This document shows, piece by piece, positions 1-64,000 of a stretch of 64,000 nt of DNA; position 1 is the stretch's first letter; the number at the start of each line of letters is the position of its first letter. The stretch lies in the NCBI GenBank assembly GCA_963740085.1, contig CAVUCU010000001.1:1216001-1280000 (forward strand). The letters are read 5' to 3'. The DNA comes from Nitrospirota bacterium (GTDB lineage: Bacteria; Nitrospirota; UBA9217). The translations under genes and the position numbers were made by a program. A model generated the notes under the pieces. That model did no database searches. It had not been told where the DNA came from and worked only from the letters and a program-made list of their open reading frames with translations.

Positions 1-2
1 GG

Positions 3-194
3 CAGGTTAACGTCAAGAAAACAAAGATCGTAAAAGATATGGTTTATTTCGCTGAGCGCATCTTTGCCGCATTCAACTGCCTTGATACAGGTATCGTCCC
101 GCTGAAGCGAAGCGGAAAGGGAGTACCGGATCAAACTTTCATCATCTACGATCAATATTCTTTTCAATACGGGGCTCCCCAATCCACGGCATAA
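3..194 (+). CDS. 3' end of a hypothetical protein running in from the left edge (partial)
   Basis: Frame is open from position 3 to TAA at 192-194 (QVNVKKTKIVKDMVYFAERIF...QSTA*). No recognisable motif. Confidence 0.4.
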   Translation, partial: QVNVKKTKIVKDMVYFAERIFAAFNCLDTGIVPLKRSGKGVPDQTFIIYDQYSFQYGAPQSTA

Positions 195-570
195 ATGGTT
201 GCTGTTTTCATGTCCTAATCGAATACTAACAAGCAATTACCATACCAGTCCCATATCACAACGATGTGACCTATTATTTTTTGGCAACTCCCTAATTTAA
301 AATGGTTAGATCCTGCTGAGATCGCCCCATCTCCCAAAAAAAAAGTATTGAATAACTTCGATCTGGTGAAATTGCGACATAGAGCTGGTGATTTTCCCCA
401 TTCCAAAATCAAGAATGCATAACTTTTATCACCGACAGATTCCCTCTGTCAAAGTTTTTCCCCCGCATGAAGGGCAGTCGCGGTCCTTGCGAGCATGAAC
501 TTCTTGACCGAACGAGTGAACACGTTCGGATCACTCACCATACTACTTTATTAGCATCTATGAGATCTCC

Positions 571-1425
571 TCAGGTCCTCAGTCGCACCCTGGCTTTTTT
601 AATCAAGACGTCCGGCAGGTAGGATAATTTAAAGACCCGCAAATTCTCCTTATCAAGGTCCTGCTCGAGGTTCAGGTATTTATACTTTGGCGGCAGTATC
701 TTTGCGAAGTTGTTGAACATGTATTGATAGACACCTTTGAATTTCGTCCGCGCCTTGGCAAAGTGCAGTACAAAAGTCTCCTCATTCAGTTCCTCGCCGA
801 GTACGAACCCCGCGGGTTCATCGTCTGCGTAATAGATCCCGCCGCACAGAACCAGGTCCTCATACCGGTCAAGCGCCTCCCCGCAGGGACCGAAGTCCGT
901 GTCATCGGCCTTCATCTCAGAGGTTGAGAGCCAGTCCTCCAGGATAAAACGCGCCTGGTCCAGCCGGTCATTGGTCAGGGGCAGCGCCTCGTGCTTGTAC
1001 GTTTCCGTGAACTGTTTCAGCAGGTTTCTCTTTTTGTGCAGGTGCCTTCCTTTCAGGAGGCTCATCTTTTCCACAGTGTATTCATAGTCTGCATCGCCTT
1101 CAGCAAAGGTCATCTCGAACTCACCGGGATCGAATGCGTGCAGCCACTCCTCGGGGACCGGGAAGAGGAAATCGACGGTCCGCATCATGTCCTTGAGATA
1201 GCCTATGTCCAACGACCGGACATCCACTGTCGGCATGATATAGGAGTGGCCGTCATAGGATGTTCCCTTGATAAAGATCTCCTTGTCTACGATCACCTCA
1301 TAGTCGTGGGTCTTGCGGAACAGATACAGGTTTGAGAAGGTGTACTCGGAGACCGGGAACGTAATGGAACGGAGCCGTTGATAGAGGAGGTCTTTGTGGG
1401 ACAGGCTTAATTTTTCTCCTTGCAT
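571..1425 (-). CDS. DUF2156 / phosphatidylglycerol lysyltransferase C-terminal-like GNAT-fold protein
   Basis: 284 aa with SEYTFSNLY, DYEY..KM..LKGRHLHKKRN, HFAKA...KGVYQY and LNLEQDL...LRVFKLSYLP, typical of DUF2156. Confidence 0.85.
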   Translation of the reverse strand: MQGEKLSLSHKDLLYQRLRSITFPVSEYTFSNLYLFRKTHDYEVIVDKEIFIKGTSYDGHSYIMPTVDVRSLDIGYLKDMMRTVDFLFPVPEEWLHAFDPGEFEMTFAEGDADYEYTVEKMSLLKGRHLHKKRNLLKQFTETYKHEALPLTNDRLDQARFILEDWLSTSEMKADDTDFGPCGEALDRYEDLVLCGGIYYADDEPAGFVLGEELNEETFVLHFAKARTKFKGVYQYMFNNFAKILPPKYKYLNLEQDLDKENLRVFKLSYLPDVLIKKARVRLRT

Positions 1426-1516
1426 ACTCCCACTATAATCAATTGCAGGATTTTGTCAAGATTCAAGAGAAGGTTGCTCGGTTGCTTTTCAACTTTGCCG
1501 GTGCTATCCTTTATCC

Positions 1517-2350
1517 ATGTACAAAAAGGTCCTGGCCGCAGTCAATGAACACCTGAACTCCGAGGTCTCCGCGCGCTATGCGCTCCATCTTGCGAAACAG
1601 GCGAAGGCCCGGATCATCTTCTGCTCCATTGCTTCGAACGGGCTTTCAGGCAAGGCATTCCAGGCGTCTGAGGAAGCGGTCCAGCGGTTGGCCCGCGCGG
1701 CGCATGAGCTTGGCGTGCAGGCCGACTGCGTGCTCGAGACCGGCGACCCGCTCGAACAGATCAAAAAGGTCGTTGCAACGGATAACATCAACCTTGTCTT
1801 CGCGGCAACGCGCCACGAAGACATTGAGAAGCGTTTTTATGCGCGTACCACGGCGCGACAACTCTCCCTCCACCTGTCCTGCTCGGTCGCGCTCGTGCGG
1901 GTCGTACACCTGGGCAGGGTGCACCCGAAGACCATCCTGGTCCCACTCAAGTCGCGTATGGACCACATCGCTGAGCGGGCCTCCTTCGCGGCACTTATGG
2001 CCGGCTCCTTTGACTCCCGTCTCTCTCTCTTCCATACCACCAGACCCATGATGCGGTTCTTCCACGGCGAGATCCACCTGACACCCGTGGAATGGGAAGC
2101 CAGGCTCCCGGCGGACATCGCTCGATTCGTCGAACAGTTGGATCGCTACGACATCAGCCACGAAAAAAAACTCACTCCGGGTGTTGCCGGGCGGACTATT
2201 ACCATCGAGGCGACCGCAAAGCGGCACGACCTGATCATCATGGGCGCAAGCGAGCGCAGTCTCCTGAATTCAATCCTCCGGGGAAATCCCGTGGAACGGG
2301 TGCTGCGAGATACGACTTGCGATTTGATCATCCTGAAGCCGAGGCAGTGA
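1517..2350 (+). CDS. Universal stress protein (tandem USP domains)
   Basis: MYKKVLAAV start; C-terminal DLIIMGAS...LRGNPVERVLRDTTCDLIILK USP motif. Confidence 0.9.
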   Translation: MYKKVLAAVNEHLNSEVSARYALHLAKQAKARIIFCSIASNGLSGKAFQASEEAVQRLARAAHELGVQADCVLETGDPLEQIKKVVATDNINLVFAATRHEDIEKRFYARTTARQLSLHLSCSVALVRVVHLGRVHPKTILVPLKSRMDHIAERASFAALMAGSFDSRLSLFHTTRPMMRFFHGEIHLTPVEWEARLPADIARFVEQLDRYDISHEKKLTPGVAGRTITIEATAKRHDLIIMGASERSLLNSILRGNPVERVLRDTTCDLIILKPRQ

Positions 2351-2384
2351 AACGGTCCGCCATGGAGTCATGGGAAAAAAGAAG

Positions 2385-2500
2385 CACGATGAGGGAAGAG
2401 GGGCAAACGATGCGAGACGCGGGAAAACGAACCGACGTCCATCATCCTTCAATCCTCTCTGCAACGTGCTCTCCGCGCCTCTGTGCCTCCACGGTTAACA
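2385..2500. repeat. Degenerate heptamer inverted-repeat element plus an 8-mer (ctctgcgc-like) repeat
   Basis: cgatgag/ggaagag/cgatgcg/agacgcg ... cgtccat/catcctt/caatcct, followed by ctctccgcgcctctgtgcctccacggttaa. Confidence 0.45.
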
Positions 2501-2519
2501 TTCGCGCCTTCAGTGTCAT

Positions 2520-5204
2520 ATGAAGATCAGCAGCCTTACAACCGATGAAGTCTGCCGTACTCTCGTCACTTCGGAGCAGGGGCTTTCCGAAGAGGAAGCC
2601 GCATGGCGACTGAGCGAGTTCGGCCCCAACGAGATCACGGAGGTCAAAAAAAGACATCTCGTGGTCAGGCTCCTGGGCCAGTTCACACACTTCCTCGCAA
2701 TACTGCTCTGGCTGGCGGCCTTTTTGTCGTTCCTCTCGGAATATCTCCACCCCGGCGAAGGCATGTTTACGCTCGGACTGGCCATCGTCACCGTCATCGT
2801 CATTAACGCTGTCTTCACCTTCATCCAGGAGTACCGCGCCGAGAAGGCGCTTGAGGAGCTTAAAAAACTATTGCCGTTCTTCGTAAAGGTCATCCGGGAG
2901 GGAAAAGAGCGGGAGATTTATGCACGTGAGGTCGTGCCCGGCGATGTTACCCTGTTTTCCGAAGGGGACAAAATACCTGCGGACGCGAGGCTCATCGAAA
3001 CAGCAGGACTCAAGGTGAACCATGCGTCGCTCACCGGCGAGTCCGAGCCACTCCTGAGGAATCACGGCCCTTGTTTAGGAGAACTCGTCGACAGTCCCAA
3101 TATCGCGTTTGCCGGCACCACGGTCATCAGCGGCTCCGGCAAAGCTGTCGTTTTCGCCACCGGCATGAAGACGGAATTCGGCCGTATAGCCCATCTGACC
3201 AGTGCTGTCGAGGCGGGGCTCAGTCCGCTCCAGAAAGAGATCGTGAAGGCGAGCCGTGTCGTCGCGGTCATTGCCGGAATAGTCGGCTTGTTCTTCTTAA
3301 TCCTCGGCTTCGTCATCGGTCGAACGTTCTGGGACAACTTCATTTTCGCCATCGGCATCACCGTGGCCCTCATTCCCGAGGGCTTGTTGCCAACCGTCAC
3401 GCTCGCGCTCGCCATGGGCAGCCAGCGTCTGGCAAAACGGAAGGCGCTCGTGAAAACCCTCACGTCCGTCGAGACACTGGGGTCTGTCACCGTGATCTGC
3501 ACGGACAAGACGGGCACGCTCACGCAGAACAGGATGGCGGTTGCAAAGCTCTGGGTCAGTGAGGAAATCGTCGATCCGGGGGCGGTCATGACCGGGGAGA
3601 CATCGCGTCTTCTCTGCACCACGGCAGCCCTCTGCAACAACGCGCGCCTGGTTGACAACGAGTACCGCGGCGATCCGACCGAAACAGCGCTGCTCAAGGC
3701 TGTGCATGAATCTCTCGGCAATATCCCGGCAAGGCGTATGTTTGAAATTCCTTTTGATGCCGAACGGAAGATGATGACGACCATCCATGCGATGGACACA
3801 GGAAGCGCGGCCTTCTCCAAGGGCGCCATGGAAAATCTCCTTCCCCTGTGCAGCCACATCAGCATCAATGGAGAGCGCAGATCGCTTGATGGTCCCGGTC
3901 GGGACGATGTCATCCATGCCTATCATGCACTCATGGATATGGGCCTCCGGGTGCTGGCCTTTGCCACCAAGGATATTGACAATCTTACTTCCTCCCGCCT
4001 CGCAGGGCAGAGCGGGGTGGAGGGGTCTCCCGCTGAGATCGAGAAGGACATGACATTCCTTGGACTTATCGGACTTCAGGACCCGCCTCGGCCCGAGGTC
4101 CCCGAGGCCATCAGGAAGTGCCAAAACGCGGGGGTCCGCATCATCATGATCACCGGAGATGGCAGCAGGACTGCCCTCGCCATTGCAAAACAGATCGGGC
4201 TTGTTCAGGGCACGGCATTGATCATCGAAGGTCACGCATTTAATCAGATGACCGACCGGGAACTGACCAAAAAACTTTCCGCTCCTGAAATTATTTTTGC
4301 CCGCATGACGCCGAAGCACAAGATGCGCGTCGTGTCCGCCCTGAAGGATATGGATGAGGTCGTGGCCGTGACCGGAGACGGCGTGAACGACTCGCCCGCG
4401 CTCAAGAAGGCTGACATCGGGATCTCCATGGGCATCATCGGAACCGATGTGGCGAAAGAGGCCTCCGACATGGTTCTGCTCGATGATAATTTCGCCACAA
4501 TCGTGAACGCGGTTGAGGAAGGCCGTACCGTATACGAGAACATCAAGAAGTTCATGACCTACATCTTTGCGTCGAACATTCCCGAGGCCGTTCCTTACCT
4601 TGCCTATATACTGTTCAGGATCCCTCTCCCGCTCACCATCCTTCAGATACTCGCTGTCGACCTCGGCACGGACATGCTTCCGGCTCTGGCGCTCGGGTCG
4701 GAGAAGCCCACGCCCGGTATTATGAAACAGCCGCCCAGAAAATTAAACGAGCGGTTGCTGAATTTCTCCTTGATCGCCCGCGCATATCTGTTCCTCGGTC
4801 CGCTCGAAGCAGCCGCCTGCATGTTCGGGTTCTTCTGGGTGCTTAAAACGGGTGGCTGGACTTTGGGCGTCTTGCTCCCTGCTTCGGACGTTCTGTATAT
4901 GCAGGCCACGACAGCCTGTCTGACCGCTATCATCGTTACGCAGATCGCCAATGTCTTCGCGTGCCGCTCTCCGAGGGAATCCCTGTTCAGCATTGATTTC
5001 TTTTCGAACAGGCTCATCTTTGCCGGCATCGCGGTCGAGCTCCTGCTTCAGCTCTTCATTGTGTACCATCCCTTTGGAAACGAAATATTCTCGACCATGC
5101 CGCTCTCGTGGCGCACGTGGCTCATGCTCGTCCCCTTCGCTGTCCTGTTATTGGTAGCCGAGGAGGTGAGAAAGCTCATCGCAAAGAAGATCCCTTCCGG
5201 TTGA
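2520..5204 (+). CDS. Cation-transporting P-type ATPase (type II)
   Basis: TGES, PEGL, DKTGTLT phosphorylation site, KGA, DPPR, TGDGVND motifs; ~10 hydrophobic segments. Confidence 0.95.
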   Translation: MKISSLTTDEVCRTLVTSEQGLSEEEAAWRLSEFGPNEITEVKKRHLVVRLLGQFTHFLAILLWLAAFLSFLSEYLHPGEGMFTLGLAIVTVIVINAVFTFIQEYRAEKALEELKKLLPFFVKVIREGKEREIYAREVVPGDVTLFSEGDKIPADARLIETAGLKVNHASLTGESEPLLRNHGPCLGELVDSPNIAFAGTTVISGSGKAVVFATGMKTEFGRIAHLTSAVEAGLSPLQKEIVKASRVVAVIAGIVGLFFLILGFVIGRTFWDNFIFAIGITVALIPEGLLPTVTLALAMGSQRLAKRKALVKTLTSVETLGSVTVICTDKTGTLTQNRMAVAKLWVSEEIVDPGAVMTGETSRLLCTTAALCNNARLVDNEYRGDPTETALLKAVHESLGNIPARRMFEIPFDAERKMMTTIHAMDTGSAAFSKGAMENLLPLCSHISINGERRSLDGPGRDDVIHAYHALMDMGLRVLAFATKDIDNLTSSRLAGQSGVEGSPAEIEKDMTFLGLIGLQDPPRPEVPEAIRKCQNAGVRIIMITGDGSRTALAIAKQIGLVQGTALIIEGHAFNQMTDRELTKKLSAPEIIFARMTPKHKMRVVSALKDMDEVVAVTGDGVNDSPALKKADIGISMGIIGTDVAKEASDMVLLDDNFATIVNAVEEGRTVYENIKKFMTYIFASNIPEAVPYLAYILFRIPLPLTILQILAVDLGTDMLPALALGSEKPTPGIMKQPPRKLNERLLNFSLIARAYLFLGPLEAAACMFGFFWVLKTGGWTLGVLLPASDVLYMQATTACLTAIIVTQIANVFACRSPRESLFSIDFFSNRLIFAGIAVELLLQLFIVYHPFGNEIFSTMPLSWRTWLMLVPFAVLLLVAEEVRKLIAKKIPSG

Positions 5205-5438
5205 ACCAGTCTGTCATGGCGATCCTTCGGCCATCTCCCCTTTCGTTAATTATGCTATACTATTAAGTAAGCGCCATGTTCATGAAAATCTTCAGTGCTT
5301 TGATCCGATAAATTGAACTCATCATGTTCAGTTGTTCCCGAATGCCGCTAACGCGAAGCCGGTTTTGGAAAATGACCGGAAAAAAACCATCTCCCCAGGA
5401 CCGTCGTTCCGGGAGGACAAATTAAAAAGGGGGGTCGT

Positions 5439-6221
5439 ATGCTTGTAATTGCGGACAATCTGAGTGTAAGGAACAAGACCTATATGGAAGCGGTGAAGAA
5501 GAAGGACAAGAAGGCCATCGGTGCAATGGCGAAAAAACTTGCGGCAAAAGGCGCGGATATGATCAATGTACAGGTCTCGCTGGACGGTGTCGGCGACGAG
5601 AACGCCCTCCCGATGGCGACCGAGGCCGTGCAGCAGGGCTCGAATCTGCCCCTTTGCCTCGACTCTAGGAATGTGGGGGCGCTCAAAAAGGCCGTCCCTC
5701 TCTGCACGGAACCGCCGATCATCAATTATCTTTCCGCGGATGAGAAGGACCCCGATGAACTCCTGAGCCTTGTCCGTGAGACGAGATCGAACATCGTCAT
5801 CAGGGCGCTCAAGGGCACCGTACCCGCCACGCTCGAGGCAAAGCTCATGGTCATCGAGGACCTGATCGAAAAAGCGAACGAGGCGGACATCCCGAACGAA
5901 CGGATCTTCGCCGACCCTTCAGTGGTGCACATCGCCAGGGGCAATGGGCAGGAGCATCTTCTCAATACCCATGAAAGCATCGTAGTATTGAACGAGATGG
6001 TCGACCCGCCGCTCAACACGGCGGTCTGGATCTCGAACGTGACGACGGGACTGCCCAAGAACTTGAAATCGACCGTGGCCTCGGCGTATCTTGCCTATCT
6101 TGCAGGTGCGGGGTTGAGCGCGGCAATGCTGGATGTAAACGATGCGGAGCTTATGAAGACGGTATACCTGATCAAGGCGTTCCGCGACGAGATCACGTTC
6201 GCGGCAGGGGACCTGACATAG
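5439..6221 (+). CDS. Pterin-binding TIM-barrel protein, AcsE-like (methyl-THF:corrinoid methyltransferase/DHPS family)
   Basis: MLVIADNL, LCLDS, IINY, IFADP, ISNVTTGLP and AGL.AAMLD pattern of AcsE-like proteins; RBS aaggggg. Confidence 0.75.
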   Translation: MLVIADNLSVRNKTYMEAVKKKDKKAIGAMAKKLAAKGADMINVQVSLDGVGDENALPMATEAVQQGSNLPLCLDSRNVGALKKAVPLCTEPPIINYLSADEKDPDELLSLVRETRSNIVIRALKGTVPATLEAKLMVIEDLIEKANEADIPNERIFADPSVVHIARGNGQEHLLNTHESIVVLNEMVDPPLNTAVWISNVTTGLPKNLKSTVASAYLAYLAGAGLSAAMLDVNDAELMKTVYLIKAFRDEITFAAGDLT

Positions 6222-6250
6222 GCATTTTGATAAGCTGACAGATCATAACG

Positions 6251-6282
6251 ACGGTGGAGCGATGCATGCTCCACCGTTTCTT
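6251..6282. terminator. Intrinsic terminator hairpin between convergent genes
   Basis: acggtggagc-N7-gctccaccgt perfect 10-bp stem followed by ttctt. Confidence 0.6.
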
Positions 6283-6339
6283 GCATTTGCTTTATGGTAC
6301 CCTAACTAGGACAAGCCGGGGCCGACCATGTGGTGACCA

Positions 6340-7020
6340 TCAGCGAGGCAGGTGTTTCCGGAGTATTTCCGAATAAGGGCTTGATACTTCCTTTTGCACC
6401 AGGATCTGTATGGGCCGTACCTCTTTCCCGTAATAGACCTTGTTGAGGTCGTCGGCGGTCTTGATCACCGAACCTTCAAAGCTCAGCCCGGCGTATAAGC
6501 CCTTGGCCTTTGTAAAGGAAATAAAATCCGCGGTCACGATCTTTTTCATCCCCACCCCCGTGGGCCCGACAGCAACAGATACGTCCCCGCCGAGTTTGAA
6601 CGAGGACGCAAGAACAGAGTCAACGGCCTTTCGGCTCATGGCGAGCATGACCACTTCAGCGCTCTCCGCGCCGATCTGCAAACCGAACGAAACGGACCCC
6701 ACGATGTAGAATGCCGGTTGGCTCCATTCATTCGACTTCTCATCACGGATCACGAGCACGCCGGTGCCGCCCGACCCGCCCCACACGTATCCCGCCTTCA
6801 GCACCTCGGGTATGATCAGAACTCCTTTGGCCTTCGCCAGATGCTCTCGGAACAGCGGAAAGTCCTTATCCGCCATGAATTTATCCAGGGTCATCCCGGC
6901 CCGTCGCACAATTTCCCGAGCGTCAGCGGCTGTATCTGTTGCCATGGCTGACGCGGCTGGAATCAGTACGAGCCCTATCATGACGGCCGAGGTGAAAAGA
7001 GTGAACCCAAAGCGTTTCAT
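6340..7020 (-). CDS. SYLF/Ysc84 lipid-binding domain protein (secreted)
   Basis: Signal peptide; KAGYVWGGSGGTG, GSVSFGLQIG and KGLYAGLSFEGS motifs. Start placed at ATG 7020 with SD aaggaggg. Confidence 0.9.
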   Translation of the reverse strand: MKRFGFTLFTSAVMIGLVLIPAASAMATDTAADAREIVRRAGMTLDKFMADKDFPLFREHLAKAKGVLIIPEVLKAGYVWGGSGGTGVLVIRDEKSNEWSQPAFYIVGSVSFGLQIGAESAEVVMLAMSRKAVDSVLASSFKLGGDVSVAVGPTGVGMKKIVTADFISFTKAKGLYAGLSFEGSVIKTADDLNKVYYGKEVRPIQILVQKEVSSPYSEILRKHLPR

Positions 7021-7161
7021 TTTATCCCTCCTTCGCTCCAATAATTGATCATTGTAGATAGTATAACACGAAGATGAGCAAGTTAAGCTTTGGGGTAAGA
7101 TTAGAAAGGTACGTTAGCTGGATGCATCTGCTCGCAAACAGAAGTAGCCGACCGGACAGGT

Positions 7162-8178
7162 CTATTTGGAGACGTTCGAATATTCCTTCTGCACTTCCGG
7201 GATGAGCTGCTTGTAATCCTCATAGGGTATCTTTGAATGCCAGTTGTCGGTAAGAACGCCGATGCCGATCACCAGATAGAACAGCACGATCAATATAACG
7301 GGGAAAAACCAGGGTCGAACGATATGGACTTTTTTACCAAAGCTGGCAGTGAGATCGAGCGCGCCTTCAGCAGGGCAGCGGCTCACGCAGGTCAGGCACC
7401 CGAAACATTCCTCGGACTTCACCACCTCTTTTTTTTCCACATCGATCAACGTGGGGCAGTTCTTCGTACAGGCGTGGCAGTGGATGCACTTCTCTTCGTT
7501 CCGCCGTACCTTGAACGGGCTGAACCGGCTGAGCAAACCGAGGAGCGCGCCGTAGGGGCAAAGATAGCGGCACCAGAAGTTCTTGTACAACAGGGAGAGC
7601 ACGCCCAGAGCAATGAGGACCCCCATCGTGAGCGTGGTCATCGCGGTGAAGAACTTCAACATCCGCACGTCCACGATCTTGTAGTAGTCGGCGATAAAGA
7701 ACAGGGCCATCATGTTCACCGGCATGGCAATGCCGATCAGGAACAGGAAGAGACCAAGGAGGACATACTTGATCGACCGGAGCGAGATGTCAGTGAAGGG
7801 ACCGATGCGGAAGTTCCTGCCGAACACCTTCTCCCCCGCCATCCAGATATACTGAGACAGCGTGCCGACGGGGCAGATCCAGCCGCAGAAGCCCTTTTTC
7901 ATGACCAGGGAGACGCCAAGGATCGCCGCGAACATGATGAATCCGGACGGATGCGCCGGTTCAACAATGCCGGTCAGGAGGAAGAACTTGAAGTCCATGA
8001 GCCCGCCGATGACCAGGAAGCCGTCCACCGACGGCGGCCTCTGGACGAACGGCTGACCAACGACCTCAAAATGCAGGACGAATTGATAAAACCGGTAGCC
8101 GATAAAGAGTGTAAGCAGAAAAAACGCGGCCTGTACCGAATACCGCAGGATGCGAAGGTATGTTTTCTCAGCGTTCAT
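7162..8178 (-). CDS. Membrane polyferredoxin, YccM/NapH-like 4Fe-4S binding protein
   Basis: FCGWICP and WCRYLCP motifs, two CxxCxxCxxxCP clusters, multiple TM helices. Confidence 0.9.
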   Translation of the reverse strand: MNAEKTYLRILRYSVQAAFFLLTLFIGYRFYQFVLHFEVVGQPFVQRPPSVDGFLVIGGLMDFKFFLLTGIVEPAHPSGFIMFAAILGVSLVMKKGFCGWICPVGTLSQYIWMAGEKVFGRNFRIGPFTDISLRSIKYVLLGLFLFLIGIAMPVNMMALFFIADYYKIVDVRMLKFFTAMTTLTMGVLIALGVLSLLYKNFWCRYLCPYGALLGLLSRFSPFKVRRNEEKCIHCHACTKNCPTLIDVEKKEVVKSEECFGCLTCVSRCPAEGALDLTASFGKKVHIVRPWFFPVILIVLFYLVIGIGVLTDNWHSKIPYEDYKQLIPEVQKEYSNVSK

Positions 8179-8398
8179 TGATTAAGCGTACCCGATAATC
8201 CATAACATTGGTATGACGATAATCATACCACGGTAAAGACGAGAAATATATGCCCGCTCGACGATATTCTGGGGTTCCCGCACATGCACTGGGAAACGAG
8301 ATCGTCGAAAAGAACATGACGAACGGCAAAATACGTGTGGAAGATCAAGAAAACGGCCGATGTTGCTGTTGCTCAATCTCGGTGAAGAGAGGTCATTT

Positions 8399-8471
8399 AT
8401 GAAAAGCTCGTTCTGGGTCGTGGTGGTTATCGTGATAGGATTTCTGGGATTCCTCACCGGCTACAGCCTGC
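8399..8471 (+). pseudogene. 5' fragment of a small membrane-protein gene (MKSSFWVVVVIVIGFLGFLTGYSL), truncated
   Basis: SD gagagg and ATG at 8399; the hydrophobic helix is followed by an abrupt switch to unrelated coding sequence at ~8471. Confidence 0.45.
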
Positions 8472-8742
8472 GACAATATCGCACAATACGGCACCGTGTC
8501 CGCAGACCTCGGGGACTTTACGTACCAGGGCGCTGCATTCATTCCCTATTCCATGAAACGCGAGGACATAACGCGGCTCCGGCAGATCACCTTTAAAAAA
8601 ATTCTACTCGCGGCCGCGCTTTCTGGCCCGGAGGGTCCTGGGCATAAGGAGCCTTCATGACATCCGTGCCGCATTTACCGGTTTTAAAAGCCTGTTCTGG
8701 GTATGGATCAAGCGGGATCTGTTCCGGCGGGGCGAGGCGTAA
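8472..8742 (+). pseudogene. 3' remnant of a B12-binding radical SAM-type gene, with a frameshift at an A7 tract
   Basis: Reads DNIAQYGTVSADLGDFTYQGAAFIPYSMKREDITRLRQITFKK, then (one extra A at 8595-8601) FYSRPRFLARRVLGIRSLHDIRAAF...GEA*. This resembles the C-terminal FY.RP tail of B12-rSAM proteins. No 5' part is present. Confidence 0.6.
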
Positions 8743-8747
8743 GCAGG

Positions 8748-9824
8748 TCAGAGTCCGGCGTATTCCCTGATCAGAGCGGGGTACAGCGCGGGATTGAACA
8801 GTATGTTCATCATCATGTAGCACTCGTGGGTACAGTAACAACCGCTGTGCTGTACAGAGTGAAGCGCTTTTCGCGCTTCACTCCCGGCTAACAGCTTCTT
8901 CACATCACCGTCCCAGTCACGAACATTCCCCAGCTTCCACGTAAACGATTCACAGGGGTAAAGGTCGCCCGCTTCCGTCAGGACCAGGGTCAGCTTGCCC
9001 GCATAACAGGGGACCAGCCGTCTTTTTTTCTGCATCGTATCGTGGATCAAGCGCCTTTGAAGGATGTCTTGGGCGGCTTTAAGCCGCGCGCCCTGGAACC
9101 GGTATCCGGCGAAGGGACGCGCTTTCAGGTCCGATTCAAGCGTCTCAATGGTCCGGCGATAGGCATTCAGGTCAACGTGCTTCAACCCTTCATCCCCAAC
9201 ATCACCCCTCACGAGCGAGACCGTGTGGACCCGTATCCCCTCAAGACCCTTGACGAACGTTAAGAGTTCATCAATGTGTCCCTGGTTTGCAGAACAGAAG
9301 ACGGTATTGATCCCGAGCTCGAAATTCCGGTATCGGTCGAGAAGGGGCCGAAGCTTTTCATAGGTTTCAAGGGTCTTCTGAAATGCTCCCGGTACTCCCC
9401 GCAGTTTATCGTGAACCTCCTCAAATCCGTCGAGAGAGAGCTTCACCGCTACTGTGCTTTTTTGAGAATGCTGCAGGATCGATTCGGTTTGTTCCGCTAT
9501 TCTGTCGGGCAGCAGGCCGTTCGTGGGCAACAGGATGATGGCGGGCTTATTGTTCTCATAGAAGACCCTCGTGATCTCAACGAGGTCCTCCCTGAGGAAT
9601 ATCTCCCCTCCGGAGAACGCGAGCCAGAGCAGCCTGCCAAGCGAGGCCGACACCTTCCGGATCTCGTCGAGAGTAAGCTCCGGTGCGGGAGGGGCTGCCG
9701 TCCGAGAGAGGTAAAAGCAGAAAGGACAGTGAGCGTTGCACTTCCGGGTCAGGAAGAAGGTGAACTGGATCGGGTCATGCTTCCAGACCACGGAGCCTAT
9801 ATGTCGAAGAGGGCTATAGTTCAT
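8748..9824 (-). CDS. Radical SAM/SPASM domain protein
   Basis: CNAHCPFC, SGGE, TNG, SLDG, C-terminal CYAG..YPCE..CYCTHEC. ATG 9824 overlaps the upstream TGA (ATGA coupling). Confidence 0.9.
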   Translation of the reverse strand: MNYSPLRHIGSVVWKHDPIQFTFFLTRKCNAHCPFCFYLSRTAAPPAPELTLDEIRKVSASLGRLLWLAFSGGEIFLREDLVEITRVFYENNKPAIILLPTNGLLPDRIAEQTESILQHSQKSTVAVKLSLDGFEEVHDKLRGVPGAFQKTLETYEKLRPLLDRYRNFELGINTVFCSANQGHIDELLTFVKGLEGIRVHTVSLVRGDVGDEGLKHVDLNAYRRTIETLESDLKARPFAGYRFQGARLKAAQDILQRRLIHDTMQKKRRLVPCYAGKLTLVLTEAGDLYPCESFTWKLGNVRDWDGDVKKLLAGSEARKALHSVQHSGCYCTHECYMMMNILFNPALYPALIREYAGL

Positions 9825-10801
9825 TTGATAAATTTTTCCACGATGCCCCACAATGTTCCTGCCCCCACCGCGAGGGCAAAGAGCGCGGTATAGTAGCTCA
9901 CCGCAAGAACAGCAAAAAGCGTGCCCCTGGTTTCATACCATGCTCCGATCAGCCGCCTGTTGATGAAGATATTTAAGCCGACGATTATGGTCAGGGGGTA
10001 GAGGAAAAACGCATCACCCGTGGTGAGCCATAGCCCGAGAGTGGCAAGGCAGAAGAAACAGGAGAGTACGTTCACTTTCAGTTCTTTGGAAGCCGTGCCC
10101 GAGTCAGCCAGGAGGTCTTTGTTCTCAAGGGAGTATTGCGTCCAGTAGCGCGCTTTTCGAAAAGCGTTCCGGAGCGAGGTCATGAGCGTGAAATTGAAGC
10201 TGTGCCGGACCTGGATCGCGGGGTCCATGACCAACCGGTATCCGGCGCGGCGAAGACGGTGGCTGAACTCTACATCCTCAATGATCGGGAGAAAGTCCCC
10301 CGGAAAACCGCCGCTCTTTAGAAAAGTTCCGGCATCGATCGCCAATGCATGGGTCGCTACATAATCCGGAGCACCTGGCAGTTTGGTCTCGAAATAATTT
10401 ATGAATACCGACTGAAACATGCTGAAGAATCCGGGGTCCTGCGGCACACGGGTATAGGTGCCGCCGATCACGGAGTCCGCCCCGTGTTCGGCAATGGCCC
10501 TTCTTACGCGGGGGAGAGTGTCTTTTTGCAGCTGGCAATCGGCATCCGTGAAGAAGTAGACAGCACCGGAGCTGTTCTGCGCTCCGAGGTTTCTCGCGGC
10601 GGAAGCGCCGGCGTGACGCTCCATCCGGATCAATTGGACGGGGTACTTCTCAATGATCTCGACGGAACGGTCAGTAGAATCATCATCGACAACAACGACC
10701 TCGATGCGCTCGTCAGCACTCGAAAAGATCGAGTCCAGACACTGACCAATGGTCGCTGCCCCATTCCGGTTCGGGATGATGAGAGATATAAGGGGTATCA
10801 C
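9821..10801 (-). CDS. Glycosyltransferase family 2
   Basis: ISLIIPNRN, VVVDDDSTD, ARNLG, FTDADC, EDVE motifs; C-terminal TM helices. Confidence 0.92.
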   Translation of the reverse strand: MIPLISLIIPNRNGAATIGQCLDSIFSSADERIEVVVVDDDSTDRSVEIIEKYPVQLIRMERHAGASAARNLGAQNSSGAVYFFTDADCQLQKDTLPRVRRAIAEHGADSVIGGTYTRVPQDPGFFSMFQSVFINYFETKLPGAPDYVATHALAIDAGTFLKSGGFPGDFLPIIEDVEFSHRLRRAGYRLVMDPAIQVRHSFNFTLMTSLRNAFRKARYWTQYSLENKDLLADSGTASKELKVNVLSCFFCLATLGLWLTTGDAFFLYPLTIIVGLNIFINRRLIGAWYETRGTLFAVLAVSYYTALFALAVGAGTLWGIVEKFIK

Positions 10802-11186
10802 GTTCTTATTATAATCTGGTGCAGGAGAAAAGGAAACAGGAATGGCGGGAAAAACTGATGCCGCCTCCCCATTGTGCTGTTTAGGCCGCTATCAGAGACG
10901 CCATTGTCCCGATCCGGACAACTGGTCTGCTCAACCCGTCAATAAAACAATGGATTACGTGTGGTACAACCCGTTGTTATAATAGAAAACATTTTGACAA
11001 TAAAAACTTGACAAAACAAAAAGTATCTGTTAATGTTTCCCCAGATAGATGTCATGCCCCTTTCATTATAATGCTAAAGAGGATTCTTTCTGGCTTAAAG
11101 ATCAGATGTGCTTCTTGTTGCGGCACTGGTGTTCTATAAAAAATTCCCGGATTATTCTCCGGGCACATTAAAAAGGAGGCAGAGAG

Positions 11187-11816
11187 ATGATGGACAGCTT
11201 TATCAGGCGGTTTGGATTTGGTTTTTTGATCGGCATGACGCTGATCGTATCAGCGTGCGGTGGAAGTGGAGGGCTTGGCGACCTGGGCCTCGGTGACCTG
11301 GGCAGCAGCAATAACACTGACATGACGGCCGATCAAGCTACGTCGTTTGCAAGATCCGTAACCCGTATTTCAACGAGTTCCATGAGCAGCCCGTCATTGA
11401 GGGCACCGGCATTATCAGGTGAGGCTGCTCAATCAATGGCAGCCACCCAGATCAATCAACCGATTTCGTATACGTTAACCTGCACCTCAGGTGGCAACAT
11501 GAAAGCGTCGGGAAATATCACCGGCTCCATCTCTGATAACGGTACCGGCTACATTTCGTTGCAAATCCCGATAACAATATCAGACTGGAGCTGTCAGACG
11601 CCGTTGATAATCAATGGCGATCCTTATATTTCTATTACCGGAACGTTCACCTTTGTAAACGGATTTCCCGGGACGCAACAGCATATCAGCATAAGCGGCG
11701 GTTTTAGATCTGCCACCCAAAGCTGCCAGATCCTGTTGGGTACGGATTTCAACAGCGCCGGAGGCGGTCATACGAGCGGCACCTGCTGTGGTCATTCAGT
11801 TGACTTTACGTTTTAG
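11187..11816 (+). CDS. Hypothetical lipoprotein (Ser/Thr/Gly-rich, beta-rich)
   Basis: SD aaggagg; lipobox IVSAC followed by GGSGG. Confidence 0.75.
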   Translation: MMDSFIRRFGFGFLIGMTLIVSACGGSGGLGDLGLGDLGSSNNTDMTADQATSFARSVTRISTSSMSSPSLRAPALSGEAAQSMAATQINQPISYTLTCTSGGNMKASGNITGSISDNGTGYISLQIPITISDWSCQTPLIINGDPYISITGTFTFVNGFPGTQQHISISGGFRSATQSCQILLGTDFNSAGGGHTSGTCCGHSVDFTF

Positions 11817-11879
11817 GAAGATGTATACGGCTCCGCTCTATCACTCTATCAGTACCCGGTAAACATATGAACGCATCTC

Positions 11880-11915
11880 GCATACCAGAGTGCTTCAGCA
11901 CTCTGGTATGCTTTT
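11880..11915 (+). terminator. Rho-independent terminator
   Basis: gcataccagagtgc / gcactctggtatgc 14-bp perfect stem followed by tttt. Confidence 0.85.
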
Positions 11916-12140
11916 CGTCATGAACCAAAGCTTCGCTTCCTCCGGCACATAAGGTCCCAATTCTCCTTTCTGATTTTTAGATCGTTCATGGAATGGGCAA
12001 CGTGTTCATGGCAACTGTCACGCACTCCCAGCATGGGCACCCGCTCATCTGCTCATGGTCCGACCCAGTCTTCCTTAGCCCTCTTGCAAGCGTAGCATAA
12101 AGGTTTTTCAGATGGTACGGACAATTAATGATATAATGAG

Positions 12141-13205
12141 TTGATGCTGGCGCCAATCAAGGCTTATATCAACGACGGGCATTTTCGTATGGACAAAAAT
12201 CAATACATAGAAAACAGCATCAATGAATCACTCATCAAATTTACTCCAATTATCTGTCTCGGGGGCGCGGTAATCTTTATTTGCTTAAGCGCCCTCGATT
12301 ATGTCAGCAAACCTGAATACTTCCTGACCTTTCTCGGTTATCGGGTGATAATTTCCAGTGTGCTGCTCTTTATCTTCCTGATCTTACGTAAATATACATT
12401 TCGCAGTATTCTCATTTATAAGTTTTTACTTTTTATGGGTGCGGTAGGGTCTGCCTTTACGGTGGAACTCATGATCTTAAAGACTGGCGGCGACATTTCT
12501 TCTTATTATGTTGGCATTGGTTTAGTAGGCGTCTGGGTCATCAGCTTTACCCCGGTTCGGTTCACTCTTTCCTCGATATTAATGCTCGCGGTATACGGCA
12601 CCTATGTACTCCCCATCATCGCCACGGAAAAAATTGCCGACTTTCGAATATTTTTTACATCCAATATTTTTTTACTATCATTATTATCGAGTGCACTGGT
12701 TCTCAGGTATATTTACTTCTCCAGTCTGGTCAACGAACTGGGGCTCAAGTATGATCTTGAACAACACAAGATAAACCTTGAGAATCAGGTCAATGATAGA
12801 ACAGCCAGACTCTCCGACAGTATTGCGCGTTTACAAAAAGAGATCGGGGCGCGAGAACGGATTGAACTCGCCTTAAATAAAGCTTCCAGCGAATGGCGGG
12901 CAACCTTTGATTCAACAACAGATGTGATCATGACGCTAAACACCGACTACATTGTTCGCCGCTTGAACAAGGCAGGCACGCTTTTTTATAACCGACCATT
13001 CAAAGATTTGATAGGCACCCCGCTGTCGCAACTGTTCCCCCTTGATATTTTCCAAAAACGATGCAAAAAATCAGTCCACATTGAAACATTCTTCAGAACA
13101 TCAGAGAGGGGAATGTCTATCTGTCCGAAAGAAAGGTATGGTTGTCTTATACTCTTGACCCGATACTGGATGATGACGGGCAGCTTATCGGCAGGGTACT
13201 TATGA
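12141..13205 (+). CDS. N-terminal part (multi-TM sensor + coiled coil + PAS start) of a frameshifted hybrid histidine kinase
   Basis: About 5-6 TM helices, LENQVNDRTA coiled coil, EWRATFDS...D PAS start. Coherence is lost at ~13050-13100. Confidence 0.7.
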   Translation: MMLAPIKAYINDGHFRMDKNQYIENSINESLIKFTPIICLGGAVIFICLSALDYVSKPEYFLTFLGYRVIISSVLLFIFLILRKYTFRSILIYKFLLFMGAVGSAFTVELMILKTGGDISSYYVGIGLVGVWVISFTPVRFTLSSILMLAVYGTYVLPIIATEKIADFRIFFTSNIFLLSLLSSALVLRYIYFSSLVNELGLKYDLEQHKINLENQVNDRTARLSDSIARLQKEIGARERIELALNKASSEWRATFDSTTDVIMTLNTDYIVRRLNKAGTLFYNRPFKDLIGTPLSQLFPLDIFQKRCKKSVHIETFFRTSERGMSICPKERYGCLILLTRYWMMTGSLSAGYL

Positions 13206-14869
13206 TGCGGGACATTACGGAGCGGATAAAAGCGGAAGAGGAACAACGGAAACTCCAGACCGAACTACTGCAGATCCAGAAAATGGAATCCATCGGCAAC
13301 CTGGCCGGCGGGGTCGCCCATGACTTTAACAATATACTCTCGGCGATCATCGGGTTCAGTCAACTGGCCTTGATGAAACTTCCGGAGGACCACCCTGCGG
13401 CCGACTCCCTCAGGATCATCTATGAATCAGGCGAGCGGGCCGCGTCGCTCACCCGGCAGCTCCTCGCATTCAGCCGCAAACAAGTGCTTGAAATGAAGGT
13501 CGTCAACCTGAACACCATAATCGAAAACGTGGCAAAGATGCTCCGCCGGGTGATCGGCGCGAACATTGTCCTTGAGCTCGATCTCCAGAATCCGATCAAG
13601 AACATCCTGGCCGACTCGGGGCAGATGGAACAGGTCTTGATGAATCTTCTGGTCAATGCGCGGGACGCCATGCCTTCAGGCGGCCGTGTGACGGTAGAAA
13701 CAATGGAGGTCTGTGTGCGAGAAAAGCTCGATCAGACGGTCACGCCCGGCTCCTATGCGATGCTATCCGTTGTTGATACCGGCACGGGAATGAGCCAGGA
13801 AGTTCAAGAACGGATTTTCGAGCCTTTCTTCACGACAAAGGAAGTCGGCAAGGGCACCGGACTTGGCCTGTCCACCGTCTACGGAATTGTCAAGCAGCAC
13901 GACGGTCACATCACGGTGCGCAGCGAGAAGGGCCAGGGGACCAGGTTTAAAATCTACTTTCCCGTGGTCAACCGCGAGGCTGACGGGATCAATGTCCAAA
14001 AGCAGTCTAAACTGATGAGGGGCACTGAGACCGTACTGGTCGTGGACGATGAACCATCCATTCGTAAACTGCTTATTCAAACCATGCAGCCGCTCGGGTA
14101 CAAGCTCCTTGATGCATCCTCGGGAGAAGACGCCTTGAAGGTCAGCGATGAATACCCGGGCGCCATCGATCTTCTCATAACGGACGTTGTCATGCCGGGA
14201 ATGAACGGCATGCAGTTGGCAGAAACGCTCCAGCACCAGCGGCCCGGCATGAGGGTGATCTTCATGTCGGGATATACCGACGGTGCCCTTGTCCGGAATG
14301 ATATGCTTGACCGGAAACTGATACTGATCCAAAAACCTGTCACCCCCTCAGTCGTTGCGGCGAAAGTCCGGGAGGAGCTGGACAAAAAGAACGCTTTTGA
14401 AAAACCCTCGGCGATACTGCAGGATCTGGGCGGCATGCGCATTCTATATGCCGACGATGACGAGCCAAGCCGTCGCCTCGTCCGTATGTACCTTGAACAT
14501 TCCCGCAGCATCCTGGATATCTGCGAGAATGGCCGGATAGCGGTCGACAAGTTTCGATCCGGATCGTATGATATCGTGCTCATGGATATGCAGATGCCGG
14601 TCATGGATGGGTTCGCCGCCTCGCGCGCAATACGGTCGTGGGAAGCGGAGCGCGGATTAAAAGCCACACCGGTCATTGCGGTGACTGGCTTGGGTGCGAG
14701 CGATGAATTGCAGGCAAGTCTTAAAGCGGGATGCACAGCACATTTAGCGAAGCCGATCGGCAAGGAGGCATTGATCAGAACCATCAGCAGCTATTCTCCG
14801 CAACGACAGACTATCGCAGCCGATACCCGAAACGGCAAGGGCCCCGGGGAAAATAACGGCGACGGTTGA
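13142..14869 (+). CDS. C-terminal part of the hybrid sensor histidine kinase (PAC-HisKA-HATPase-REC-REC)
   Basis: RDITER, AGGVAHDFNN H-box, NARDAM, DTGTG, FFTTK..GTGLGL and two receiver domains (TDVVMP, MDMQMP). The frame is open back to 13085. Confidence 0.85.
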   Translation: MSYTLDPILDDDGQLIGRVLMMRDITERIKAEEEQRKLQTELLQIQKMESIGNLAGGVAHDFNNILSAIIGFSQLALMKLPEDHPAADSLRIIYESGERAASLTRQLLAFSRKQVLEMKVVNLNTIIENVAKMLRRVIGANIVLELDLQNPIKNILADSGQMEQVLMNLLVNARDAMPSGGRVTVETMEVCVREKLDQTVTPGSYAMLSVVDTGTGMSQEVQERIFEPFFTTKEVGKGTGLGLSTVYGIVKQHDGHITVRSEKGQGTRFKIYFPVVNREADGINVQKQSKLMRGTETVLVVDDEPSIRKLLIQTMQPLGYKLLDASSGEDALKVSDEYPGAIDLLITDVVMPGMNGMQLAETLQHQRPGMRVIFMSGYTDGALVRNDMLDRKLILIQKPVTPSVVAAKVREELDKKNAFEKPSAILQDLGGMRILYADDDEPSRRLVRMYLEHSRSILDICENGRIAVDKFRSGSYDIVLMDMQMPVMDGFAASRAIRSWEAERGLKATPVIAVTGLGASDELQASLKAGCTAHLAKPIGKEALIRTISSYSPQRQTIAADTRNGKGPGENNGDG

Positions 14870-14902
14870 GCATTTTTCAGAAAATTGTGATATTTTAAAA
14901 GC

Positions 14903-16273
14903 ATGACCCACGATCTCCACGATTTTTTCTACCCCAGGACCGTCGCGCTCATCGGCGCCACGGACAAACCCACCAAGCCCGGAACGGCCATTCTCGAGAA
15001 CCTCTCCCACTTCAACGGCGCGGTCTATCCCGTGAACCCGAAGCACGAGACACTGCTCGGTCACCGCTGTTACCCTTCCGTCAGGGCGATACCGGACCCG
15101 ATCGACCTGGCCATCATCGCCCTGCCCGCTCCGCTCGTGGAAAAGGAGGTCGACGCACTGCATGAAAAAGGCATCCGCCGGGTCATCCTCATCAGTTCAG
15201 GATTTGCCGAGGCAGGCGATGAGGGTATCGCAATGCAGAAGCGTATCGCTGATAAAACGAAACAGCATGGCATCCGGGTCATCGGGCCGAACTGCCTCGG
15301 CGTGTATAATACTGACAATGGACTCGACAGTTTTTTCGTTTCCCGGGAGCGCGTATCGAGGCCCTCGGCAGGACGTCTCTCGATCATCTCACAGAGCGGC
15401 GCCATCACCGTTATTCTGATGGAATCGTTCGCCCGCGACGGCATGGGCATTGCAAAAGCCGTGAATTACGGCAATCGGCTTGATGTGGATGATGCGGACT
15501 GCCTCGACTATTTTAGAGATGACCCAAAGACCGGTGCGGTCGCCATGTACATGGAATCGGTGGCCGATGGACGAAAGTTCCTGCGTGCGGCAAAGGCGTT
15601 CGCAGCGATCAAACCGCTCGTGATCTGGAAGGCGGGCAAGCATGAACTGGGGGCCGCTGCCGTTTCGTCGCACACGGCAACGCTTGCGGGAAAATACGGG
15701 CTGTATCAGGCCGCCTTCCGGCAGGCAGGCGCTGTGGAGGCCTATGGCTTCGATCACATGATCGACGCGGCAAAGGCCGTTACCCTCGTGGACTATCCCT
15801 GCCTTGGGGACCGCCTTCTGATCGTGACGAACGGCGGCGGTATGGCGGTCGCGGCTTCGGATCAGGCCCAGCAAGAAGGATTCACGATGCCCGTAGTGCC
15901 ACAGGACGTGCAGGAGCGGCTCGGCCGGACATTTCCTTCTTTTTTTGTTACACGCAACCCCATTGACCTCACCGGAAGCGGAAAAAATGAGAACTATTAC
16001 ACAGCGCTCAGGGAGGCTCTGCCGCACTACGACGCGGCTGTGGTGATCGTGCTGATGGGCTCCACCACGGTGACCGAAGAAGCGACAGGCATGATAGCCC
16101 GCGCCTGCCATGAAGCGAAGAAGCCGGTCACCTGCTGTATCCTGCAGGGCCTGGGCTACACACAGGAGGCCATGTTCTCACTGGTGAAGCTCGGCATTCC
16201 CGTATACCCGTCGCCTGAGCGCGCGGTGCGTGCGCTTGCGGCGCTCCGAAAGGCGACGCGCAGAAAAGGGTAA
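14903..16273 (+). CDS. Acetate/acyl-CoA ligase (ADP-forming) alpha subunit
   Basis: ALIGA, YPVNP, GPNCLG, SQSGA, SHT catalytic His, TNGGG, NPIDL motifs. Confidence 0.9.
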   Translation: MTHDLHDFFYPRTVALIGATDKPTKPGTAILENLSHFNGAVYPVNPKHETLLGHRCYPSVRAIPDPIDLAIIALPAPLVEKEVDALHEKGIRRVILISSGFAEAGDEGIAMQKRIADKTKQHGIRVIGPNCLGVYNTDNGLDSFFVSRERVSRPSAGRLSIISQSGAITVILMESFARDGMGIAKAVNYGNRLDVDDADCLDYFRDDPKTGAVAMYMESVADGRKFLRAAKAFAAIKPLVIWKAGKHELGAAAVSSHTATLAGKYGLYQAAFRQAGAVEAYGFDHMIDAAKAVTLVDYPCLGDRLLIVTNGGGMAVAASDQAQQEGFTMPVVPQDVQERLGRTFPSFFVTRNPIDLTGSGKNENYYTALREALPHYDAAVVIVLMGSTTVTEEATGMIARACHEAKKPVTCCILQGLGYTQEAMFSLVKLGIPVYPSPERAVRALAALRKATRRKG

Positions 16274-16287
16274 CGCGTTACGCAAAA

Positions 16288-16989
16288 ATGAAAACTCCGA
16301 ACGAGATCATACGATCTGCATTGCAGGAAGGCCGCAAGGCGCTCTTCGAACATGAGTCCAAGGAGCTTGTACGCTCAGTGGGCATTATCGTCCCGAGGCA
16401 TGTGCTCGTCGATCCCTCTGACCAGAAGGCAATCCTCGCCGCCGGCGAGAAGCTCGGCTTTCCCGTCGTGCTCAAGGCCGTTTCCCCCGATATCCTGCAT
16501 AAGACCGACGCGGGGGCCGTGATGCTGAACATCGCCACCAGCGCGGCGCTTTCTGCCTCGATAACGACGATGCAGAACATGATCGCGTCACGCGCGCCGG
16601 GAAGCGTGGTCCGGTATTTTCTGATCGAGAAGATGATGCCTGCCGGGCTTGAACTTTTGATCGGCGGTCTTCGAGACGATCAGTTCGGCCCCTCAATTGC
16701 CTTCGGGCTCGGCGGTGTCTGGGTCGAGGCGCTCAAGGACGCCGTCTTCGGCATCCTTCCGCTCACCCATGAGGAGACGTCCGATATGATAGCCAAAACG
16801 AGAGCAGGCATCTTCCTGAAGGGTTTCCGCGGCAACCCGGCGCTTGACGAAGAGGCCGTCCACTTGATCATCAACAATCTGTCCAAACTGCTGACCGCCC
16901 ATCCCGAGATCAGGGAGCTCGACCTCAACCCTGTCCGCGTATATGCCAGGGGCGCCGCGGCTCTCGACGTCCGGGTGATCCTGGGGTAA
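16288..16989 (+). CDS. Acetate/acyl-CoA ligase (ADP-forming) beta subunit, ATP-grasp
   Basis: GFPVVLKAVSPDILHKTDAG, FGP..FGLGG..VE, ELDLNP motifs. Confidence 0.9.
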   Translation: MKTPNEIIRSALQEGRKALFEHESKELVRSVGIIVPRHVLVDPSDQKAILAAGEKLGFPVVLKAVSPDILHKTDAGAVMLNIATSAALSASITTMQNMIASRAPGSVVRYFLIEKMMPAGLELLIGGLRDDQFGPSIAFGLGGVWVEALKDAVFGILPLTHEETSDMIAKTRAGIFLKGFRGNPALDEEAVHLIINNLSKLLTAHPEIRELDLNPVRVYARGAAALDVRVILG

Positions 16990-17019
16990 TAATTGTGTCT
17001 TCTTTGCCGTGCGAGCACC

Positions 17020-17211
17020 ATGGACGACAATAGCCAAATCGAGGAAATCGCGTATCTCCGCAACGAGGTCAAGCGGCTCCGCAAGGCCCTGAACAAACTT
17101 TCTCCGGGCATCAACATGCTTTTGAAGCTGCGCGGGTTCTCTGTCTACACGAAGGAAGAGGAAATCCGTCCTCCAGCCATGTTCTTTAACAATGCCCTTC
17201 GGTGCCGATAA
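17020..17211 (+). pseudogene. Short hypothetical ORF, possibly the truncated 5' end of a longer gene
   Basis: Directly downstream of the ligase beta gene; natural-looking coiled-coil N-terminus MDDNSQIEEIAYLRNEVKRLRKAL, then an atypical tail after ~17160. Confidence 0.4.
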
Positions 17212-17382
17212 TCGACCGTGATATGAATATCTTGCCTGCAACACCAACCACATGACACCGCGTATCCATTTTGATCCACCCTGCAATCGATTCTTTACAA
17301 TCCATAAAAAGCATGATACTTTTGAAAAAGAATATCGCCCTGCTTTCATTATTCTGGCACTTCAAATAAAGCCGGAGAATAC

Positions 17383-20088
17383 ATGAATCCTTATCAACGA
17401 AGTGTTGCAGAAACGCTTGCTGAGCTGAGATCCACACTCCAGGGTCTGACCTCGGAAGAGGCAAAGGAGCGCCTCACGGCTCACGGCCCCAATGAGCTTG
17501 TCGAAAAAAAGAAGAAGCCTCCCCTGATGATGTTCCTTGATCAGTTCAAGGACTTCATGATCCTTGTCCTGATCGCCGCGGCAGTGATCTCCGGGGTCAT
17601 CGGCGAGCCGGCTGACACGGCGGCCATCGTCGTAATCGTGCTCTTGAACGCCGTGCTTGGGTTCACGCAGGAGTACCGCGCTGAGAAGGCCATGGAGGCG
17701 CTCAAAAAGATGGCGGCCTCTCTTGCCGTCGTGATCCGCGACAGCGTGCATCAGACCATCGCGGCATCGGAACTGGTTCCCGGCGACATTGTGATCCTTG
17801 AGGCCGGCAGGATCGTGCCCGCGGACATGAGGGTCATCGAATCAGCCCGGCTCCGGATCGAAGAGGCCGCGTTGACGGGAGAATCTCTTTCCGTTGAAAA
17901 AGACCCGCAGGCGCTCAAGCAGGCGTCTCTTCCCCTCGGTGACCGGAAGAACATGCTCTACAAGGGCACGATCGTGACCTATGGCAGGGGCGTCGGTGTT
18001 GTGACCGCCACGGGCATGGAAACCGAGCTCGGCAAGATCGCGACCATGATCCAAGGCGAGGAAGAGGGCAAAACGCCGCTCCAGAAACGCCTCGCTGCGT
18101 TCGGTAAAAAACTCGCCTATGCCGTGCTCGCAATCTGCGCGATCATCTTTATCGCCGGGCTGTTGCGGGGAGAAGACGCCATCCGGATATTTCTTGTGGC
18201 CGTGAGCCTTGCCGTTGCAGCCATTCCCGAGGCGTTGCCGGCGGTGGTGACCATTTCCCTCGCCCTCGGCGCGCGCAAGATGGTGAAACAGAACGCCCTT
18301 ATCCGGAAGCTTCCCGCTGTTGAGACCCTGGGATCGGTCACCTACATCTGCACCGACAAGACCGGAACGCTCACCCTGAACAAGATGACCGTGGAAGAAT
18401 TATGGGTGGACGGCGGGATAGTGCGGAGTTCGGAGTTGGGAGTTCGGAGTGGAGGTATTAAAGCAGGTTCTGGTTCTGTGCTTGATCTTTTACTCCAAAC
18501 TCCGAACTCCCCTCTCCCAACTTTCTTCACCAGCCTTGCCCTCTCCACCGACGCCCACCAGGACGCGTCGGGAGAAGTGACGGGTGATCCCACCGAGGCG
18601 GCGCTGTTCTCCGTCGCGAACAAGAGAGGATTCGTCAAAGAGAAGCTGGAAGCCGAATATCCACGCGTTGCAGAGCTTCCGTTCGATTCCGGGCGGAAGC
18701 TTATGACAACATTCCATCGGCGGTCTCTCGTACCTCATCCCTCGTCCCTCGTCACCGGGGACTTCATTTCTTTCACCAAGGGCGCGGTGGAGGTGGTGCT
18801 TGAACGGTCAACGAGCGTCCTGACATCAGACGGGATGCAGGCTCTTGATGCCAAGAAAATGCAATCGATCAGCGACCGGATGGCCTTGGATGGGCTCCGG
18901 GTCATGGCTTTAGGCATGCGGAGCTGGAACACTATCCCCTCGGACCTGTCCTCTGAAAACACCGAGACCGGTCTGGTCCTCATCGGACTCATGGGCATGA
19001 TGGACCCTCCGCGGGAAGAAGCGAAGGAGTCCGTCTCGCTGTGCAGAAGCGCCGGTATCATCCCGGTCATGATCACCGGAGACCACCCCCTGACCGCGAG
19101 GACCATCGCGAAACGGGTGGGTATCCTTGAGAGCGACGACCCTGCGGCGATCATCAGCGGTGCTGATCTCGAAGCCCTGTCGCTCGAGGCGTTCGAAAAG
19201 CGAGTAGAGTCCATTCGCGTATACGCGCGGGTGGCGCCGGAACAGAAGTTGAAGATCGTCAAGGCGCTCCAGGATAAGGGGCACTTCGTGGCCATGACCG
19301 GCGACGGTGTGAACGACGCACCGGCGCTCAAGCGCGCCGACATCGGTGTTGCCATGGGTATTACGGGTACGGACGTCGCCAAACAGGCGTCGTCCATGAT
19401 CCTGCTCGACGACAACTTCGCCACCATCATAAAGACCGTGAAGGAAGGCCGCAGGATCTACGACAACATCCGCAAGTTCATCAAGTACCTGCTCACCACG
19501 AACTCCGGCGAGATATGGACCCTCTTCCTCGCGCCCTTTCTGGGACTCCCGATCCCGCTCCTGCCGATCCACATTCTCTGGATCAACCTCGTGACCGACG
19601 GACTTCCGGCGCTGGCCCTGTCCATGGAACCTGAGGAAGGAGATGTGATGAAACGGCCGCCGCGCAAGCCTCAGGAAAGCCTCTTTGCCGGCGGTCTCGG
19701 CATCCACGCTATATGGGTGGGCCTGCTCATGGGAGGCGTCACGCTCTCACTCCAGGCATGGGCAATCCATATCGGCGATGCCCACTGGCAAACCATGGTC
19801 TTTACTGTGCTCTGCCTTACGCAGCTGGGTCACGTGCTGGCCATCCGGTCCGAAAAAGAATCCCTTTTCACCCAGGGAATATTCACGAACAAAGCACTCT
19901 TGACCGCTGTACTCGGAACCGTCATCCTCCAGTTCGCAACAATTTATGTCCCTGTTTTAAATCCACTATTTAAAACCCAGCCTCTGACACCCGCCGAGCT
20001 TGCTGCAGCTCTAATGCTTTCGTCCATCGTTTTCATCGCCGTAGAGATCGAAAAAATGGTCAAAAGAAACAAGAGCTCTTCTCAATAA
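17383..20088 (+). CDS. Ca2+-transporting-type P-type ATPase (type IIA)
   Basis: TGES, AIPEALP, DKTGTLT, KGA, MDPPR, TGDGVND, LWINLVTDGLPALAL motifs. Confidence 0.95.
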   Translation: MNPYQRSVAETLAELRSTLQGLTSEEAKERLTAHGPNELVEKKKKPPLMMFLDQFKDFMILVLIAAAVISGVIGEPADTAAIVVIVLLNAVLGFTQEYRAEKAMEALKKMAASLAVVIRDSVHQTIAASELVPGDIVILEAGRIVPADMRVIESARLRIEEAALTGESLSVEKDPQALKQASLPLGDRKNMLYKGTIVTYGRGVGVVTATGMETELGKIATMIQGEEEGKTPLQKRLAAFGKKLAYAVLAICAIIFIAGLLRGEDAIRIFLVAVSLAVAAIPEALPAVVTISLALGARKMVKQNALIRKLPAVETLGSVTYICTDKTGTLTLNKMTVEELWVDGGIVRSSELGVRSGGIKAGSGSVLDLLLQTPNSPLPTFFTSLALSTDAHQDASGEVTGDPTEAALFSVANKRGFVKEKLEAEYPRVAELPFDSGRKLMTTFHRRSLVPHPSSLVTGDFISFTKGAVEVVLERSTSVLTSDGMQALDAKKMQSISDRMALDGLRVMALGMRSWNTIPSDLSSENTETGLVLIGLMGMMDPPREEAKESVSLCRSAGIIPVMITGDHPLTARTIAKRVGILESDDPAAIISGADLEALSLEAFEKRVESIRVYARVAPEQKLKIVKALQDKGHFVAMTGDGVNDAPALKRADIGVAMGITGTDVAKQASSMILLDDNFATIIKTVKEGRRIYDNIRKFIKYLLTTNSGEIWTLFLAPFLGLPIPLLPIHILWINLVTDGLPALALSMEPEEGDVMKRPPRKPQESLFAGGLGIHAIWVGLLMGGVTLSLQAWAIHIGDAHWQTMVFTVLCLTQLGHVLAIRSEKESLFTQGIFTNKALLTAVLGTVILQFATIYVPVLNPLFKTQPLTPAELAAALMLSSIVFIAVEIEKMVKRNKSSSQ
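18423..18522. repeat. In-frame heptamer inverted-repeat element inside the ATPase gene
   Basis: Left arm gcggagt-tcggagt-tgggagt-tcggagt; right arm actccaa-actccga-actcccc-tctccca, the reverse complement of the left-arm unit. Confidence 0.8.
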
Positions 20089-20320
20089 GTAAAGAGAGTT
20101 GCAGAGTCTCTAAAATTAAATCCATAGATGAATTTATTTTTCTAGTATTTACTAATTTACAAAAACTTATAGTATAATAAGCAAAGCAAATAAACATCCC
20201 TGCAAATTCTTTCTAGGAGGTGATGAGGTAACTGATCCGCCACGAACCTGAAGTGTATTTCGGCATGTCATGTAAGGAAACATGTTTGAAACCAATTTGG
20301 GAAAGGGGGACTTCTTACAA

Positions 20321-22066
20321 ATGCAGGAAAAGGCAAAAGGCATCAATGAGGACTGGTTGGCATTATGGCTTGGATTGGCGATCTTTGTTCTTTCCTTATT
20401 CACGTTCAGCGGCACGGACATCCTTGGATGGGGGGTCAACACCTCGGTATGGATGGATCCCGGCAAGGCAATGTCCCCCATATCAAAGACGTACCAGACG
20501 GTTAAGGGTGAGATCACCAAGATCGACGGGCAGAAGCTGACCCTCAAGAAAGCGGATGGCAAGGAAGAGACCGTTACCGTCAAAGAGGATACAGCGGCGC
20601 TCACGGTCGGAAGCACCTATGAGAAGAAGGGATTGTCAGGCGCTACCTCGCTCTTTCTGACCTACCTTGCCATGCTCGTCGTCATGTGCATCGGCGCAGT
20701 GCTTCTCAAGGCCGATGTCGTGAAGTTTGCCATCGGGTTCACGTTCGTCTTCTGGATCAGCTACCTGTGCTGGTTCACCGGGCATTTCGCGTATATAGCC
20801 GCCACCAAGGACAAGCTGGGTGCATTTAAGATCCCCTGGGCCTTGAGCCTGACCGGAGAATCCGGGTTCATCGTAGCGCTCATCGCCGGCCTTGTGGTGG
20901 GAAACTTCTTCCCCAAATTTTCCGGCACATTGAAAGAAGCGTCGCGGCCTGAACTGTATATCAAGACCGCAATCGTCATCATGGGCGCCGGCCTGGGCCT
21001 CAAGGCCGCGGAGTCTTTCACCCTTGCGACCAATATCATGTTCCGGGGAATGTGCGCCATCGTTGAAGCCTACCTCATCTACTGGGCCGTCGTATACTAC
21101 CTGGCCCGTAAATATTTCAAGTTCAGTCGTGAATGGGCCGCTCCCCTTGCTTCGGGCATCTCCATCTGCGGTGTCTCGGCGGCGATTGCAACGGGCGGTG
21201 CCATCCGGGCGCGTCCCATTGTGCCCATCATGGTGTCGTCGCTCGTTGTGATCTTTGCGGTGGTCGAGATGCTGATCCTTCCCTTTGCGGCCCAGATCTT
21301 TCTCTGGAAGGAACCGCTGGTTGCCGGCGCCTGGATGGGTCTGGCGGTCAAGACCGACGGCGGCGCTGTGGCTTCCGGCGCCATCACCGACGCCCTCCTC
21401 CGGGCAAAAGCACTTGAAGCGTCAGGCGTCAATTATGAGGCTGGCTGGATAACCATGACCGCCACAACCGTAAAGATGTTCATCGACATCTTTATCGGGG
21501 TCTGGGCCTTCATCCTCGCTTACATCTGGTGCGCCAAGATAGAATGCAAACCCGGAGAAAAGGTCCGGGCTGTGGAAATTTGGTATCGCTTCCCCAAGTT
21601 CGTGATCGGCTACGCGCTTACGTTCTTTATCCTGCTCATCCTTTGCTGGCCCGCCACAACGGCGATCACTCCGGTGGATAAGGAGATCAAGACCGTTCAG
21701 CAGGAGATCACGGCAACGGAAAAGAAGCTTGCCACAGCGGCGCCTTCTGACCAGGCTGCACTGCAGGCAACAATCGGGACAGCCAAGGACAAGATTAAAA
21801 GCCTGAACGACTCGATCAAGGGGCCGAAAGCGACCATCGCGGCGGCAAAAACGTCGACCAGCTCAGGCAATATCTTCCGGGTGCTGTTCTTCGTCTTTAC
21901 CTTCTTCACCATCGGCGTTGTATCCAACTTTAAGAAGCTCATGGAGGAAGGCATCGGTAAATTGATGGTCGTGTATGTCGTCGCTCTGTTCGGGTTCATC
22001 ATCTGGATCGGGCTGTTCATTTCGTGGCTCTTCTTCCACGGGGTGACACCGCCGCTGGCAGGATAA
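20321..22066 (+). CDS. Putative sulfate exporter (YeiH/PSE family) transporter
   Basis: NEDWLA..LGL, ELYIKTAIV..GA, GISICGVSAAIATGGAI, AGAWMG, RFPKFVIG motifs. Alternative start at 20282. Confidence 0.88.
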   Translation: MQEKAKGINEDWLALWLGLAIFVLSLFTFSGTDILGWGVNTSVWMDPGKAMSPISKTYQTVKGEITKIDGQKLTLKKADGKEETVTVKEDTAALTVGSTYEKKGLSGATSLFLTYLAMLVVMCIGAVLLKADVVKFAIGFTFVFWISYLCWFTGHFAYIAATKDKLGAFKIPWALSLTGESGFIVALIAGLVVGNFFPKFSGTLKEASRPELYIKTAIVIMGAGLGLKAAESFTLATNIMFRGMCAIVEAYLIYWAVVYYLARKYFKFSREWAAPLASGISICGVSAAIATGGAIRARPIVPIMVSSLVVIFAVVEMLILPFAAQIFLWKEPLVAGAWMGLAVKTDGGAVASGAITDALLRAKALEASGVNYEAGWITMTATTVKMFIDIFIGVWAFILAYIWCAKIECKPGEKVRAVEIWYRFPKFVIGYALTFFILLILCWPATTAITPVDKEIKTVQQEITATEKKLATAAPSDQAALQATIGTAKDKIKSLNDSIKGPKATIAAAKTSTSSGNIFRVLFFVFTFFTIGVVSNFKKLMEEGIGKLMVVYVVALFGFIIWIGLFISWLFFHGVTPPLAG

Positions 22067-22094
22067 ATCATATCGCGCATAGGGGGTATTGACC

Positions 22095-22256
22095 ATGGCA
22101 GACAATCCAAAATTGTCAGAGGAATTAAAAAAGATGGAGTATGAACCGCTCCTGCCGGTCGAGCTGACGCTCATCCGGTGGAGCATCGGCATTGGAGTGG
22201 TGTCGCTCGTGGTCCTGTACTGGGTGAGCATTACGTTCTTCCCGGGCGGCCATTAG
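22095..22256 (+). CDS. 53-aa single-TM membrane microprotein (not in ORF track)
   Basis: SD aggggg, ATG 22095; MADNPKLSEELKKMEYEPLLPVELTLIRWSIGIGVVSLVVLYWVSITFFPGGH*; a terminator follows. Confidence 0.8.
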   Translation: MADNPKLSEELKKMEYEPLLPVELTLIRWSIGIGVVSLVVLYWVSITFFPGGH

Positions 22257-22270
22257 GGGAAAGTCGAGCG

Positions 22271-22302
22271 GGGCGGCGGGCCAGTGCCTGCCGCCCTTTT
22301 TT
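22271..22302 (+). terminator. Rho-independent terminator
   Basis: gggcggcggg-N6-cctgccgccc followed by T6. Confidence 0.85.
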
Positions 22303-22344
22303 AACGGAGCGGAGCCACGTCCGAAGCCGCGAAGGGCCGAAACC

Positions 22345-22608
22345 ATGCATCTTGATGAATATGAGATATCCCTCTTTCGTGAAGTAGGTGTCTGTAAAAG
22401 CCATGTACGAAAATATCAGCGCCTGCTGGACAGAATGGAGGTACGCTACGGCATGACGACGGCCTCGTTCAAGGATCAGTACGGAAGCGCGCCCTGCTCA
22501 ACGGACAACCAGGACTTTGCCGCATGGTTCGCGGCATGCGAAGCGATCGGTATATGGGAAGCGCGGCAGCGCGACTATGAGAATGCGTATCGCCTCATGA
22601 AGATCTAG
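22345..22608 (+). CDS. Hypothetical 87-aa helical protein
   Basis: Coherent ORF with a ME.RYGM.T..F...Y...D..DF..W pattern; function unknown. Confidence 0.65.
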   Translation: MHLDEYEISLFREVGVCKSHVRKYQRLLDRMEVRYGMTTASFKDQYGSAPCSTDNQDFAAWFAACEAIGIWEARQRDYENAYRLMKI

Positions 22609-22758
22609 CAGCGCATCGTTCATGGCTTGTATCCGGCTATCCGGAACGTCTGCAGCCTTTCCGTCCTTTACCGCCCTGCCTTTAATCAGCCCTTTACCTC
22701 TCCATACATTCTGATATACTGTCCGTGATCCGTCACAACCCAAGGAAAGGAATGCCCC

Positions 22759-24333
22759 ATGGACCTCGGCTCATACGGCTCTCTTTCGTTCGACCTTTCA
22801 TTCCTTTCTGCACTCTTCAGCATCGTCATCATCGACCTTATTCTCGCAGGCGACAACGCCGTGGTGATCGCCATGGCGGTACGCTCGCTTCCGAACGAAC
22901 GGCGAAAAAAAGGCATCCTCTTCGGGGCAGGCGCGGCAGTTCTGCTCCGGGTCGTTCTGACCTTCTTTGTGGCCCAGCTTCTGAATGTCAGTTATGTGAA
23001 GTTCGTCGGTGGCCTGCTGATTCTCTGGATCGCGGTAAAGCTCTTTGTCGAGGGCACGCCCGAGGACGGCCAGGAAAGACCCTCGGCCACCATCTGGCAG
23101 GCGATCAAGATCATCGTGATCGCCGACATCACTATGTCGCTCGACAATATGCTGGCTGTGGGCGGGGCGTCTCACGGCAACGTATTTCTTCTGCTCTTCG
23201 GCCTCGGGCTCTCCATCCCCTTCATCGTTTTTACGAGCAACCTGCTTTCCACGCTTATGGACAAATACCCTGTTATAATTTATATCGGCGCCGCAGTCCT
23301 CGGCAAGGTGGGTGGCGAGATGATGATTTCCGACCCCTTCTCGGTCAGGCTTCTGCCTGATTCGCTGTTGACGCCTGACCGACTCCACCCGCTTCCGTTG
23401 TTGCAATATTCCGTGGAGGCCTTTTTTGCCGCCGGGGTGATCCTCGCGGGCAAGCTCTGGATGCGCCTGATGGTCCGAACAGAAAAGGAGGTCGCCGTGA
23501 GCATGATGCCGACAGGGGGAGAATCACTGAACCTGAAGGCGGTCCTGACCATCTCGAGGGAGTTCGGGAGCGGCGGCAGGGAGATCGGCCTGGCGGTTGC
23601 CCGGGAACTGGGCTACGAATATGTGGACCGGGAGTCCATCCTTGCCGACATCCGGAAGGATGGCCCGAAATGGGAGCAGTGGGCCGAAAATCTGAACGAA
23701 CATTGTCCCACGGTATGGGAAAAGTACGACTGGTCCTTCCGGGGTTTCGCAGCCCTCGTACAGTGGCATATTCTTGAACATGCAGAGCGCGGCGGCGTGG
23801 TTATCGTGGGACGGGGAGGGAACTTCCTGCTCAAAGGCATTCCTCATGCTTACCGGATCCGCGTGACCGCGCCGATGGAAGTTCGGATCGAGAGGACCAT
23901 GAAACGGGACAGTGTAGATCAGGACACGGCGCGCTGGCTCTGCGAGAAAACGGACAGCGAGCGGGCCTGTTTTCTCCATGCGATCTACGGCGGCCGATGG
24001 GACGATCCCGGGGAATACGACCGGGTCCTCTCTGTGACAAGCCAGTCTGTGAACCTCGAGGTGAAAGTGGTCATCAAGGCCCTTTTGCAGCGCACCGTTA
24101 CCGATGAAGCACGAAAGACCCTCCATCTTCGGACAGCCGCAGCAAGGATCAGGGCCGGGATCGCCACGAACCCTCACTTTTTCATTCCTGTTTTCGACGT
24201 TCTTCCTGATGGCGAAGGCCTTATCCTCCGGGGCATCACCCACACACCCAAGGAGCACAAGCGCATCGAGGATGAGGCAAAGCGGATCGCCGGAGATCTC
24301 CCGGTGAGGTGCGAACTGCGTTACCGGAAATAA
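22759..24333 (+). CDS. TerC/YjbE-family membrane protein fused to a cytidylate-kinase-like domain
   Basis: IDLILAGDNAVVIAMA and ADITMSLDNMLAV (TerC), then LTISREFGSGG P-loop and VIVGRGG (cytidylate kinase-like), all in one frame. Confidence 0.85.
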   Translation: MDLGSYGSLSFDLSFLSALFSIVIIDLILAGDNAVVIAMAVRSLPNERRKKGILFGAGAAVLLRVVLTFFVAQLLNVSYVKFVGGLLILWIAVKLFVEGTPEDGQERPSATIWQAIKIIVIADITMSLDNMLAVGGASHGNVFLLLFGLGLSIPFIVFTSNLLSTLMDKYPVIIYIGAAVLGKVGGEMMISDPFSVRLLPDSLLTPDRLHPLPLLQYSVEAFFAAGVILAGKLWMRLMVRTEKEVAVSMMPTGGESLNLKAVLTISREFGSGGREIGLAVARELGYEYVDRESILADIRKDGPKWEQWAENLNEHCPTVWEKYDWSFRGFAALVQWHILEHAERGGVVIVGRGGNFLLKGIPHAYRIRVTAPMEVRIERTMKRDSVDQDTARWLCEKTDSERACFLHAIYGGRWDDPGEYDRVLSVTSQSVNLEVKVVIKALLQRTVTDEARKTLHLRTAAARIRAGIATNPHFFIPVFDVLPDGEGLILRGITHTPKEHKRIEDEAKRIAGDLPVRCELRYRK

Positions 24334-24336
24334 TCA

Positions 24337-25482
24337 CTATACACCGAGCATCTTGTGACAAATACGGCAAGACGCAGGGGGGTCTGGATAGGATGCAACA
24401 GTTTCCCCCTCCTGTTCGCTTCCGAACAACCATAGGGGGGAAAACAGCCGAGGAGATCGCCGTGCTCTCTGGATAAGAGGTTCCCGGAACAATGAATACT
24501 CCACCCCATTCCATATCCTGTTTAAGGGTTCCTGAAAAATATTCCCGAAATTCATCTGCTCGGACCCATACTCATGTCCACAATGGATTTTGGTAAACCG
24601 GGGTGAGGTCGGTGGATGCAGATAGACACACGGTGATACCTCGCCGTTTGCCGAAATATAAAGATTCTTCAGAGGATTTTCTTCACATACTGCCACCGGG
24701 GATGGGGAAAGGGCCGAGAGTCTCAGGTGGACGCCCTTACTCCGCGCCTCCTCATCGGCAATGTGCAGGACCTCCAGCGCGTCATTACGCTCTTCGCACG
24801 TAAAGATCCTCTGCTCATCCTGCCAGGAATTCGTCACTTGGATCAGATTCGTCAGGAAGATCTCCTGGATGCCGATATCGCGGGCGAGTCCGGGAAGTGC
24901 GGGAATATCATTGAGATTGTCCCTGAGCATCACATAGACGATATGCGTTCGCAGTCCAGCCAATCCCCTCTTCTGCTTGAGTTCATTGAACGCGGCTACC
25001 GCGTGAATGAGTTCTCGAAAGTCCGAGTTGAGCCGGATTGCTTCGTGAGTTTTCGCTGTACTGCCCGCAAAGGAAAACCCGAGAAAATCGATCCCGGCAT
25101 CCATAAGCTCGGCGCTCAGGCGATCATTCAATCCCTTTCCGCTGGTGACAAAACCAACGGCAGCCGATTCAGCTCCGGCATGGCGGGAAGGATTGCTGCT
25201 ATTTTTCGTCGGAGATTTCGCAGCCCGAATAATTGCGCCGATATCTTTATGGAGCAACGGCTCACCCCAGCCCTGCAGGATGATCGTCTCCACGTCATGA
25301 AAATAAGGAACAAGCTTTTCAAAATCGCAGAGTTGCATATCTTCGGCTACCCAATCGGACCGGCCATGCCTGATGCACATGCGGCAGTTGAGCGGGCAGC
25401 GCGTGGTGATCTCGATCTGCCATGCAAAGAATTTTTTGTGAAGGCGCCGGGGGAACAGCTTTGTAAACAATCCGTGGCTCAT
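24337..25482 (-). CDS. Radical SAM/SPASM domain protein
   Basis: CPLNCRMC, GWGEP, C-terminal C..P...YISANGEVSPC and CRIC. Confidence 0.88.
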   Translation of the reverse strand: MSHGLFTKLFPRRLHKKFFAWQIEITTRCPLNCRMCIRHGRSDWVAEDMQLCDFEKLVPYFHDVETIILQGWGEPLLHKDIGAIIRAAKSPTKNSSNPSRHAGAESAAVGFVTSGKGLNDRLSAELMDAGIDFLGFSFAGSTAKTHEAIRLNSDFRELIHAVAAFNELKQKRGLAGLRTHIVYVMLRDNLNDIPALPGLARDIGIQEIFLTNLIQVTNSWQDEQRIFTCEERNDALEVLHIADEEARSKGVHLRLSALSPSPVAVCEENPLKNLYISANGEVSPCVYLHPPTSPRFTKIHCGHEYGSEQMNFGNIFQEPLNRIWNGVEYSLFREPLIQRARRSPRLFSPLWLFGSEQEGETVASYPDPPASCRICHKMLGV

Positions 25483-25657
25483 ATGTTTTTACAGGATAAG
25501 ACGAACACTGTCCCACGATATCGTGAGCAGCGAGTAAGGAGAAAAAACGGCTCTTGATACATTATAACAAAAAGCAGGAACAGATTGATTCGCGAGCTAA
25601 CCTTGATACTATTGCCTTGACTTAATAAATCCGTCTGATATGATTTAATCTTCAACC

Positions 25658-28582
25658 ATGATAACTCCTTATTCGGAGGCTGTCTTGAAAAAAATTCTCT
25701 TATTGTGCTCCATTCTTATACTTCACGCCTCTTTTGCATCTGCCAAATTCGACCCCGCCTTTACCTGGACCACGCTCCGGACGCCGCACTTTTATATCCA
25801 CTATCACCAGGGCGAAGAGGAGATCGCGAAGCGTACCGCGGTCATCGCAGAGGACGTGCACGTTCGACTGGTTCCGCGCATCAAGTGGGAGCCGAAGGGA
25901 CGGACGCACCTCGTCCTTGTCGATGCTGAAGACGCCACGAACGGCCTGACCACTCCGTTTCCCTACAATCATATTACGCTTTACCTCACGCAGCCCGTGG
26001 GCGCTCCAGGCTTCGGAACAACGGCCTACGACGACTGGATGAGAACGCTCATCACGCACGAGTATACCCACATTCTGCACCTCGACATGGTCCACGGTTC
26101 GACCGAGGTGCTCCAGGATGTCCTTGGCAGGCTCTATTTCCCAAACCTCTTTGAGCCCATCTGGATGATCGAGGGCCTGGCCACGTACGAAGAGACTGAG
26201 CAGACCTCGGGAGGACGCGGCATTTCGCCTGGCTCCGAGATGGTGATTCGAATGGCCGTGCTCGAGGACAAGTTTCCGCGCCTCTCCCAGGCAGCTGTAT
26301 TCCCCGACTTCTGGCCCTCGGGTCAGGTCCCGTACCTCTTCGGCGAAGGGTTTACTCGTTTTATTGTCGAAAGATACGGCAGGGAAAAGCTTGCCGATAT
26401 TTATCTCAGTTACAGCAGGTTCGGCATTCCCTGGCTCGTGGATGCGAATGGCCGATGGACTCTGGGTCAATGGTACAGCGACCTCTGGGATGAATGGCAA
26501 AAGGAGCTAAAAACACGATACGAAAAAAAACGGGATGAGTTGAGCGCAAAAGGCCTGACAGCCTCACTTGCCTTGACCCGGCGAGGGTACGTAAATGACG
26601 CTCCTGTCTTCTCGCCTGATGGGAAAAGCATAGCTTACGCTGTTTCAAATGAGGATGAATTCCCCGCTATCTATATCATGAACGCGGACGGGACCGGAGA
26701 CCGCAAACTGATAGAGAACACAACCTCCTCGACATCCTCGGGCGAAAGCATCGCCTGGAGCCCCGATGGCAGCGGTATTTACTATACAAAGATCGATGTC
26801 ATCAGGAACACGGACGTTTATAATGACATCTATTTTTATGATATAAGTGCGAACAAGGAAGTGCGGATTACGAACGGACTCCGCGCCCGCGACCCCTATC
26901 CTTCGCCGGACAATAAGAAGCTCATCTTTGTTACGAACAAGCTCGGCAGGAACCGTCTCGCTTCGATCAATTTTGCCGCCACCAGGGGCCATGCAGTCAG
27001 GGAGTCCGATATCACCTGGCTTTCCGCCGAGACCGCGGACCAGTACGAAACGCCGCGATACAGTCCGGACGGGACCCTGATCGTCTTGGGTGTATGGCAG
27101 CCGGGCGGCTACAAAGATATCTGGGTCCTCGACGATCGGGGAAACAAGATCGCAGAACTGATGCACGATCGCGCGATTGACGGAAACGCAACATGGAGTC
27201 CTGATGGAAAGATCATCTACTTTTCCTCCGACCGTACGGGAATCTTCAACCTCTACGCCTTCGACCGCACAACAAAGAAGATCTACCAGATAACCAGCGT
27301 GCTCGGGGGCGCATTCACGCCTGCACCCTCTCCCGACGGGAAAACGCTTGTTTTTTCATCATACAGCTCCGCAGGATACGACATTCATATGAGGCCGGCG
27401 GACCTCGACTCATGGAAACCGGCAGAGGCATACAAGGATCCGCGCCCTGTCGTCACCTATGCCGAGAAGCCGGTTGAGATGCAAACGAAGGCATACAATC
27501 CCCTCCCCACGCTCGTCCCGCGTTTCTGGATCCCCTGGTATGGGTATAGTGAGGAAAGCCGCGACCTTTTCGGATTTCTGACGTTCGGCCAGGACGCGGT
27601 TGAGCGCCACTCCTATTCGTTGACCGGTCTTTACAGTCCCAAGACGTACCGCAAGTGGTACGCGTTCGACTATGCCTATGACGGGTTGTACCCGACCATC
27701 CAGGTCGCGGCATCGGACGTGGATGGGACGTTCAGCGACCTGCTGATTGATACGACCAGGTCAAAGGATTATGTGCAGCGTGAGAAGACTCTTGATGCAT
27801 CGCTCGTGTTTCCCCTGCTCAAATTTCAGAAACAGCACGCCCTGGTCATCGGGTACCGGAGGAAAGAAATTTCAGCGCTTACCCAGCTCCCGCCCTGGCC
27901 CGGCTATAACGGTCCCGTTCCCTCCGAGGGTTCTCTGATATCGGGCCGCGCCGCTTATATCTTCAACAATGCGAAGCAATATGGCTTTTCCATCAGCCCG
28001 GAGAACGGCCGGACCGTCGAAGTGGGGTACAAACGCTACGATAAATCGATCGGCAGCGATTTCAATATCACCAAATATACTGCTGACTGGCATGAGTATA
28101 TCGACTTTCCGTGGAAGCACCACGTGCTCCTGGCCCGAGCCTTTGCCGGGAACTCGGCCGGCGATGTAATGCCCCAGGGCGCATTCCAGGTAGGGGGCGA
28201 TAATCCCGGCGACACGTTACTACAGGTTGATGACGAGTCGGTCTATTTGCGCGGCTACCGGATCAATGAATTTCGCGGCAGAAAGGCAGGCCTCGCGAGT
28301 CTCGAGTACCGTTTCCCGATCAAGGACATCGAATTGGGCTGGAGCAGCACTCCCGTATTTTTACGACGCGTCCACGGTGCAGTCTTTGCCGAAGCCGGCA
28401 ATGCCTGGGATAACGCATTCCGCAGCAGGGAATTCAAACGGTCTGCCGGCGCTGAGGTCCGGCTCGACACAAGCCTAGTTTACAGTCTCCCCATCACGTT
28501 CCGAATTGTGTTTGCGCACGGCTTTGACGAAAAAGGTGAGTCGCAGGTCTATGTATCGCTCTGGATGCCGGCGTTGTTTTAG
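25658..28582 (+). CDS. Secreted/outer-membrane protein: zinc peptidase-like (HEYTH) + TolB/PD40 beta-propeller + Omp85/BamA-like barrel
   Basis: Signal peptide; HEYTH...W..EGLATY gluzincin motif; repeated (F/W)SPDG; C-terminal LRGY, LEYRFP, F.EAGNAW. Confidence 0.85.
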   Translation: MITPYSEAVLKKILLLCSILILHASFASAKFDPAFTWTTLRTPHFYIHYHQGEEEIAKRTAVIAEDVHVRLVPRIKWEPKGRTHLVLVDAEDATNGLTTPFPYNHITLYLTQPVGAPGFGTTAYDDWMRTLITHEYTHILHLDMVHGSTEVLQDVLGRLYFPNLFEPIWMIEGLATYEETEQTSGGRGISPGSEMVIRMAVLEDKFPRLSQAAVFPDFWPSGQVPYLFGEGFTRFIVERYGREKLADIYLSYSRFGIPWLVDANGRWTLGQWYSDLWDEWQKELKTRYEKKRDELSAKGLTASLALTRRGYVNDAPVFSPDGKSIAYAVSNEDEFPAIYIMNADGTGDRKLIENTTSSTSSGESIAWSPDGSGIYYTKIDVIRNTDVYNDIYFYDISANKEVRITNGLRARDPYPSPDNKKLIFVTNKLGRNRLASINFAATRGHAVRESDITWLSAETADQYETPRYSPDGTLIVLGVWQPGGYKDIWVLDDRGNKIAELMHDRAIDGNATWSPDGKIIYFSSDRTGIFNLYAFDRTTKKIYQITSVLGGAFTPAPSPDGKTLVFSSYSSAGYDIHMRPADLDSWKPAEAYKDPRPVVTYAEKPVEMQTKAYNPLPTLVPRFWIPWYGYSEESRDLFGFLTFGQDAVERHSYSLTGLYSPKTYRKWYAFDYAYDGLYPTIQVAASDVDGTFSDLLIDTTRSKDYVQREKTLDASLVFPLLKFQKQHALVIGYRRKEISALTQLPPWPGYNGPVPSEGSLISGRAAYIFNNAKQYGFSISPENGRTVEVGYKRYDKSIGSDFNITKYTADWHEYIDFPWKHHVLLARAFAGNSAGDVMPQGAFQVGGDNPGDTLLQVDDESVYLRGYRINEFRGRKAGLASLEYRFPIKDIELGWSSTPVFLRRVHGAVFAEAGNAWDNAFRSREFKRSAGAEVRLDTSLVYSLPITFRIVFAHGFDEKGESQVYVSLWMPALF

Positions 28583-28657
28583 ATTGAATCGGTTCTTGCG
28601 GCAAGTCGGTAATGTATCTGCTCTTGATGGAAGGTTTTAAGATAAAGGAGGTGCTTC

Positions 28658-29548
28658 ATGATACTGGTCACGGGCGGTACAGGATTCGTCGGCAGTAATC
28701 TGATCAAGCGCCTGCGTCAGGAGGGCATTCCCGTGCGGGCGATCGTCAGGGATCCTAGCAAGGCCCAGGCGCTCAGAGACCTCGGAGTTGATGTCATCAG
28801 GGGTGATATATCGGACCCAGGCTCGCTCGAGAAAGCGACGATCGGCATTGAGCGCATCATCCATCTCGTGGGCATCATCCAGGAGGCGACGGGAGCGACC
28901 TTCCATGGTGTGCATGTTGACGGCACGCGGAACCTTCTGGCTGCGGCGAGAAAGAACAGTGTGCGCCACTTCTTTTACCAGAGCGCCCTCGGCACGCGGC
29001 CCAACGCCAGTAGCGGGTATCACAAGACCAAGTGGGCGGCAGAGGAACTCGTACGCGCCAGCGGAATCTCCTATACCATCCTGCGACCCTCTCTCATCTA
29101 CGGTGCCGGCGATCAGTTCACCATCAGGCTGTCGGAGATGATCCGGCTGTCGCCCCTTGTGCCCGTCATCGGTTCTGGCAGATCGAAGGTACAGCCGATC
29201 TATATCGACGATGTTGTGATGTGCATACTGAAGGCCGTGACGAGTGATTGTTGCTTGAACGAGATATACGAGATCGGAGGGCCGGATCAGCTATCTTACG
29301 AAGAAGTCACCGTTGCGATCGCCGACGCCATGGGTGTGAAGCGGCCTACGGTCCACCTGCCGCTCTTCTTCATGAAGTCCATGGCGACGATATCCGAAGC
29401 CGTACTGCCCAAAGCCCCGGTGACCATGGACCAGCTCATCATGCTGCAGGAAGACACCGTATGCAACATGCGCGACATCCGCGATGCCTTCGGCGTCGAA
29501 CCCATCGGGTTTCGGGAGGGGCTGAAAAAGTTCATTCGTCCCGCATAA
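28658..29548 (+). CDS. NAD-dependent epimerase/dehydratase (NDUFA9-like atypical SDR)
   Basis: MILVTGGTGFVG, HLVGII, YHKTK..AEE, RPSLIYG, QPIYIDDV. Confidence 0.92.
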   Translation: MILVTGGTGFVGSNLIKRLRQEGIPVRAIVRDPSKAQALRDLGVDVIRGDISDPGSLEKATIGIERIIHLVGIIQEATGATFHGVHVDGTRNLLAAARKNSVRHFFYQSALGTRPNASSGYHKTKWAAEELVRASGISYTILRPSLIYGAGDQFTIRLSEMIRLSPLVPVIGSGRSKVQPIYIDDVVMCILKAVTSDCCLNEIYEIGGPDQLSYEEVTVAIADAMGVKRPTVHLPLFFMKSMATISEAVLPKAPVTMDQLIMLQEDTVCNMRDIRDAFGVEPIGFREGLKKFIRPA

Positions 29549-29788
29549 CACTCAAAATATAAAACAGTATCTCACTCCGATATTTATCCGGCCTTAAGAA
29601 TATCCAAAGGGACTGTGAAATAATAGCGGCATGATTTTGATACGGCAAGAAGGCATCCGGCTCTCTATCTTAGACCGGAAAGCACAAAGGCGGATTTCAA
29701 CCGGTAATTGTGGGAGAAGTCATAAGAGGCCGTGCTTCCCGGGTTGATCATTGACGGAAAGCTCGCACTTGCATATACCCAAAAACGG

Positions 29789-29815
29789 CATGCCCCCGGT
29801 CCTGCCGGGGGCATG
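29789..29815. terminator. Terminator hairpin downstream of the Ig-repeat gene
   Basis: catgcccccgg-N5-ccgggggcatg; a T-run lies just downstream on the minus strand. Confidence 0.7.
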
Positions 29816-29830
29816 TATGAAAAGTGCAGG

Positions 29831-31882
29831 TTAAATCGTCTTCATTGCCTCATTCGAATAGCTGCTTTCCTGCCCTGACGTATTTACCGTTGTCACTGTA
29901 AAATAGTATGTCCCGGGTGAAAGGTTCAACGTTTTTGCAATAGTAGTTATTCCGGGATTTGTGACAGTTACAACTTGTGAGTACGTTTGGGATGCTGTTC
30001 CATAATATATTTTATATATGGACAGATCCGTCAGCGGATTCAAAGAAGATCCATCCGTGTTTGTCGTCGGCGCATCCCACGTCAAGGTTACAACACCGCC
30101 ACCCGTAACAGTAAGCAAGGTAGTACCTGCAATGCTCCCTGATGTTGCCGTGATCGTCGTTGAACCGGCAGCCACGGACGTGGCCAATCCCTTGGAACTT
30201 GCTGCGTTGCTGATGGTTGCAACGCCCGAAGCCGATGAGTTCCAGGTTACCGATGTCGTCAGGTCCTGAGTTGAACTGTCGGAGTAAATTCCGAGGGCAG
30301 TAAACTGTCGGGTTGTCCCCTGTGCAATGCTCGGATTGGTCGGGTTGACCGCTATGGACACGAGCGTTGCAGAGGTCACCGTAAGTGCGGTCGATCCCGA
30401 TATACCTCCCGATGTTCCCGTGATCGTTGTCGAACCGGCAGCCACGGAGGTGGCCAATCCCTTGGAACTTGCTGCGTTGCTGATGGTTGCAACACCCGAA
30501 ACCGATGAGTTCCAGGTTACCGATGTCGTCAAGTTTTGCGTCGTACTGTCGGAGTAAGTTCCTATGGCAGTGAACTGCTGGGTTGTTCCTTTGACAATGC
30601 TCGGATTGGTCGGGGTGACCGTTATGGACACGAGCGTTGCAGAGGTCACCGTCAGTGCGGTCGATCCCGATATACTTCCCGATGTCGCCTTGATCGTTGT
30701 TGAACCGGCGGCCATGGACGTGGCCAAACCCTTGGAACCTCCCGCGTTACTGATGGCTGCGACACTTGCAGTCGATGAATTCCAGGTTACCGCTGTTGTC
30801 AAGTTTTGAGTCGTACTGTCGGAGTAAGTTCCTATGGCAGTGAACTGCTGGGTCGTTCCCTTGACAATGCTCGGATTGGTCGGGGTGACCGTTATGGACA
30901 CGAGCGTTGCAGAGGTCACCGTCAGTGCGGTCGATCCCGATATACTTCCCGATGTCGCCGTAATAGTTGTTGACCCGGCGGCTGCTGATGTTGCCAGACC
31001 CTTGGATCCCGCTGTGTTGCTGACGGCTGCAACACCCGAAGATGATGAGTTCCAGGTCACGGCTGTCGTTAGATCCTGCGTCGTACCGTCGGAGTATGTG
31101 CCCGTGGCATTGAACTGTCGGGTTGTCCCTTTGACAATGCTCGAATTGGTCGGGGTGATTGCTATAGACACGAGTGTTGCGGGAGTCACGGTCAATGTCG
31201 TCAATCCCGATACACTTCCCGATGTTGCCGTGATCGTCGTTGATCCGACTGCTGCCGAGGTAGCGAGTCCATTGGTATTGGAGCCGGCTACGTTATTGAT
31301 GGTTGCAACGCCTGCAGCCGATGAATTCCATGCTATCTCTGCTGTCAGGTCCTGCGTCGTATTGTCTGAGAACGTCCCCATGGCAGTGAACTGCTGAGTT
31401 GTGCCTGGTGCAAGGCTTGGATTGGCCGGAGTTAAAGCTATGGAAACAAGTGTTGCTGAAGTCACTGTCACGTCAGTCGATCCCGATATGTTTTTGAATT
31501 TCCCCCAGATCCTTGCCCTGCCCCAGTGTGTTGCTGTTATGTACCCGGGGCGATAAAACGAACTTGAGTTCGAAGCGTACAATCCCGTGAACCTTGCTTC
31601 ATCTATGCCGGAGGCAACATCTAAAGCCGATGTAGTCCAGGTTACGGATGACGTCAGGTCTTGCGTCGTATTGTCCGAGTAGATGCCGGTGGCCGTGAAC
31701 TGTTGACTCGTATTTTCTGCCAGTGTCGGATCACTAGGCGTTATCGAAATGGAAGTGAGTTGTGCCCCGGAACTGCTGGTCGAAGTATCAAGATTGGCAG
31801 TGCCCCCTCCGCTTCCGCATCCGAGCAGACCGGTGACAAGCAATAATGCAAGAAGAATGAAGTATGATTTTTTGTTTAACAT
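29831..31882 (-). CDS. Surface lipoprotein with six Big_2 (Lig-like) Ig repeats and a C-terminal FN3-like domain
   Basis: Lipobox LLGC; ~90-aa repeats LVSI.VTPTNPSI.KGTTQQFTA.G.YSD.TTQ.LT..VTW.SS; terminal VTLTWDAP...YKIYYG...YYFTVT. Confidence 0.9.
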   Translation of the reverse strand: MLNKKSYFILLALLLVTGLLGCGSGGGTANLDTSTSSSGAQLTSISITPSDPTLAENTSQQFTATGIYSDNTTQDLTSSVTWTTSALDVASGIDEARFTGLYASNSSSFYRPGYITATHWGRARIWGKFKNISGSTDVTVTSATLVSIALTPANPSLAPGTTQQFTAMGTFSDNTTQDLTAEIAWNSSAAGVATINNVAGSNTNGLATSAAVGSTTITATSGSVSGLTTLTVTPATLVSIAITPTNSSIVKGTTRQFNATGTYSDGTTQDLTTAVTWNSSSSGVAAVSNTAGSKGLATSAAAGSTTITATSGSISGSTALTVTSATLVSITVTPTNPSIVKGTTQQFTAIGTYSDSTTQNLTTAVTWNSSTASVAAISNAGGSKGLATSMAAGSTTIKATSGSISGSTALTVTSATLVSITVTPTNPSIVKGTTQQFTAIGTYSDSTTQNLTTSVTWNSSVSGVATISNAASSKGLATSVAAGSTTITGTSGGISGSTALTVTSATLVSIAVNPTNPSIAQGTTRQFTALGIYSDSSTQDLTTSVTWNSSASGVATISNAASSKGLATSVAAGSTTITATSGSIAGTTLLTVTGGGVVTLTWDAPTTNTDGSSLNPLTDLSIYKIYYGTASQTYSQVVTVTNPGITTIAKTLNLSPGTYYFTVTTVNTSGQESSYSNEAMKTI
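30110..31460. repeat. Tandem ~270-bp intragenic repeats (Big_2 units)
   Basis: For example atggcagtgaactgctgggt at 30564 and 30834 (270-bp period); adjacent copies are nearly identical. Confidence 0.9.
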
Positions 31883-31947
31883 CTTATGTTCCTCCTCTGC
31901 CCCGGGCGGGACATGAATGATAGCGATTCTCTTCTCGTGTTGAGGTA

Positions 31948-32014
31948 ATAATACGGTAACCCCAGTAAGTAGTCTGTGATTCCAGTTACAGTATGCTTTG
32001 TGATTTCAATCACA
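31948..32014 (-). promoter_or_regulatory. Promoter with two Crp/Fnr-type boxes upstream of the Ig-repeat gene
   Basis: TGTGA-N6-TTACA at 31975-31990 and a perfect TGTGA-N6-TCACA at 31999-32014; -10 TATTAT at 31953-31948. Confidence 0.65.
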
Positions 32015-32287
32015 TAAGCACATGTCCGGTTCTTGACGATTCAAGTCACTGGCTGCTTCAAAATGGATTCTGTTTGGGTTTATGGTAAAGGGGAATGTCG
32101 GGTCTGAGGTGAATGTCCTGTGGTTGGATTTATTATTATGGCGGCCTGAACTCAAAAAATTATTGCGTATCCTTTGAAAAGTATCTATACTACGTCCGTT
32201 CAGCAATGTATCGCCAAAAAATCAAATTCTTTTCAACATGAGTGAAACACTCTTTAGTCTTTTGACAGGATTGCAGGGTTTAACAAT

Positions 32288-32315
32288 TTGACAGTATATA
32301 TAAAAAGTTTAATCT
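32288..32315 (+). promoter_or_regulatory. Sigma70-like promoter of cysteine synthase
   Basis: TTGACA-N16-TAATCT, flanked by the imperfect inverted repeat gacaggattgcagg / cctgcactccggtc. Confidence 0.45.
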
Positions 32316-32403
32316 GCTTGCATCCTGCACTCCGGTCAACTGACTTTTCCGGTGTGACGCGTTTTCAAATCGGTTTTATCCGGGCTACGGGGGGACCAGC
32401 TCG

Positions 32404-33312
32404 ATGAGCATTCTCGACTGTATTGGCAACACACCACTTGCTCTGCTGGACAAGATAAACCCGAACCCGAGGGTCAGGCTTTTTGGCAAGCTCGAAGGGA
32501 ATAACCCCGGCGGATCGGTAAAGGACCGCATTGCCTGGTATATGGTCAAGTCCGCAGAATCGGAAGGTAAGCTCTCAAAAGGATCGACTATCCTCGAGGC
32601 AACATCGGGCAATACCGGGATCGGACTTGCAATGGTCGGCACGGCCAGGGGGTATAAAGTCAAGCTCGTGATGCCTGAGTGCGTGAGCATGGAACGGAGG
32701 AAAGTGCTTGAGGCCCTCGGTGCTGAGCTGGTCCTGAGTCCCGGCAACGAAGGCACCGACGGCGCGATCCGGCTGGCGCACAGGCTCTATGACGAGCACC
32801 GGAACGGATATTTCATGCCAAATCAATTCGATAACCCGGCGAACAGCCTGGCCCATTACGAGACCACTGGCAGGGAGATCTATGAACAGACCAAGGGCGA
32901 GGTCAGTGTTTTTGTTGCGGGTATGGGCACGACCGGCACGCTCATGGGCGCGGGCAAACGGCTCAAGGAATTCAACAGCTTAATCACCGTCATCGGCGTA
33001 GAACCCCATCTGGGGCACAAGATCCAGGGACTCAAGAACATGAGCGAGTCCATCGTCCCTAAAATTTTCAACCCGAAGTCGATTGACCAGAAGTGGAGCG
33101 TGGTGGACGAGGATGCATTCACGATGACGCGCAGGCTGGCGCTCGAGGAAGGCTTGTTTGTGGGCATGAGCAGCGGCGCTGCCATGTGGGTGGCGGTCAA
33201 GAAGGCAACGCAGATGAAAAGCGGCACGATCGTTGTGGTCCTGCCGGACCGCGGGGATCGTTACCTCAGTACTGCTTTGTTCACCTCGGTCTGCGCGCAG
33301 TGCCCACCGTAA
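32404..33312 (+). CDS. cysM: Cysteine synthase (PLP-dependent, CysM/CysK family)
   Basis: IGNTPL, KLEGNNPGGSVKDR, EATSGNTG, GMGTTGT, GMSSGA, PDRGDRYLS motifs. Confidence 0.88.
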   Translation: MSILDCIGNTPLALLDKINPNPRVRLFGKLEGNNPGGSVKDRIAWYMVKSAESEGKLSKGSTILEATSGNTGIGLAMVGTARGYKVKLVMPECVSMERRKVLEALGAELVLSPGNEGTDGAIRLAHRLYDEHRNGYFMPNQFDNPANSLAHYETTGREIYEQTKGEVSVFVAGMGTTGTLMGAGKRLKEFNSLITVIGVEPHLGHKIQGLKNMSESIVPKIFNPKSIDQKWSVVDEDAFTMTRRLALEEGLFVGMSSGAAMWVAVKKATQMKSGTIVVVLPDRGDRYLSTALFTSVCAQCPP

Positions 33313-33379
33313 AAGACTTTCTGTTTCGATTATTGAATTCTCTTTGTGAAAAACAGACCGGGAAACAACGAACAACAAT

Positions 33380-33796
33380 CTATTCTCCGATGATTTTTAC
33401 CAGCACCCGTTTCTTTCGCCTGCCGTCGAACTCACCGTAGAATATCTGTTCCCAAGGTCCGAAGTCGAGCTTGCCGCCCGTAATCGCAACCACTACTTCA
33501 CGTCCCATAATTGAGCGCTTCAAGTGGGCGTCGGCATTGTCTTCGCCGGTATTATGACGATACTGCGAAACCGGCTCATGCGGCGCGAGCTTTTCAAGCC
33601 AGACCTCGAAGTCATGAAACAGGCCGCGCTCATCATCGTTGATGTACACCGATGCGGTGATATGCATCGCGTTCACGAGGATCATTCCTTCCTGAATACC
33701 GCTCTCCCGCAGACAGTCCTCGACCTGGGGCGTGATATCGATGAACCCCCTTCGCGACGGGACGTTGAACCAGAGTTCCTTGCGATAGCTTTTCAT
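33380..33796 (-). CDS. yjbQ: YjbQ/UPF0047 family protein
   Basis: [33 protein letters not shown] motifs. Confidence 0.92.
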
Positions 33797-33820
33797 AAGT
33801 TAAAGGACGTAATGTGATGA

Positions 33821-36079
33821 TTACGCGAACTTCACTGCCTTCACCGCTTTTAATCCGACTGATCCCCGGGTCATCACTCCCAAGGGTTTCAGCTCGATCA
33901 CCTTTTCCCTGCCCTTCTCGTCGATGACCTTCACCTGCGCGCCCTTGCGTACGGGCCTGAAGAGCGCGACCTCGCCGTTCTTCACGTTCACGAGCTTGAC
34001 GCCCTTGCCCGCGCCGGTGAGCGCGGGGATTTCCTTTGCCGCCACGACAACGGCCTTGCCTTCCGTCGTAAGGAACAGGACATTCGGCAGATCGAGGATC
34101 TCCACGCCCAGGATGCTGTCGCCCGGCTTTACGCCGGCGAATTTCTTTCCCGCCCTCGTCGTCGTGGAGTTGAACGGAGCAAGGTCGAATGCGAAGCCGA
34201 TGCCCTTTGTGGAGACGGTCAGCGCCGTTACCTCGCGCGGGGCCAGGGCAAGTTCCGCCTGCGTCTCCGTCTCGTCTCCGGCCAGCGGGCTCGCGAATAC
34301 TGTCGTCAGGTTCATCGCTCCGATCGGCCGTTCGCCGTCTCCGAATCTGAACAGATGCTGGATCGGTTCACCGAACCCGGAGCCGGCCGGCAGGTCAAAG
34401 GCCTTCACGACGTAGACCTTTCCCGCTGACGAGAACACAGCAATGTTGTCCCTCGTATTAGCGGGCAGAATGGAGAGAAGCTCGTCTCCTTCCTTGAACC
34501 GAAGATTCTCGCCCACGGTCTTGACGCGCCTGATCCATCCCATCTTGGTCAGGATCACGGTCACTTCCTCGTGGACGATGAAGTCTTCCTGGGAGAACTC
34601 CACGTCCTCGGCGGCCTTCATCACCGACCTGCGCTTATCTCCATATTTTTCCTTTATCTCGAGCAGCTCAGTCTTGATCAGGCTCCAGATCTTTTTCTGA
34701 CTCGCAAGAATGGCCTCGATATCTTTTTTTTGCTTCGTCTTCTCGTCCTTTTCCTTGAGGATGCGCTCGATCTCGAGACCTACCAGCTTGTAGAGCTGCA
34801 TGTCGAGAATCGCCTTCACTTGATCATCGTCAAGCTTGAAATGCTTCTTAAGCTTCTCTGCAGCATCGTCGCGCGACTTCGCTTTGCGAATAATCTTGAT
34901 CGCCGTATCGAGGTCGTCGTAGAGCACCTCGAAGGCACGCAGAATATGGAGCCGGACCTTGAGCAGTCGCAAGTCATGGGTCAGCCTCTTGGTGGTGATC
35001 TCGTGCCGGAAGTCGAGGAAGTACCTCATGATCTGCTTGAGGGATAACCGCTCCGGCTCCATGTTCGGTTTAAGCGCCGTGAAGTTGATCGGAAAGGTCG
35101 TCTCGAGATCCGTGTGCTTGAAAAGATATGCAGTGACAAGCTCCACGCTCGTTTCGGCCTTGAGCTCAAGCACCAAACGAATCTCATGGGTGGACTCATC
35201 GCGCACAGCCGAGACCTGCGGCAGTTTTCGTTCCTCCGTGAGTCCAATAAGCTTCTCAAGCAGCTTCGCTTTGTTCACCTGATAGGGAATCGACGTGAAG
35301 ACGATCGCCTGTCTGCCCCGCGGGAGATCCTCGACCGCATATTCGCCGCGGATCCTGATGCCGCCGCCGCCCGCCTCATAGATATCCCTTAGCTCTTTTT
35401 TGGAATTCAGGATCTGACCGCCGGTTGGAAAATCCGGGGCCTTTATGAACTTGAGCAGGTCTTTCACTTCGATGGTTGAATTGTCTATCAAGGCCGCGAG
35501 GCCGTCGATCACCTCGCCGATATTGTGCGGGGGGAAAGAGCAGCTCATGCCCACGGCGATGCCCGAGGTTCCGTTCACGAGGAGTTGAGGGAACCGCGCG
35601 GGCAGGACGACCGGCTCCTTGAGCGAGTTGTCATAGTTCGGACGGAAACCAACTGTGTCCTTGTCGATCTCGAAGAGAAGTTCTTCTGCGATCTTCGAAA
35701 GCCTCGCCTCAGTATATCGCATGGCCGCTGCCGGGTCTCCGTCAAGGCTCCCGAAATTGCCCGACCCATCGACGAGCGGGTAACGGAGCGAGAAGTCCTG
35801 GGCCATTCTGACCATGGCATCGTATGCCGCCTGATCACCGTGGGGGTGGAACTTTCCGAGAACTTCTCCGACCACCGCCGCGCTTTTTCTGAACCTGGCC
35901 GTGGGGCCAAGTCTCATTTCCCACATGGCAAAGAGGATCCTGCGGTGCACGGGCTTCAGACCGTCGCGCACATCGGGAAGCGACCGGGACACGATGGTCG
36001 AGAGCGCATAGGTAAGAAACCTGCTTTCGACCTCGGAATGGAGCGCAGTGTTCAAAATTGAATCCTCGAGTATCGGCAT
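33821..36079 (-). CDS. parC: Type IIA topoisomerase subunit A, ParC-like
   Basis: [28 protein letters not shown] catalytic Tyr; short CTD with no QRRGGKG GyrA-box. Start ATG 36079 with SD aggagg. Confidence 0.8.
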
Positions 36080-36235
36080 GAGAACCTCCTTCGTTATCGC
36101 GGTTTCCGGAATGGAATCAATGATACTATCCGTCAACACACAATGCGGTGTTATTTTATCACAAACGCTATTTTATAACAAACAATGCGTATTTTTAAAG
36201 GATGATTTAATTGAAAAGTGGTGTATACTATAGCC

Positions 36236-37093
36236 ATGTTCAACCTGCTGACCAAACAGGCTGAGGCTTATAGACGCGACACCTTTCGCTGTGGCAACTG
36301 CAACCGGGATTTTGAAGCCAAGGTCATTACCTGGGTGGACGTCTCTAAAACGCCTCAGGCCAAACAGGCGCTGCTGAAATGGCAGTTCAACCTTCTCCAG
36401 TGCACTCACTGCGGCTTTCGCAACTTCTCCGGCTCACCCTTTTTCTATGAAGACTTTGAGGAGGGGCTTCTGATCGCCGTATTCCCAAGCATCCCGGATA
36501 ATCGGGGAGAAATCGAGAAGGCAATCCGCGCGAAATACGGCTACTACCCGGCGCTCGAATTTTTTTATGATATGACCCAGCTCTGGATGCTGATCTATTT
36601 TCAAGATCACTACCATGCAAACAGAAACCTGCGCACACTGTCCCGCATCGGACGGGGTGAAGAACGGTTGCGAAAGATGCTGCGGTTCCTGAAAGAGGAC
36701 CAACTGATGATCAACATCCGCGAGAAACTCACCGAATCCTTCTTCAACAATGCCGCGAACGACGAACTCGTGGAGGTCCTGGGCCAGGCCGTCTACTCGC
36801 TGGAAGAGATGCTTCCCTGGCCGATGGACAGGCGTTGCTTGTGCGGGGCGGATCTTGCTCATGAGTTCAAGTGCTGCGGCAAACAGGTTAACCTTGCTGA
36901 GCATGAACTACTGCTCTCGCGGCACTACGTCATCTACTGCCCGATCTGCAAAGAATCCCTCTCCGGCGCCTCATGCGCAGAGTGCGGCAGGGTCTACACC
37001 TGGAAACTCGGTACGGTTGGAACATATAAAAATGACGGCGGCACATCCACACGCAAGAACACTGCGGAACGGAAGACGCAGGCGCACCTTTGA
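36236..37093 (+). CDS. CpXC-domain zinc-ribbon protein
   Basis: FRCGNC...F, FN..QCTHCG...F.Y.D CpXC pattern; additional C-terminal Cys clusters. Confidence 0.75.
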   Translation: MFNLLTKQAEAYRRDTFRCGNCNRDFEAKVITWVDVSKTPQAKQALLKWQFNLLQCTHCGFRNFSGSPFFYEDFEEGLLIAVFPSIPDNRGEIEKAIRAKYGYYPALEFFYDMTQLWMLIYFQDHYHANRNLRTLSRIGRGEERLRKMLRFLKEDQLMINIREKLTESFFNNAANDELVEVLGQAVYSLEEMLPWPMDRRCLCGADLAHEFKCCGKQVNLAEHELLLSRHYVIYCPICKESLSGASCAECGRVYTWKLGTVGTYKNDGGTSTRKNTAERKTQAHL

Positions 37094-37493
37094 AAAGTTC
37101 CAGCCTTTTTCCCCTGCTCACGAAGACCCTGTAAACGCAAAAAGGTGGTGATTGCTCACCGCCTTTGTCACTGAGCTTTTCAAGAGGAAAAGGGCGACCC
37201 ACCCGTATTCGCAGGTTCGGGGACCACTGCGATAACAATGCCGAAACCTTCATAAGCGTCGCCACCGGCTGCGCCAGGATATCCGGTGAATGGCAGCTAC
37301 AAAGAAGAATCTTCTATCGTTAACCTGTCTAAATAGATTGATGATCTTTTCGAGAAACACATCCTTATTTCAACCGTACGAACGCAACTTCGACGAAACT
37401 TCGGCTTAAGCTTGGTTTAACGACTCAATGGATTCGCTCATGACCAAGCCGGCCCCGTCCTTACTCCGCTCGGAGGAGTTGACCGGATCAGGT

Positions 37494-38831
37494 TTACAAA
37501 ACCGCTGTGGAAAGCGGGCTTGCCTTACTGCCGGTCCCCATCTTGAAATTAAAGATACCCTTAAGATGATACTCTGGCGGTGGGACCAGTGTTGAATCAT
37601 TGTCGGTTAATGTAATATCAAAATCACCAGTTGCCTCGGTTGCCGTTGAACCAGGTGAAAAGGAAATGGTGCCCTGACTCACTTTTTTCAGCGTGGATCT
37701 CTCTCCATTGAAGACAAGGAATATACCGGGGAATTTCTCGTACTGAGAATTGTCTTCAATGGCAAACGTTTTGCCACCGATGCTCGGCATGACACCGTTG
37801 TCCGATTTCTGAATGTCGATCCTGATGACGGTCCTGAAATTTTCATCCCAGACATTTTCCGCAACATTGGCCTGTATTGACCAATACGCATCATTGTTCG
37901 TTGAATAATAGAAATTTGGCTTTACAAGCCCATACTCATCATCAGTGACCGTTAAGTAGTTGATATGGGCCAGATTCTGGTCGACAGTTGCGGCAGTTAT
38001 TGCCGAACTGGTTCCGGTTGTTTCACTTGCCGTTGTACTGCCGGATGAGGCCTGACTGCTTCCGCCTCCGCTGCCGCATGCTGCCAGGAGCGCGACCAGC
38101 ACCGCGGTCATGAGCATCTGTTGAAGGTGTATTCCGTGTTTTATGTGATGGGGCTTGGCATACCCTTCTTCAATGAGCACCTCACCAAGCTTTTTCCGGG
38201 ACCCGGTCTGTTTGAGGAGAGCATCATCAAGTTGTCTGCGCGAGATAGTGCCTGAAGAGACCAGTATCTCCCCTAGCTTAAGCGGGCCGGGCACCGGTTT
38301 GGCATTGCCCTGGTTCTGTTGAAAATCGAGGACGCCGTACAGCTCTCGTTTCGTTAACAGGCCCTGGCGAACCAGAACCTCGCCGAGCTTCTCGCCGCTT
38401 CTCTTTTGATCGGAAATCGCGCGCTCAAGTTGTTCGCTCGTGATTCGTCCTGCCTGAACGAGCAGGTCGCCCAGCAGTCGGCGAACGCCCGCGGCAATCT
38501 TGACCGCGTCCTCGACGCGGTCAAGATGTTCCTGCACAGAAAGTGCTACCTTGATATCCGCAGGATCAATAATATTCATCCTGACCAGTACCTGACCAAG
38601 AAGTTCATTGGTTTTCTTTTGTTCCTCCAACGCGGCTTCGACGTTTTGCCGGGGTAGAAATCCGCCATCAATCAGGATCTGTCCGATGAAGCGCTTATTT
38701 TGTTTTTGTTTCAGCATAGGTAGCTCCTTTGCGTTGCTTACAGCCGCGCTTTGCTTCTTGTACGGAGATTCCGCCATCTTCGTGCCGCTAAAACGTCTGT
38801 CTGCGCGATCTCCATTTTCAGAGTATATCAT
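37494..38831 (-). CDS. Triple MshEN-type (c-di-GMP-binding) domain protein with an internal lipobox and a C-terminal beta-rich domain
   Basis: Six xLGxxL(V/I)xxGxIxxxxLxxALxxQ half-motifs, then MLMTAVLVALLAAC-GSGGG; SD aaggaagg before ATG 38831. Confidence 0.8.
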   Translation of the reverse strand: MIYSENGDRADRRFSGTKMAESPYKKQSAAVSNAKELPMLKQKQNKRFIGQILIDGGFLPRQNVEAALEEQKKTNELLGQVLVRMNIIDPADIKVALSVQEHLDRVEDAVKIAAGVRRLLGDLLVQAGRITSEQLERAISDQKRSGEKLGEVLVRQGLLTKRELYGVLDFQQNQGNAKPVPGPLKLGEILVSSGTISRRQLDDALLKQTGSRKKLGEVLIEEGYAKPHHIKHGIHLQQMLMTAVLVALLAACGSGGGSSQASSGSTTASETTGTSSAITAATVDQNLAHINYLTVTDDEYGLVKPNFYYSTNNDAYWSIQANVAENVWDENFRTVIRIDIQKSDNGVMPSIGGKTFAIEDNSQYEKFPGIFLVFNGERSTLKKVSQGTISFSPGSTATEATGDFDITLTDNDSTLVPPPEYHLKGIFNFKMGTGSKASPLSTAVL

Positions 38832-38860
38832 CTTTCAACCTTCCTTTCTCTGCATCCGGA

Positions 38861-41800
38861 TCACTGGCCGCTGAACCACTTCACGGCGTCGCGGACGCTC
38901 ACTTGGTCAAACTTCATTCTCATCTTGACAAACGGCCCCTCGCTGGTGAAATCAGCCTTCGAGAAATCGCGGTCTTTAAAACCATTGAAATTGTATCCCA
39001 CACTTATCCAGAGGTTCCTGCCGGCGTTGAACCCGACCGATGCGCCGGTCCCGTATTTTTCCTGGCGCAGGCTTAGGGAGTGGAGCCGCATGCCGCGGAG
39101 ACCAATATCCCACTTCTTCGTGACATCGAAACGGCCCTCCAGCCCGACCAGGTCAGTGTATCCCCGATAATCGTTCTCATCGATCCGTTCCTGGACGTAT
39201 TTTGAAGCGTACTGCAAAGAAACCTGGGTCCTGATAGTCGTCTTGATGTTCGCAACAAGGTTGTTGACAAAGCGCTTGTTGTCGTCGTAGGTTGTTATCC
39301 CTCCATGCTGCTCTGACTGTATCAGATCCAGCCGGTCCAGGATGATGACGCGGGTGTCGAAGGGGCGGTGCACAAGGCTCAGACGCAGATCGCTACTGGC
39401 TTTCTCCTCCCCGGCAAGGATGTTGCTCCGGAACGTCTGCAGTCCCAGCGCAAGAGCGAGTCCCTCCCGCACCTCGCCGTTCGCACCCATGAACAAACCG
39501 AACTTGCGTTCGGAATCTGAATCGCGGTTTTCCACCCTCGCGGTCCATGACCATTTTTCCTGACGATATCCTACGCCAAGAGAAGTCGCTGTAAAGTCCT
39601 CGCTGCTCCCCGATGCGGGAGGAACGTTGGTGTTGACAGAATAGGTACCCGTGTTATGCAGCGTCTGGCTTCGATCCAGACCGCCATCCACGCTCCACTG
39701 CTTCGTGATCTGCCAGGACTGCTTCAGTCCAGTGGTGGAGAAAAGCCGCACGCCGTTCTCGGTCGACTGCTGTTCCATGGAGGACCCGATCTGGCCGCCG
39801 GTCCACGGCGATGTCCTGATCCCGATGCGCGTGGTCTCGGTGTCTATCGTGGAACCATTCGTCCACTCCTGGTCGGCGAAGAACGTTGATTTCTCATTGA
39901 GCTTGTAGTCAGCCCCGACGGTCGTCCTCGTCGGGAAATCGACGTTGTTGTTCGCTCCGATGGACTGATCGCGACTGATCCGGACCGCAGTCTTGTCGGT
40001 CACCTGGGCCCTTATGCCGGAGAAGAGCTGGTCGGACCGTTGCGTCTCGCCGAAGCTCTGTGTCCCAGCAGTGCTCAGGGTGTCATCAGCCTGGCGCAAA
40101 CCCGCCGTCACCGTATACCGTCCCGCAGTGTAATTGCTTCGCACCTCGGCCATGTCGCGCACCGCGCCGGTGGATAAATTGTTCTGCTCGAACACCTCTC
40201 CGCCAATGGTCCACAGTTTGTTGATCCGATAATTGAGGTCCGCTCCGATCTTCCGGGTGCCAGTCTCGCTGCCACTCTGCTGACCAAGCCCGAACCCGCC
40301 TTGCTGTTCCCGAACGTAAGCCTTACCCTCAGCTTTTTCCGAACGGTGCTGCAACTCCGCGAGAAATGCGTCACCTTGGCTCGTGACGCCCGCCAGGTCC
40401 GTCTTTGTCGTGGCGGCCTCCGCCCGGAGCAGGTCATACTCACCGAGCTTGACCTTCGCATCGACCCCTTCGAGGTTGCCCGATCCTCCCACCTGGCCCT
40501 CATGAACGTGGGAGGCGCCGACCTCTAAGCGGCTGTCGAGGAACCGCGCGGCAGCGCGGCCGCCATAGTTGTATTTCGCATCCTCGTCGTCAAAAGATTC
40601 ATATTCCGCAACAATGAAAATTGGATTGAAATTCCCGTCACGGCTGTATACCGGCATCTTGAAGAAAATGGTACCGGCATCGTAGTCGATAGTGTAGTCC
40701 AGGTTGTTTGTCAGCCGCTGGCTCGAAAGAATGACCTCGCTCTTGAACCGGTCCCGGGTCTCGATCGTGATCGTTTCTGAATTGAGCACGATATTCTTCC
40801 GTGACAGGTGGTAAAGTCCCGAGGTACCGTCGCCAGAGTACTCGTCCCGCACGTGGGCCTGGTTTGTATCCGCCAGAAAAACCGTGTATTCGTAATCCTT
40901 GGTCTTCATCTCCGACTTGAACCCGGTGAAGTTCCGGTTGTACCGTGACAGCTCGGTGATGGAAAGACCAGCATTAAAATCACCGAATAGGGCATAGAAC
41001 TGGTCGCGCTCCAGTTTGATGTAGATGCGCTTAGCGCTCGCCGCATCGTTGCCCTGAAGCGTACCATCGCCGTACAGGGTGTAGTACTTGTTCGGATCGA
41101 TGGTCTGATACAGGCTCGGCTGGTCAGTGCTGTCTGTTTTTTTACTGTCATAGGCCAGCGTGAGAAGCCACTCTCCCTTGATCCTGCCCTTGGCATAGAA
41201 GGCCAGGCGGTCCTCTTCGTAGAACTTGTCATCGCCTCCACCAGAAGTGAAGGTCTCCATGTTGCCCTTTACGGTATCGTATCCCACCGTGCCTTCGGCA
41301 AGGCCGACGAGGACCCAGTCCCGGTCCCCGGGTTTCAGCCACGTGCGGATTTCCTCAAATCGTTCAGCGTCAAGTTGCACACGAACAATCGCTTCTCCTG
41401 TCTGCGTTGTCGGAACAAGCTCGATCATCGCCACGCCGTCCTCGCCGACAAGATACCGGTATCTATCAGTATTCAGTGCAATGAGCGGCGATTGTTGAAG
41501 CTTATCAGCGCTCTGCTTGGGGATATACGGCGGATCAAGAAAATAATCGGCCCGCACTCCCTCCCTGGCGGGATGTCCATCCTTATCCAAGAGTTGTATG
41601 GCAAGAATTATGGGGGTTTTGCCATCCGCAATGAGCTTCGATCTCTCGGGCAACAGTATAGCCTTTGCCGGCGGTCCTGAATAGTGTACGGTCCGCTGCA
41701 GCCGCTTGACCTCGAAATCGGCGCCATCAGAGAGAACGAGTTCGAATTTATTGTCTCCCTCCTGTAAATGTATCCCGCGCCAGAAGCTGATGGCCACAGT

Positions 41801-44800
41801 GCCGTCAGATTTTTTGATCATTCCTTCATAATGAAGGAGATCCACCGCGTCGCCATTCAAAAAGAGTTTCAGTTTCTGGCTCGGATCGTGCTTTATAGCA
41901 ATTCTCAGACTCGCAATAGCAGGGTGATAGCCATCAACAGGCCAGAGCCACTCCAACCCCGGCTCTGCCTTTTCAACCCAGGCGGCATCGTAGTCCGGCA
42001 TGGTCTTGCCGTCGCCGATAGGCGTCAGGGACTCTGATTGCGGGTTCTCTAGCCAGATCTCGCCCTCGGACAAGCCCGTAATTGAAACGGACTTCACGCC
42101 ACTCGTTTCTTTGTCGTTGCGTACATAGTCCCAAGCGGAATCCTTGCGAGTGTCGACTCTGAACTCAACACGGCGGTTCAGCGCCCGTCCCTCTGCGGTC
42201 TTATTGGTCGCAACCGGTTCGTCAGGTCCCTTCCCGACGATCATGATCTGATCCGGGGCGAGCCGGAGTGTCTCGGCAATGACCTTGGCGACCGTCCTGG
42301 CGCGGCCTCGCGACAGCACGTAATTATCCGGGAACTCCTTGCTTGCCCTTGGGCGAATACGGTTGGAATCGGTATGACCGGTAACGGTAATATGCTCGAT
42401 ATTTCTTGATTTCATTTGTTCAATGATCTTCGATATTTCTTTCTGATCGCTCGAAGACAGGTCCGCCTTCAGCGAGGCGAACTTGGGATGGAATATGGCA
42501 TCGGGTTCGCTCATCTGACGCTTTAATTTGTAGCGGACAAGGTTCGTGTCAGCCACGGGCGTCTTCGCTCCTTGTGCTGCCGGAGTGTCGAAAACCAGGA
42601 ACGACTTCGTGGGCAGGTTTCCCTCAGCGCCTTGCGCCGGCACTGTCGCAGAGAACATGAGGGAACCCTCCCACCCGGCAGGCCGATCGCCCAAACGGTA
42701 GGTCAGGACGCCGTCGCTGAGGCCAGGATCAGGGACGCTGCCGTCAGCCAGAAAGCTGCTTCCCGGTGAGTATGTTACGCCGTCCGGCATCATTACGATC
42801 AGTCGGAGGTTTCGTACGGAGACCGATCCCACATGCAGTTTGGCTGAATAGGCGATGGTGTACTGGCAGTTCGCGTCGGGGAGACTGCAATTCTCATTCA
42901 CGAACGGCACCATGGCCGTATAGTCGTTATGGTCTTTCGCGTCCGGCCTCGAAGTCCCGGTCTGGTTCGTGGCCAGGGAATTCGTCTTCACTTCGCCGAA
43001 GCAATGCTCGCCGAAGATACACGTTTGGGCTGTAGCAAGGGAAGCCTCCGGCTCCCCTGCATCAACATGGTTAATCAAATCGCTCCTGGTCGTGACCAGG
43101 GATGTCTGCAGCTCAAGGCCGACTTCGCCGGTCTGTTTCGCTTTCGGAGGACGGAGCGCCAGATGGAAATCGGCCCTCCACAAGGAACCACCTTGCAAAT
43201 CCACGAACTGCGAAAATGACCTGCCCGCGAAACGCGTGTTATCCTCGCACTGCGCGGGCTCGTATTCCTCGGGCACCGTGACGGTATCAAGCTGCACCAC
43301 ATGAGTCCCCGGGAGAACAGCCGCGAAATGATACATCCCATTCTTGTCGGTTATGACATAGGATCCGTCCTCAAGGAAGATACGGACCCCTGCAATACCG
43401 TGCCCGTCTTTACCGCAGCCTTCAAGGATCCGGCCGACAATGGTCGTCCTGCTCAGAAAGAGATCCTCGGTCACCAGGACCGTAGCCGTCGCAATGTTGG
43501 ATACCACGCCGGAGGAGCCGTTCGCCACAGCCGTGTTCAAGGCCTTTCCAAGGTTAGCGCCGGCGCCCACTTCGGCCACGTAGGTGATGTCCGCTTTTCC
43601 CGCTGCGATGAGATTGCCGACCGTAAAGGTGACGCTCCGGCCGTCCTCGGAGATGACAGGCTCGGTCGCGGGAACACTGTTCAGGCGCACTGACCCTTTC
43701 CGGTACCGGAAACCGGCCGGCAGCCGGTCAGTAATGGTCACCCCCGGCGCCGGTGCGCTCTCGTCGATGTTTTCCACCGTAAGTTGATAGGGAACAAAGT
43801 CACCAATTGCCGCCGAATCCTTGCCTGCGGATTTGATGAGATAGAGCCGGGTGCTCAACGGGTCAATGGGAATATCGATATGGATCGCCGGCCCGGCGTT
43901 CACCAGGAACTCCTCACTGCGCGAGCCGGGCTCGGCAATGGCAAAAGGGGCTCCCGGCAGGGCCTGCAAAACACGGGTCGCGACGTTCGAAGGAGACCGA
44001 AAGCCTGAGGGCGGCAGGACGTCAAGGCGATAGCGGCCCGGGCTGATAAAGGGGAACCGGTATCCGCCTGGTGACATGGAGTACGCCCTGCCACTGCTGT
44101 CCACTGCCGTGCCACCAGTGATGAGGTTGGACGGAAAAGTCGAGATGCCGTCATCACCGTATACGGTCGCGGGATTACCCGTAGCGGTGTTCACCAGGGT
44201 GACGATCGCCCCGTCGACCGGCTGACCAGTCGTGCTGTTAAACAAAACGCCATAGGGATCGACCAGCGCAGTCGTTGTGTGGGAATCCGTCGGGTCCGCC
44301 GGGTCCACGTAGAGCGCTGTAATATGCGAATCGTTCACGAGATTCAGAAGACCGTTGTTGTCAATCTTTTGATCGGAGCTGGATTGTATGACCCCCATAA
44401 AGACGCCGGTGTTGGGTCCAGTCTCGGTCAGCTTGAGCACTTCTGTGTCCCCGGTCTTGTCGTCATGAACTGTCACCACGACGGTTTCCGCGACCGCGGG
44501 ATCGTTATTCTGGTCGCCGTCAGTCAATCGGATGAAGACCGGCTCGCCGGTGTGATACTGCGTCGGCGAAATGAGCGACAGCGGCTTGGCCAGATCGAGC
44601 CTTGCGGACGATCCTGCCGGCATCGGCGCGTCAAGAGGAACAAACGGTCCGGCCAGGTTTCCGCTGGGGCTATAGGATGTTGAATGAACGACAACAGTCT
44701 GTGCGCCCAGCGCATCAGGCGCGTACTGGAGGAATTCTAAGACCGCGGTAGTCCGCTGGACCATGGACGTCACTGACGCCGCAGGAGACGTTACGGTCAC

Positions 44801-45046
44801 CGGACTTCCCGCAGGCCCGTTTGTATACGTCGCGGTTGCGACATTGGTGATGATGGTGCCGGATGGCGTGATGGACCAGCCGACGGATGAGAACAGGATG
44901 ATGAAAAGGAATGATAACAGAGAAATAACTAGAGAAGAAAAAATTGGGGCCGCTTCAGCGAACGGGCGCAACGCGACCGTGCCTTCATCCTCATGGGTGG
45001 AGGTACGGTCGATGTGCGCGTCATGTGTGCCTAAGCGGTCCCTCAT
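38861..45046 (-). CDS. Giant DUF11 + OmpA-like peptidoglycan-binding + predicted C-terminal beta-barrel outer-membrane protein
   Basis: Hydrophobic signal; complete DUF11 (LIKS..GDFVPY..ITDRLP..NTA); OmpA motif TGHTD...LSRGRA...G.GPDEPVA.N...GRALNRRVE; ~800 aa of amphipathic beta-strands at the C-terminus. Confidence 0.85.
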   Translation of the reverse strand: MRDRLGTHDAHIDRTSTHEDEGTVALRPFAEAAPIFSSLVISLLSFLFIILFSSVGWSITPSGTIITNVATATYTNGPAGSPVTVTSPAASVTSMVQRTTAVLEFLQYAPDALGAQTVVVHSTSYSPSGNLAGPFVPLDAPMPAGSSARLDLAKPLSLISPTQYHTGEPVFIRLTDGDQNNDPAVAETVVVTVHDDKTGDTEVLKLTETGPNTGVFMGVIQSSSDQKIDNNGLLNLVNDSHITALYVDPADPTDSHTTTALVDPYGVLFNSTTGQPVDGAIVTLVNTATGNPATVYGDDGISTFPSNLITGGTAVDSSGRAYSMSPGGYRFPFISPGRYRLDVLPPSGFRSPSNVATRVLQALPGAPFAIAEPGSRSEEFLVNAGPAIHIDIPIDPLSTRLYLIKSAGKDSAAIGDFVPYQLTVENIDESAPAPGVTITDRLPAGFRYRKGSVRLNSVPATEPVISEDGRSVTFTVGNLIAAGKADITYVAEVGAGANLGKALNTAVANGSSGVVSNIATATVLVTEDLFLSRTTIVGRILEGCGKDGHGIAGVRIFLEDGSYVITDKNGMYHFAAVLPGTHVVQLDTVTVPEEYEPAQCEDNTRFAGRSFSQFVDLQGGSLWRADFHLALRPPKAKQTGEVGLELQTSLVTTRSDLINHVDAGEPEASLATAQTCIFGEHCFGEVKTNSLATNQTGTSRPDAKDHNDYTAMVPFVNENCSLPDANCQYTIAYSAKLHVGSVSVRNLRLIVMMPDGVTYSPGSSFLADGSVPDPGLSDGVLTYRLGDRPAGWEGSLMFSATVPAQGAEGNLPTKSFLVFDTPAAQGAKTPVADTNLVRYKLKRQMSEPDAIFHPKFASLKADLSSSDQKEISKIIEQMKSRNIEHITVTGHTDSNRIRPRASKEFPDNYVLSRGRARTVAKVIAETLRLAPDQIMIVGKGPDEPVATNKTAEGRALNRRVEFRVDTRKDSAWDYVRNDKETSGVKSVSITGLSEGEIWLENPQSESLTPIGDGKTMPDYDAAWVEKAEPGLEWLWPVDGYHPAIASLRIAIKHDPSQKLKLFLNGDAVDLLHYEGMIKKSDGTVAISFWRGIHLQEGDNKFELVLSDGADFEVKRLQRTVHYSGPPAKAILLPERSKLIADGKTPIILAIQLLDKDGHPAREGVRADYFLDPPYIPKQSADKLQQSPLIALNTDRYRYLVGEDGVAMIELVPTTQTGEAIVRVQLDAERFEEIRTWLKPGDRDWVLVGLAEGTVGYDTVKGNMETFTSGGGDDKFYEEDRLAFYAKGRIKGEWLLTLAYDSKKTDSTDQPSLYQTIDPNKYYTLYGDGTLQGNDAASAKRIYIKLERDQFYALFGDFNAGLSITELSRYNRNFTGFKSEMKTKDYEYTVFLADTNQAHVRDEYSGDGTSGLYHLSRKNIVLNSETITIETRDRFKSEVILSSQRLTNNLDYTIDYDAGTIFFKMPVYSRDGNFNPIFIVAEYESFDDEDAKYNYGGRAAARFLDSRLEVGASHVHEGQVGGSGNLEGVDAKVKLGEYDLLRAEAATTKTDLAGVTSQGDAFLAELQHRSEKAEGKAYVREQQGGFGLGQQSGSETGTRKIGADLNYRINKLWTIGGEVFEQNNLSTGAVRDMAEVRSNYTAGRYTVTAGLRQADDTLSTAGTQSFGETQRSDQLFSGIRAQVTDKTAVRISRDQSIGANNNVDFPTRTTVGADYKLNEKSTFFADQEWTNGSTIDTETTRIGIRTSPWTGGQIGSSMEQQSTENGVRLFSTTGLKQSWQITKQWSVDGGLDRSQTLHNTGTYSVNTNVPPASGSSEDFTATSLGVGYRQEKWSWTARVENRDSDSERKFGLFMGANGEVREGLALALGLQTFRSNILAGEEKASSDLRLSLVHRPFDTRVIILDRLDLIQSEQHGGITTYDDNKRFVNNLVANIKTTIRTQVSLQYASKYVQERIDENDYRGYTDLVGLEGRFDVTKKWDIGLRGMRLHSLSLRQEKYGTGASVGFNAGRNLWISVGYNFNGFKDRDFSKADFTSEGPFVKMRMKFDQVSVRDAVKWFSGQ

Positions 45047-45099
45047 ACAGTTCGATCAATTTCCCCGCCCTTCATGATGACGGGGAAGGTCATGTCTCC

Positions 45100-46200
45100 T
45101 TACTGGACAACAACCTGATACTTGATTACGGCGGAATTTCCTTGCGCGACCGTCAGGCCGGAAACCGTTACTATGTTTGTAGTAAAATCAGCGCCGTCAG
45201 CATCGCCGGTGTTCGTCTTGCAAACATTGTTCACTACGATACCGGACCCTCCGGCGCAAGGGTTGGAGGGGGCAACACCATCATCGTATTGGGTCCTGAA
45301 TGCGATATTTCCTGCCGAGATCATGGCATTGAGGTTGTCAGTAATTGCTACATTCGACGCATCAGCACCACCCGCGGCGTTTGTTACTGTCACGGTGTAC
45401 GTGATCACTGCTCCGGGTATCGCTTTGGGGCTCGCAAACAAGTTTACTGGATCCCAATACACCGTGGCCGTCTTGCTCACGGTCAAGCCCGCGGCAGTAA
45501 TGGTAAAGGTGCCACTTGCGGAGTGTTTCCCGTCACGCGCCACGTCGCTGGCAGCGCTCCCTGCTGCATCTCCGAATATTGTCATTACACAGATTGAGAT
45601 TGGCAGCCGTTTGTGTCCCGAGCTGTCTCATGTGGATGCGGTCAAGGTCCCCGCGTCTACGGCTGTCGCCAGAAGGTCGTAACCCGCGATTGAACCATTT
45701 GTCGCGGTTGCCGGTATATCACCGACGATCAGTACGGTAATGCTTGCGCCTGACGCGATGTCACCGAATGTGCCGGCAGTAGCGTACAGTGTATCGCCGG
45801 CGTCCCATTTGCCGTCATTGTTGTTATCGCGATAAATATTCGGAGTGGTCAACGTCCAGGTGTTCGTCGCCTTCGATACGGGTGACAGGGCAAAGCGCAT
45901 GGCCGTATTGCTCATATTCGAGACGAGGAACTGGATCGCCTGGAAGGTTGAACTCGGTGCGCTGGTCACATCGCTTTGTTTCGTAACAGTCAAATAGATC
46001 ACTCTGTCAACCACAAAGGTGACGGTGTTCCCCGGCACCGCGGTTTGCGGTACCGTGCCGACAGTATAATTCACTGTCGCCTGATTCGAGATACTGACTC
46101 CCGCGGCCGTATTCGCCGCCTGCGCGAACTGCGGGACCGCCACGGCAATCGCCACAAACAGCAGAATTGCCGCTATCTTATACATACTTTGCTTTATCAT
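45100..46200 (-). pseudogene. Secreted DUF11 pilin-like subunit interrupted by an in-frame TGA at 45628-45630 (pseudogene or sequence error)
   Basis: ORFs 45628..46200 and 45100..45585 are in the same frame and together align end-to-end with paralogue 46902..47936. Confidence 0.8.
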
Positions 46201-46386
46201 TGTTTCCTCCTAGTTTTTAATTAATTACGTTATTTAAATTGTGTTCCCTTTTTGTTTGCAGCCTGTTTATATCTCTTTTCACCTCCTAAGAATCATTCGC
46301 ATAGTGCACCTCCGCTCTTAGGTCCTTGAAAATCAGCATTTGTTCATCCATAATCTTATCCTCCAAATAAATAATTTAGAATGCGT

Positions 46387-46890
46387 CTATTTAATCCTTG
46401 CCTTGAATGAAACACTACCTGTACCACCAGCGGGGAGTGGCTTGGTCAGGGTCCATCTAATACCGGTGTAGTCTTCCGCCCCGGCCTGGCGCACCATTCC
46501 CTTCGCGTTTTTGACCATCAGTTTCTCCGGTGCGCTGTAGGTCTTCCCGCCGTCTGTTGAAAACTCGATGCGGGTGTTGCTCCCTTCTACGCTGTTGTCG
46601 AGATAGGTCATATTCTTGTCAATAGGATTCGTGATCACGACATCGGTGGCGGGCTGCTTGCCGGTGTTGGTATAGTGCGTCGTGAAAACCACCGTGTCTC
46701 CCGGCACCGTCGCCGCCGCTTTGGCGACATCGACCCGCTTAACGACCTTCTCGCCCTTTTCATTTCTTCCCGCAACCTCTACTTCCGCAACGGACTTGAG
46801 CGCTATGGCACTTTTCTGCTGTGTCCAAGCGGCCATCGGCGCCAGCAACACCAGCGCCAAAACTACCTGTAATATTCTTTGCATTATCAT
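46387..46890 (-). CDS. Secreted single DUF11-like domain protein (167 aa)
   Basis: Signal peptide; VPGDTVVFT..YTNTG..PATDVVITNPI...IRWTL...VSFKARIK*. Confidence 0.85.
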   Translation of the reverse strand: MIMQRILQVVLALVLLAPMAAWTQQKSAIALKSVAEVEVAGRNEKGEKVVKRVDVAKAAATVPGDTVVFTTHYTNTGKQPATDVVITNPIDKNMTYLDNSVEGSNTRIEFSTDGGKTYSAPEKLMVKNAKGMVRQAGAEDYTGIRWTLTKPLPAGGTGSVSFKARIK

Positions 46891-46901
46891 CTCCCCCTTT
46901 T

Positions 46902-47936
46902 TTATTTGATCTTAACTTCAAAAGTTATCGTTTGTATCGGCGACGCGCTCGTCAGATTTCCGAGCTTCACGGTCACAGTATTCGGTGTCGTCACCCCCAC
47001 GTCCCCGGCGTCGGTGTCGGCGATATCAGTAAGGGCTGCATTGTTCAGCCGGAGTGAATTGGCGATATACACCGTGTTCAACGGCAGCGGGTCGCTGATC
47101 ACCACGTTGTTCGCTGTGCCTCCCCCCGATGTGGCCGCAACAATCGCGTACCGGAGCGTCGCCCCCGGGAGGGGCAGGCCTCCGCCCCATTGGTCAAGTA
47201 TTGTAACGGTCTTGCTTAGGCTCACGTTCAATGCGGCAACGGATATTATGTTGAAAGCGCCGCTCGCCGAGTGCTTTCCGTCCCGCGCTCCGTCGCCGGC
47301 AACGCTTCCCGCGATGTCCAGGAACACCGTGTCGATACCCGATGTATTGGGCCCCGCGGTCTGCGTGGAAACATTCAAGGTTCCGGCATCGACCGCTGTC
47401 GCCACCAGGTCATATAGCGCTGATTGGCCGATCGTCAGACCCGCGGGCGCGTCCGCGACGATCAATACCGTGACCGATGAGTTTGATACAAGGTCCCCGA
47501 ACGTGCTTGCGTCGCTGTACAGGGTGTCTCCCGCGTCCCAGGTGCCGCTGTTGTTATTGTCTCGAAAGATTCGGACATTGTTCATGGTCCATGTGTTCGT
47601 GGCCTTCGATACGGCCGAGAAAGCGAAGCGCAGGGTCGTATTGCTCGTATTGGAGACGAGAAACGACAGGGCTACGTTGCTGGAGGTCGGCGCGGTATTC
47701 ACATCCGAGTTCTTGGTCACAACCATGTTGATCGCCCGGTCTACCATGAAGGAATTCCCGGCCGTCGCAGTATGGTTCACGCCGCCGCTGAAAAAACTGA
47801 CTGAGACGGTGTTTGTGATGACCATCCCGGCAGGTGTGCCCGCAGCCCGGGCATTACCCGCTGCAAAAAAGAACCCGGCAAGGAATACGATGATTCCCCA
47901 GCATGCCGCGTAATATATTTTTTTTCTGTTTTGCAT
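46902..47936 (-). CDS. Secreted DUF11 pilin-like subunit (344 aa)
   Basis: Signal ARA|A; N-terminal AGTPAGMVITNTV; DNNNSG Ca-loop-like motif; C-terminal DUF11 LSKT..PGATLRY..ISDPLP..ITFEVKIK*. Confidence 0.88.
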   Translation of the reverse strand: MQNRKKIYYAACWGIIVFLAGFFFAAGNARAAGTPAGMVITNTVSVSFFSGGVNHTATAGNSFMVDRAINMVVTKNSDVNTAPTSSNVALSFLVSNTSNTTLRFAFSAVSKATNTWTMNNVRIFRDNNNSGTWDAGDTLYSDASTFGDLVSNSSVTVLIVADAPAGLTIGQSALYDLVATAVDAGTLNVSTQTAGPNTSGIDTVFLDIAGSVAGDGARDGKHSASGAFNIISVAALNVSLSKTVTILDQWGGGLPLPGATLRYAIVAATSGGGTANNVVISDPLPLNTVYIANSLRLNNAALTDIADTDAGDVGVTTPNTVTVKLGNLTSASPIQTITFEVKIK

Positions 47937-47990
47937 AGTCGTATTCGTTCAGCCTTGTCCTTCACCGGCCGGGACAATGCCTTCAGTGAC

Positions 47991-50900
47991 TTAGTTGATC
48001 GATACCTTAAACTTCACGGTAAAGCTTGCGCCGCCTCCGTTCAGCGTCCCGCTGGGTTTAATGCGCACCCCTTTTACGAGAGGATCGTAACCGATGGTCG
48101 TAGGGGGATAGACGTACGGCGGACCGCCGCCGGGTTGGTATGAATAGGAAACCGCGTTCGCATAGGTCCACGGCGTCGTCAGGCCGCAGCCACTGCACGA
48201 GAAGGTCACGGCGCTGCCGGCGGTATCAACGTACATGGTCATATTGGCAGGGATAACATCCGTGATGGCGATCGAGTCCGCGTCCGCCACGCCGCTGCCG
48301 TTGTTGATCACCTGTATGGTATATTGGACCTCCGCGCCGGGAATCGCCTTTGCGGACGCCGATACGCCGTTGATGGGATCAGAAATGACCGAAGACGATT
48401 TCACAACCATAAGAGACGGCAAAAGCGATACGTTGAACGTACCGACGCCTGTGTGAGAAACCGTGCCTTCGGTACCCTCCGGAGCCGTTACGGAAACGGT
48501 CCAGTTTCCGGAAGGCGCAGGCGCCGTGAGCGGGAAAGCGTATTCGAACGTTTTGGTCGCGACACCCGAGTCCGCGACCTGGGGCATGGCCACAGCGTTG
48601 ATAACGGTCACGTTGCCCGGGTCCTTGACGGTGATCATCGGCTGCGTCGTCGCGTTGTTGCTCGCGTTGATATCGAAGCTCCCGAAGGGGTCGCTCACGA
48701 CTGCCCGCAGGTAGACAGTGCCGGTGGTAAATGATGCGGGTATGGTCACTAAGGGATAGGCCGTGCTGTATGCAGTGACGCTGTTCACATTTATGACGGT
48801 CGCCGAAGGCAGATCGACATACGATCGGTTCCCGCCGTTTATCGGATACACCGTCAGGGCGCGACTGATGCCGGTGTTCGTAATGGTGAGGGTCCATTTG
48901 TTCCCCTGAGCGCAGGTCTGTGGCGGCGAGTAGGGCAAGTTGAACGTCTGAAGGTACACCGTACCTCCGGCGGCAAAGGCAATACTCTTCGTCTGAGTAA
49001 GGCTGATTGCTCCACAGGTGAGATTAACCCTTACGTTTCCGGTCCTGCCGTTTGTACAAGACATATAGAGGTTTACCGGAACATTATTTGAATTTGGATC
49101 GAGGGTCATGGGTAACTGCATAGCAACATCTTGTGCCCATATCTGAGATGAAGTTGCAGCGCCAATCGTGATAGTGCTGTTATTACCCGAGATGGATCGT
49201 GATATCGGCCCGGGCGCTCCTCCGCCTGCTCCATAGAGGTATAGCTGCTTGAGGCCGGTGACGGGGACCTGCGACTGGGAGACGGTGATCGCAGGCGCCG
49301 CTGGTGTGGCACCCGTCCCCGCGGGGTTCGTGATAGTGGCGGTGTTGTTGATAAGGGTACCAATTGCGGCCCCCCCTGCGATCGTCGTGGATACGACGAT
49401 TGCGGCGGTCCCGTTGGCAGGAACCAAGATGTTGGACGCCGTAAGCACTTGCCCCACGATAGTACATGTCGCACCCGCAGGACAACTTATGACCGAAAGA
49501 TTTGTCAGTGTCGCCTGGAACGTGTCCGTCACCGAGACACCGGAGACTGCTGCACCGCCGGTCTCGTTCAGCGTGATCGTATACGGTATAACGTCGCCCG
49601 GATTCTGGTCCCCACCGTTCGTATCCGTCCAAGTCTTTGTTGAGGTGGAGAGATTGGAGTTAACCGGAATGTTCACGGTAACGCTATCATTGTTGGAGTT
49701 GTAGTCCGTGATGGAACCCGGGATGACGAGGCTTGCGGTGTTGCTGAGCAGGCTGGGCGCCGGTGCGCTTACCGTACCCGTTATCGTATAGGTCACATAC
49801 CCGTACCGGGGAAGGTTGGCGGTGGTGTTGATGTTGTTCCCGCTCCCTGAGGCAGCGCCGCAGGTTGCACCTCCTGATCCCGCGCAGGTCCAGGCAACGC
49901 CGGTTATGGCCGCCGGCACGGTGTCTTGGATCCCGACTCCGGTCGCTGTCACGTTGTTGGGACCGGTATTACTTGCGATAACGGTATATCGGACAGTGTC
50001 CCCCGCTGACGCGGTCGTCGTCGAACCGCTCGTCACGTCCAAGAATGTCTTGGTGATGGCGAGGTCGATTGCGGTTGTCGTGTTCTGGTTGCTCACCAGG
50101 AGGTTGCGGATCTCATGGTAGTTCGTGGAGCCGCCGGTGCTGGCGGCGTAGCCGATCATGAGCTTCTGGGCTGTCGAGATCGCGGGGAGCGCCTGGTTCG
50201 TGATCATCTGCGTATAGACAAGCGGGGAGCCGTAGCCGAACGCAACCCAGACATTAGCGACCGGGTTTGGCGCCGGGCTGATCTGTATACGCACCTTGCG
50301 GTAGCTCACACCGGTCTGGGAAGGCCTGGGTGATCCGTTGTACCACAGTGAGCCGTTGTTGGCAGAGGTGGCTATCCAGGGATAAGAATTTGTGTTCGAC
50401 GTTTGTCCGATGGCGCCCCCGCCGAAACCGACGACGGAGCCGCGAATTGTCACGGTGTTGGGTCGTTGTGAAGTGCCATTGTAGCGTCCTTCACAGCCAT
50501 AGGCAAAGTTACCGAATTCATCGACGCCGATTCCCACATAGCCGCCGCTGATTCCCGGAACACTCGGGTTAACCGGACTGCACGCAGCAGTAGACAGTTT
50601 CTGTGCATAACCCAGGGAGCCGCCGAAGGCGCCTATGTTGAAGGGACTTGCCCCACCATCGAACAGGTAGACGCTATAGCCGTCTGCGCCGTTCCCGCCC
50701 CAAGTGGCGTAATCAAACTCGATCAGGAGCCCGGCGCTCAGGTCAAACGTGGTGGTGTTATAGGCAAAACCGGTCTGGTTACCTGTGGCGTTGGTCAGGC
50801 GCAGCCATCCCTGTCCTGCCGGATCAATGGCGCCATTTCCGGTCAGAACAGCGGAGCTGGGATTTCCGCCCAAGATCCAGCCCGTACTGTTCGTGTCGGT

Positions 50901-51116
50901 CATCGGCGCATTGATGATGATCGAGGCGGAGGCGTTTACGGCAAAACAGACCGCAATCACCGTTGCCAGGACGAATGAGCAAAGTATGGATCCAGACTGC
51001 CGGAAATAGGTATTCCTGCAAGGAGCTGAGACCTTTCCCTGTGGCAAAGCTTTCTTTGTTCCGATAAAGTTCATCTCACGTTGTCCCGAATAATCTCCCG
51101 CTGATCTTTTACTCAT
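47991..51116 (-). CDS. Large secreted adhesin: L-type lectin-like domain + DUF11 domains
   Basis: GWLRLT...Q.G, IEFDY..WGG.GADG, GSLGY, GIGVDEFGNF, IGYAASTGGSTNYHEI lectin pattern; three DUF11 domains. Start may be ATG 51074. Confidence 0.85.
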   Translation of the reverse strand: MSKRSAGDYSGQREMNFIGTKKALPQGKVSAPCRNTYFRQSGSILCSFVLATVIAVCFAVNASASIIINAPMTDTNSTGWILGGNPSSAVLTGNGAIDPAGQGWLRLTNATGNQTGFAYNTTTFDLSAGLLIEFDYATWGGNGADGYSVYLFDGGASPFNIGAFGGSLGYAQKLSTAACSPVNPSVPGISGGYVGIGVDEFGNFAYGCEGRYNGTSQRPNTVTIRGSVVGFGGGAIGQTSNTNSYPWIATSANNGSLWYNGSPRPSQTGVSYRKVRIQISPAPNPVANVWVAFGYGSPLVYTQMITNQALPAISTAQKLMIGYAASTGGSTNYHEIRNLLVSNQNTTTAIDLAITKTFLDVTSGSTTTASAGDTVRYTVIASNTGPNNVTATGVGIQDTVPAAITGVAWTCAGSGGATCGAASGSGNNINTTANLPRYGYVTYTITGTVSAPAPSLLSNTASLVIPGSITDYNSNNDSVTVNIPVNSNLSTSTKTWTDTNGGDQNPGDVIPYTITLNETGGAAVSGVSVTDTFQATLTNLSVISCPAGATCTIVGQVLTASNILVPANGTAAIVVSTTIAGGAAIGTLINNTATITNPAGTGATPAAPAITVSQSQVPVTGLKQLYLYGAGGGAPGPISRSISGNNSTITIGAATSSQIWAQDVAMQLPMTLDPNSNNVPVNLYMSCTNGRTGNVRVNLTCGAISLTQTKSIAFAAGGTVYLQTFNLPYSPPQTCAQGNKWTLTITNTGISRALTVYPINGGNRSYVDLPSATVINVNSVTAYSTAYPLVTIPASFTTGTVYLRAVVSDPFGSFDINASNNATTQPMITVKDPGNVTVINAVAMPQVADSGVATKTFEYAFPLTAPAPSGNWTVSVTAPEGTEGTVSHTGVGTFNVSLLPSLMVVKSSSVISDPINGVSASAKAIPGAEVQYTIQVINNGSGVADADSIAITDVIPANMTMYVDTAGSAVTFSCSGCGLTTPWTYANAVSYSYQPGGGPPYVYPPTTIGYDPLVKGVRIKPSGTLNGGGASFTVKFKVSIN

Positions 51117-51238
51117 TTAGGCCTGGCCTTCGTGTCTTGATCTGGCTCAGAAAGTTCTTTATAGAAAATTTTGCCTTAAATTGATCGGTACTTCTGCCGT
51201 AAATCGTTATCAAGAGATATCTGCTTCAACTTGGTAAT

Positions 51239-51267
51239 ATTATACGAAGAATAAAAATAATAGTCAA
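51239..51267 (-). promoter_or_regulatory. Near-consensus sigma70 promoter for the DUF11 operon
   Basis: Minus strand TTGACT-N17-TATAAT (51267-51262; 51244-51239). Confidence 0.75.
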
Positions 51268-51453
51268 GACATTTTTTTTTGGTTAAATAGGTTTAAAACC
51301 GCCACATGGAGACAATAAAAACTTGATACTATTATGTTTTTTCTTACCGTCCGCAGGATTAGTTTTAGTAAATTGCAAGGCATTCCCTTGTCGTAATCTC
51401 ATGCCTGGCTATATATCTGCAAACCAGAATGAGATAGCAATGAAAAGTCAGCA

Positions 51454-52416
51454 TTATCCTCTCAGATGGCAATCAACGAAATGTCCATTGCCGAGATCGG
51501 TAGTCTTCGGTATGGTCTTGTCGCAGGGCTCAAATCGGTAGATACAGCGGGTGTGGAAGCGGCAGCCGGGCGGTATTTGTGTGGGGCTCGGGATGTCTCC
51601 CTTGAGAAGGATGTGTTTCTTTTTCACCATGGGGTCGGCAACAGGAATATCGGCAAGGAGCGCTTCGGTGTAGGGATGGGAAGGGTTTTTATAGATTTCT
51701 TCAGCGGGTGCTATCTCGACGATCTTGCCGAGATACATGACGGCCACGCGGTCCGAAAAATGACGCACGAGATTGAGGTCGTGAGCGATGAACAGGAATG
51801 AAAGGCTTAACTCTTCACGAAGGTCCTCAAGCAGGTTGATGATTTGGGCCTGGACCGACACATCAAGTGCCGAGACCGGTTCGTCCGCTACGATGAACGA
51901 TGGTCCGCTCGCAAGGGCGCGTGCTATGCCGATGCGCTGACGCTGGCCGCCTGAGAATTCGTGCGGATAGCGTCGCAGGGCATCCGCGGGCAAACCTACT
52001 TTTTCGAGCAAGGCAGCGCCCCGCTCCCCAAGTTCATCATCCTTTGCAAGTCCGTGAATTACGAGCGGCTCGGTGATGATCTCCAGAATGCGCATACGGG
52101 GATTGAGCGAAGCAAAGGGGTCCTGAAAAATGATCTGCATCTTCTTCCGCAGTTCCCTGAGTGCCTGCTTGTCGAGTGTGCGGAGGTCCTTTCCCTCGAA
52201 CGACACGCTTCCGGACGTAGGTTCCAACAACCTGAGCGCAAGCCTGCCGAGCGTGGATTTACCACAGCCGCTCTCGCCTACAAGACCGACAGCTTCGGCC
52301 CTGGCCACCGAAAGAGTAACACCGTCAACAGCCGTCGCCCGCATAGACTCGCCCAATCGGGTTTTCACGGGAAAGGTCTTCTTAACATTATCGATGAGGA
52401 GAAGGTTGTTATTCAT
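51454..52416 (-). CDS. Oligopeptide/dipeptide ABC transporter ATP-binding protein (OppF/DppF type)
   Basis: GESGCGKS, FQDP, YPHEFSGGQRQR, ADEP, C-terminal GCRFHTRC..C..CH. Confidence 0.93.
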   Translation of the reverse strand: MNNNLLLIDNVKKTFPVKTRLGESMRATAVDGVTLSVARAEAVGLVGESGCGKSTLGRLALRLLEPTSGSVSFEGKDLRTLDKQALRELRKKMQIIFQDPFASLNPRMRILEIITEPLVIHGLAKDDELGERGAALLEKVGLPADALRRYPHEFSGGQRQRIGIARALASGPSFIVADEPVSALDVSVQAQIINLLEDLREELSLSFLFIAHDLNLVRHFSDRVAVMYLGKIVEIAPAEEIYKNPSHPYTEALLADIPVADPMVKKKHILLKGDIPSPTQIPPGCRFHTRCIYRFEPCDKTIPKTTDLGNGHFVDCHLRG

Positions 52417-52547
52417 CAGATTTCACTCTAAAGCTCAAGGCTCCCCTGCTATCCAGACTGGAACACTTCAATGACCGCTTCGCTTCTTTTCGTATCCGGC
52501 TTCTGTACTTCGATCACAGGTTCTGCCTGGAGTTGGGCGCCTATTTT

Positions 52548-53513
52548 TTAACGGGCCTCCCAGCATCTCACCAGATGTCCCGGCTTTACTTCAACAAGAT
52601 CCGGCTCCACCACACATTGCGCGGTCTTTATTTCGCAGCGCGGAGAGAACGTGCAGCCCTTTGGCAGATCATAAAGCCGCGGAACGGTCCCTGCAATTGT
52701 CTTAAGCCTTGTCTTTCCCGCCTCAACGGGCCTGGGGATCGAGGCCATGAGGCCGCGCGTGTAAGGATGCTGGGGATTCGCAAAAAGCTCGCGGGTACCG
52801 GTCTGCTCAACGATCCTGCCGGCATACATCACCGCCACGTCGTGCGCGCGTTCTGCGATCAGCCCGAGATCATGGGTAACGAGGATCATGGCCATGCCCA
52901 TCTCGGACTGGATCTTTCCCAGAAGTTCAAGGATATGGGCCTGGATCGTGACATCGAGCGCTGTAGTCGGTTCGTCGGCGAGGATGAGCGAGGGTTTGCA
53001 CGCGATTGCCATTGCGATCATCACGCGCTGGCGCATACCTCCCGAAAGCTGATGGGGGTACTCGTGCACGCGCTTCTCCGGCGATGGAATACCGACAGAT
53101 CGTAGAAGCTCCACGGCGGAGTCCATGGCCTGGCGATGTGAAACATCCTGATGTGCGCTCAGGACCTCGGCAATCTGGTTGCCCACCGTAAAAACGGGAT
53201 TCAGCGCGGTCATGGGCTCCTGAAAGATCATGGAGATCCTTGCACCGCGGACGGCCCTCATTGCATCGGCAGAGAGGGCAAGCAAATTCTGGCCGTCGAA
53301 GAGGATCTTTCCGGAAATGATTTTGCCGGGATAGGGAACGAGGTTGAGAATGGAGAGAGCGGTTACGGTCTTGCCACACCCTGATTCGCCGACCAGACCG
53401 AGGACACGACCTTTCTGCAGCCCGAGACTAAGGTTGTCGATCGCCTTGATCACGCCAGCGCGGGTAAAAAAATGCGTGGTCAAGCCCTGTATTTCAAGAA
53501 GGTCCAAAGGCAA
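52548..53513 (-). CDS. Oligopeptide/dipeptide ABC transporter ATP-binding protein (OppD/DppD type)
   Basis: [43 protein letters not shown]. Confidence 0.93.
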
Positions 53514-53520
53514 AGCTCCG

Positions 53521-54252
53521 TCAGGGATTTTGGGGTTTGACGAAATTCAGGTACGTCCTCACGGCGGAGTTGTTGGGATCGATCACGAGCGCTTCCTGCC
53601 ACTCCTCCTCGGCAAGACCGAAAAAACCCTGCGAGTAATAGGCAATGCCAAGATGCAGCCGCGCCGGGATGTATCGGGGATTGCTCATCTTGGCGCGGGC
53701 GAATTCCTTGATTGCCTCGTCGTAGCGCCCCTTCTCGCGAAGGGCTATCCCGAGGTGAGTGATGATATCGGCAAAGTTCGGCGAAAGACGCAGTGCCTTT
53801 TGATATTCGTCGATCGCATCATCCAGAAGCCGAAGGTCATAGTACATGTTCCCGATTCGCAAGTGTTCGGCCGCGAGCTTGCCTTTGACAAAGGGATCGA
53901 TTCCGGACGCAGCAGAGGTCTTATCCGTTGCCAGCTCGGCAAAGTGGGCTGCGCGCTCAAATACCAGGCGGGCCTTCTCATACTGGCCAAGATCACTGTA
54001 GGTAATGGCCAGATTGAGCGACGCCTCGGTGTAGCCTGCATTGAGGTCCAGCGCTTTTTCAAAGGCCTGCGCCGCGAGTTCGAGCCGGTTGGTCTGGTTA
54101 TAAATAATGCCTAATTTGTTCTGAATGTCAGCGAACCTGGGGTTGATGGTAAGGATCTCCTGAAAAATGCGCCCTGCTTTTTCATAATCCTTTGCGTCGT
54201 AAAACTCATTTCCCCGCTTGTACAGTTCATCAAGCTTTGTCTGCATGTTCAT
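53521..54252 (-). CDS. Tetratricopeptide repeat protein
   Basis: Multiple TPR units (e.g. FADIQNKLGIIY...AFEKALDLN). Start placed at ATG 54252 with ggag SD. Confidence 0.9.
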   Translation of the reverse strand: MNMQTKLDELYKRGNEFYDAKDYEKAGRIFQEILTINPRFADIQNKLGIIYNQTNRLELAAQAFEKALDLNAGYTEASLNLAITYSDLGQYEKARLVFERAAHFAELATDKTSAASGIDPFVKGKLAAEHLRIGNMYYDLRLLDDAIDEYQKALRLSPNFADIITHLGIALREKGRYDEAIKEFARAKMSNPRYIPARLHLGIAYYSQGFFGLAEEEWQEALVIDPNNSAVRTYLNFVKPQNP

Positions 54253-54473
54253 CCCGTCTCCATAAAATGGTTGGCGCACTCTTTTACGTTCTTGTGCAAA
54301 AAATTTATCACACCTCGGCATAGTATGTCAATGAAAAACCAAGGGAAGGCCTTTTGTAGCGCACGAAATACATGCAATAAAAAGAGAGTACCTTGAGGGG
54401 GATGCCGGGTTCAATCAGCAGGAACCGCTTCTCAAATGAGACCACGTCGCATGATCAGCGTCAACGCAAAAAT

Positions 54474-54508
54474 AAAAGCCGACGCAGATGAACAGCGCCG
54501 GCTTTTTT
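54474..54508. terminator. Intrinsic terminator
   Basis: aaaagccgacgc-N9-gcgccggctttt with A and T flanks. Confidence 0.6.
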
Positions 54509-54531
54509 GTTCTTTTTAGACGGGGCCGATA

Positions 54532-55122
54532 CTATTTCAACCGGGTATAACCCTTTATCTGAAGAATGTCCTTGTGCTCCCCATCCTTAACTTCCTTTTC
54601 AAAGTCATCTTTGGCCTCTTTAACGTCTTTATCGGACATGTCCTTTCCGGGATGTTGAGTGTCATACACAACGAAATTGGCCTCCTGGACTTCCTTTGCA
54701 AATTCCTCGGCGGTCATTGGCGAAAAACGGGTAACGATGTTCCAGCCGGGATAGATCCCCTGCTGTAACAAATAGATCTTGCCTGCCTCGAATTTCAGAC
54801 GGGCGGTATCGGTATTGTCCGCATGTGATATGACGTAATGCACACCGGGAGTCACCTCGGTGATGAAAAACATCTTGCCCTGGGTCTGGCCGATCATTTT
54901 GCCGTCAAGATAGTTGTCGACAACGTTGCCCCAGCCGAAGGAAGTGGTCCGAATGATGACGAGCACCGACTTGTCGGATCTCGCGGCGATCGAGGGCTTG
55001 CCCTCTTTTGCGATCATGTGTGTTCCGGCAACACAACTCCACAGAATAACCGGCAGAATCAATAAAGCACAGACTGCGAACCACCTCGGAACAAAACCTC
55101 TTGTCGTAGAATGTCTGTTCAT
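54532..55122 (-). CDS. Putative lipoprotein (DUF2846-like)
   Basis: LWSC lipobox-like motif; LVIIR, YLDGK.IG, PG.H, FEAGKIY pattern. Confidence 0.7.
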   Translation of the reverse strand: MNRHSTTRGFVPRWFAVCALLILPVILWSCVAGTHMIAKEGKPSIAARSDKSVLVIIRTTSFGWGNVVDNYLDGKMIGQTQGKMFFITEVTPGVHYVISHADNTDTARLKFEAGKIYLLQQGIYPGWNIVTRFSPMTAEEFAKEVQEANFVVYDTQHPGKDMSDKDVKEAKDDFEKEVKDGEHKDILQIKGYTRLK

Positions 55123-55303
55123 AACCGTTCCTCCTCTAAGATTATATGGAACTGCTCTCCTGGCTTACCGAATCCCCTTGCATTGATTATGGGAAGGATC
55201 GATGCTGTGCCTTTCCAATACCCACACCTAAAAGTATAGACGAAGCTGCTCTGTTCTTCAACCCGAAAATTTCCGCGGCGCAAGAAGAGAGCGGACAGGC
55301 CAT

Positions 55304-56200
55304 TTACCACAAATACCTCAGCGGGTCCCGGGAAAGGCCGTTCTTTCGTATCTCGAAGTGCAGATGGGGGCCGGTAGTACGTCCCGTGTGCCCGACCATT
55401 GCGATTATCTGGCCTTTCTTCACGGTCCTGCCTGCTGTCGCCAGGACCTGCGAGCAGTGACCATAGAGCGTGGTGTATGAGTCACTGTGCGAAAGGATCA
55501 CAAATTTGCCGATGTATTCTCCTTCGCCGGTCTGGAGCACCGTGCCCGCCGCCGCGGCCGCGATACGAGTTCCCTCTCCCGCCGCCAGATCCACGCCAGT
55601 GTGTTTGCCGCGGAATCCACCCACGGGGTGGGTGCGCAGACCCATGCCCGAGGTGATCCTGCCGGGGAATGGGGAACCAAAAATGCCACGCAGACTATAG
55701 TTCGATCTCATCTCTTCGCTCAGATAAACCGGCCTCGCCCCCGTAATAAACAGATCCAGGCCAGGAACAAGAATGTGCTTCGGCCCCAGGTTGTTCACCA
55801 AGGCCATGGCTTCAGGAGACGCATTGTAAAGCGCCGAGATCGTGTTCACGTTTTCCTGCTCTGCGGTCCTGTGTACCACGCCTTTGCGGTTCGGAACACG
55901 GATCGTCTGTCCCAGCGCAGCATGCAGTTTTTCGAGGCCCGGGTTTGCGCCCACGAGGGTATCGATGTCCACACCGTATTTTTTCGCAACCTTCCAGAAG
56001 TTTTCCTTCGGTGCAATCTTGTGCTCCGCCAGCATGATGCCGGCTTTTGCCCAACCCGCCTCGATCTGTTTCTGCGTTACCATGCGTGATGAGATGATTC
56101 GTTTGTGGATCTGCACGCTGAGCAGGGCCGTAGCGGCGATAATGATAAGGCCCACGGCAATGGCCTTCGCCAAAATTTTCGGGGAAAGAGATTTTTGCAT
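55304..56200 (-). CDS. LysM + M23 family peptidase
   Basis: Two LysM-like repeats; HTGVD, YGH, TGPHLHFE motifs. Confidence 0.92.
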   Translation of the reverse strand: MQKSLSPKILAKAIAVGLIIIAATALLSVQIHKRIISSRMVTQKQIEAGWAKAGIMLAEHKIAPKENFWKVAKKYGVDIDTLVGANPGLEKLHAALGQTIRVPNRKGVVHRTAEQENVNTISALYNASPEAMALVNNLGPKHILVPGLDLFITGARPVYLSEEMRSNYSLRGIFGSPFPGRITSGMGLRTHPVGGFRGKHTGVDLAAGEGTRIAAAAAGTVLQTGEGEYIGKFVILSHSDSYTTLYGHCSQVLATAGRTVKKGQIIAMVGHTGRTTGPHLHFEIRKNGLSRDPLRYLW

Positions 56201-56224
56201 ACGGTGTGTGATCGACGACCTTCG

Positions 56225-57097
56225 CTACATGCCCCCCGTCTTTAAACGAGCGAGCACCTCTTTTCGATAGGCCTGATGCAGGGCAGCAGTGACCGGTCCG
56301 GGTGTTCCTTTTCCGATCATCTTTTTGTCTATGATCGCTACCGGCATGATCTCCATGGTGGTATTGGTGATAAAAGATTCATCTGCAATCAGGAGGTCCT
56401 TCGGCCGGAGCATGGCTTCCCTGACGGGGATCTTTTTTCTTTTGGCGAGGCGAAGAACCAGATCACGCGTAACACCCTTGAGAATGCCGGTGTCCAGGTG
56501 GGGTGTATACAAGACCCCCCCTTTCACCATGAATATGTTGCTGATGGTCCCCTCCGCCACGTAGCCTTCCCAGTTGAGCATGATCCCCTCGTACGCACGG
56601 GCTTTGACGGCCTCGATTTTGGCGAGGATGTTATTCAGGAAGTTCGTGCCTTTGATGGACGGCGGGAGCGCAAGCGGGTGATTACGCCGTGTTTTTACAA
56701 TGGCCGCGGAAACTCCGCGTTCGTAGTATGCGGTGGGATAATCGTGAAAGGGCTTTGCAATGATCACCATGGTCGGGGCACGGCAGAGCGCCGGGTCGAG
56801 ACCGATCTCACCAGGCCCGCGTGAGACATGAAGCCGCACATAGGCTTCCTGGAGTCTGTTAACGCTCAGCGATTCGTTCAGTGCGTCTGCGATTTTGTTG
56901 AGCGGCAAGGGAAGCTTGAGGGATATGGCATTGGCCGAGTGTTTTAGCCGGGCGAGGTGATTTTTGAGAAGAAAAAACTTCCCCTCATAGGCGCGCATGG
57001 TCTCATAGATCCCGTCTCCGTAAAGAAAACCATGGTCAAAGACCGAGACCTGCGCCTGTTCCCGTGCGACAAAATGACCATCAAGATAAACGAGCAT
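56225..57097 (-). CDS. ilvE: Class IV PLP aminotransferase (branched-chain aminotransferase / ADC lyase family)
   Basis: DHGFLYGDGIYETMR, HLARL..SA, IK..N, EG..SNIF, IL.GVTR, ADESF.TNT. Confidence 0.75.
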   Translation of the reverse strand: MLVYLDGHFVAREQAQVSVFDHGFLYGDGIYETMRAYEGKFFLLKNHLARLKHSANAISLKLPLPLNKIADALNESLSVNRLQEAYVRLHVSRGPGEIGLDPALCRAPTMVIIAKPFHDYPTAYYERGVSAAIVKTRRNHPLALPPSIKGTNFLNNILAKIEAVKARAYEGIMLNWEGYVAEGTISNIFMVKGGVLYTPHLDTGILKGVTRDLVLRLAKRKKIPVREAMLRPKDLLIADESFITNTTMEIMPVAIIDKKMIGKGTPGPVTAALHQAYRKEVLARLKTGGM

Positions 57098-57273
57098 GGT
57101 GAAAAAGTATCATTATTGAATGGGAGTGTCAAACTGTTTTTCTTTGAGAATGGTGAACTATAAATCAAGCAGCACCTTTTACAAAAGGGGCTTTCCCGAT
57201 TGTTCAATTTTCAGAGCCTGTCCCGCCCTGCGGGATGCGGTCTGCGGCGAAAAGTGAAGTGCGTTACCGAGGT

Positions 57274-58335
57274 TCACACTTTATCCAGCTTCTTCAGGAA
57301 CCCGAACATGTCGAAGCCGGCGCTGATCAGCTCCTTTGCCCGCTCGATCTTTCGCTTCTCGAGGATGCTGGACTTCCCCATGCGAAGCTCGATCTTGTTG
57401 ATGGCGGAAAAGGTGTCGTCTGACACGGTCAGGATGGGAATGCCTCGGGCGCGGGCCTTGCCGAGCACGACCTCGTTCGTCTGAAATCCACCGGTCAGGA
57501 TGATGCACTTGGTCGAGGTCTCGAGTGCGGCCAGCTGGATATCGGTGCGGTGGGCGCCGGTGATCACTGCCTTGTTCAACGTCCTGCGGAAATAGTTGAG
57601 CGCGCTGTCCACGTCCATCGCGCCGACCAGGAAGTTCTCCACGAATTCGCCAAGCTTGTCCTCGCAGCAGAGCACGCGGCCGTTCAAGATCTCGTTTAGC
57701 TGCCCCACGGTCACGGACTCAAGAAATTTGTCCCGGGGGATCACCCCGTAGACCGGGACTCCCTTCGTCTCGAGAAAGGGCTTCACAATATTCTTCACGT
57801 GCTCGATCATGGCCTCCGGCACCTTGTTGATCACGCTGCCGGCATATCGTTTGCCGAGGACCGTACGCACACCGAAGAGCGAGTCGGCGGAGCTGTCTCC
57901 CCGCCAGGGCTCTACCATGAGCACCCGCGCCTTCATCTCTTCGGCAAGTGACAAGGCATCGATTCCGAGGAGCGCGCCCTCACGGAGGTTTTTTGCTCCG
58001 CAGAGGAAGAGGAAATCCTTCTTCTTGAACACGTCGAAAGCCGCGAGGATCCGCTTCTTCGCGTCAATGGCCTTTCCCTGATAGAGCAGCGTCTGCACCT
58101 CAAAGGTCATAACAAACGGCGATATCACGTCGAGCGGCTCGTCAAGCCCCAGCGTCTCCTTGATGAACAGGGCGTCGGCATCATAGCTTTCCTTGCCGCT
58201 CTGCACCGGGGAAGTGCCGAAGGGTTTCATGACCCCGACCTTGTAGCCCATATCCATAAGCTTCAGGGCAAGACCGAGGGAGATGAAGGTCCGGCCTGAG
58301 TAACCGACGTTGGATGCTACCAGGATGGAAATCAT
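57274..58335 (-). CDS. Phosphotransacetylase N-terminal-like protein (BioD-like P-loop + DRTGG)
   Basis: SGRT..LGL, KPFG, VGAM, ITGAHRTDIQLAAL, ILTGG motifs; no Pta catalytic domain. Confidence 0.88.
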   Translation of the reverse strand: MISILVASNVGYSGRTFISLGLALKLMDMGYKVGVMKPFGTSPVQSGKESYDADALFIKETLGLDEPLDVISPFVMTFEVQTLLYQGKAIDAKKRILAAFDVFKKKDFLFLCGAKNLREGALLGIDALSLAEEMKARVLMVEPWRGDSSADSLFGVRTVLGKRYAGSVINKVPEAMIEHVKNIVKPFLETKGVPVYGVIPRDKFLESVTVGQLNEILNGRVLCCEDKLGEFVENFLVGAMDVDSALNYFRRTLNKAVITGAHRTDIQLAALETSTKCIILTGGFQTNEVVLGKARARGIPILTVSDDTFSAINKIELRMGKSSILEKRKIERAKELISAGFDMFGFLKKLDKV

Positions 58336-58466
58336 AAGCCCTCCTAAGCGAAATTGGTTTTTTTACTATACTATCTGATGTTATTCATGTCAAACTTTAG
58401 GCTGCCATCAACTTAATCGCTTGCAAATTCGCTCTCCTTGTCCATTCATGACCATGCCTCATTACC

Positions 58467-60569
58467 TTATTTCTCGGTCTCCGGCTGCTCGAAAATGATC
58501 CTTGCATCAACCGCTATTGCGCCCTTTTCCATCACCATGAGCGGGTTCACATCCAGTTCCTGGATCTCCGGAAAATCGGATATGAGGCATGAGAGGTTCA
58601 CAATATAGCTCGCGATCGCGTTGATGTCGGACGGCCGTTCTCCGCGCGCGCCGAGCAGGAGACCGATGGTCTTGATCTGGTTCACCATGGCGAGCGCGTC
58701 ATGTCGCGATACCGGCACGATCCTGAAAGCCACGTCTTTCAACACCTCGACATAGATGCCGCCAAGGCCGAACATGATCATGTGGCCGAACGTGCGGTCG
58801 TACGTAACGCCAAGGATCACTTCCCTGCCGCCTTTCAGCATCTCGAAGATCATCACGCCCTTGATGAAGGAATCGGGCATGAGGCGCCGCGCATTTGCGG
58901 TGATCTCAAGAAAGGCGTCTTCCACTTCATTCGCCGTCTTCACGTTCACGCGTACGCCGCCCACGTCGGTCTTGTGCAGAATGTCCGGTGACGAGATCTT
59001 CATAACCACGGGGAACCCGATACTGGATGCAAGCCGGACCGCCTCGCGTGATGTCTTCGCGAGCGCCCGCTTCGGGAACTGGAACCCGTAATAGGTGAGG
59101 ATCCGCATCGCCTCCTCCTCGCCGACCTGATACACGCCGGACTTGAGGATGGAGGTGATGGTCTCGTGCGCTGAGTCGAAGTTGTACCAGCTCGCCACGA
59201 CCTCTTCAAGCGCTTGATCCTTCCATTCCCGGAAGCCTGCCAGCCGTTTGAACGCCTTGACCGCCAGTTCGGGATAGACAAAGTTCGGGATAGACGCGGC
59301 CTTAAGCAGGTTGATACCGGCGCGCACGCGCTTCGCGCCCATGAAGGACGCGATGATCGGTTTTTCCGTGGTCATTGCTGTTTGAATGACCGCTTCGGCG
59401 GTCTTTTCCACATCGGTCATGGCCTGGGGCGTCAGGATCACGAGGATGCCGTCCACGTTCGGGTCTTTGGCTGCCTGTTCGAGCACAACGGCATAGCGCT
59501 CCGACGTCGCGTCGCCGATCACATCAATGGGGTTGAAGATCGAGGCGTTCGGCGGGAGCTTCGCTGCGATGGCATCGATGCTCTCTTTGGTCATGAGCGG
59601 CAGCTTGACGCCGAGCCGTTCTGCGGAGTCGACTGCAATAATGCCCGGTCCGCCGGCGTTCGTGATCACCAGCAGGCGGTTCCCCGCCGGGATCTTGCCC
59701 TCGGAAAAGGTAAGCGCCATGTCGAAGAGGTCCTGCACGCCCAGGGCCCGCATTACACCGGTCTGTTGAAAGGCAGCATCAAAGGCAATGTCGGACCCGG
59801 CGAGCGCGCCGGTATGGGACGATGCAGCGCGCGCGCCGGCTTCGGAGCCGCCGGACTTGAGCAGGATGATGGGCTTGACCTTGGTTGCTTTTTGCGCGAT
59901 CTCGATAAAGCGCCTGCCGTCGACCACGTCCTCGATATAACCCAGGATAAGGCTTGTGTCGGGATCGTTCATGAAATAATCGATGAAGTCGATCTCCGAT
60001 AGGTCTGCCTTGTTCCCGAGGCTGATGAACTTCGAGAACCCGACACCATTCCCGATGGCCCAGTCCATGATCGCGATACCCATGGCGCCGGACTGGGAGA
60101 AGAAGCCGATCGTGCCTTTCAACAGCATGTCCGCGGCAAAGGTGGCGTTCAGATCGTTCGCGGTGTTGATGATACCGAGGCAGTTCGGCCCCAGGATGCG
60201 GATATGGTGCTTCTTGCTGATCTGTTTGAGTTCTTCTTCAAGCAGTGTACCGCCGGCGCCGGCCTCCTTGAACCCTGCGCTGATGACAATGGCTGATTTT
60301 ATGCCAGCCGCGGCGCATGCACGGAGCGAGTCCGGAACGAGTTTCGCGGGGATCACGACGATCGCGAGGTCTATGGGCTGTCCGATGTCAGACACCTTCG
60401 CGTATACCTTGAGCCCGAGAATTTCGCCGGATGACGGATTGACGGGATACAGAGCGCCCGTGAACTTGAACCGTATAAGATTATTCAGGACCGCGTAGCC
60501 GACCTTTCCGGGGTCCGCGGATGCACCGATAACAGCAATGGCGACGGGATTAAAGAGGGATTTGAGCAT
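58467..60569 (-). CDS. Acetate/acyl-CoA ligase (ADP-forming), fused alpha+beta
   Basis: AVIGAS, GPNCLG, SQSGA, SHTGALAG, NAGGPG, SPDILHKTDVGG, ELDVNP. Start ATG 60569. Confidence 0.9.
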   Translation of the reverse strand: MLKSLFNPVAIAVIGASADPGKVGYAVLNNLIRFKFTGALYPVNPSSGEILGLKVYAKVSDIGQPIDLAIVVIPAKLVPDSLRACAAAGIKSAIVISAGFKEAGAGGTLLEEELKQISKKHHIRILGPNCLGIINTANDLNATFAADMLLKGTIGFFSQSGAMGIAIMDWAIGNGVGFSKFISLGNKADLSEIDFIDYFMNDPDTSLILGYIEDVVDGRRFIEIAQKATKVKPIILLKSGGSEAGARAASSHTGALAGSDIAFDAAFQQTGVMRALGVQDLFDMALTFSEGKIPAGNRLLVITNAGGPGIIAVDSAERLGVKLPLMTKESIDAIAAKLPPNASIFNPIDVIGDATSERYAVVLEQAAKDPNVDGILVILTPQAMTDVEKTAEAVIQTAMTTEKPIIASFMGAKRVRAGINLLKAASIPNFVYPELAVKAFKRLAGFREWKDQALEEVVASWYNFDSAHETITSILKSGVYQVGEEEAMRILTYYGFQFPKRALAKTSREAVRLASSIGFPVVMKISSPDILHKTDVGGVRVNVKTANEVEDAFLEITANARRLMPDSFIKGVMIFEMLKGGREVILGVTYDRTFGHMIMFGLGGIYVEVLKDVAFRIVPVSRHDALAMVNQIKTIGLLLGARGERPSDINAIASYIVNLSCLISDFPEIQELDVNPLMVMEKGAIAVDARIIFEQPETEK

Positions 60570-60769
60570 GTTGATGTAAGTGTAATGGAGAAACATTGAC
60601 GGGTCAAGGACAAAGAAGCACAACGGGGCGTTTTGCAAAACGTTGCTCTCAGGGTCGCTCTTCTGCTATAATTCAATAGAGAAAAAAAGGTGAATAGACT
60701 GAACGAAGAAGGGTTTTGTAGATAAACTTCAGCCTTCAGCCCAAACGCCTATAGGGAGCAAGGGCCGCC

Positions 60770-62665
60770 ATGACCAGAGAAGACCTGAACAAAAAAATGG
60801 AAAAGATGCGGGACCTCTACGCTGAGAAGTTCATTACCGAGGATCGCATCTTCAACACGATCCACCCCGGCAACCGTATTTTTATCGGAACAGGGTGCGG
60901 CGAGCCCCAGTATCTCGTGAAAGCCCTCATCAACTATGTCCGGGCAAACCCCAAGGCGTTCTTCGACGCCGAGGTGCTCCAGGTCTGGACACTGGGCGTG
61001 ACGCCCTATTCGGACGCAAAGTTCAAGGACAACTTCCGCACCAACTCTTTTTTCATCGGAAGCAACACCCGCGATGCGGTTAATCAAGGCCTCGCCGACT
61101 ACACGCCGGTGTTCCTGTCCCAGGTCCCGGCTCTGTTCCAGAAAAAACTCGTGCCCGTGGACGTAGCTATCATCCAGACCTCCCTCCCCGACGACCACGG
61201 GTTCATGAGCCTCGGCATCAGCGTGGACATCGTCAAGGCCGCGGCCGAGAACGCCGTCCTCGTTATCGCCCAGGTGAACCCCCGCATGCCGCGTGTGTTG
61301 GGCGATACCTTCATCAACATCAAGGAGGTGGACTTCATTGTCCCGTATGACGAGCCGCTCCTGGAATATGAGGATACGGTGGCCGATGAGATATCCCAGA
61401 AGATCGGAACCTACGTCTCACGCATCGTGGAGGATGGAGATACCCTGCAAGTGGGCTACGGCAGCATCCCGAACGCCATACTCGCTCACCTGAGGAACAA
61501 GAAACACCTGGGTGTGCACACCGAGCTGTTGACCGACGGGATTGTGGATCTCATGAGGCTCCACGTCATTGACAATACGTTCAAGGATCTGAACCGCGGA
61601 AAGACCGTTGCCGCCTTTTGCATGGGCAAACGGGATACCTACGACTTCCTGCACGACAACGCCGCGATCGAGTTTCGACCGGTGAACTATACCAATAATC
61701 CAACGGTCCTTGCACGTCAGAGGAATATGACCGCCATCAACAGCGCGCTCCAAATCGATCTCTCGGGTCAGGCCACCGCCGAGTCCATCGGCAAGCTGTT
61801 CTACAGCGGCATCGGCGGCCAGGCCGATTTCATGCGCGGCGCCGTGCTGTCACAGGGCGGCAAGACCATCCTGGCGATCCAATCCACGGCCGAGAACGAT
61901 GAGGTCTCGCGCATCGTCCCCTTCCTCACCGAGGGCGCGGGCGTGACGCTCTCGCGGGGAGACATCCACTATGTGGTGACCGAATACGGCATCGCTTACC
62001 TCCACGGCAAAAACATCCGCGAACGGGCCATGGACCTGATCTCGATCGCACACCCGAAATTCCGCGGATGGCTTATCGAAGAGGCGAAGGCCCGGAACCT
62101 CATCTATAAGGACCAGGCGTTTATTTCCGGCGTGCAGGGAGAATATCCCGAGTCGCTCGAGGCGTTCAAGACCACGCGCACGGGATTGGACCTTCGGCTC
62201 CGCCCGGTGAAGCTCTCCGATGAGCCTCTGCTGAAGGATTTTTTCTATTCCCTGTCGAATGACTCCATGTACCGGAGGTTCATCTCATCGCGTACCGACA
62301 TGCACCACGAACGGCTCCAGCCATTCGTGGTGATCGACTACACCAAGGAGATGGTGATCCTCGCTGTGGTCCCGCAGGAGCAGAAGGAACTGATCATGGG
62401 CATGGCGCAGTACCTGATCGATGAGAAGTCCCATACCGCCGAAGTGGCGTTTGTGGTGCGTGATGAAGACCAGGACAAGGGCATTGGCGCGGAGCTGCTT
62501 TCCTATGTCACGTATCTGGCAAGGAAGAGCGGCCTCCTCGGCTTCACCGCCGCTGTACTGATGGAGAACCGGCAGATGCTCCAGCTCTTCGAATCAATGG
62601 GGTTCATCATCGAAAAGCGGGCTGAGGGCGGGGTGTACGAACTCAAGATGTCGTTCAGGGATTAA
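60770..62665 (+). CDS. Acetyl-CoA hydrolase/CoA-transferase fused to a C-terminal GNAT domain
   Basis: GCGEP, LQVGYG.IP, HTE, GIGGQADF, YVVTEYG; GNAT part RRF, AEVAFVV..DQ.KGIG. Confidence 0.9.
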   Translation: MTREDLNKKMEKMRDLYAEKFITEDRIFNTIHPGNRIFIGTGCGEPQYLVKALINYVRANPKAFFDAEVLQVWTLGVTPYSDAKFKDNFRTNSFFIGSNTRDAVNQGLADYTPVFLSQVPALFQKKLVPVDVAIIQTSLPDDHGFMSLGISVDIVKAAAENAVLVIAQVNPRMPRVLGDTFINIKEVDFIVPYDEPLLEYEDTVADEISQKIGTYVSRIVEDGDTLQVGYGSIPNAILAHLRNKKHLGVHTELLTDGIVDLMRLHVIDNTFKDLNRGKTVAAFCMGKRDTYDFLHDNAAIEFRPVNYTNNPTVLARQRNMTAINSALQIDLSGQATAESIGKLFYSGIGGQADFMRGAVLSQGGKTILAIQSTAENDEVSRIVPFLTEGAGVTLSRGDIHYVVTEYGIAYLHGKNIRERAMDLISIAHPKFRGWLIEEAKARNLIYKDQAFISGVQGEYPESLEAFKTTRTGLDLRLRPVKLSDEPLLKDFFYSLSNDSMYRRFISSRTDMHHERLQPFVVIDYTKEMVILAVVPQEQKELIMGMAQYLIDEKSHTAEVAFVVRDEDQDKGIGAELLSYVTYLARKSGLLGFTAAVLMENRQMLQLFESMGFIIEKRAEGGVYELKMSFRD

Positions 62666-62799
62666 AGAACGCGGACCACCTTGAGCTTGGAGCATTTGGA
62701 TGATTGCTCTGTCCTCTCATCGGCGCAATAACAATGCTGAAAAATTCATTTTATTCGTTTTCGTTTGTAGTGAATGCCTGCCTGTTTGTCCTCACCTTC

Positions 62800-63999
62800 T
62801 CATGAGAACAGTGCCGCCTGGTCCCTGCGGAGCTGGGCAAAGCCTTCTGCCGGAAAATGGAACACATTCTTGAACACCCGGTTCATGACCGCTACAAGCT
62901 GCCGGAACTTGTAGGCATCATGATGGGATTCGCCCGTCTGTTCTGAATCGCGCCAGCTCTCGACATCCGAGATGCGCAACTCCACGCCCAGCGTGTGCTG
63001 CTCGGACTTTTTGCTCACTCCATCGCGGCCATCGTAGAGAGGTGTGCCGGGGATCATTATCTCGTTCGTATTGATGGCCCGGTGGATCGGTACGGAGAAG
63101 CCGATCTTGCATTGGAACTTCCGGTGTCCCTTCGATGTATGGACATTTTTCTCCCCGTTCATGCTCAATGCCTCGAAGAAGGAGACGGCCGAGGAATTTA
63201 CCTTCACCTCGTCGGGCAGCCCGCTGCCCCCTCTGCCTTTAGTCAGGCTGACCATCAACCTCCGCACAGCTTCCTTCATGCTCTTCGGGTCATCGAAGAG
63301 CGTCTGGGTGATCGAGTGTGACGCCGTGTTCTCCTGCAGGATCACGCCGCGTTTCTGGAGCGCATGGAAGAGTTTGAGCGTGTCATTCATGTCCTTCAGG
63401 ATGAACGTGATCGCCAGGATATCCCGAATGTCAAAGGCCTCGCCTTCAATGTCCTTGCCCAGCTTGGTGACCATGCTCTCAGGGCTCTTCAGCCGCGCCT
63501 TTACCTCGGCGATCTCAACCTCCACGCCGTCGCCGCTGTTGAAGATCAGGCAGCCTTTCTCCCCGTCGAAGCTCAGGGACTCACGCAGGCGGTGAAAGAA
63601 CAATGAGATCTTGACAAAGGCCCTCTGCGCCGGCTCAGTATCAGGGATATGGGACGGGTGATCCCATTCAAACTTGTAGAGGTCGTTTAGTCCGACCCCC
63701 TGGGCCTCAAGAAAGAACCCCAACTGGGCGTAATCGTTAATGTCCTGGCTGTCCTCCTCGACCGACTTGATCAGGTGGACCATCTTGAGCAGGCAACAGG
63801 CCGCCTGCTGCCAGGCAAGAGGAACGGCGAGTGACCGCGCCTGGTAACCGGAAAAGACGAACGGATACTTACGGGATGAAGCAAGGAGGAGGAGATGACG
63901 CGGATCATCGTCCACGATGCTCTTGAATAAATGATCCCTCATGATCGCCGCCACCCCGGCGATAACGGTCAGGCAGGTCCGGTAAAGCGTCTCATTGGA
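62800..63999 (-). CDS. RelA/SpoT-synthetase-like nucleotidyltransferase domain protein (5' partial)
   Basis: KARLKSPESMVTKL, DIRDILAITF, ELRI and H..YK; the frame is open to the window edge. Confidence 0.6.
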   Translation of the reverse strand, partial: SNETLYRTCLTVIAGVAAIMRDHLFKSIVDDDPRHLLLLASSRKYPFVFSGYQARSLAVPLAWQQAACCLLKMVHLIKSVEEDSQDINDYAQLGFFLEAQGVGLNDLYKFEWDHPSHIPDTEPAQRAFVKISLFFHRLRESLSFDGEKGCLIFNSGDGVEVEIAEVKARLKSPESMVTKLGKDIEGEAFDIRDILAITFILKDMNDTLKLFHALQKRGVILQENTASHSITQTLFDDPKSMKEAVRRLMVSLTKGRGGSGLPDEVKVNSSAVSFFEALSMNGEKNVHTSKGHRKFQCKIGFSVPIHRAINTNEIMIPGTPLYDGRDGVSKKSEQHTLGVELRISDVESWRDSEQTGESHHDAYKFRQLVAVMNRVFKNVFHFPAEGFAQLRRDQAALFS

Positions 64000-64000
64000 A

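Follow-up and report, generated by a model that had tools for sequence, protein, structure and literature searches.

Type V pili of Bacteroidota assemble by strand exchange without chaperone or usher, from lipoprotein precursors matured by a protease, and in SpyTag/SpyCatcher and other split isopeptide domains, which are engineered CnaB-type splits, a strand docks and locks covalently in trans. The subunits of chaperone-usher pili are all Sec-exported and have an incomplete Ig-like fold that a donor strand completes, as outlined in the section of PMC11821415 drawn on here. In the Sulfolobus acidocaldarius thread, Saci_0406 carries its donor strand N-terminally, behind a type I signal peptide, and an intermolecular isopeptide ties Asn57 of subunit n+2 to the amine at the N-terminal Asp24; the portion of that report used here knows of no dedicated machinery and lists a putative cap gene among the operon's members (PMC9715654). 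For BsaA of Clostridium perfringens (TasA family), the relevant part of PMC11580942 describes how donor-strand exchange precedes an autocatalytic Lys-Asn bond, which links Asn35 of the donor strand with Lys74 in the monomer that takes it up, Glu56 being the catalyst; its authors report that mutants lose oligomers. DUF11 is a CnaA-like isopeptide domain with a first-strand Lys, a penultimate-strand Asn and a catalytic Asp, corresponding to Lys715/Asp748/Asn806 in the solved structure 9IFR (PMC12617251, in the sections used here).

We analyzed a window of 64,000 nucleotides, the whole stretch of Nitrospirota DNA presented above, in which the products of five neighboring minus-strand genes are surface proteins with end domains divided in two (Table 1), so that each protein is seemingly completed by the first strands of the next. 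The sequences quoted in an earlier note on this DNA were all found in the window exactly as given. Our best explanation, to which we assign a probability of about 0.7, is that the joints of a surface fiber are reconstituted DUF11/CLIPPER (CnaA-like) domains. The earlier note had considered the system possibly undescribed; our literature search found no published description of such a split-domain fiber.

Table 1. Features of the split-domain locus, in window coordinates.
Feature	Position	Strand	Details
Sigma-70-like consensus match, upstream of adhesin gene	51239..51267	-	TTGACT-17-TATAAT; 11/12 consensus matches
Tip adhesin, 1041 aa	47991..51116	-	PF01345 E 3.7e-20, three stretches
Adhesin acceptor domain, residues 899-1041	47994..48422	-	DUF11 with Lys906 and Asp953
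Pilin A, 344 aa	46902..47936	-	Behind the signal peptide and donor hairpin, a complete Ig-like N-domain is joined by a conserved linker to a truncated DUF11 acceptor domain
Pilin A donor hairpin, mature residues 1-35	47739..47843	-	Precursor Asn42; starts at predicted signal-peptidase site
Pilin A acceptor domain	46905..47237	-	Lys242 and Asp282; ends ITFEVKIK (stop)
167-aa acceptor-only protein (p167)	46387..46890	-	Signal peptide and one truncated DUF11
Pilin B, paralogue of pilin A	45100..46200	-	54% identity over N part
Pilin B donor hairpin	46015-46116	-	Asn39
Giant base protein, 2061 aa	38861..45046	-	Opens with a long signal peptide and donor hairpin; Ig-like domains follow, among them one complete DUF11, then the OmpA-like domain and a beta-rich C-terminal region
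Giant donor hairpin, residues 59 to ~95	44762..44872	-	Asn68; motif in cross-phylum consensus
Giant complete DUF11, residues 395-530	43457..43864	-	Has the full triad (Lys, Asp, Asn) and both last strands
OmpA-like peptidoglycan-binding domain, residues 856-958	42173..42481	-	PF00691 E 5.3e-14
Giant C-terminal region, residues ~1240-2061	38864..41329	-	Probable outer-membrane beta-barrel
MshEN-motif protein, 445 aa	37494..38831	-	NF053729 E 1.3e-45

The proposed system would resemble chaperone-usher pili (type 1 and P pili) in that the N-terminal extension of the next subunit completes an Ig-like fold, the tip adhesin is a lectin joined to a pilin domain that only accepts, and the fiber is terminated by a subunit that only donates. 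It differs in donating two strands instead of one, to a CnaA-like DUF11 fold with an isopeptide triad, and in a terminator that is one chain with an OmpA-like domain and a large region rich in beta structure. Searches that included positive controls found no sortase, usher or PapD_N in the genome, which is 98.5% complete, upholding the earlier proposal of a sortase-free system, and comparison of the giant's C-terminal region with ushers, including FimD, detected no likeness. Sortase-assembled Gram-positive pili share Ig-like pilins, tip, shaft and base subunits, isopeptide chemistry and covalent fibers, but the proteins here have no LPXTG-type C-terminal signal, and the proposed bond would be autocatalytic, inside a reconstituted domain. 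Like type V pili, these would be diderm fibers formed by strand exchange with chaperone and usher absent; unlike them, the pilins have type I-like signal peptides with no cleavage-site Cys, and the donated strands are N-terminal. SpyTag/SpyCatcher is a man-made CnaB-type split, whereas this would be a natural CnaA-like split serving assembly. The Saci_0406 thread shares donor-strand complementation, the idea of an intermolecular isopeptide and a putative cap gene, but, as far as the portion of the report used here describes it, belongs to an archaeon without outer membrane, has another fold and lacks a giant anchor. BsaA, in the corresponding part of its description, is a Gram-positive matrix fiber with a TasA fold, the SipW signal peptidase and one donated strand, without tip/base polarity or an outer-membrane component. 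The DUF11/CLIPPER domains of fibrillar adhesins (9IFR) belong to the same family (PF01345, TIGR01451) with Lys, Asp and Asn at the same positions; in the sections of PMC12617251 used here, domain and bond lie inside one chain, in tandem repeats, whereas here one domain would be shared by two gene products.

The DUF11 split is real, and its location is exactly the loop ahead of the Asn strand. Our reference, a local HMM built on the complete DUF11 of the giant (...ITYVAEVGAGANLGKALNTAVANGSSGVVSNIATATV), has 136 positions with Lys at 11, Asp at 46 and Asn at 110. Internal domains align as far as positions 131-133, whereas the terminal domains that align to their last residue stop at 93-99 (pilin A of loci L040, L045 and L037; pilin B of L046, L036 and L043); most remaining terminal-domain alignments end earlier through divergence. 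A complete internal domain of the adhesin reads ...AAIVVSTTIAGGAAIGTLINNTATI, and its last DUF11 finishes after the F strand, at FTVKFKVSIN (stop). Together with the ends of pilin A, pilin B (IKYQVVVQ, stop) and p167 (VSFKARIK, stop), this bears out the earlier claim that the last DUF11 of each small member stops before the Asn hairpin. The missing hairpin was said to open the mature pilins and the giant, and we found it there, behind signal-peptide-like stretches, as a G..I.N.A.V.Y strand followed by a second strand (AGTPAGMVITNTVSVSF in pilin A, ANTAAGVSISNQATVNY in pilin B and ITPSGTIITNVATATY in the giant). Since the Asn of this CnaA-like fold lies on the penultimate strand, the donated piece comprises two strands. 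Loop length is conserved across the split, the spacing from F strand to Asn being 10 residues in the giant's complete domain and 1 C-terminal plus 10 N-terminal residues in pilin A. The pattern recurs in 77/77 aligned homologues, in 12/12 related loci and in a further 39 from other phyla, and is thus not chance.

Gene order and polarity are kept as well. All 12 Nitrospirota loci have pilin A, p167 and pilin B in this order, the pilins with donor N-termini and all three with truncated ends; the giant comes next in 11, and in the remaining one the contig ends. The 39 loci of other phyla have the order pilin-p167-pilin-giant, so the donor/acceptor polarity that the earlier note proposed to survey in homologous operons holds in both sets. 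Of the 52 loci in which the sequence upstream of the giant extends for 3.2 kb or more, 36 have the canonical arrangement, and in the 8 variant loci inspected the additional ORFs are again pilins that are donor and acceptor at once. Carriers of the system include the cultured bacteria Geomonas, Desulfosarcina alkanivorans and Desulfatibacillum alkenivorans. Adhesins of differing architecture close with the same C-terminal domain in 12/12 related loci, and none of these adhesins has a donor. In the window, the adhesin has a signal peptide, a weakly lectin-like N-terminal part and complete internal DUF11/CLIPPER-type domains; like p167, it has no donor hairpin of its own. Its earlier description as an acceptor-only lectin protein therefore stands for the acceptor, but the match to a lectin is weak (Lectin_L-type of Pfam scores 22.4 bits, E 1.2e-4, where the cut-off is 78.3). 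Similarly, both ends expected of two donor-and-acceptor paralogues of about 350 aa are present, but the reading frame of pilin B is broken here: a TGA in frame at 45628-45630, together with two local indels, leaves pieces of 190 and 161 aa. A contig of run X1 has 6 nt fewer at pilin B and, once its listed differences are applied, the frame stays open for 364 aa, and pilin B is uninterrupted in 12/12 related loci.

The near-consensus sigma70 promoter noted earlier does match the consensus, but the 12 promoter-like sites in the region are no more than shuffled sequences give (8.4 +/- 3.2). The 445-aa c-di-GMP-binding protein, which has three MshEN-type motifs, a single hydrophobic span and a domain at its C-terminus, is a lineage-limited accessory member: homologues adjoin the system in 5/80 loci, and also in L035 and L036. 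The survey of locus neighborhoods found no further consistently linked gene.

The isopeptide residues are retained on both sides of most joints. Over 39 loci, the acceptor Lys/Asp pair is present in 38 pilins A and 39 pilins B, and the donor Asn in 38 pilins B, 38 giants and 30 pilins A (the other nine having Ser in 4, Thr in 1 and alignment gaps from split ORFs in 4). Among the pilin A homologues, Lys is found in 77/77 and Asp in at least 90%, while the donor Asn is found in 53/77 and replaced by Ser, Cys, Thr, Gly or Phe in the other 24, so a covalent lock cannot hold universally at the pilin A donor joint. Only three loci (L048, L080, L105) combine an Asn-less pilin A donor with an adhesin domain; the latter keeps Lys in 3/3 and Asp in 2/3 (Glu in L080), and because the pair is mostly retained this covariation is uninformative. 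We lean toward a covalent lock at most joints. A point overlooked in the earlier note is that p167 lacks the triad, with Lys in 11/39 and Asn at the Asp site in 37/39.

Complementation in trans between the operon proteins appears quite likely from the sequences, and natural fusions join acceptor domain to donor hairpin in the predicted order. P0248 is a pilin-pilin fusion (junction ...RFSVTVN-ASQAP-NTSIANTG...) without a second signal peptide, in P0264 hairpin and pilin come directly after a last domain of adhesin type, and in an ORF of L028 a pilin A-type domain is completed by the AGTVISNTASVTF hairpin behind it. It is very improbable that there is no complementation, with the terminal domains being complete seven-strand variants, the N-terminal motif only the first strand of the N-domain, and the genes ordinary DUF11 adhesins beside an OmpA-family protein. 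Seven-strand compact DUF11 relatives are known (DUF7507/CLIPPER_2; PMC12617251, same sections), Pfam alignments are too loose for fixing the end of the terminal domains, and isolated hairpins match the HMM weakly (E 0.015 or worse, register ambiguous). Yet the hairpin motif comes next when a pilin A-type domain lies inside a longer protein (L028, P0248), Lys and Asp are nearly invariant although the triad's Asn would be absent, donors start exactly at the signal-peptidase site in 77/77 aligned sequences, and donor-only and acceptor-only classes are kept across phyla. We also consider it improbable, if less so, that each pilin hairpin closes onto its own last domain as a circular permutation, the pilins then being closed two-domain secreted proteins and the operon a set of separate surface proteins. 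The conserved linker of ~44 residues between N-domain and last domain could bridge the distance, CnaA/CnaB folds accept inserted domains (PMC12617251, in part), and P0248-type fusions would fit two closed modules too. Against such closure, the last domains of adhesin and p167 stay two strands short and the giant's hairpin is left without a domain in every locus examined, the adhesin domain retains Lys/Asp in 19/23 though it has no Asn strand of its own, and in fusions the hairpin sits at normal loop length after the preceding domain. The varying content between hairpin and truncated end (one domain in pilins, two in an L033 protein, ~1000 residues in P0264) argues in the same direction.

How many copies of each pilin a fiber would hold bears on a further alternative, in which complementation is in trans but every protein contributes a single copy (adhesin <- pilin A <- pilin B <- giant), giving a four-polypeptide fibrillar adhesin stalk anchored by the giant instead of a many-subunit pilus. 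The three triad-bearing acceptors (adhesin, pilins A and B) equal the three donors (pilins A and B, giant), the predicted chain order is the gene order, and distinct pilin paralogues flank p167 in 36/52 loci, an arrangement that would fit separate positions for the two. When 306 pilins were examined by direct-coupling analysis, pairs between hairpin and last domain numbered just 1 among the top 50 and 2 among the top 100, and no strand ladder emerged. This counts against the reconstituted-joint reading in general, but heterotypic pairs would give it too; the silence is weak evidence, however, since there were only ~250 effective sequences with paralogues mixed. The fusion P0248 and the three pilins each of L038 and L101 speak against a fixed chain, and known donor-strand fibers such as chaperone-usher pili use one major subunit many times. 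We regard the fixed chain as unlikely, and a true polymer with many pilin copies as tentative, at slightly under even odds.

Under the preferred reading of reconstituted joints, acceptors end with a domain that has the first-strand Lys and catalytic Asp but lacks the penultimate (Asn) and last strands, and donors start, after signal-peptide cleavage, with exactly these two strands, the next domain following without linker. The hairpin of one protein would enter the last domain of another, rebuilding an ordinary tandem-domain stalk from separate polypeptides, and the joint may then be locked by an isopeptide that Lys, Asp and Asn form autocatalytically. Donor/acceptor polarity sets the order: the adhesin forms the tip, pilins A and B make up the shaft, and the last subunit is the giant, in which no truncated domain was found by sequence. 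p167 may act as cap or holding factor by reversibly binding a donor hairpin. The giant would anchor the fiber through its OmpA-like domain to peptidoglycan and through its C-terminal beta-rich region to the outer membrane. This region is probably an outer-membrane beta-barrel: it has 33 amphipathic period-2 segments by a heuristic count, and its nearest matches among Atlas features are unnamed 'outer membrane beta-barrel' clusters (0.95), while a search for a Pfam family or solved relative found none. With the OmpA-like domain between an N-terminal part outside and a C-terminal barrel, the chain would have to cross the membrane or the barrel in the proposed topology, a point against the model. 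The barrel may double as a conduit, although we consider a translocon role doubtful. The locus would thus encode an adhesive fiber, and likely a new self-locking assembly route for outer-membrane bacteria.

Six closely spaced genes, separated by intergenic gaps of 11 to 186 nt, lie on the minus strand of the window. Their neighbours are unrelated to them: upstream, genes for oligopeptide ABC ATPases and a TPR protein; downstream, genes for a CpXC protein and a topoisomerase subunit. The DUF11 family PF01345 scores 72.8 bits in the adhesin, 33.4 in the 2061-aa giant protein and 26.2 in the 167-aa protein p167 (cut-off 24.6), and TIGR01451 exceeds its cut-off of 24 in the adhesin, pilin A, p167, the C-terminal part of pilin B and the giant. 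The earlier note described the adhesin as a lectin protein, for which there is a Pfam lectin-like match, if a weak one, and placed a near-consensus sigma70 promoter before the operon, of which the consensus match stands and nothing beyond it.

Genes of the operon in the window
Feature	Position	Strand	Family or motif
Adhesin, 1041 aa	47991-51116	minus	
Pilin A, 344 aa	46902-47936	minus	
p167, 167 aa	46387-46890	minus	
Pilin B, paralogue of pilin A	45100-46200	minus	
Giant, 2061 aa	38861-45046	minus	
445-aa protein	37494-38831	minus	NF053729; three MshEN-type c-di-GMP motifs

The central observation of the earlier note was that the last DUF11 domain of each small member stops before an Asn-bearing hairpin, which reappears at the mature N-terminus of other members. 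All of the sequences it quoted are found in the window. We confirm the observation, and conservation across phyla, the pattern of residues and gene fusions all add to its strength. Pfam aligned the terminal domains too loosely for the truncation to be placed, and we therefore built a local profile HMM from the complete DUF11 domain of the giant and 116 homologues (136 positions, with the triad residues Lys, Asp and Asn at positions 11, 46 and 110) and used it to align the proteins encoded in the window and at 12 related loci. Internal DUF11 domains extend to positions 131-133, whereas the last domains of pilins and adhesins end at or before position 99. Alignments that reach the final residues of a protein end at positions 93-99, as in pilin A of locus L040 (positions 18-96 at residues 319-400 of 404) and pilin B of locus L046 (positions 20-99 at residues 265-361 of 362), so the truncation removes the last two strands. 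A complete one-chain CnaA-like fold carrying Lys, Asp and Asn is thus absent from the terminal domains, which keep Lys and Asp and end before the Asn strand; the internal DUF11 domains of the adhesin and the giant are complete. According to PMC12617251, the isopeptide of CnaA-like folds links the first and the penultimate strand, and the triad of the solved DUF11 structure PDB 9IFR is Lys715/Asp748/Asn806. A bond between these strands agrees with a donated piece of two strands, the Asn strand and the last strand.

Mature pilin A, pilin B and giant all start with the missing hairpin, which comes immediately after an A-x-A-type cleavage site; this holds for 77 of 77 aligned homologues. Between the F strand and the Asn lie 10 residues in the complete domain of the giant; in pilin A the corresponding stretch is made up of 1 C-terminal and 10 N-terminal residues, and the length of the loop is kept across the split. 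A Pfam scan of the three 45-residue mature N-termini matched none of them. Matches to a hairpin-only HMM, for which the internal domain of the giants was the source, were weak and ambiguous in register, as the two strands are alike; we do not count them as support. Sequence searches of the PDB returned DARPins alone for the pilin profile (E 0.0027, taken as chance) and nothing useful for the giant C-terminus, the adhesin N-terminus or the giant DUF11 domain; 9IFR was not recovered by the single-sequence search. The N-domain of pilin A carries a conserved loop, R-D-N-N-x-x-G-x-W-D-A-G-D-T-L-Y (window 47450-47600; mature residues ~92-110), with nearly invariant Asp residues, which looks like a metal-binding loop, perhaps for calcium. 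The strongest direct couplings in the pilins (96-128, 96-104 and 96-102) involve this loop.

The residues needed for an isopeptide are distributed over donors and acceptors. Acceptor Lys and Asp are found at 38 of 39 loci in pilin A and 39 of 39 in pilin B, and in 19 of 23 adhesin last domains (the others being three alignment gaps and one Lys/Glu). The donor Asn is found at 38 of 39 loci in pilin B, 38 of 39 in the giant (one gap) and 30 of 39 in pilin A (Ser in 4, Thr in 1, and 4 gaps from split ORFs). In an alignment of 77 pilin sequences, the acceptor Lys is invariant, Asp is present in at least 90% and the donor Asn in 53. By analogy with complete DUF11 domains, joints that have the full triad are somewhat more apt to be covalently locked than not; at the pilin A donor, such a lock cannot be general. 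p167 departs from this pattern, with Lys at just 11 of 39 loci and Asn at the catalytic Asp site in 37 of 39. Since its triad residues are mostly absent, p167 is an acceptor unable to form the bond, and this loss of the triad is an addition to the earlier account.

The split between donors and acceptors is kept in homologous neighbourhoods, as the proposed polarity predicts, both in all 12 of the related loci retrieved for this comparison and across phyla. Pilin A has 154 relatives in a word-indexed search, all of them unnamed or called "TIGR01451 repeat protein", and a match at E <= 1e-10 in 43 of 301 genomes of the phylum, a count that includes weaker DUF11 matches. At every one of the 12 loci, pilin A, p167 and pilin B occur in this order together with an ORF having an adhesin-type last domain, and the giant comes next in 11; the contig of the twelfth ends. 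After the signal peptide, the pilins and giants of these loci open with G-T-x-I-x-N/S-x-A-x-x-Y, a donor motif absent from the N-termini of the adhesins and p167, and the pilins, p167 and adhesins have their C-terminus directly after the F strand.

The system is not rare. Among the scored candidates, 1402 are related to the C-terminal region of the giant at E <= 1e-5, with OmpA family protein, hypothetical protein and TIGR01451 repeat protein as the names given to those that have one, and a cross-phylum search with a giant-protein alignment, one genome per species, gave at least 525 confirmed loci for the giant family. The best 80 of these come from Nitrospirota, many Desulfobacterota, Lentisphaeria, Fibrobacteraceae, Krumholzibacteriota, Burkholderiaceae and Gammaproteobacteria; cultured carriers in the Desulfobacterota include Geomonas species such as G. 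silvestris and G. limicola, Geomobilimonas luticola, Desulfosarcina alkanivorans PL12 and Desulfatibacillum alkenivorans DSM 16219. Pilin, p167, pilin and giant stand in a row at 39 of the best 80 loci, and the canonical arrangement is found at 36 of the 52 loci that have 3.2 kb or more of sequence ahead of the giant ORF. In the 8 of the 16 non-canonical loci that were inspected, the ORFs in the gaps are again pilins, with the donor motif at the start and a truncated end.

No further gene is consistently linked to the system in the best 80 of the at least 525 loci. Homologues of the 445-aa protein adjoin it at 5 of these 80, including Geobacter and Geomonas records, and 6 of 39 loci have a response-regulator-like gene after that of the giant, on its downstream side (for example, L057, 12853-14259). 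The 445-aa protein matches NF053729 in three stretches (153 bits, cut-off 38). Its MshEN-type motifs are in the N-terminal half; near residue 245 there is a hydrophobic span that includes a lipobox-like LLAAC, and the C-terminal domain has no assigned family. This layout recalls inside-out c-di-GMP signalling.

Related architectures occur elsewhere. At two loci from other Nitrospirota families (L027 and L029), frames of 2425 and 4149 aa open with a signal peptide, a donor hairpin and a pilin-type N-domain, so donor-bearing giant proteins occur outside the five-gene system. A 2671-aa giant homologue (L095, 5144-13159, plus strand) has a Geobacter-type pilin hairpin (ANLAANTKIVN...) at its start, along with additional DUF11 domains, and is possibly a fusion of pilin and giant. 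The source genome itself holds a second, unlinked DUF11 repeat protein, a 3093-aa frame on contig C4 (~294300-295130, loci L003 and L004), whose repeats match the last domain of the pilin.

How the split domains are completed is best explained by complementation in trans, to which we give a probability of roughly three in four. The adhesin and p167 have an acceptor domain and no donor, the giant, judged by sequence, has a donor and, its two DUF11-like domains being complete, no truncated domain, and the three triad-bearing acceptors are matched in number by three donors. Alternatively, a pilin could in principle close on itself, folding its hairpin onto its own last domain, for which a conserved linker of ~44 residues is in principle long enough. 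Closure in cis leaves the acceptors of the adhesin and p167 without a donor and the donor of the giant without an acceptor. It is also difficult to reconcile with the variable distance from a hairpin to the truncated end of the same chain, which spans one domain in the pilins, two in a protein of locus L033 and ~1000 residues in the homologue P0264. Mean-field direct-coupling analysis of 306 pilins (~250 effective) recovered within-domain contacts. Pairs between hairpin and last domain numbered only 1 among the top 50 couplings and 2 among the top 100, and formed no ladder; the unresolved hairpin contacts stand beside the linker on the side against complementation in trans but do not decide the matter. 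Both pilin termini show weak couplings to the N-domain loop 119-123 (ranks 7, 38 and 64).

Natural fusions bear on the same choice. A profile search found P0248 (696 aa), which joins two pilins in one chain with no second signal peptide, the F strand of the first being followed by five residues and then the hairpin of the second, and P0264 (1335 aa), in which an adhesin-type last domain is directly followed by a hairpin and a pilin. In an ORF of locus L028, a pilin A-type domain is completed by a downstream AGTVISNTASVTF hairpin, after which the first strand of the next domain begins. A separate search for longer, fused forms of pilin A gave a single weak match. The fusions indicate an ancestral and fused topology of acceptor domain, hairpin and next domain, the order that complementation in trans would recreate.

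The earlier note took pilin B to be a subunit with both donor and acceptor. Both sequences are present, but the gene is interrupted and has no single open frame in the window: an in-frame TGA (45628-45630) lies inside a 45-nt stretch (45586-45630) with two indels, of +2 and +1 nt relative to the related loci L047 and L035. A contig from a soil-metagenome run has 6 nt fewer at the break, and its listed differences give an open frame of 364 aa, so an error of assembly or a strain-level lesion is the probable cause of the break. We rejected selenocysteine or a recoded TGA since the local frame is displaced both before and after the stop and the gene is intact in relatives. Elsewhere, the giant gene is split into 10 ORFs in L035 (G218:C8) and 4 ORFs in L041/L049 (G239:C2), and one pilin is split in L041; these long contigs have many apparent frameshifts, and broken genes in such assemblies need care.

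The giant combines its donor hairpin with a putative anchor and barrel. Its OmpA-like domain (PF00691, residues 856-958) scores 52.8 bits (E 5.3e-14, cut-off 27.2) and is found in 103 of 120 giant homologues among the matches listed. Within the last ~1000 residues, no Pfam family rises above chance (best YfaZ, E 0.036, 14.1 bits, cut-off 23), and no solved structure in the PDB matches. The Atlas features of the homologue P0176 are nearest to unnamed "outer membrane beta-barrel" clusters (0.95), and a heuristic count gives 33 amphipathic period-2 segments in the C-terminal region, whose ~820 residues look like a large outer-membrane barrel. As no other gene is conserved, this putative barrel is the sole candidate conduit; the domain order of the giant means that the N-terminal part would have to thread outward, and we regard such an export role as speculative and rather doubtful. 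The signal-peptide region of the giant (residues 1-58, window 44873-45046) is unusually long, with a long charged N-part, and resembles the extended signal peptides of autotransporters.

Fibres built by strand complementation are known as chaperone-usher pili, type V pili, TasA fibres and archaeal filaments; isopeptides that lock themselves occur within Gram-positive pilins and also in BsaA and archaeal threads. We searched the source genome, which is 98.5% complete, for PapD_N, usher and sortase domains with positive controls. There is no match in it to the PapD-like chaperone family PF00345 (E. coli control positive), nor does any operon protein match; the usher family PF00577 is likewise without a match in this genome, and in the giant at E up to 5, and comparison of the giant with FimD by hhalign gives a probability of 4.7%. 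The system resembles chaperone-usher pili in its polarity and in its proposed strand complementation, for which the sequence shows the missing strands and the N-terminal donors, but those pili need a PapD chaperone and an usher, both absent from the source genome, and the system is not a member of that class. The claim that it is sortase-free is borne out by the lack of PF04203 matches in the source genome (controls positive in three Gram-positive genomes); no LPXTG-type sorting signal was found, the C-termini ending directly after a beta strand. Type V pilins are lipoprotein precursors of the FimA/Mfa families, features that the operon's pilins lack, with none of these families among the Pfam hits and no Cys at the predicted cleavage sites. 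TasA-type fold and SipW-type peptidase families are absent from the Pfam and NCBIfam hits of seven proteins, and there is no other conserved neighbour.

Strand exchange is combined with a self-made isopeptide in two precedents, an archaeal thread (PMC9715654) and BsaA of C. perfringens (PMC11580942). They have other folds and belong to cells without an outer membrane, whereas this operon occurs in diderms. The intramolecular bond of the CLIPPER or DUF11 domain was solved in 2025 in a paper whose main text deals with bonds inside one chain and does not use the word "split" (PMC12617251). Papers on DUF1102 tafi and on F-ENA concern other systems. The earlier note could not say whether the system is undescribed; in the main texts of the full-text literature searched we found neither a split DUF11 fibre nor such an operon. 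The DUF11 proteins listed in Tables S2 and S3 of PMC12617251 may show whether split domains of this kind had already been noticed.

The interpretation that the earlier note gave of the operon is supported in part. The split, the polarity and the absence of known machinery are established; insertion in trans, the covalent bond, the length of the polymer and the route of export are inferred. As a variant of the donor-strand fibre, the system has a real chance of forming a new class of pilus. In the assembly that we envisage, Sec would export the subunits, the hairpin of pilin A would enter the last domain of the adhesin, pilins would join head to tail, and the hairpin of the giant would fill the last free acceptor and stop growth, its OmpA-like domain tethering the fibre to peptidoglycan. 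A Lys-Asn isopeptide would form autocatalytically at joints with the full triad. The part that we infer for p167 is to take up a donor hairpin without any bond, simply capping the distal end or else holding the hairpin until p167 is displaced by triad-bearing acceptors. That the shaft is a long polymer has close to an even chance; a shaft of one copy of each pilin is somewhat less likely. More tentatively, the system may be a widespread, undescribed class of diderm pilus in which subunits exported by Sec build a polymer with no need of chaperone, usher, sortase or ATPase. Every joint would then be a naturally split CLIPPER domain that snaps together and is locked by a self-made Lys-Asn isopeptide, a natural SpyTag/SpyCatcher polymer; p167 would hold donor hairpins reversibly before assembly, and the giant would be at once last subunit, length-setting terminator tethered in cis, peptidoglycan anchor and outer-membrane conduit.

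Such a system would unite strand complementation and self-locking isopeptides in diderm bacteria, using another fold, a donor of two strands and no assembly machine that can be recognised apart from the giant. Several carriers are cultured, which puts testing within reach. If the model is true, it would provide natural orthogonal tag/catcher pairs with built-in polarity, raise the question of how folded Ig domains pass the outer membrane without an usher, and account for the surface attachment of many environmental anaerobes.

Follow-up and report, generated by a model that had tools for sequence, protein, structure and literature searches.

A candidate c-di-GMP receptor of three tandem MshEN_N modules in front of a putative lipoprotein signal, apparently portable among exported bacterial proteins

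Introduction

Bacterial surface structures are controlled by c-di-GMP at the level of transcription, via enzymes and ATPases at the cytoplasmic side of the membrane, and by adhesin retention of the LapD type. LapD is a cytoplasmic c-di-GMP receptor that sets the fate of a surface protein across the inner membrane (LapD-LapG). It is built from a degenerate GGDEF-EAL, a HAMP domain, and a protease-sequestering periplasmic domain, and it does not reside in the signal peptide of its target. Here, we describe a protein of a Nitrospirota bacterium in which a candidate c-di-GMP receptor stands directly in front of a putative lipoprotein signal. The whole stretch of DNA that was analyzed, 64,000 nucleotides, is called the window, and the protein is called the window protein. 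We know of no sequence relationship between LapD and the window protein.

In lipoproteins, a lipobox with the pattern [LVI][ASTVI][GAS]C directly follows a short hydrophobic h-region. The window protein resembles classical lipoprotein signals, the substrates of Lgt and LspA, in its basic residues, its short h-region, the lipobox L-A-A-C, and a Gly/Ser tether, but it differs from them in that its putative n-region is a folded part of about 200 amino acids and a predicted second-messenger binder. Extensions of n-regions and remnants of signal peptides can have functions, as exemplified by the extended signal peptide region of autotransporters and by the enterococcal pheromones, which are cut from lipoprotein signals. 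A literature search retrieved no case of a folded second-messenger-binding n-region of about 200 amino acids, and the full-text literature yielded no description of MshEN fused to a signal peptide or a lipoprotein; in PMC12943098 and PMC8844925 both terms occur, in unrelated passages.

The MshEN_N subdomain has been defined as two 24-residue motifs with a 5-residue spacer, which together form a 53-residue unit (PMC5013675). The window protein shares with Vibrio cholerae MshE (5HTL; PMC5013675) this 53-residue unit and the residues L, G, L, L, and Q at the contact positions, and the PDB profile match to 5htl (E 2.9e-7) is second to that of PilF (6f8l). In contrast to MshE, it contains three N-subdomains in tandem, has neither MshEN_C nor an ATPase, and its last helix runs into a signal-peptide-like helix. 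No such arrangement is found among the architectures in supplementary table 4 of PMC5013675, the nearest being MshEN_N-Peptidase_M23 of Acaryochloris.

Among solved structures, the best match is the N-terminus of Thermus thermophilus PilF with its three GSPII domains (6f8l; E 2.6e-18, residues 9-199 of the Met39-Ala251 query versus PilF 166-358). Both proteins have three tandem modules with K or L in place of Arg at motif position 1. However, in PilF full GSPII domains precede a cytoplasmic hexameric ATPase, whereas in the window protein minimal modules precede a predicted membrane helix and a predicted exported domain. Partial NCBIfam matches via the MshEN part were obtained to NfrB (E 3.7e-15) and EpsG (E 2e-14). 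Proteins of this type combine MshEN with a glycosyltransferase or a chain-length-determinant tyrosine kinase, and the likeness lies in c-di-GMP control of envelope or matrix production. There, the receptor regulates an enzyme at the cytoplasmic side, while the window protein is devoid of a cytoplasmic output domain.

Results

Gene, translation start, and integrity

37494..38831, minus strand: open reading frame of 445 amino acids, stop codon 37494-37496
38715..38717, minus strand: Met39, probable start codon, 407-amino-acid product
38724..38729, minus strand: Shine-Dalgarno sequence AAGGAG, 6-nt spacer to ATG 38717
37502..37517, minus strand: terminator-like hairpin followed by a T run, overlapping the gene end, pattern match only

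The preliminary description had placed the start at ATG 38831 and had seen no Shine-Dalgarno sequence before an internal Met of the lipoprotein part. The second statement agrees with our reading of the sequence, and the first has to be revised: translation probably starts at ATG 38717 (Met39), 38 codons downstream of ATG 38831. Gene calls begin at window residues 39-41 in 108 of the 120 homologues listed, P0001 being the 407-amino-acid call of the gene itself, and the arrangement of AAGGAG, 6 nt, and ATG is also present in the homologous locus L002. Residues 1-46 are disordered in the full-length structure model. At two loci the frame leaves no room for a 38-residue N-terminal extension: in L009 it follows an in-frame stop and starts with the first matched codon (tblastn match from window residue 38), and in L010 it starts one codon earlier than the match (from window residue 37).

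The fused protein could in principle be an artefact, either because a cytoplasmic MshEN gene and a lipoprotein gene were joined by an assembly or frame error, as the preliminary description had allowed for, or because the lipoprotein is translated from an internal Met. The C-terminal domain does exist as a stand-alone lipoprotein, and some relatives carry frame changes (L007) or stops (G206, G212). Apart from these exceptions, the fused frame is open in most full-length loci, and it is open in all 120 homologues listed (query coverage 87-100%). Moreover, an independent contig of a relative of about 94% identity (run X2) spans the whole gene unbroken, the only length differences being 6 nt inserted in frame within the tether and, upstream of Met39, a mutually compensating -1/+1 pair; contigs from runs X1, X3, and X6 cover the gene only in part. 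Since the X2 contig carries the gene in one piece, two genes were not joined by assembly error. An internal start for the lipoprotein part was rejected, because the Met codons are unconserved (M239 is kept in 76 and M241 in 22 of the 120 homologues listed, thus absent from 44 and 98, respectively) and no Shine-Dalgarno sequence precedes either of them. We regard the probability of an artefact as negligible.

The terminator-like pattern has three sites, compared to 1.8 expected. Rfam yielded no match at the gathering score across the whole window, and thus no c-di-GMP riboswitch was found.

MshEN_N modules and predicted c-di-GMP binding

38532..38690, minus strand: MshEN_N module 1, F48-Q100, half-motifs 1a and 1b, the most divergent module
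38319..38477, minus strand: MshEN_N module 2, L119-Q171, half-motifs 2a (LLG) and 2b (KLG)
38121..38279, minus strand: MshEN_N module 3, K185-Q237, half-motifs 3a and 3b (both KLG)

All six half-motifs that had been noticed before could be mapped on the translation (F48-Q71, L77-Q100, L119-Q142, K148-Q171, K185-Q208, and K214-Q237). Each pair is split by exactly five residues, which results in three 53-residue units. An HMM scan for MshEN, as suggested earlier, revealed three stretches matching NCBIfam NF053729 ("c-di-GMP_motif, MshE-related", 53 positions) with 153 bits versus a cut-off of 38 (E 1.3e-45). The best stretch comprises residues 120-171, i.e., module 2, which also aligns to residues 6-59 of MshE 5htl and to PilF GSPII-B. 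Pfam PF05157 (MshEN / T2SSE_N) was unreported on the window protein at E <= 1, and the only Pfam match was DUF4388 (28.1 bits); a neighboring gene at L009 matches PF05157, and thus the model works in this lineage. Judged by its sequence, the N-region is a series of three tandem MshEN_N modules, and it is predicted to bind c-di-GMP.

The contact consensus (R/K/L)1, L2, G3, G10, L17, L21, Q24 is complete in half-motifs 2b and 3b and nearly complete in 2a and 3a, while module 1 deviates at two positions: 1a has F as its first residue, and 1b carries N where the consensus has Gly. Every half-motif of the window protein contains Q24. Across 79 representatives with the full module, one per 50%-identity cluster, each of the six half-motifs retains the contact positions L2, G3, L17, L21, and Q24, with Q24 in 75, 71, 73, 76, 68, and 79 of 79, respectively. 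At position 1 of half-motif 3a the window protein has K, and 55 of the 79 representatives have R. The host genome contains 24 GGDEF matches.

Q24 forms bonds to both the ribose and the phosphate of c-di-GMP, and a 65-residue MshEN_N subdomain on its own binds the ligand with a KD of 0.35 uM (PMC5013675, supplementary table 6). The preliminary description had doubted binding because the canonical Arg at position 1 is replaced. This doubt is largely removed by PilF GSPII-B, which carries K and L at position 1 and bound c-di-GMP with a KD of 6 nM, according to PMC11731258; in the same report the consensus is extended to (R/K/L)LG, and K or L at position 1 even predicts high affinity.

Alternatively, the repeats may have lost c-di-GMP binding and may serve as a helical scaffold, e.g., for oligomerization or for docking to a membrane partner, in front of an ordinary lipoprotein signal or anchor. 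Precedents exist: despite their MshEN-like motifs, neither PilF GSPII-A nor D. geothermalis PilB_3 showed detectable binding (PMC11731258; PMC5013675, supplementary table 6), and PMC12002112 describes a PilF GSPII domain with small deviations that did not bind. The two deviations at key positions of module 1 and the missing report of PF05157 point in the same direction. However, this explanation is quite improbable in view of the retention of Q24 in 68-79 of 79 representatives in every half-motif, and likewise of L2, G3, L17, and L21, of the fit of modules 2 and 3 to the extended published consensus (nearly so for 2a and 3a), and of the repeated location of family members beside PilZ and HD-GYP genes.

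Hydrophobic helix and lipobox

38079..38117, minus strand: hydrophobic h-region M239-A251, 13 amino acids, read from sequence
38076..38087, minus strand: lipobox L249-A250-A251-C252, Cys codon TGC 38076-38078, followed by GSGGG

The last motif, which ends with Q237, passes directly into the hydrophobic stretch and the lipobox, exactly as the preliminary description had read it. The full-length structure model, which has a low overall confidence (mean pLDDT 64.8, pTM 0.37), shows one continuous helix from H227 to 253, followed by the disordered tether. A lack of conservation of the Cys had been considered earlier; Cys252 is present in 120 of the 120 homologues listed, preceded by A (76) or G (44) at position -1 and by L, V, M, I, or F at position -3. 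As Cys252 and Q237 are both found in 120 of the 120 listed homologues, the observation is far beyond chance. Basic residues occur only on the N-terminal side of the h-region.

A lipobox after a short h-region is thus present in the window protein, but the signal does not lie at the extreme N-terminus behind a short basic n-region, the Cys being residue 252 (214 from Met39). The host genome encodes one Peptidase_A8 (LspA) and has two LGT matches over the cut-off. Our literature search found no documented action of Lgt or LspA after a folded domain of about 200 amino acids. The motifs and the homologues suggest that Cys252 may be lipidated and the protein cleaved in front of it.

Given the association of MshEN with pilus ATPases, a type IV prepilin-like signal was considered as well. 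Signals of this type (class III) carry a Gly at -1 and a Glu at +5 where the hydrophobic helix begins. The possibility was rejected, because both residues are missing: position 238 is Q, H, R, N, E, or K and never G, and position 243 is A, S, or V.

The helix sequence RLQxMLxxAVLxAxLSL is conserved over all passenger classes (see below), which fits a membrane anchor with a function of its own no less well than a signal peptide that is discarded. The main rival explanation is an uncleaved bitopic receptor, with the helix as a permanent signal-anchor, the MshEN_N modules in the cytoplasm, and the beta domain in the periplasm. In such a protein c-di-GMP would act via oligomerization or LapD-like inside-out signaling, or it would localize the outer domain, and lipidation of the Cys might not be followed by cleavage, or the Cys might have another role. 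A cytoplasmic N-terminal domain, one transmembrane segment, and an outer domain form a common bacterial topology, and the conservation of the helix is what would be expected for a working transmembrane element. However, a hydrophobic run of 13 residues is short for a stable anchor, and anchoring leaves the invariant Cys of the lipobox unexplained.

Tether and C-terminal domain

37968..38075, minus strand: Gly/Ser/Thr-rich disordered tether G253-L288, pLDDT <50 in both models
37497..37967, minus strand: all-beta C-terminal domain, residues ~292-436, AlphaFold model, conserved

The Ser/Thr linker and the beta-rich domain that had been read from the sequence were recovered in the AlphaFold models, with residues 253-288 disordered and residues ~292-436 all-beta. 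Length and sequence of the tether vary among homologues. The model of the mature region has a mean pLDDT of 79.6, and its structured part reaches about 90 in 10-residue blocks. The C-terminal domain belongs to no family in Pfam or NCBIfam, a Foldseek search versus the PDB retrieved nothing at E <= 0.001, and in the ESM Atlas it matched unnamed clusters only, at 0.92. The wide VIA-align search gave weak rows only, the best being LpqH (4xin_B) with a Z of 5.8, an rmsd of 4.0, and 104 residues aligned, which is below the meaningful level of the tool. All fold matches of the domain are thus weak, and they are to small beta-barrel lipoproteins only.

The same domain occurs elsewhere with a classical lipoprotein signal peptide and the Cys in the same place (L031, L032, P0272, P0280, P0282, and P0285). 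In addition, relic forms exist in which only the last half-motif, the h-region, and the lipobox are left (P0270, P0273, and P0283). That the C-terminal domain is an ordinary lipoprotein elsewhere also argues against a permanently anchored bitopic receptor.

Portability of the module

A search for homologues with other C-terminal passengers, which had been proposed in the preliminary description, showed that the same N-module precedes many unrelated exported domains. The full module was found in 79 of the best 150 cluster representatives, and in 77 it is N-terminal (within the first 40 residues). The passengers include Beta_helix, CAP, CXXCH (multihaem) cytochromes, fn3/Big_7/DUF4082, Big_5, Sel1, Peptidase_C39-like, and an unnamed domain of about 130 amino acids. 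Most of these domains are characteristic of proteins that are exported or belong to the envelope. Attachment of c-type haem occurs outside the cytoplasm. The commonest other passenger (~130 amino acids) has no family in NCBIfam and no PDB relative in a profile search. The module is present in Nitrospirota, in Desulfobacterota, including Geobacter relatives, and in one Gallionella genome. Since it occurs in several taxa, in dozens of sequence clusters and with no fewer than eight types of cargo, the module is a device of general use rather than an isolated curiosity. That three MshEN_N modules plus helix are, by sequence comparison, a portable unit is the main new result of this study.

Putative cleavage sites were counted in those 68 representatives in which 60 or more residues follow the start of the h-region. 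A lipobox-type Cys is present in 9 of them. A Cys at +8..+30 occurs in 14 of the 68, and at +31..+53 in two. Among the 59 non-lipobox representatives, 38 have an AxA at +12..+34, compared to 21.5 +/- 3.3 in shuffles and 17 in an equally wide control segment, and none of 1000 shuffles reached 38, although the test is crude. Of the 79 full-module representatives, 21 have only a loose small-x-small after the helix and one has none. These exceptions would be in line with an uncleaved bitopic receptor, but the AxA enrichment would be left unexplained by anchoring. It is also hard to picture how a single helix would transmit an allosteric signal to cytochromes, CAP, beta-helix, C39 peptidase, and Ig repeats alike. 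Taken with the short hydrophobic run, the invariant Cys, and the stand-alone lipoproteins, we consider the bitopic receptor unlikely.

Discussion

The preliminary description had proposed that the MshEN receptor acts as a giant n-region. Comparative support exists for this proposal, namely the invariant lipobox Cys, the ordinary-lipoprotein homologues, and the presence of the module on other exported domains, and the proposal is thus supported in part. In our view, there is a slightly better than even chance that the protein begins with a cleavable signal peptide whose cytoplasmic n-region is a c-di-GMP receptor, with binding, cleavage, and gating all being inferred. The pre-prolipoprotein would have an n-region of about 200 amino acids (Met39-Q238), in which three MshEN_N four-helix bundles replace the few basic residues that usually suffice. 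The last helix of the third bundle is predicted to pass into the 13-residue h-region and on to the lipobox L-A-A-C252 with no linker in between. Insertion would proceed via Sec, with the N-terminus in the cytoplasm and the C-terminus outside. Lgt would lipidate Cys252 and LspA would cut before it, and the 3xMshEN stub would stay anchored in the membrane. This receptor stub may itself be a signaling product.

Because the ligand-binding helix and the core of the signal peptide would be one and the same helix, c-di-GMP, bound above all to module 3, would be in a position to govern a step after translation. Its binding may determine either whether the h-region can reach the machinery for targeting and translocation or how the cleavage site is presented to Lgt and LspA; the sign of the effect is not predicted. 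Gating could be achieved by unmasking the h-region from the hydrophobic ligand groove or by repositioning the cleavage site. In other module proteins, unrelated exported domains are joined via a lipobox or a putative AxA site of the signal peptidase I type. The most far-reaching version is a portable second-messenger-gated signal peptide, in which c-di-GMP on the signal-core module decides on insertion, cleavage, and release of an envelope or matrix protein. We put it forward tentatively, as a possibility that is somewhat doubtful at present.

The presence of a sensor plus signal module on many exported proteins suggests, without proving it, that c-di-GMP acts on export or maturation itself. 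If true, a receptor in the signal peptide of the cargo would be a new and very direct layer of control, with each exported protein carrying its own sensor, and Sec-dependent export of many unrelated cargoes would be under direct post-translational control by c-di-GMP.

Co-oriented genes lie upstream of the gene:

38861..45046, minus strand: giant gene, 2061 amino acids, DUF11, CarboxypepD_reg, and OmpA-like domains, conserved neighbor of the C-terminal domain gene
45100..51116, minus strand: DUF11-repeat proteins of 161, 190, 167, 344, and 1041 amino acids, farther upstream

The C-terminal half of the giant protein has no sequence relative in the PDB (best E 0.094). The preliminary description had tied the system of the neighboring operon to c-di-GMP. 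The gene with the C-terminal domain indeed adjoins the giant orthologue in 8 of the 14 family genomes that have this domain, but in the remaining 6 it does not lie beside one, and at 5 of 14 full-length long-flank loci (L008, L009, L010, L012, and L018) tblastn detected neither a giant gene nor a DUF11 gene within ~10 kb. The tie to the giant-gene operon is therefore not obligatory. The freed lipoprotein, a small beta domain on a flexible tether, may work together with the neighboring DUF11/OmpA-type giant surface system. A likely regulatory input can also be assigned to this otherwise unstudied system and to exosortase/EPS loci. Other module proteins are often encoded in loci for c-di-GMP turnover or for exopolysaccharide and exosortase functions: the module genes in L009, L010, and L030 adjoin PilZ, HD-GYP, and MshEN genes, and those in L024 and L025 lie inside exosortase/EPS loci.

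The Reading Frame and Its Translational Start

The gene is a member of a conserved family and no accident, and the open reading frame of 445 codons is real. Its N-terminal half carries the six MshEN half-motifs named in the preliminary description, which were read from the translation as copies of 24 residues. The two copies of each pair are separated by exactly five residues, which results in three units of 53 residues.

Features of the gene (residue numbers refer to the 445-aa frame)
37494..38831, minus strand: open reading frame, 445 aa
F48-Q71 and L77-Q100: half-motifs 1a and 1b
L119-Q142 and K148-Q171: half-motifs of module 2
K185-Q208 and K214-Q237: half-motifs of module 3
Q238, followed by M239-A251: hydrophobic run of 13 residues
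Cys252, codon 38078-38076, minus strand: cysteine of the lipobox L-A-A-C
C-terminal to Cys252: Gly/Ser/Thr tether, then a conserved beta-rich domain

The MshEN assignment was verified with NCBIfam NF053729, a 53-position model of the "cyclic di-GMP-binding domain, MshE-related", which matched three stretches with 153 bits (cut-off 38, E 1.3e-45). A Pfam scan of the 445-aa protein did not report Pfam's own MshEN model and yielded only a weak match to DUF4388. The best solved relative of the N-module, i.e., the three tandem modules and the hydrophobic helix, is the N-terminus of Thermus thermophilus PilF (6f8l, E 2.6e-18), which likewise contains three such domains, and the second is MshE (5htl, E 2.9e-7). 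In an AlphaFold2 model based on the family alignment, twelve helices make up the three MshEN bundles, an unbroken helix (227-253) connects the last MshEN helix with the hydrophobic run, residues 292-436 form a beta domain, and residues 1-46 and 253-288 are disordered. Because the mean pLDDT of this full-length model was 64.8, its secondary structure alone was used; the mature part, modelled separately, had a pLDDT of about 90 across the structured region.

The start codon had been placed at ATG 38831, which is probably unused. ATG 38717 (Met39) is favored by its Shine-Dalgarno (SD) sequence, by the starts of homologues, by the frames at two homologous loci, and by the modelled disorder of residues 1-46. 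It is preceded by AAGGAG with a spacer of 6 nt, an arrangement shared by locus L002, and 108 of 120 homologue gene calls start at window residues 39-41. In L009 and L010, the first residues matched by tblastn are window residues 38 and 37, respectively. The L009 frame, which follows an in-frame stop, starts with the first matched codon, and that of L010 starts one codon earlier than its match; therefore, neither homologue has room for a 38-residue extension. The product would probably have 407 aa, like the 100%-identical database entry P0001. The 38 additional codons (38718-38831, minus strand) are an open frame in the window and in its nearest relatives, and they include the SD of the probable true start, translated in frame as Lys-Glu. 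In an independent public sequencing run, X2, one contig of a relative with about 94% identity covers the entire gene, with an in-frame insertion of 6 nt in the tether and, upstream of Met39, a compensated -1/+1 pair at 38752/38757 within the extension.

Conservation and Distribution of the Family

A word-indexed search with the window protein (E <= 0.001) retrieved 454 proteins. Coverage of the query is 87-100% among the best 120, most of which have lengths of 378-445 aa; one has 587 aa. The lipobox cysteine, on whose conservation the preliminary description had made its proposal depend, is aligned in all 120, as is Q237. Position -1 of the lipobox is Ala (76/120) or Gly (44/120), and position -3 is L, V, M, I or F. 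Conservation is lacking for the internal Met codons (M239 in 76/120, M241 in 22/120), and therefore a separate translation of the lipoprotein is no feature of the family.

In the genome collection, the relatives with names are MAGs of Nitrospirota and Desulfobacterota (Geobacter, Geomonas, Smithella and Desulfurivibrionaceae). The full N-module (E <= 1e-40) was detected in 27 of 301 sampled genomes of the window's phylum and in 23 of 63 genomes of its own family, with one or two copies apiece; the window's genome has a single copy. Some close relatives (L007:10001-11241 and the genomes G206 and G212) have frame changes or in-frame stops within the gene, which may be pseudogenes or assembly errors.

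The N-Module Is Portable

The preliminary description had suggested a search for homologues with different C-terminal passengers, and these exist: the same N-module precedes several unrelated domains. At the level of sequence comparison the N-module is portable, and this is the decisive comparative result. Loci that match residues 39-250 alone encode these three modules and this helix as well, followed by different domains.

Domains downstream of the N-module at homologous loci (a slash marks the junction)
L021, L024: right-handed beta-helix, after LTGC/GGGG
L025, L026: CAP domain, after TSYA/D
L027: CXXCH cytochrome
L028: fn3/Big_7 repeats
L017, L020, L009, L030, L035: unnamed beta domain of about 130 aa, after DAEA/E, DAQA/D, EAMA/G, EAEA/G or DAQA/G

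The alignment of 14 portable N-modules has a mean column identity of 63%, helix included. Its profile was searched against 1.84 billion cluster representatives. The numbers of matches were 194 (E <= 1e-30), 2434 (E <= 1e-10) and 21220 (E <= 0.001); ordinary MshEN proteins are counted in the third of these. Among the best 150 representatives, 79 contain the whole module, which starts within the first 40 residues in 77 of them. Pfam was run on 100 of the 150, the first 100 among the 120 with 300-1200 aa, and revealed Big_5, Sel1, DUF4082 and a Peptidase_C39-like group as further passengers; all members of the latter have a lipobox-type Cys after the helix.

A simple classification of the 79 full-module representatives resulted in 7 with a lipobox, 41 with AxA, 21 with a loose small-x-small pattern only, 9 too short for judgement, and 1 without any pattern; P0147 and P0148 have a lipobox-like C/GGGG that the classification pattern overlooked. 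As a control, 68 representatives with at least 60 residues past the start of the h-region were analyzed, 9 of which have a lipobox-type Cys. AxA occurs at +12..+34 in 38 of the 59 others, versus 21.5 +/- 3.3 in shuffles of the same tails, 0 of 1000 of which reached 38; the downstream segment of equal width (+36..+58) contains AxA in 17. The -1 Ala is most frequent at +21 to +24. A Cys is present at +8..+30 in 14/68 representatives versus 2/68 at +31..+53.

Six proteins of 904 to about 1180 aa (P0192, P0200, P0201, P0209, P0216, P0234) mostly have an Hpt domain and several MshEN_N units, and the four examined (P0192, P0200, P0201, P0209) continue with a hydrophobic stretch and a TSP3 and/or dockerin C-terminal part. 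They represent a different, larger architecture, again with MshEN ahead of a seemingly exported region.

The C-terminal Domain as a Stand-Alone Lipoprotein

The C-domain, the all-beta mature domain after Cys252, follows classical lipoprotein signal peptides in L031 and L032, with the Cys at the same place; L032 and the fused form L012 are from the same Geobacter MAG. A C-domain search limited to proteins of less than 244 aa gave 16 matches, 11 of which were retrieved. Four of these have classical lipoprotein signals (P0272, P0280, P0282, P0285), and three have kept only the last half-motif, helix and lipobox (P0270, P0273, P0283); some of the other short matches may be fragments from contig ends. 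Taken together, the stand-alone and reduced forms show, as far as sequences can, that the stretch beginning with the last MshEN helix and ending at the Cys is able to act as an ordinary lipoprotein signal peptide. The stand-alone gene L031:7620-8600 (plus strand) adjoins an orthologue of the 2061-aa protein encoded upstream of the window gene, and its product is extended at the C-terminus by a segment that contains a CSACH (CXXCH) haem-binding motif.

Prospects of c-di-GMP Binding

In MshEN, hydrophobic residues and two Gln are reported to carry most of the binding: the affinity fell by a factor of more than ten with any single mutation of a conserved hydrophobic residue, it changed about fivefold at most with mutations of charged residues (Arg9 among them), and the isolated 65-residue N-subdomain bound c-di-GMP with a KD of 0.35 uM (Wang et al., 2016, PMC5013675). 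PilF GSPII-B is reported to bind at 6 nM with Lys and Leu replacing both Arg, and GSPII-A to be non-binding; the consensus was widened to (R/K/L)LG, and a hydrophobic first motif residue was predicted to confer high affinity (Neissner et al., 2024, PMC11731258). The six half-motifs of the window protein begin with F, L, L, K, K and K. Modules 2 and 3 match the extended consensus. In module 1, which is off consensus, half-motif 1a has F as its first residue and 1b has N where the consensus has Gly. In all six half-motifs L2, G3, L17, L21 and Q24 are strongly conserved across the 79 representatives (Q24 in 75, 71, 73, 76, 68 and 79). Because of the consensus fit and the conserved contact residues, at least modules 2 and 3 are expected to bind c-di-GMP. 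In the window's genome, GGDEF is matched 24 times, LspA once and Lgt twice.

Topology, Processing and a Possible Mechanism

A cytoplasmic N-terminus and an outside C-terminus would follow from the basic residues before the helix and their absence after it, from the cytoplasmic location that a c-di-GMP receptor must have, and from the passengers, among which are c-type cytochromes and most of which belong to domain types that are usual in exported or envelope proteins. The main rival explanation is a permanent signal-anchor, with a hydrophobic helix that stays uncleaved. The conserved helix sequence favors an anchor; the Cys and AxA patterns and the diversity of passengers argue against it. With its short h-region and invariant lipobox, and with lipoproteins among its homologues, the window protein would be read most simply as a substrate of Lgt and LspA. 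For the majority of the other module proteins, the AxA enrichment suggests signal peptidase I as the simplest reading.

The earlier view of the receptor as the n-region of a cleavable signal peptide is supported in part: comparison gives the architecture good support, while binding, cleavage and gating are predicted steps. A single helix would be both ligand-binding helix and signal-peptide core, and because of this identity c-di-GMP occupancy could set the availability of the h-region for targeting, or the access of the peptidase to the cleavage site. Cleavage would leave behind a receptor stub tethered in the membrane.

Both the HMM and the motifs place the receptor modules in the MshEN_N family. 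The combination of three MshEN_N modules with a signal peptide is missing from the MshEN architectures listed in supplementary table 4 of Wang et al. (2016, PMC5013675), where MshEN_N-Peptidase_M23 is the nearest entry, and a full-text literature search found no description of an MshEN-signal-peptide architecture. A known receptor family would thus occur in a new arrangement, and the regulatory principle is possibly new.

Genomic Context

The window gene follows a gene for a giant protein of 2061 aa (DUF11, CarboxypepD_reg and OmpA-like domains) and five co-oriented genes for DUF11 proteins.

Neighboring genes in the window
38861-51116, minus strand: five DUF11-repeat proteins (1041, 344, 167, 190, 161 aa), then the 2061-aa protein
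36218-37093, plus strand: divergent CpXC-domain protein, downstream neighbor
33821-36139, minus strand: GyrA/ParC-type topoisomerase subunit, downstream neighbor

The C-terminal half of the giant, about 1000 aa, is without known family, and the 1041-aa protein passes TIGR04226 (isopeptide-forming fimbrial domain; 35.5 bits, cut-off 30). The gene order with the giant and DUF11 genes is preserved in L001, L002, L004 and L007; parts of the system are located within 10 kb in L011, L013, L014, L016 and L029, and tblastn detected none of it in L008, L009, L010, L012 and L018. The window's family was surveyed in 64 genomes, of which 14 have the C-domain and 25 have strong giant orthologues (best E <= 1e-170). 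The giant is present in 12 of the 14 C-domain genomes, and the two genes adjoin on one contig in 8. Where a strong giant orthologue is missing (39 genomes), the C-domain occurs in only 2, a count limited by kinship and incomplete genomes.

Other members of the family are surrounded by c-di-GMP genes. L009 has a DUF6982-MshEN protein, two PilZ proteins, a REC-HD-GYP protein and a PapD_N-like protein as neighbors, and HD-GYP proteins are encoded close by in L010 and L030. The beta-helix member (L024:3511-18391) and the CAP member (L025:3120-15828) lie within exosortase (EpsH)/EPS loci with Wzz, Poly_export, Wzy_C, several glycosyltransferases and EpsH. In the Nitrospirota genome of L009 (11211-13962, plus strand), the gene immediately after the window-type gene is a paralogue that shares its N-module and encodes an AxA site and the unnamed beta domain of about 130 aa; genes for PapD_N-like (fimbrial chaperone-like) and PilZ proteins come next. 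Possibly this beta domain, which is the most frequent passenger, is a fibre subunit that depends on a chaperone. The order of the CpXC and GyrA/ParC genes downstream of the window gene (33821-37093) is preserved in L001 and L007.
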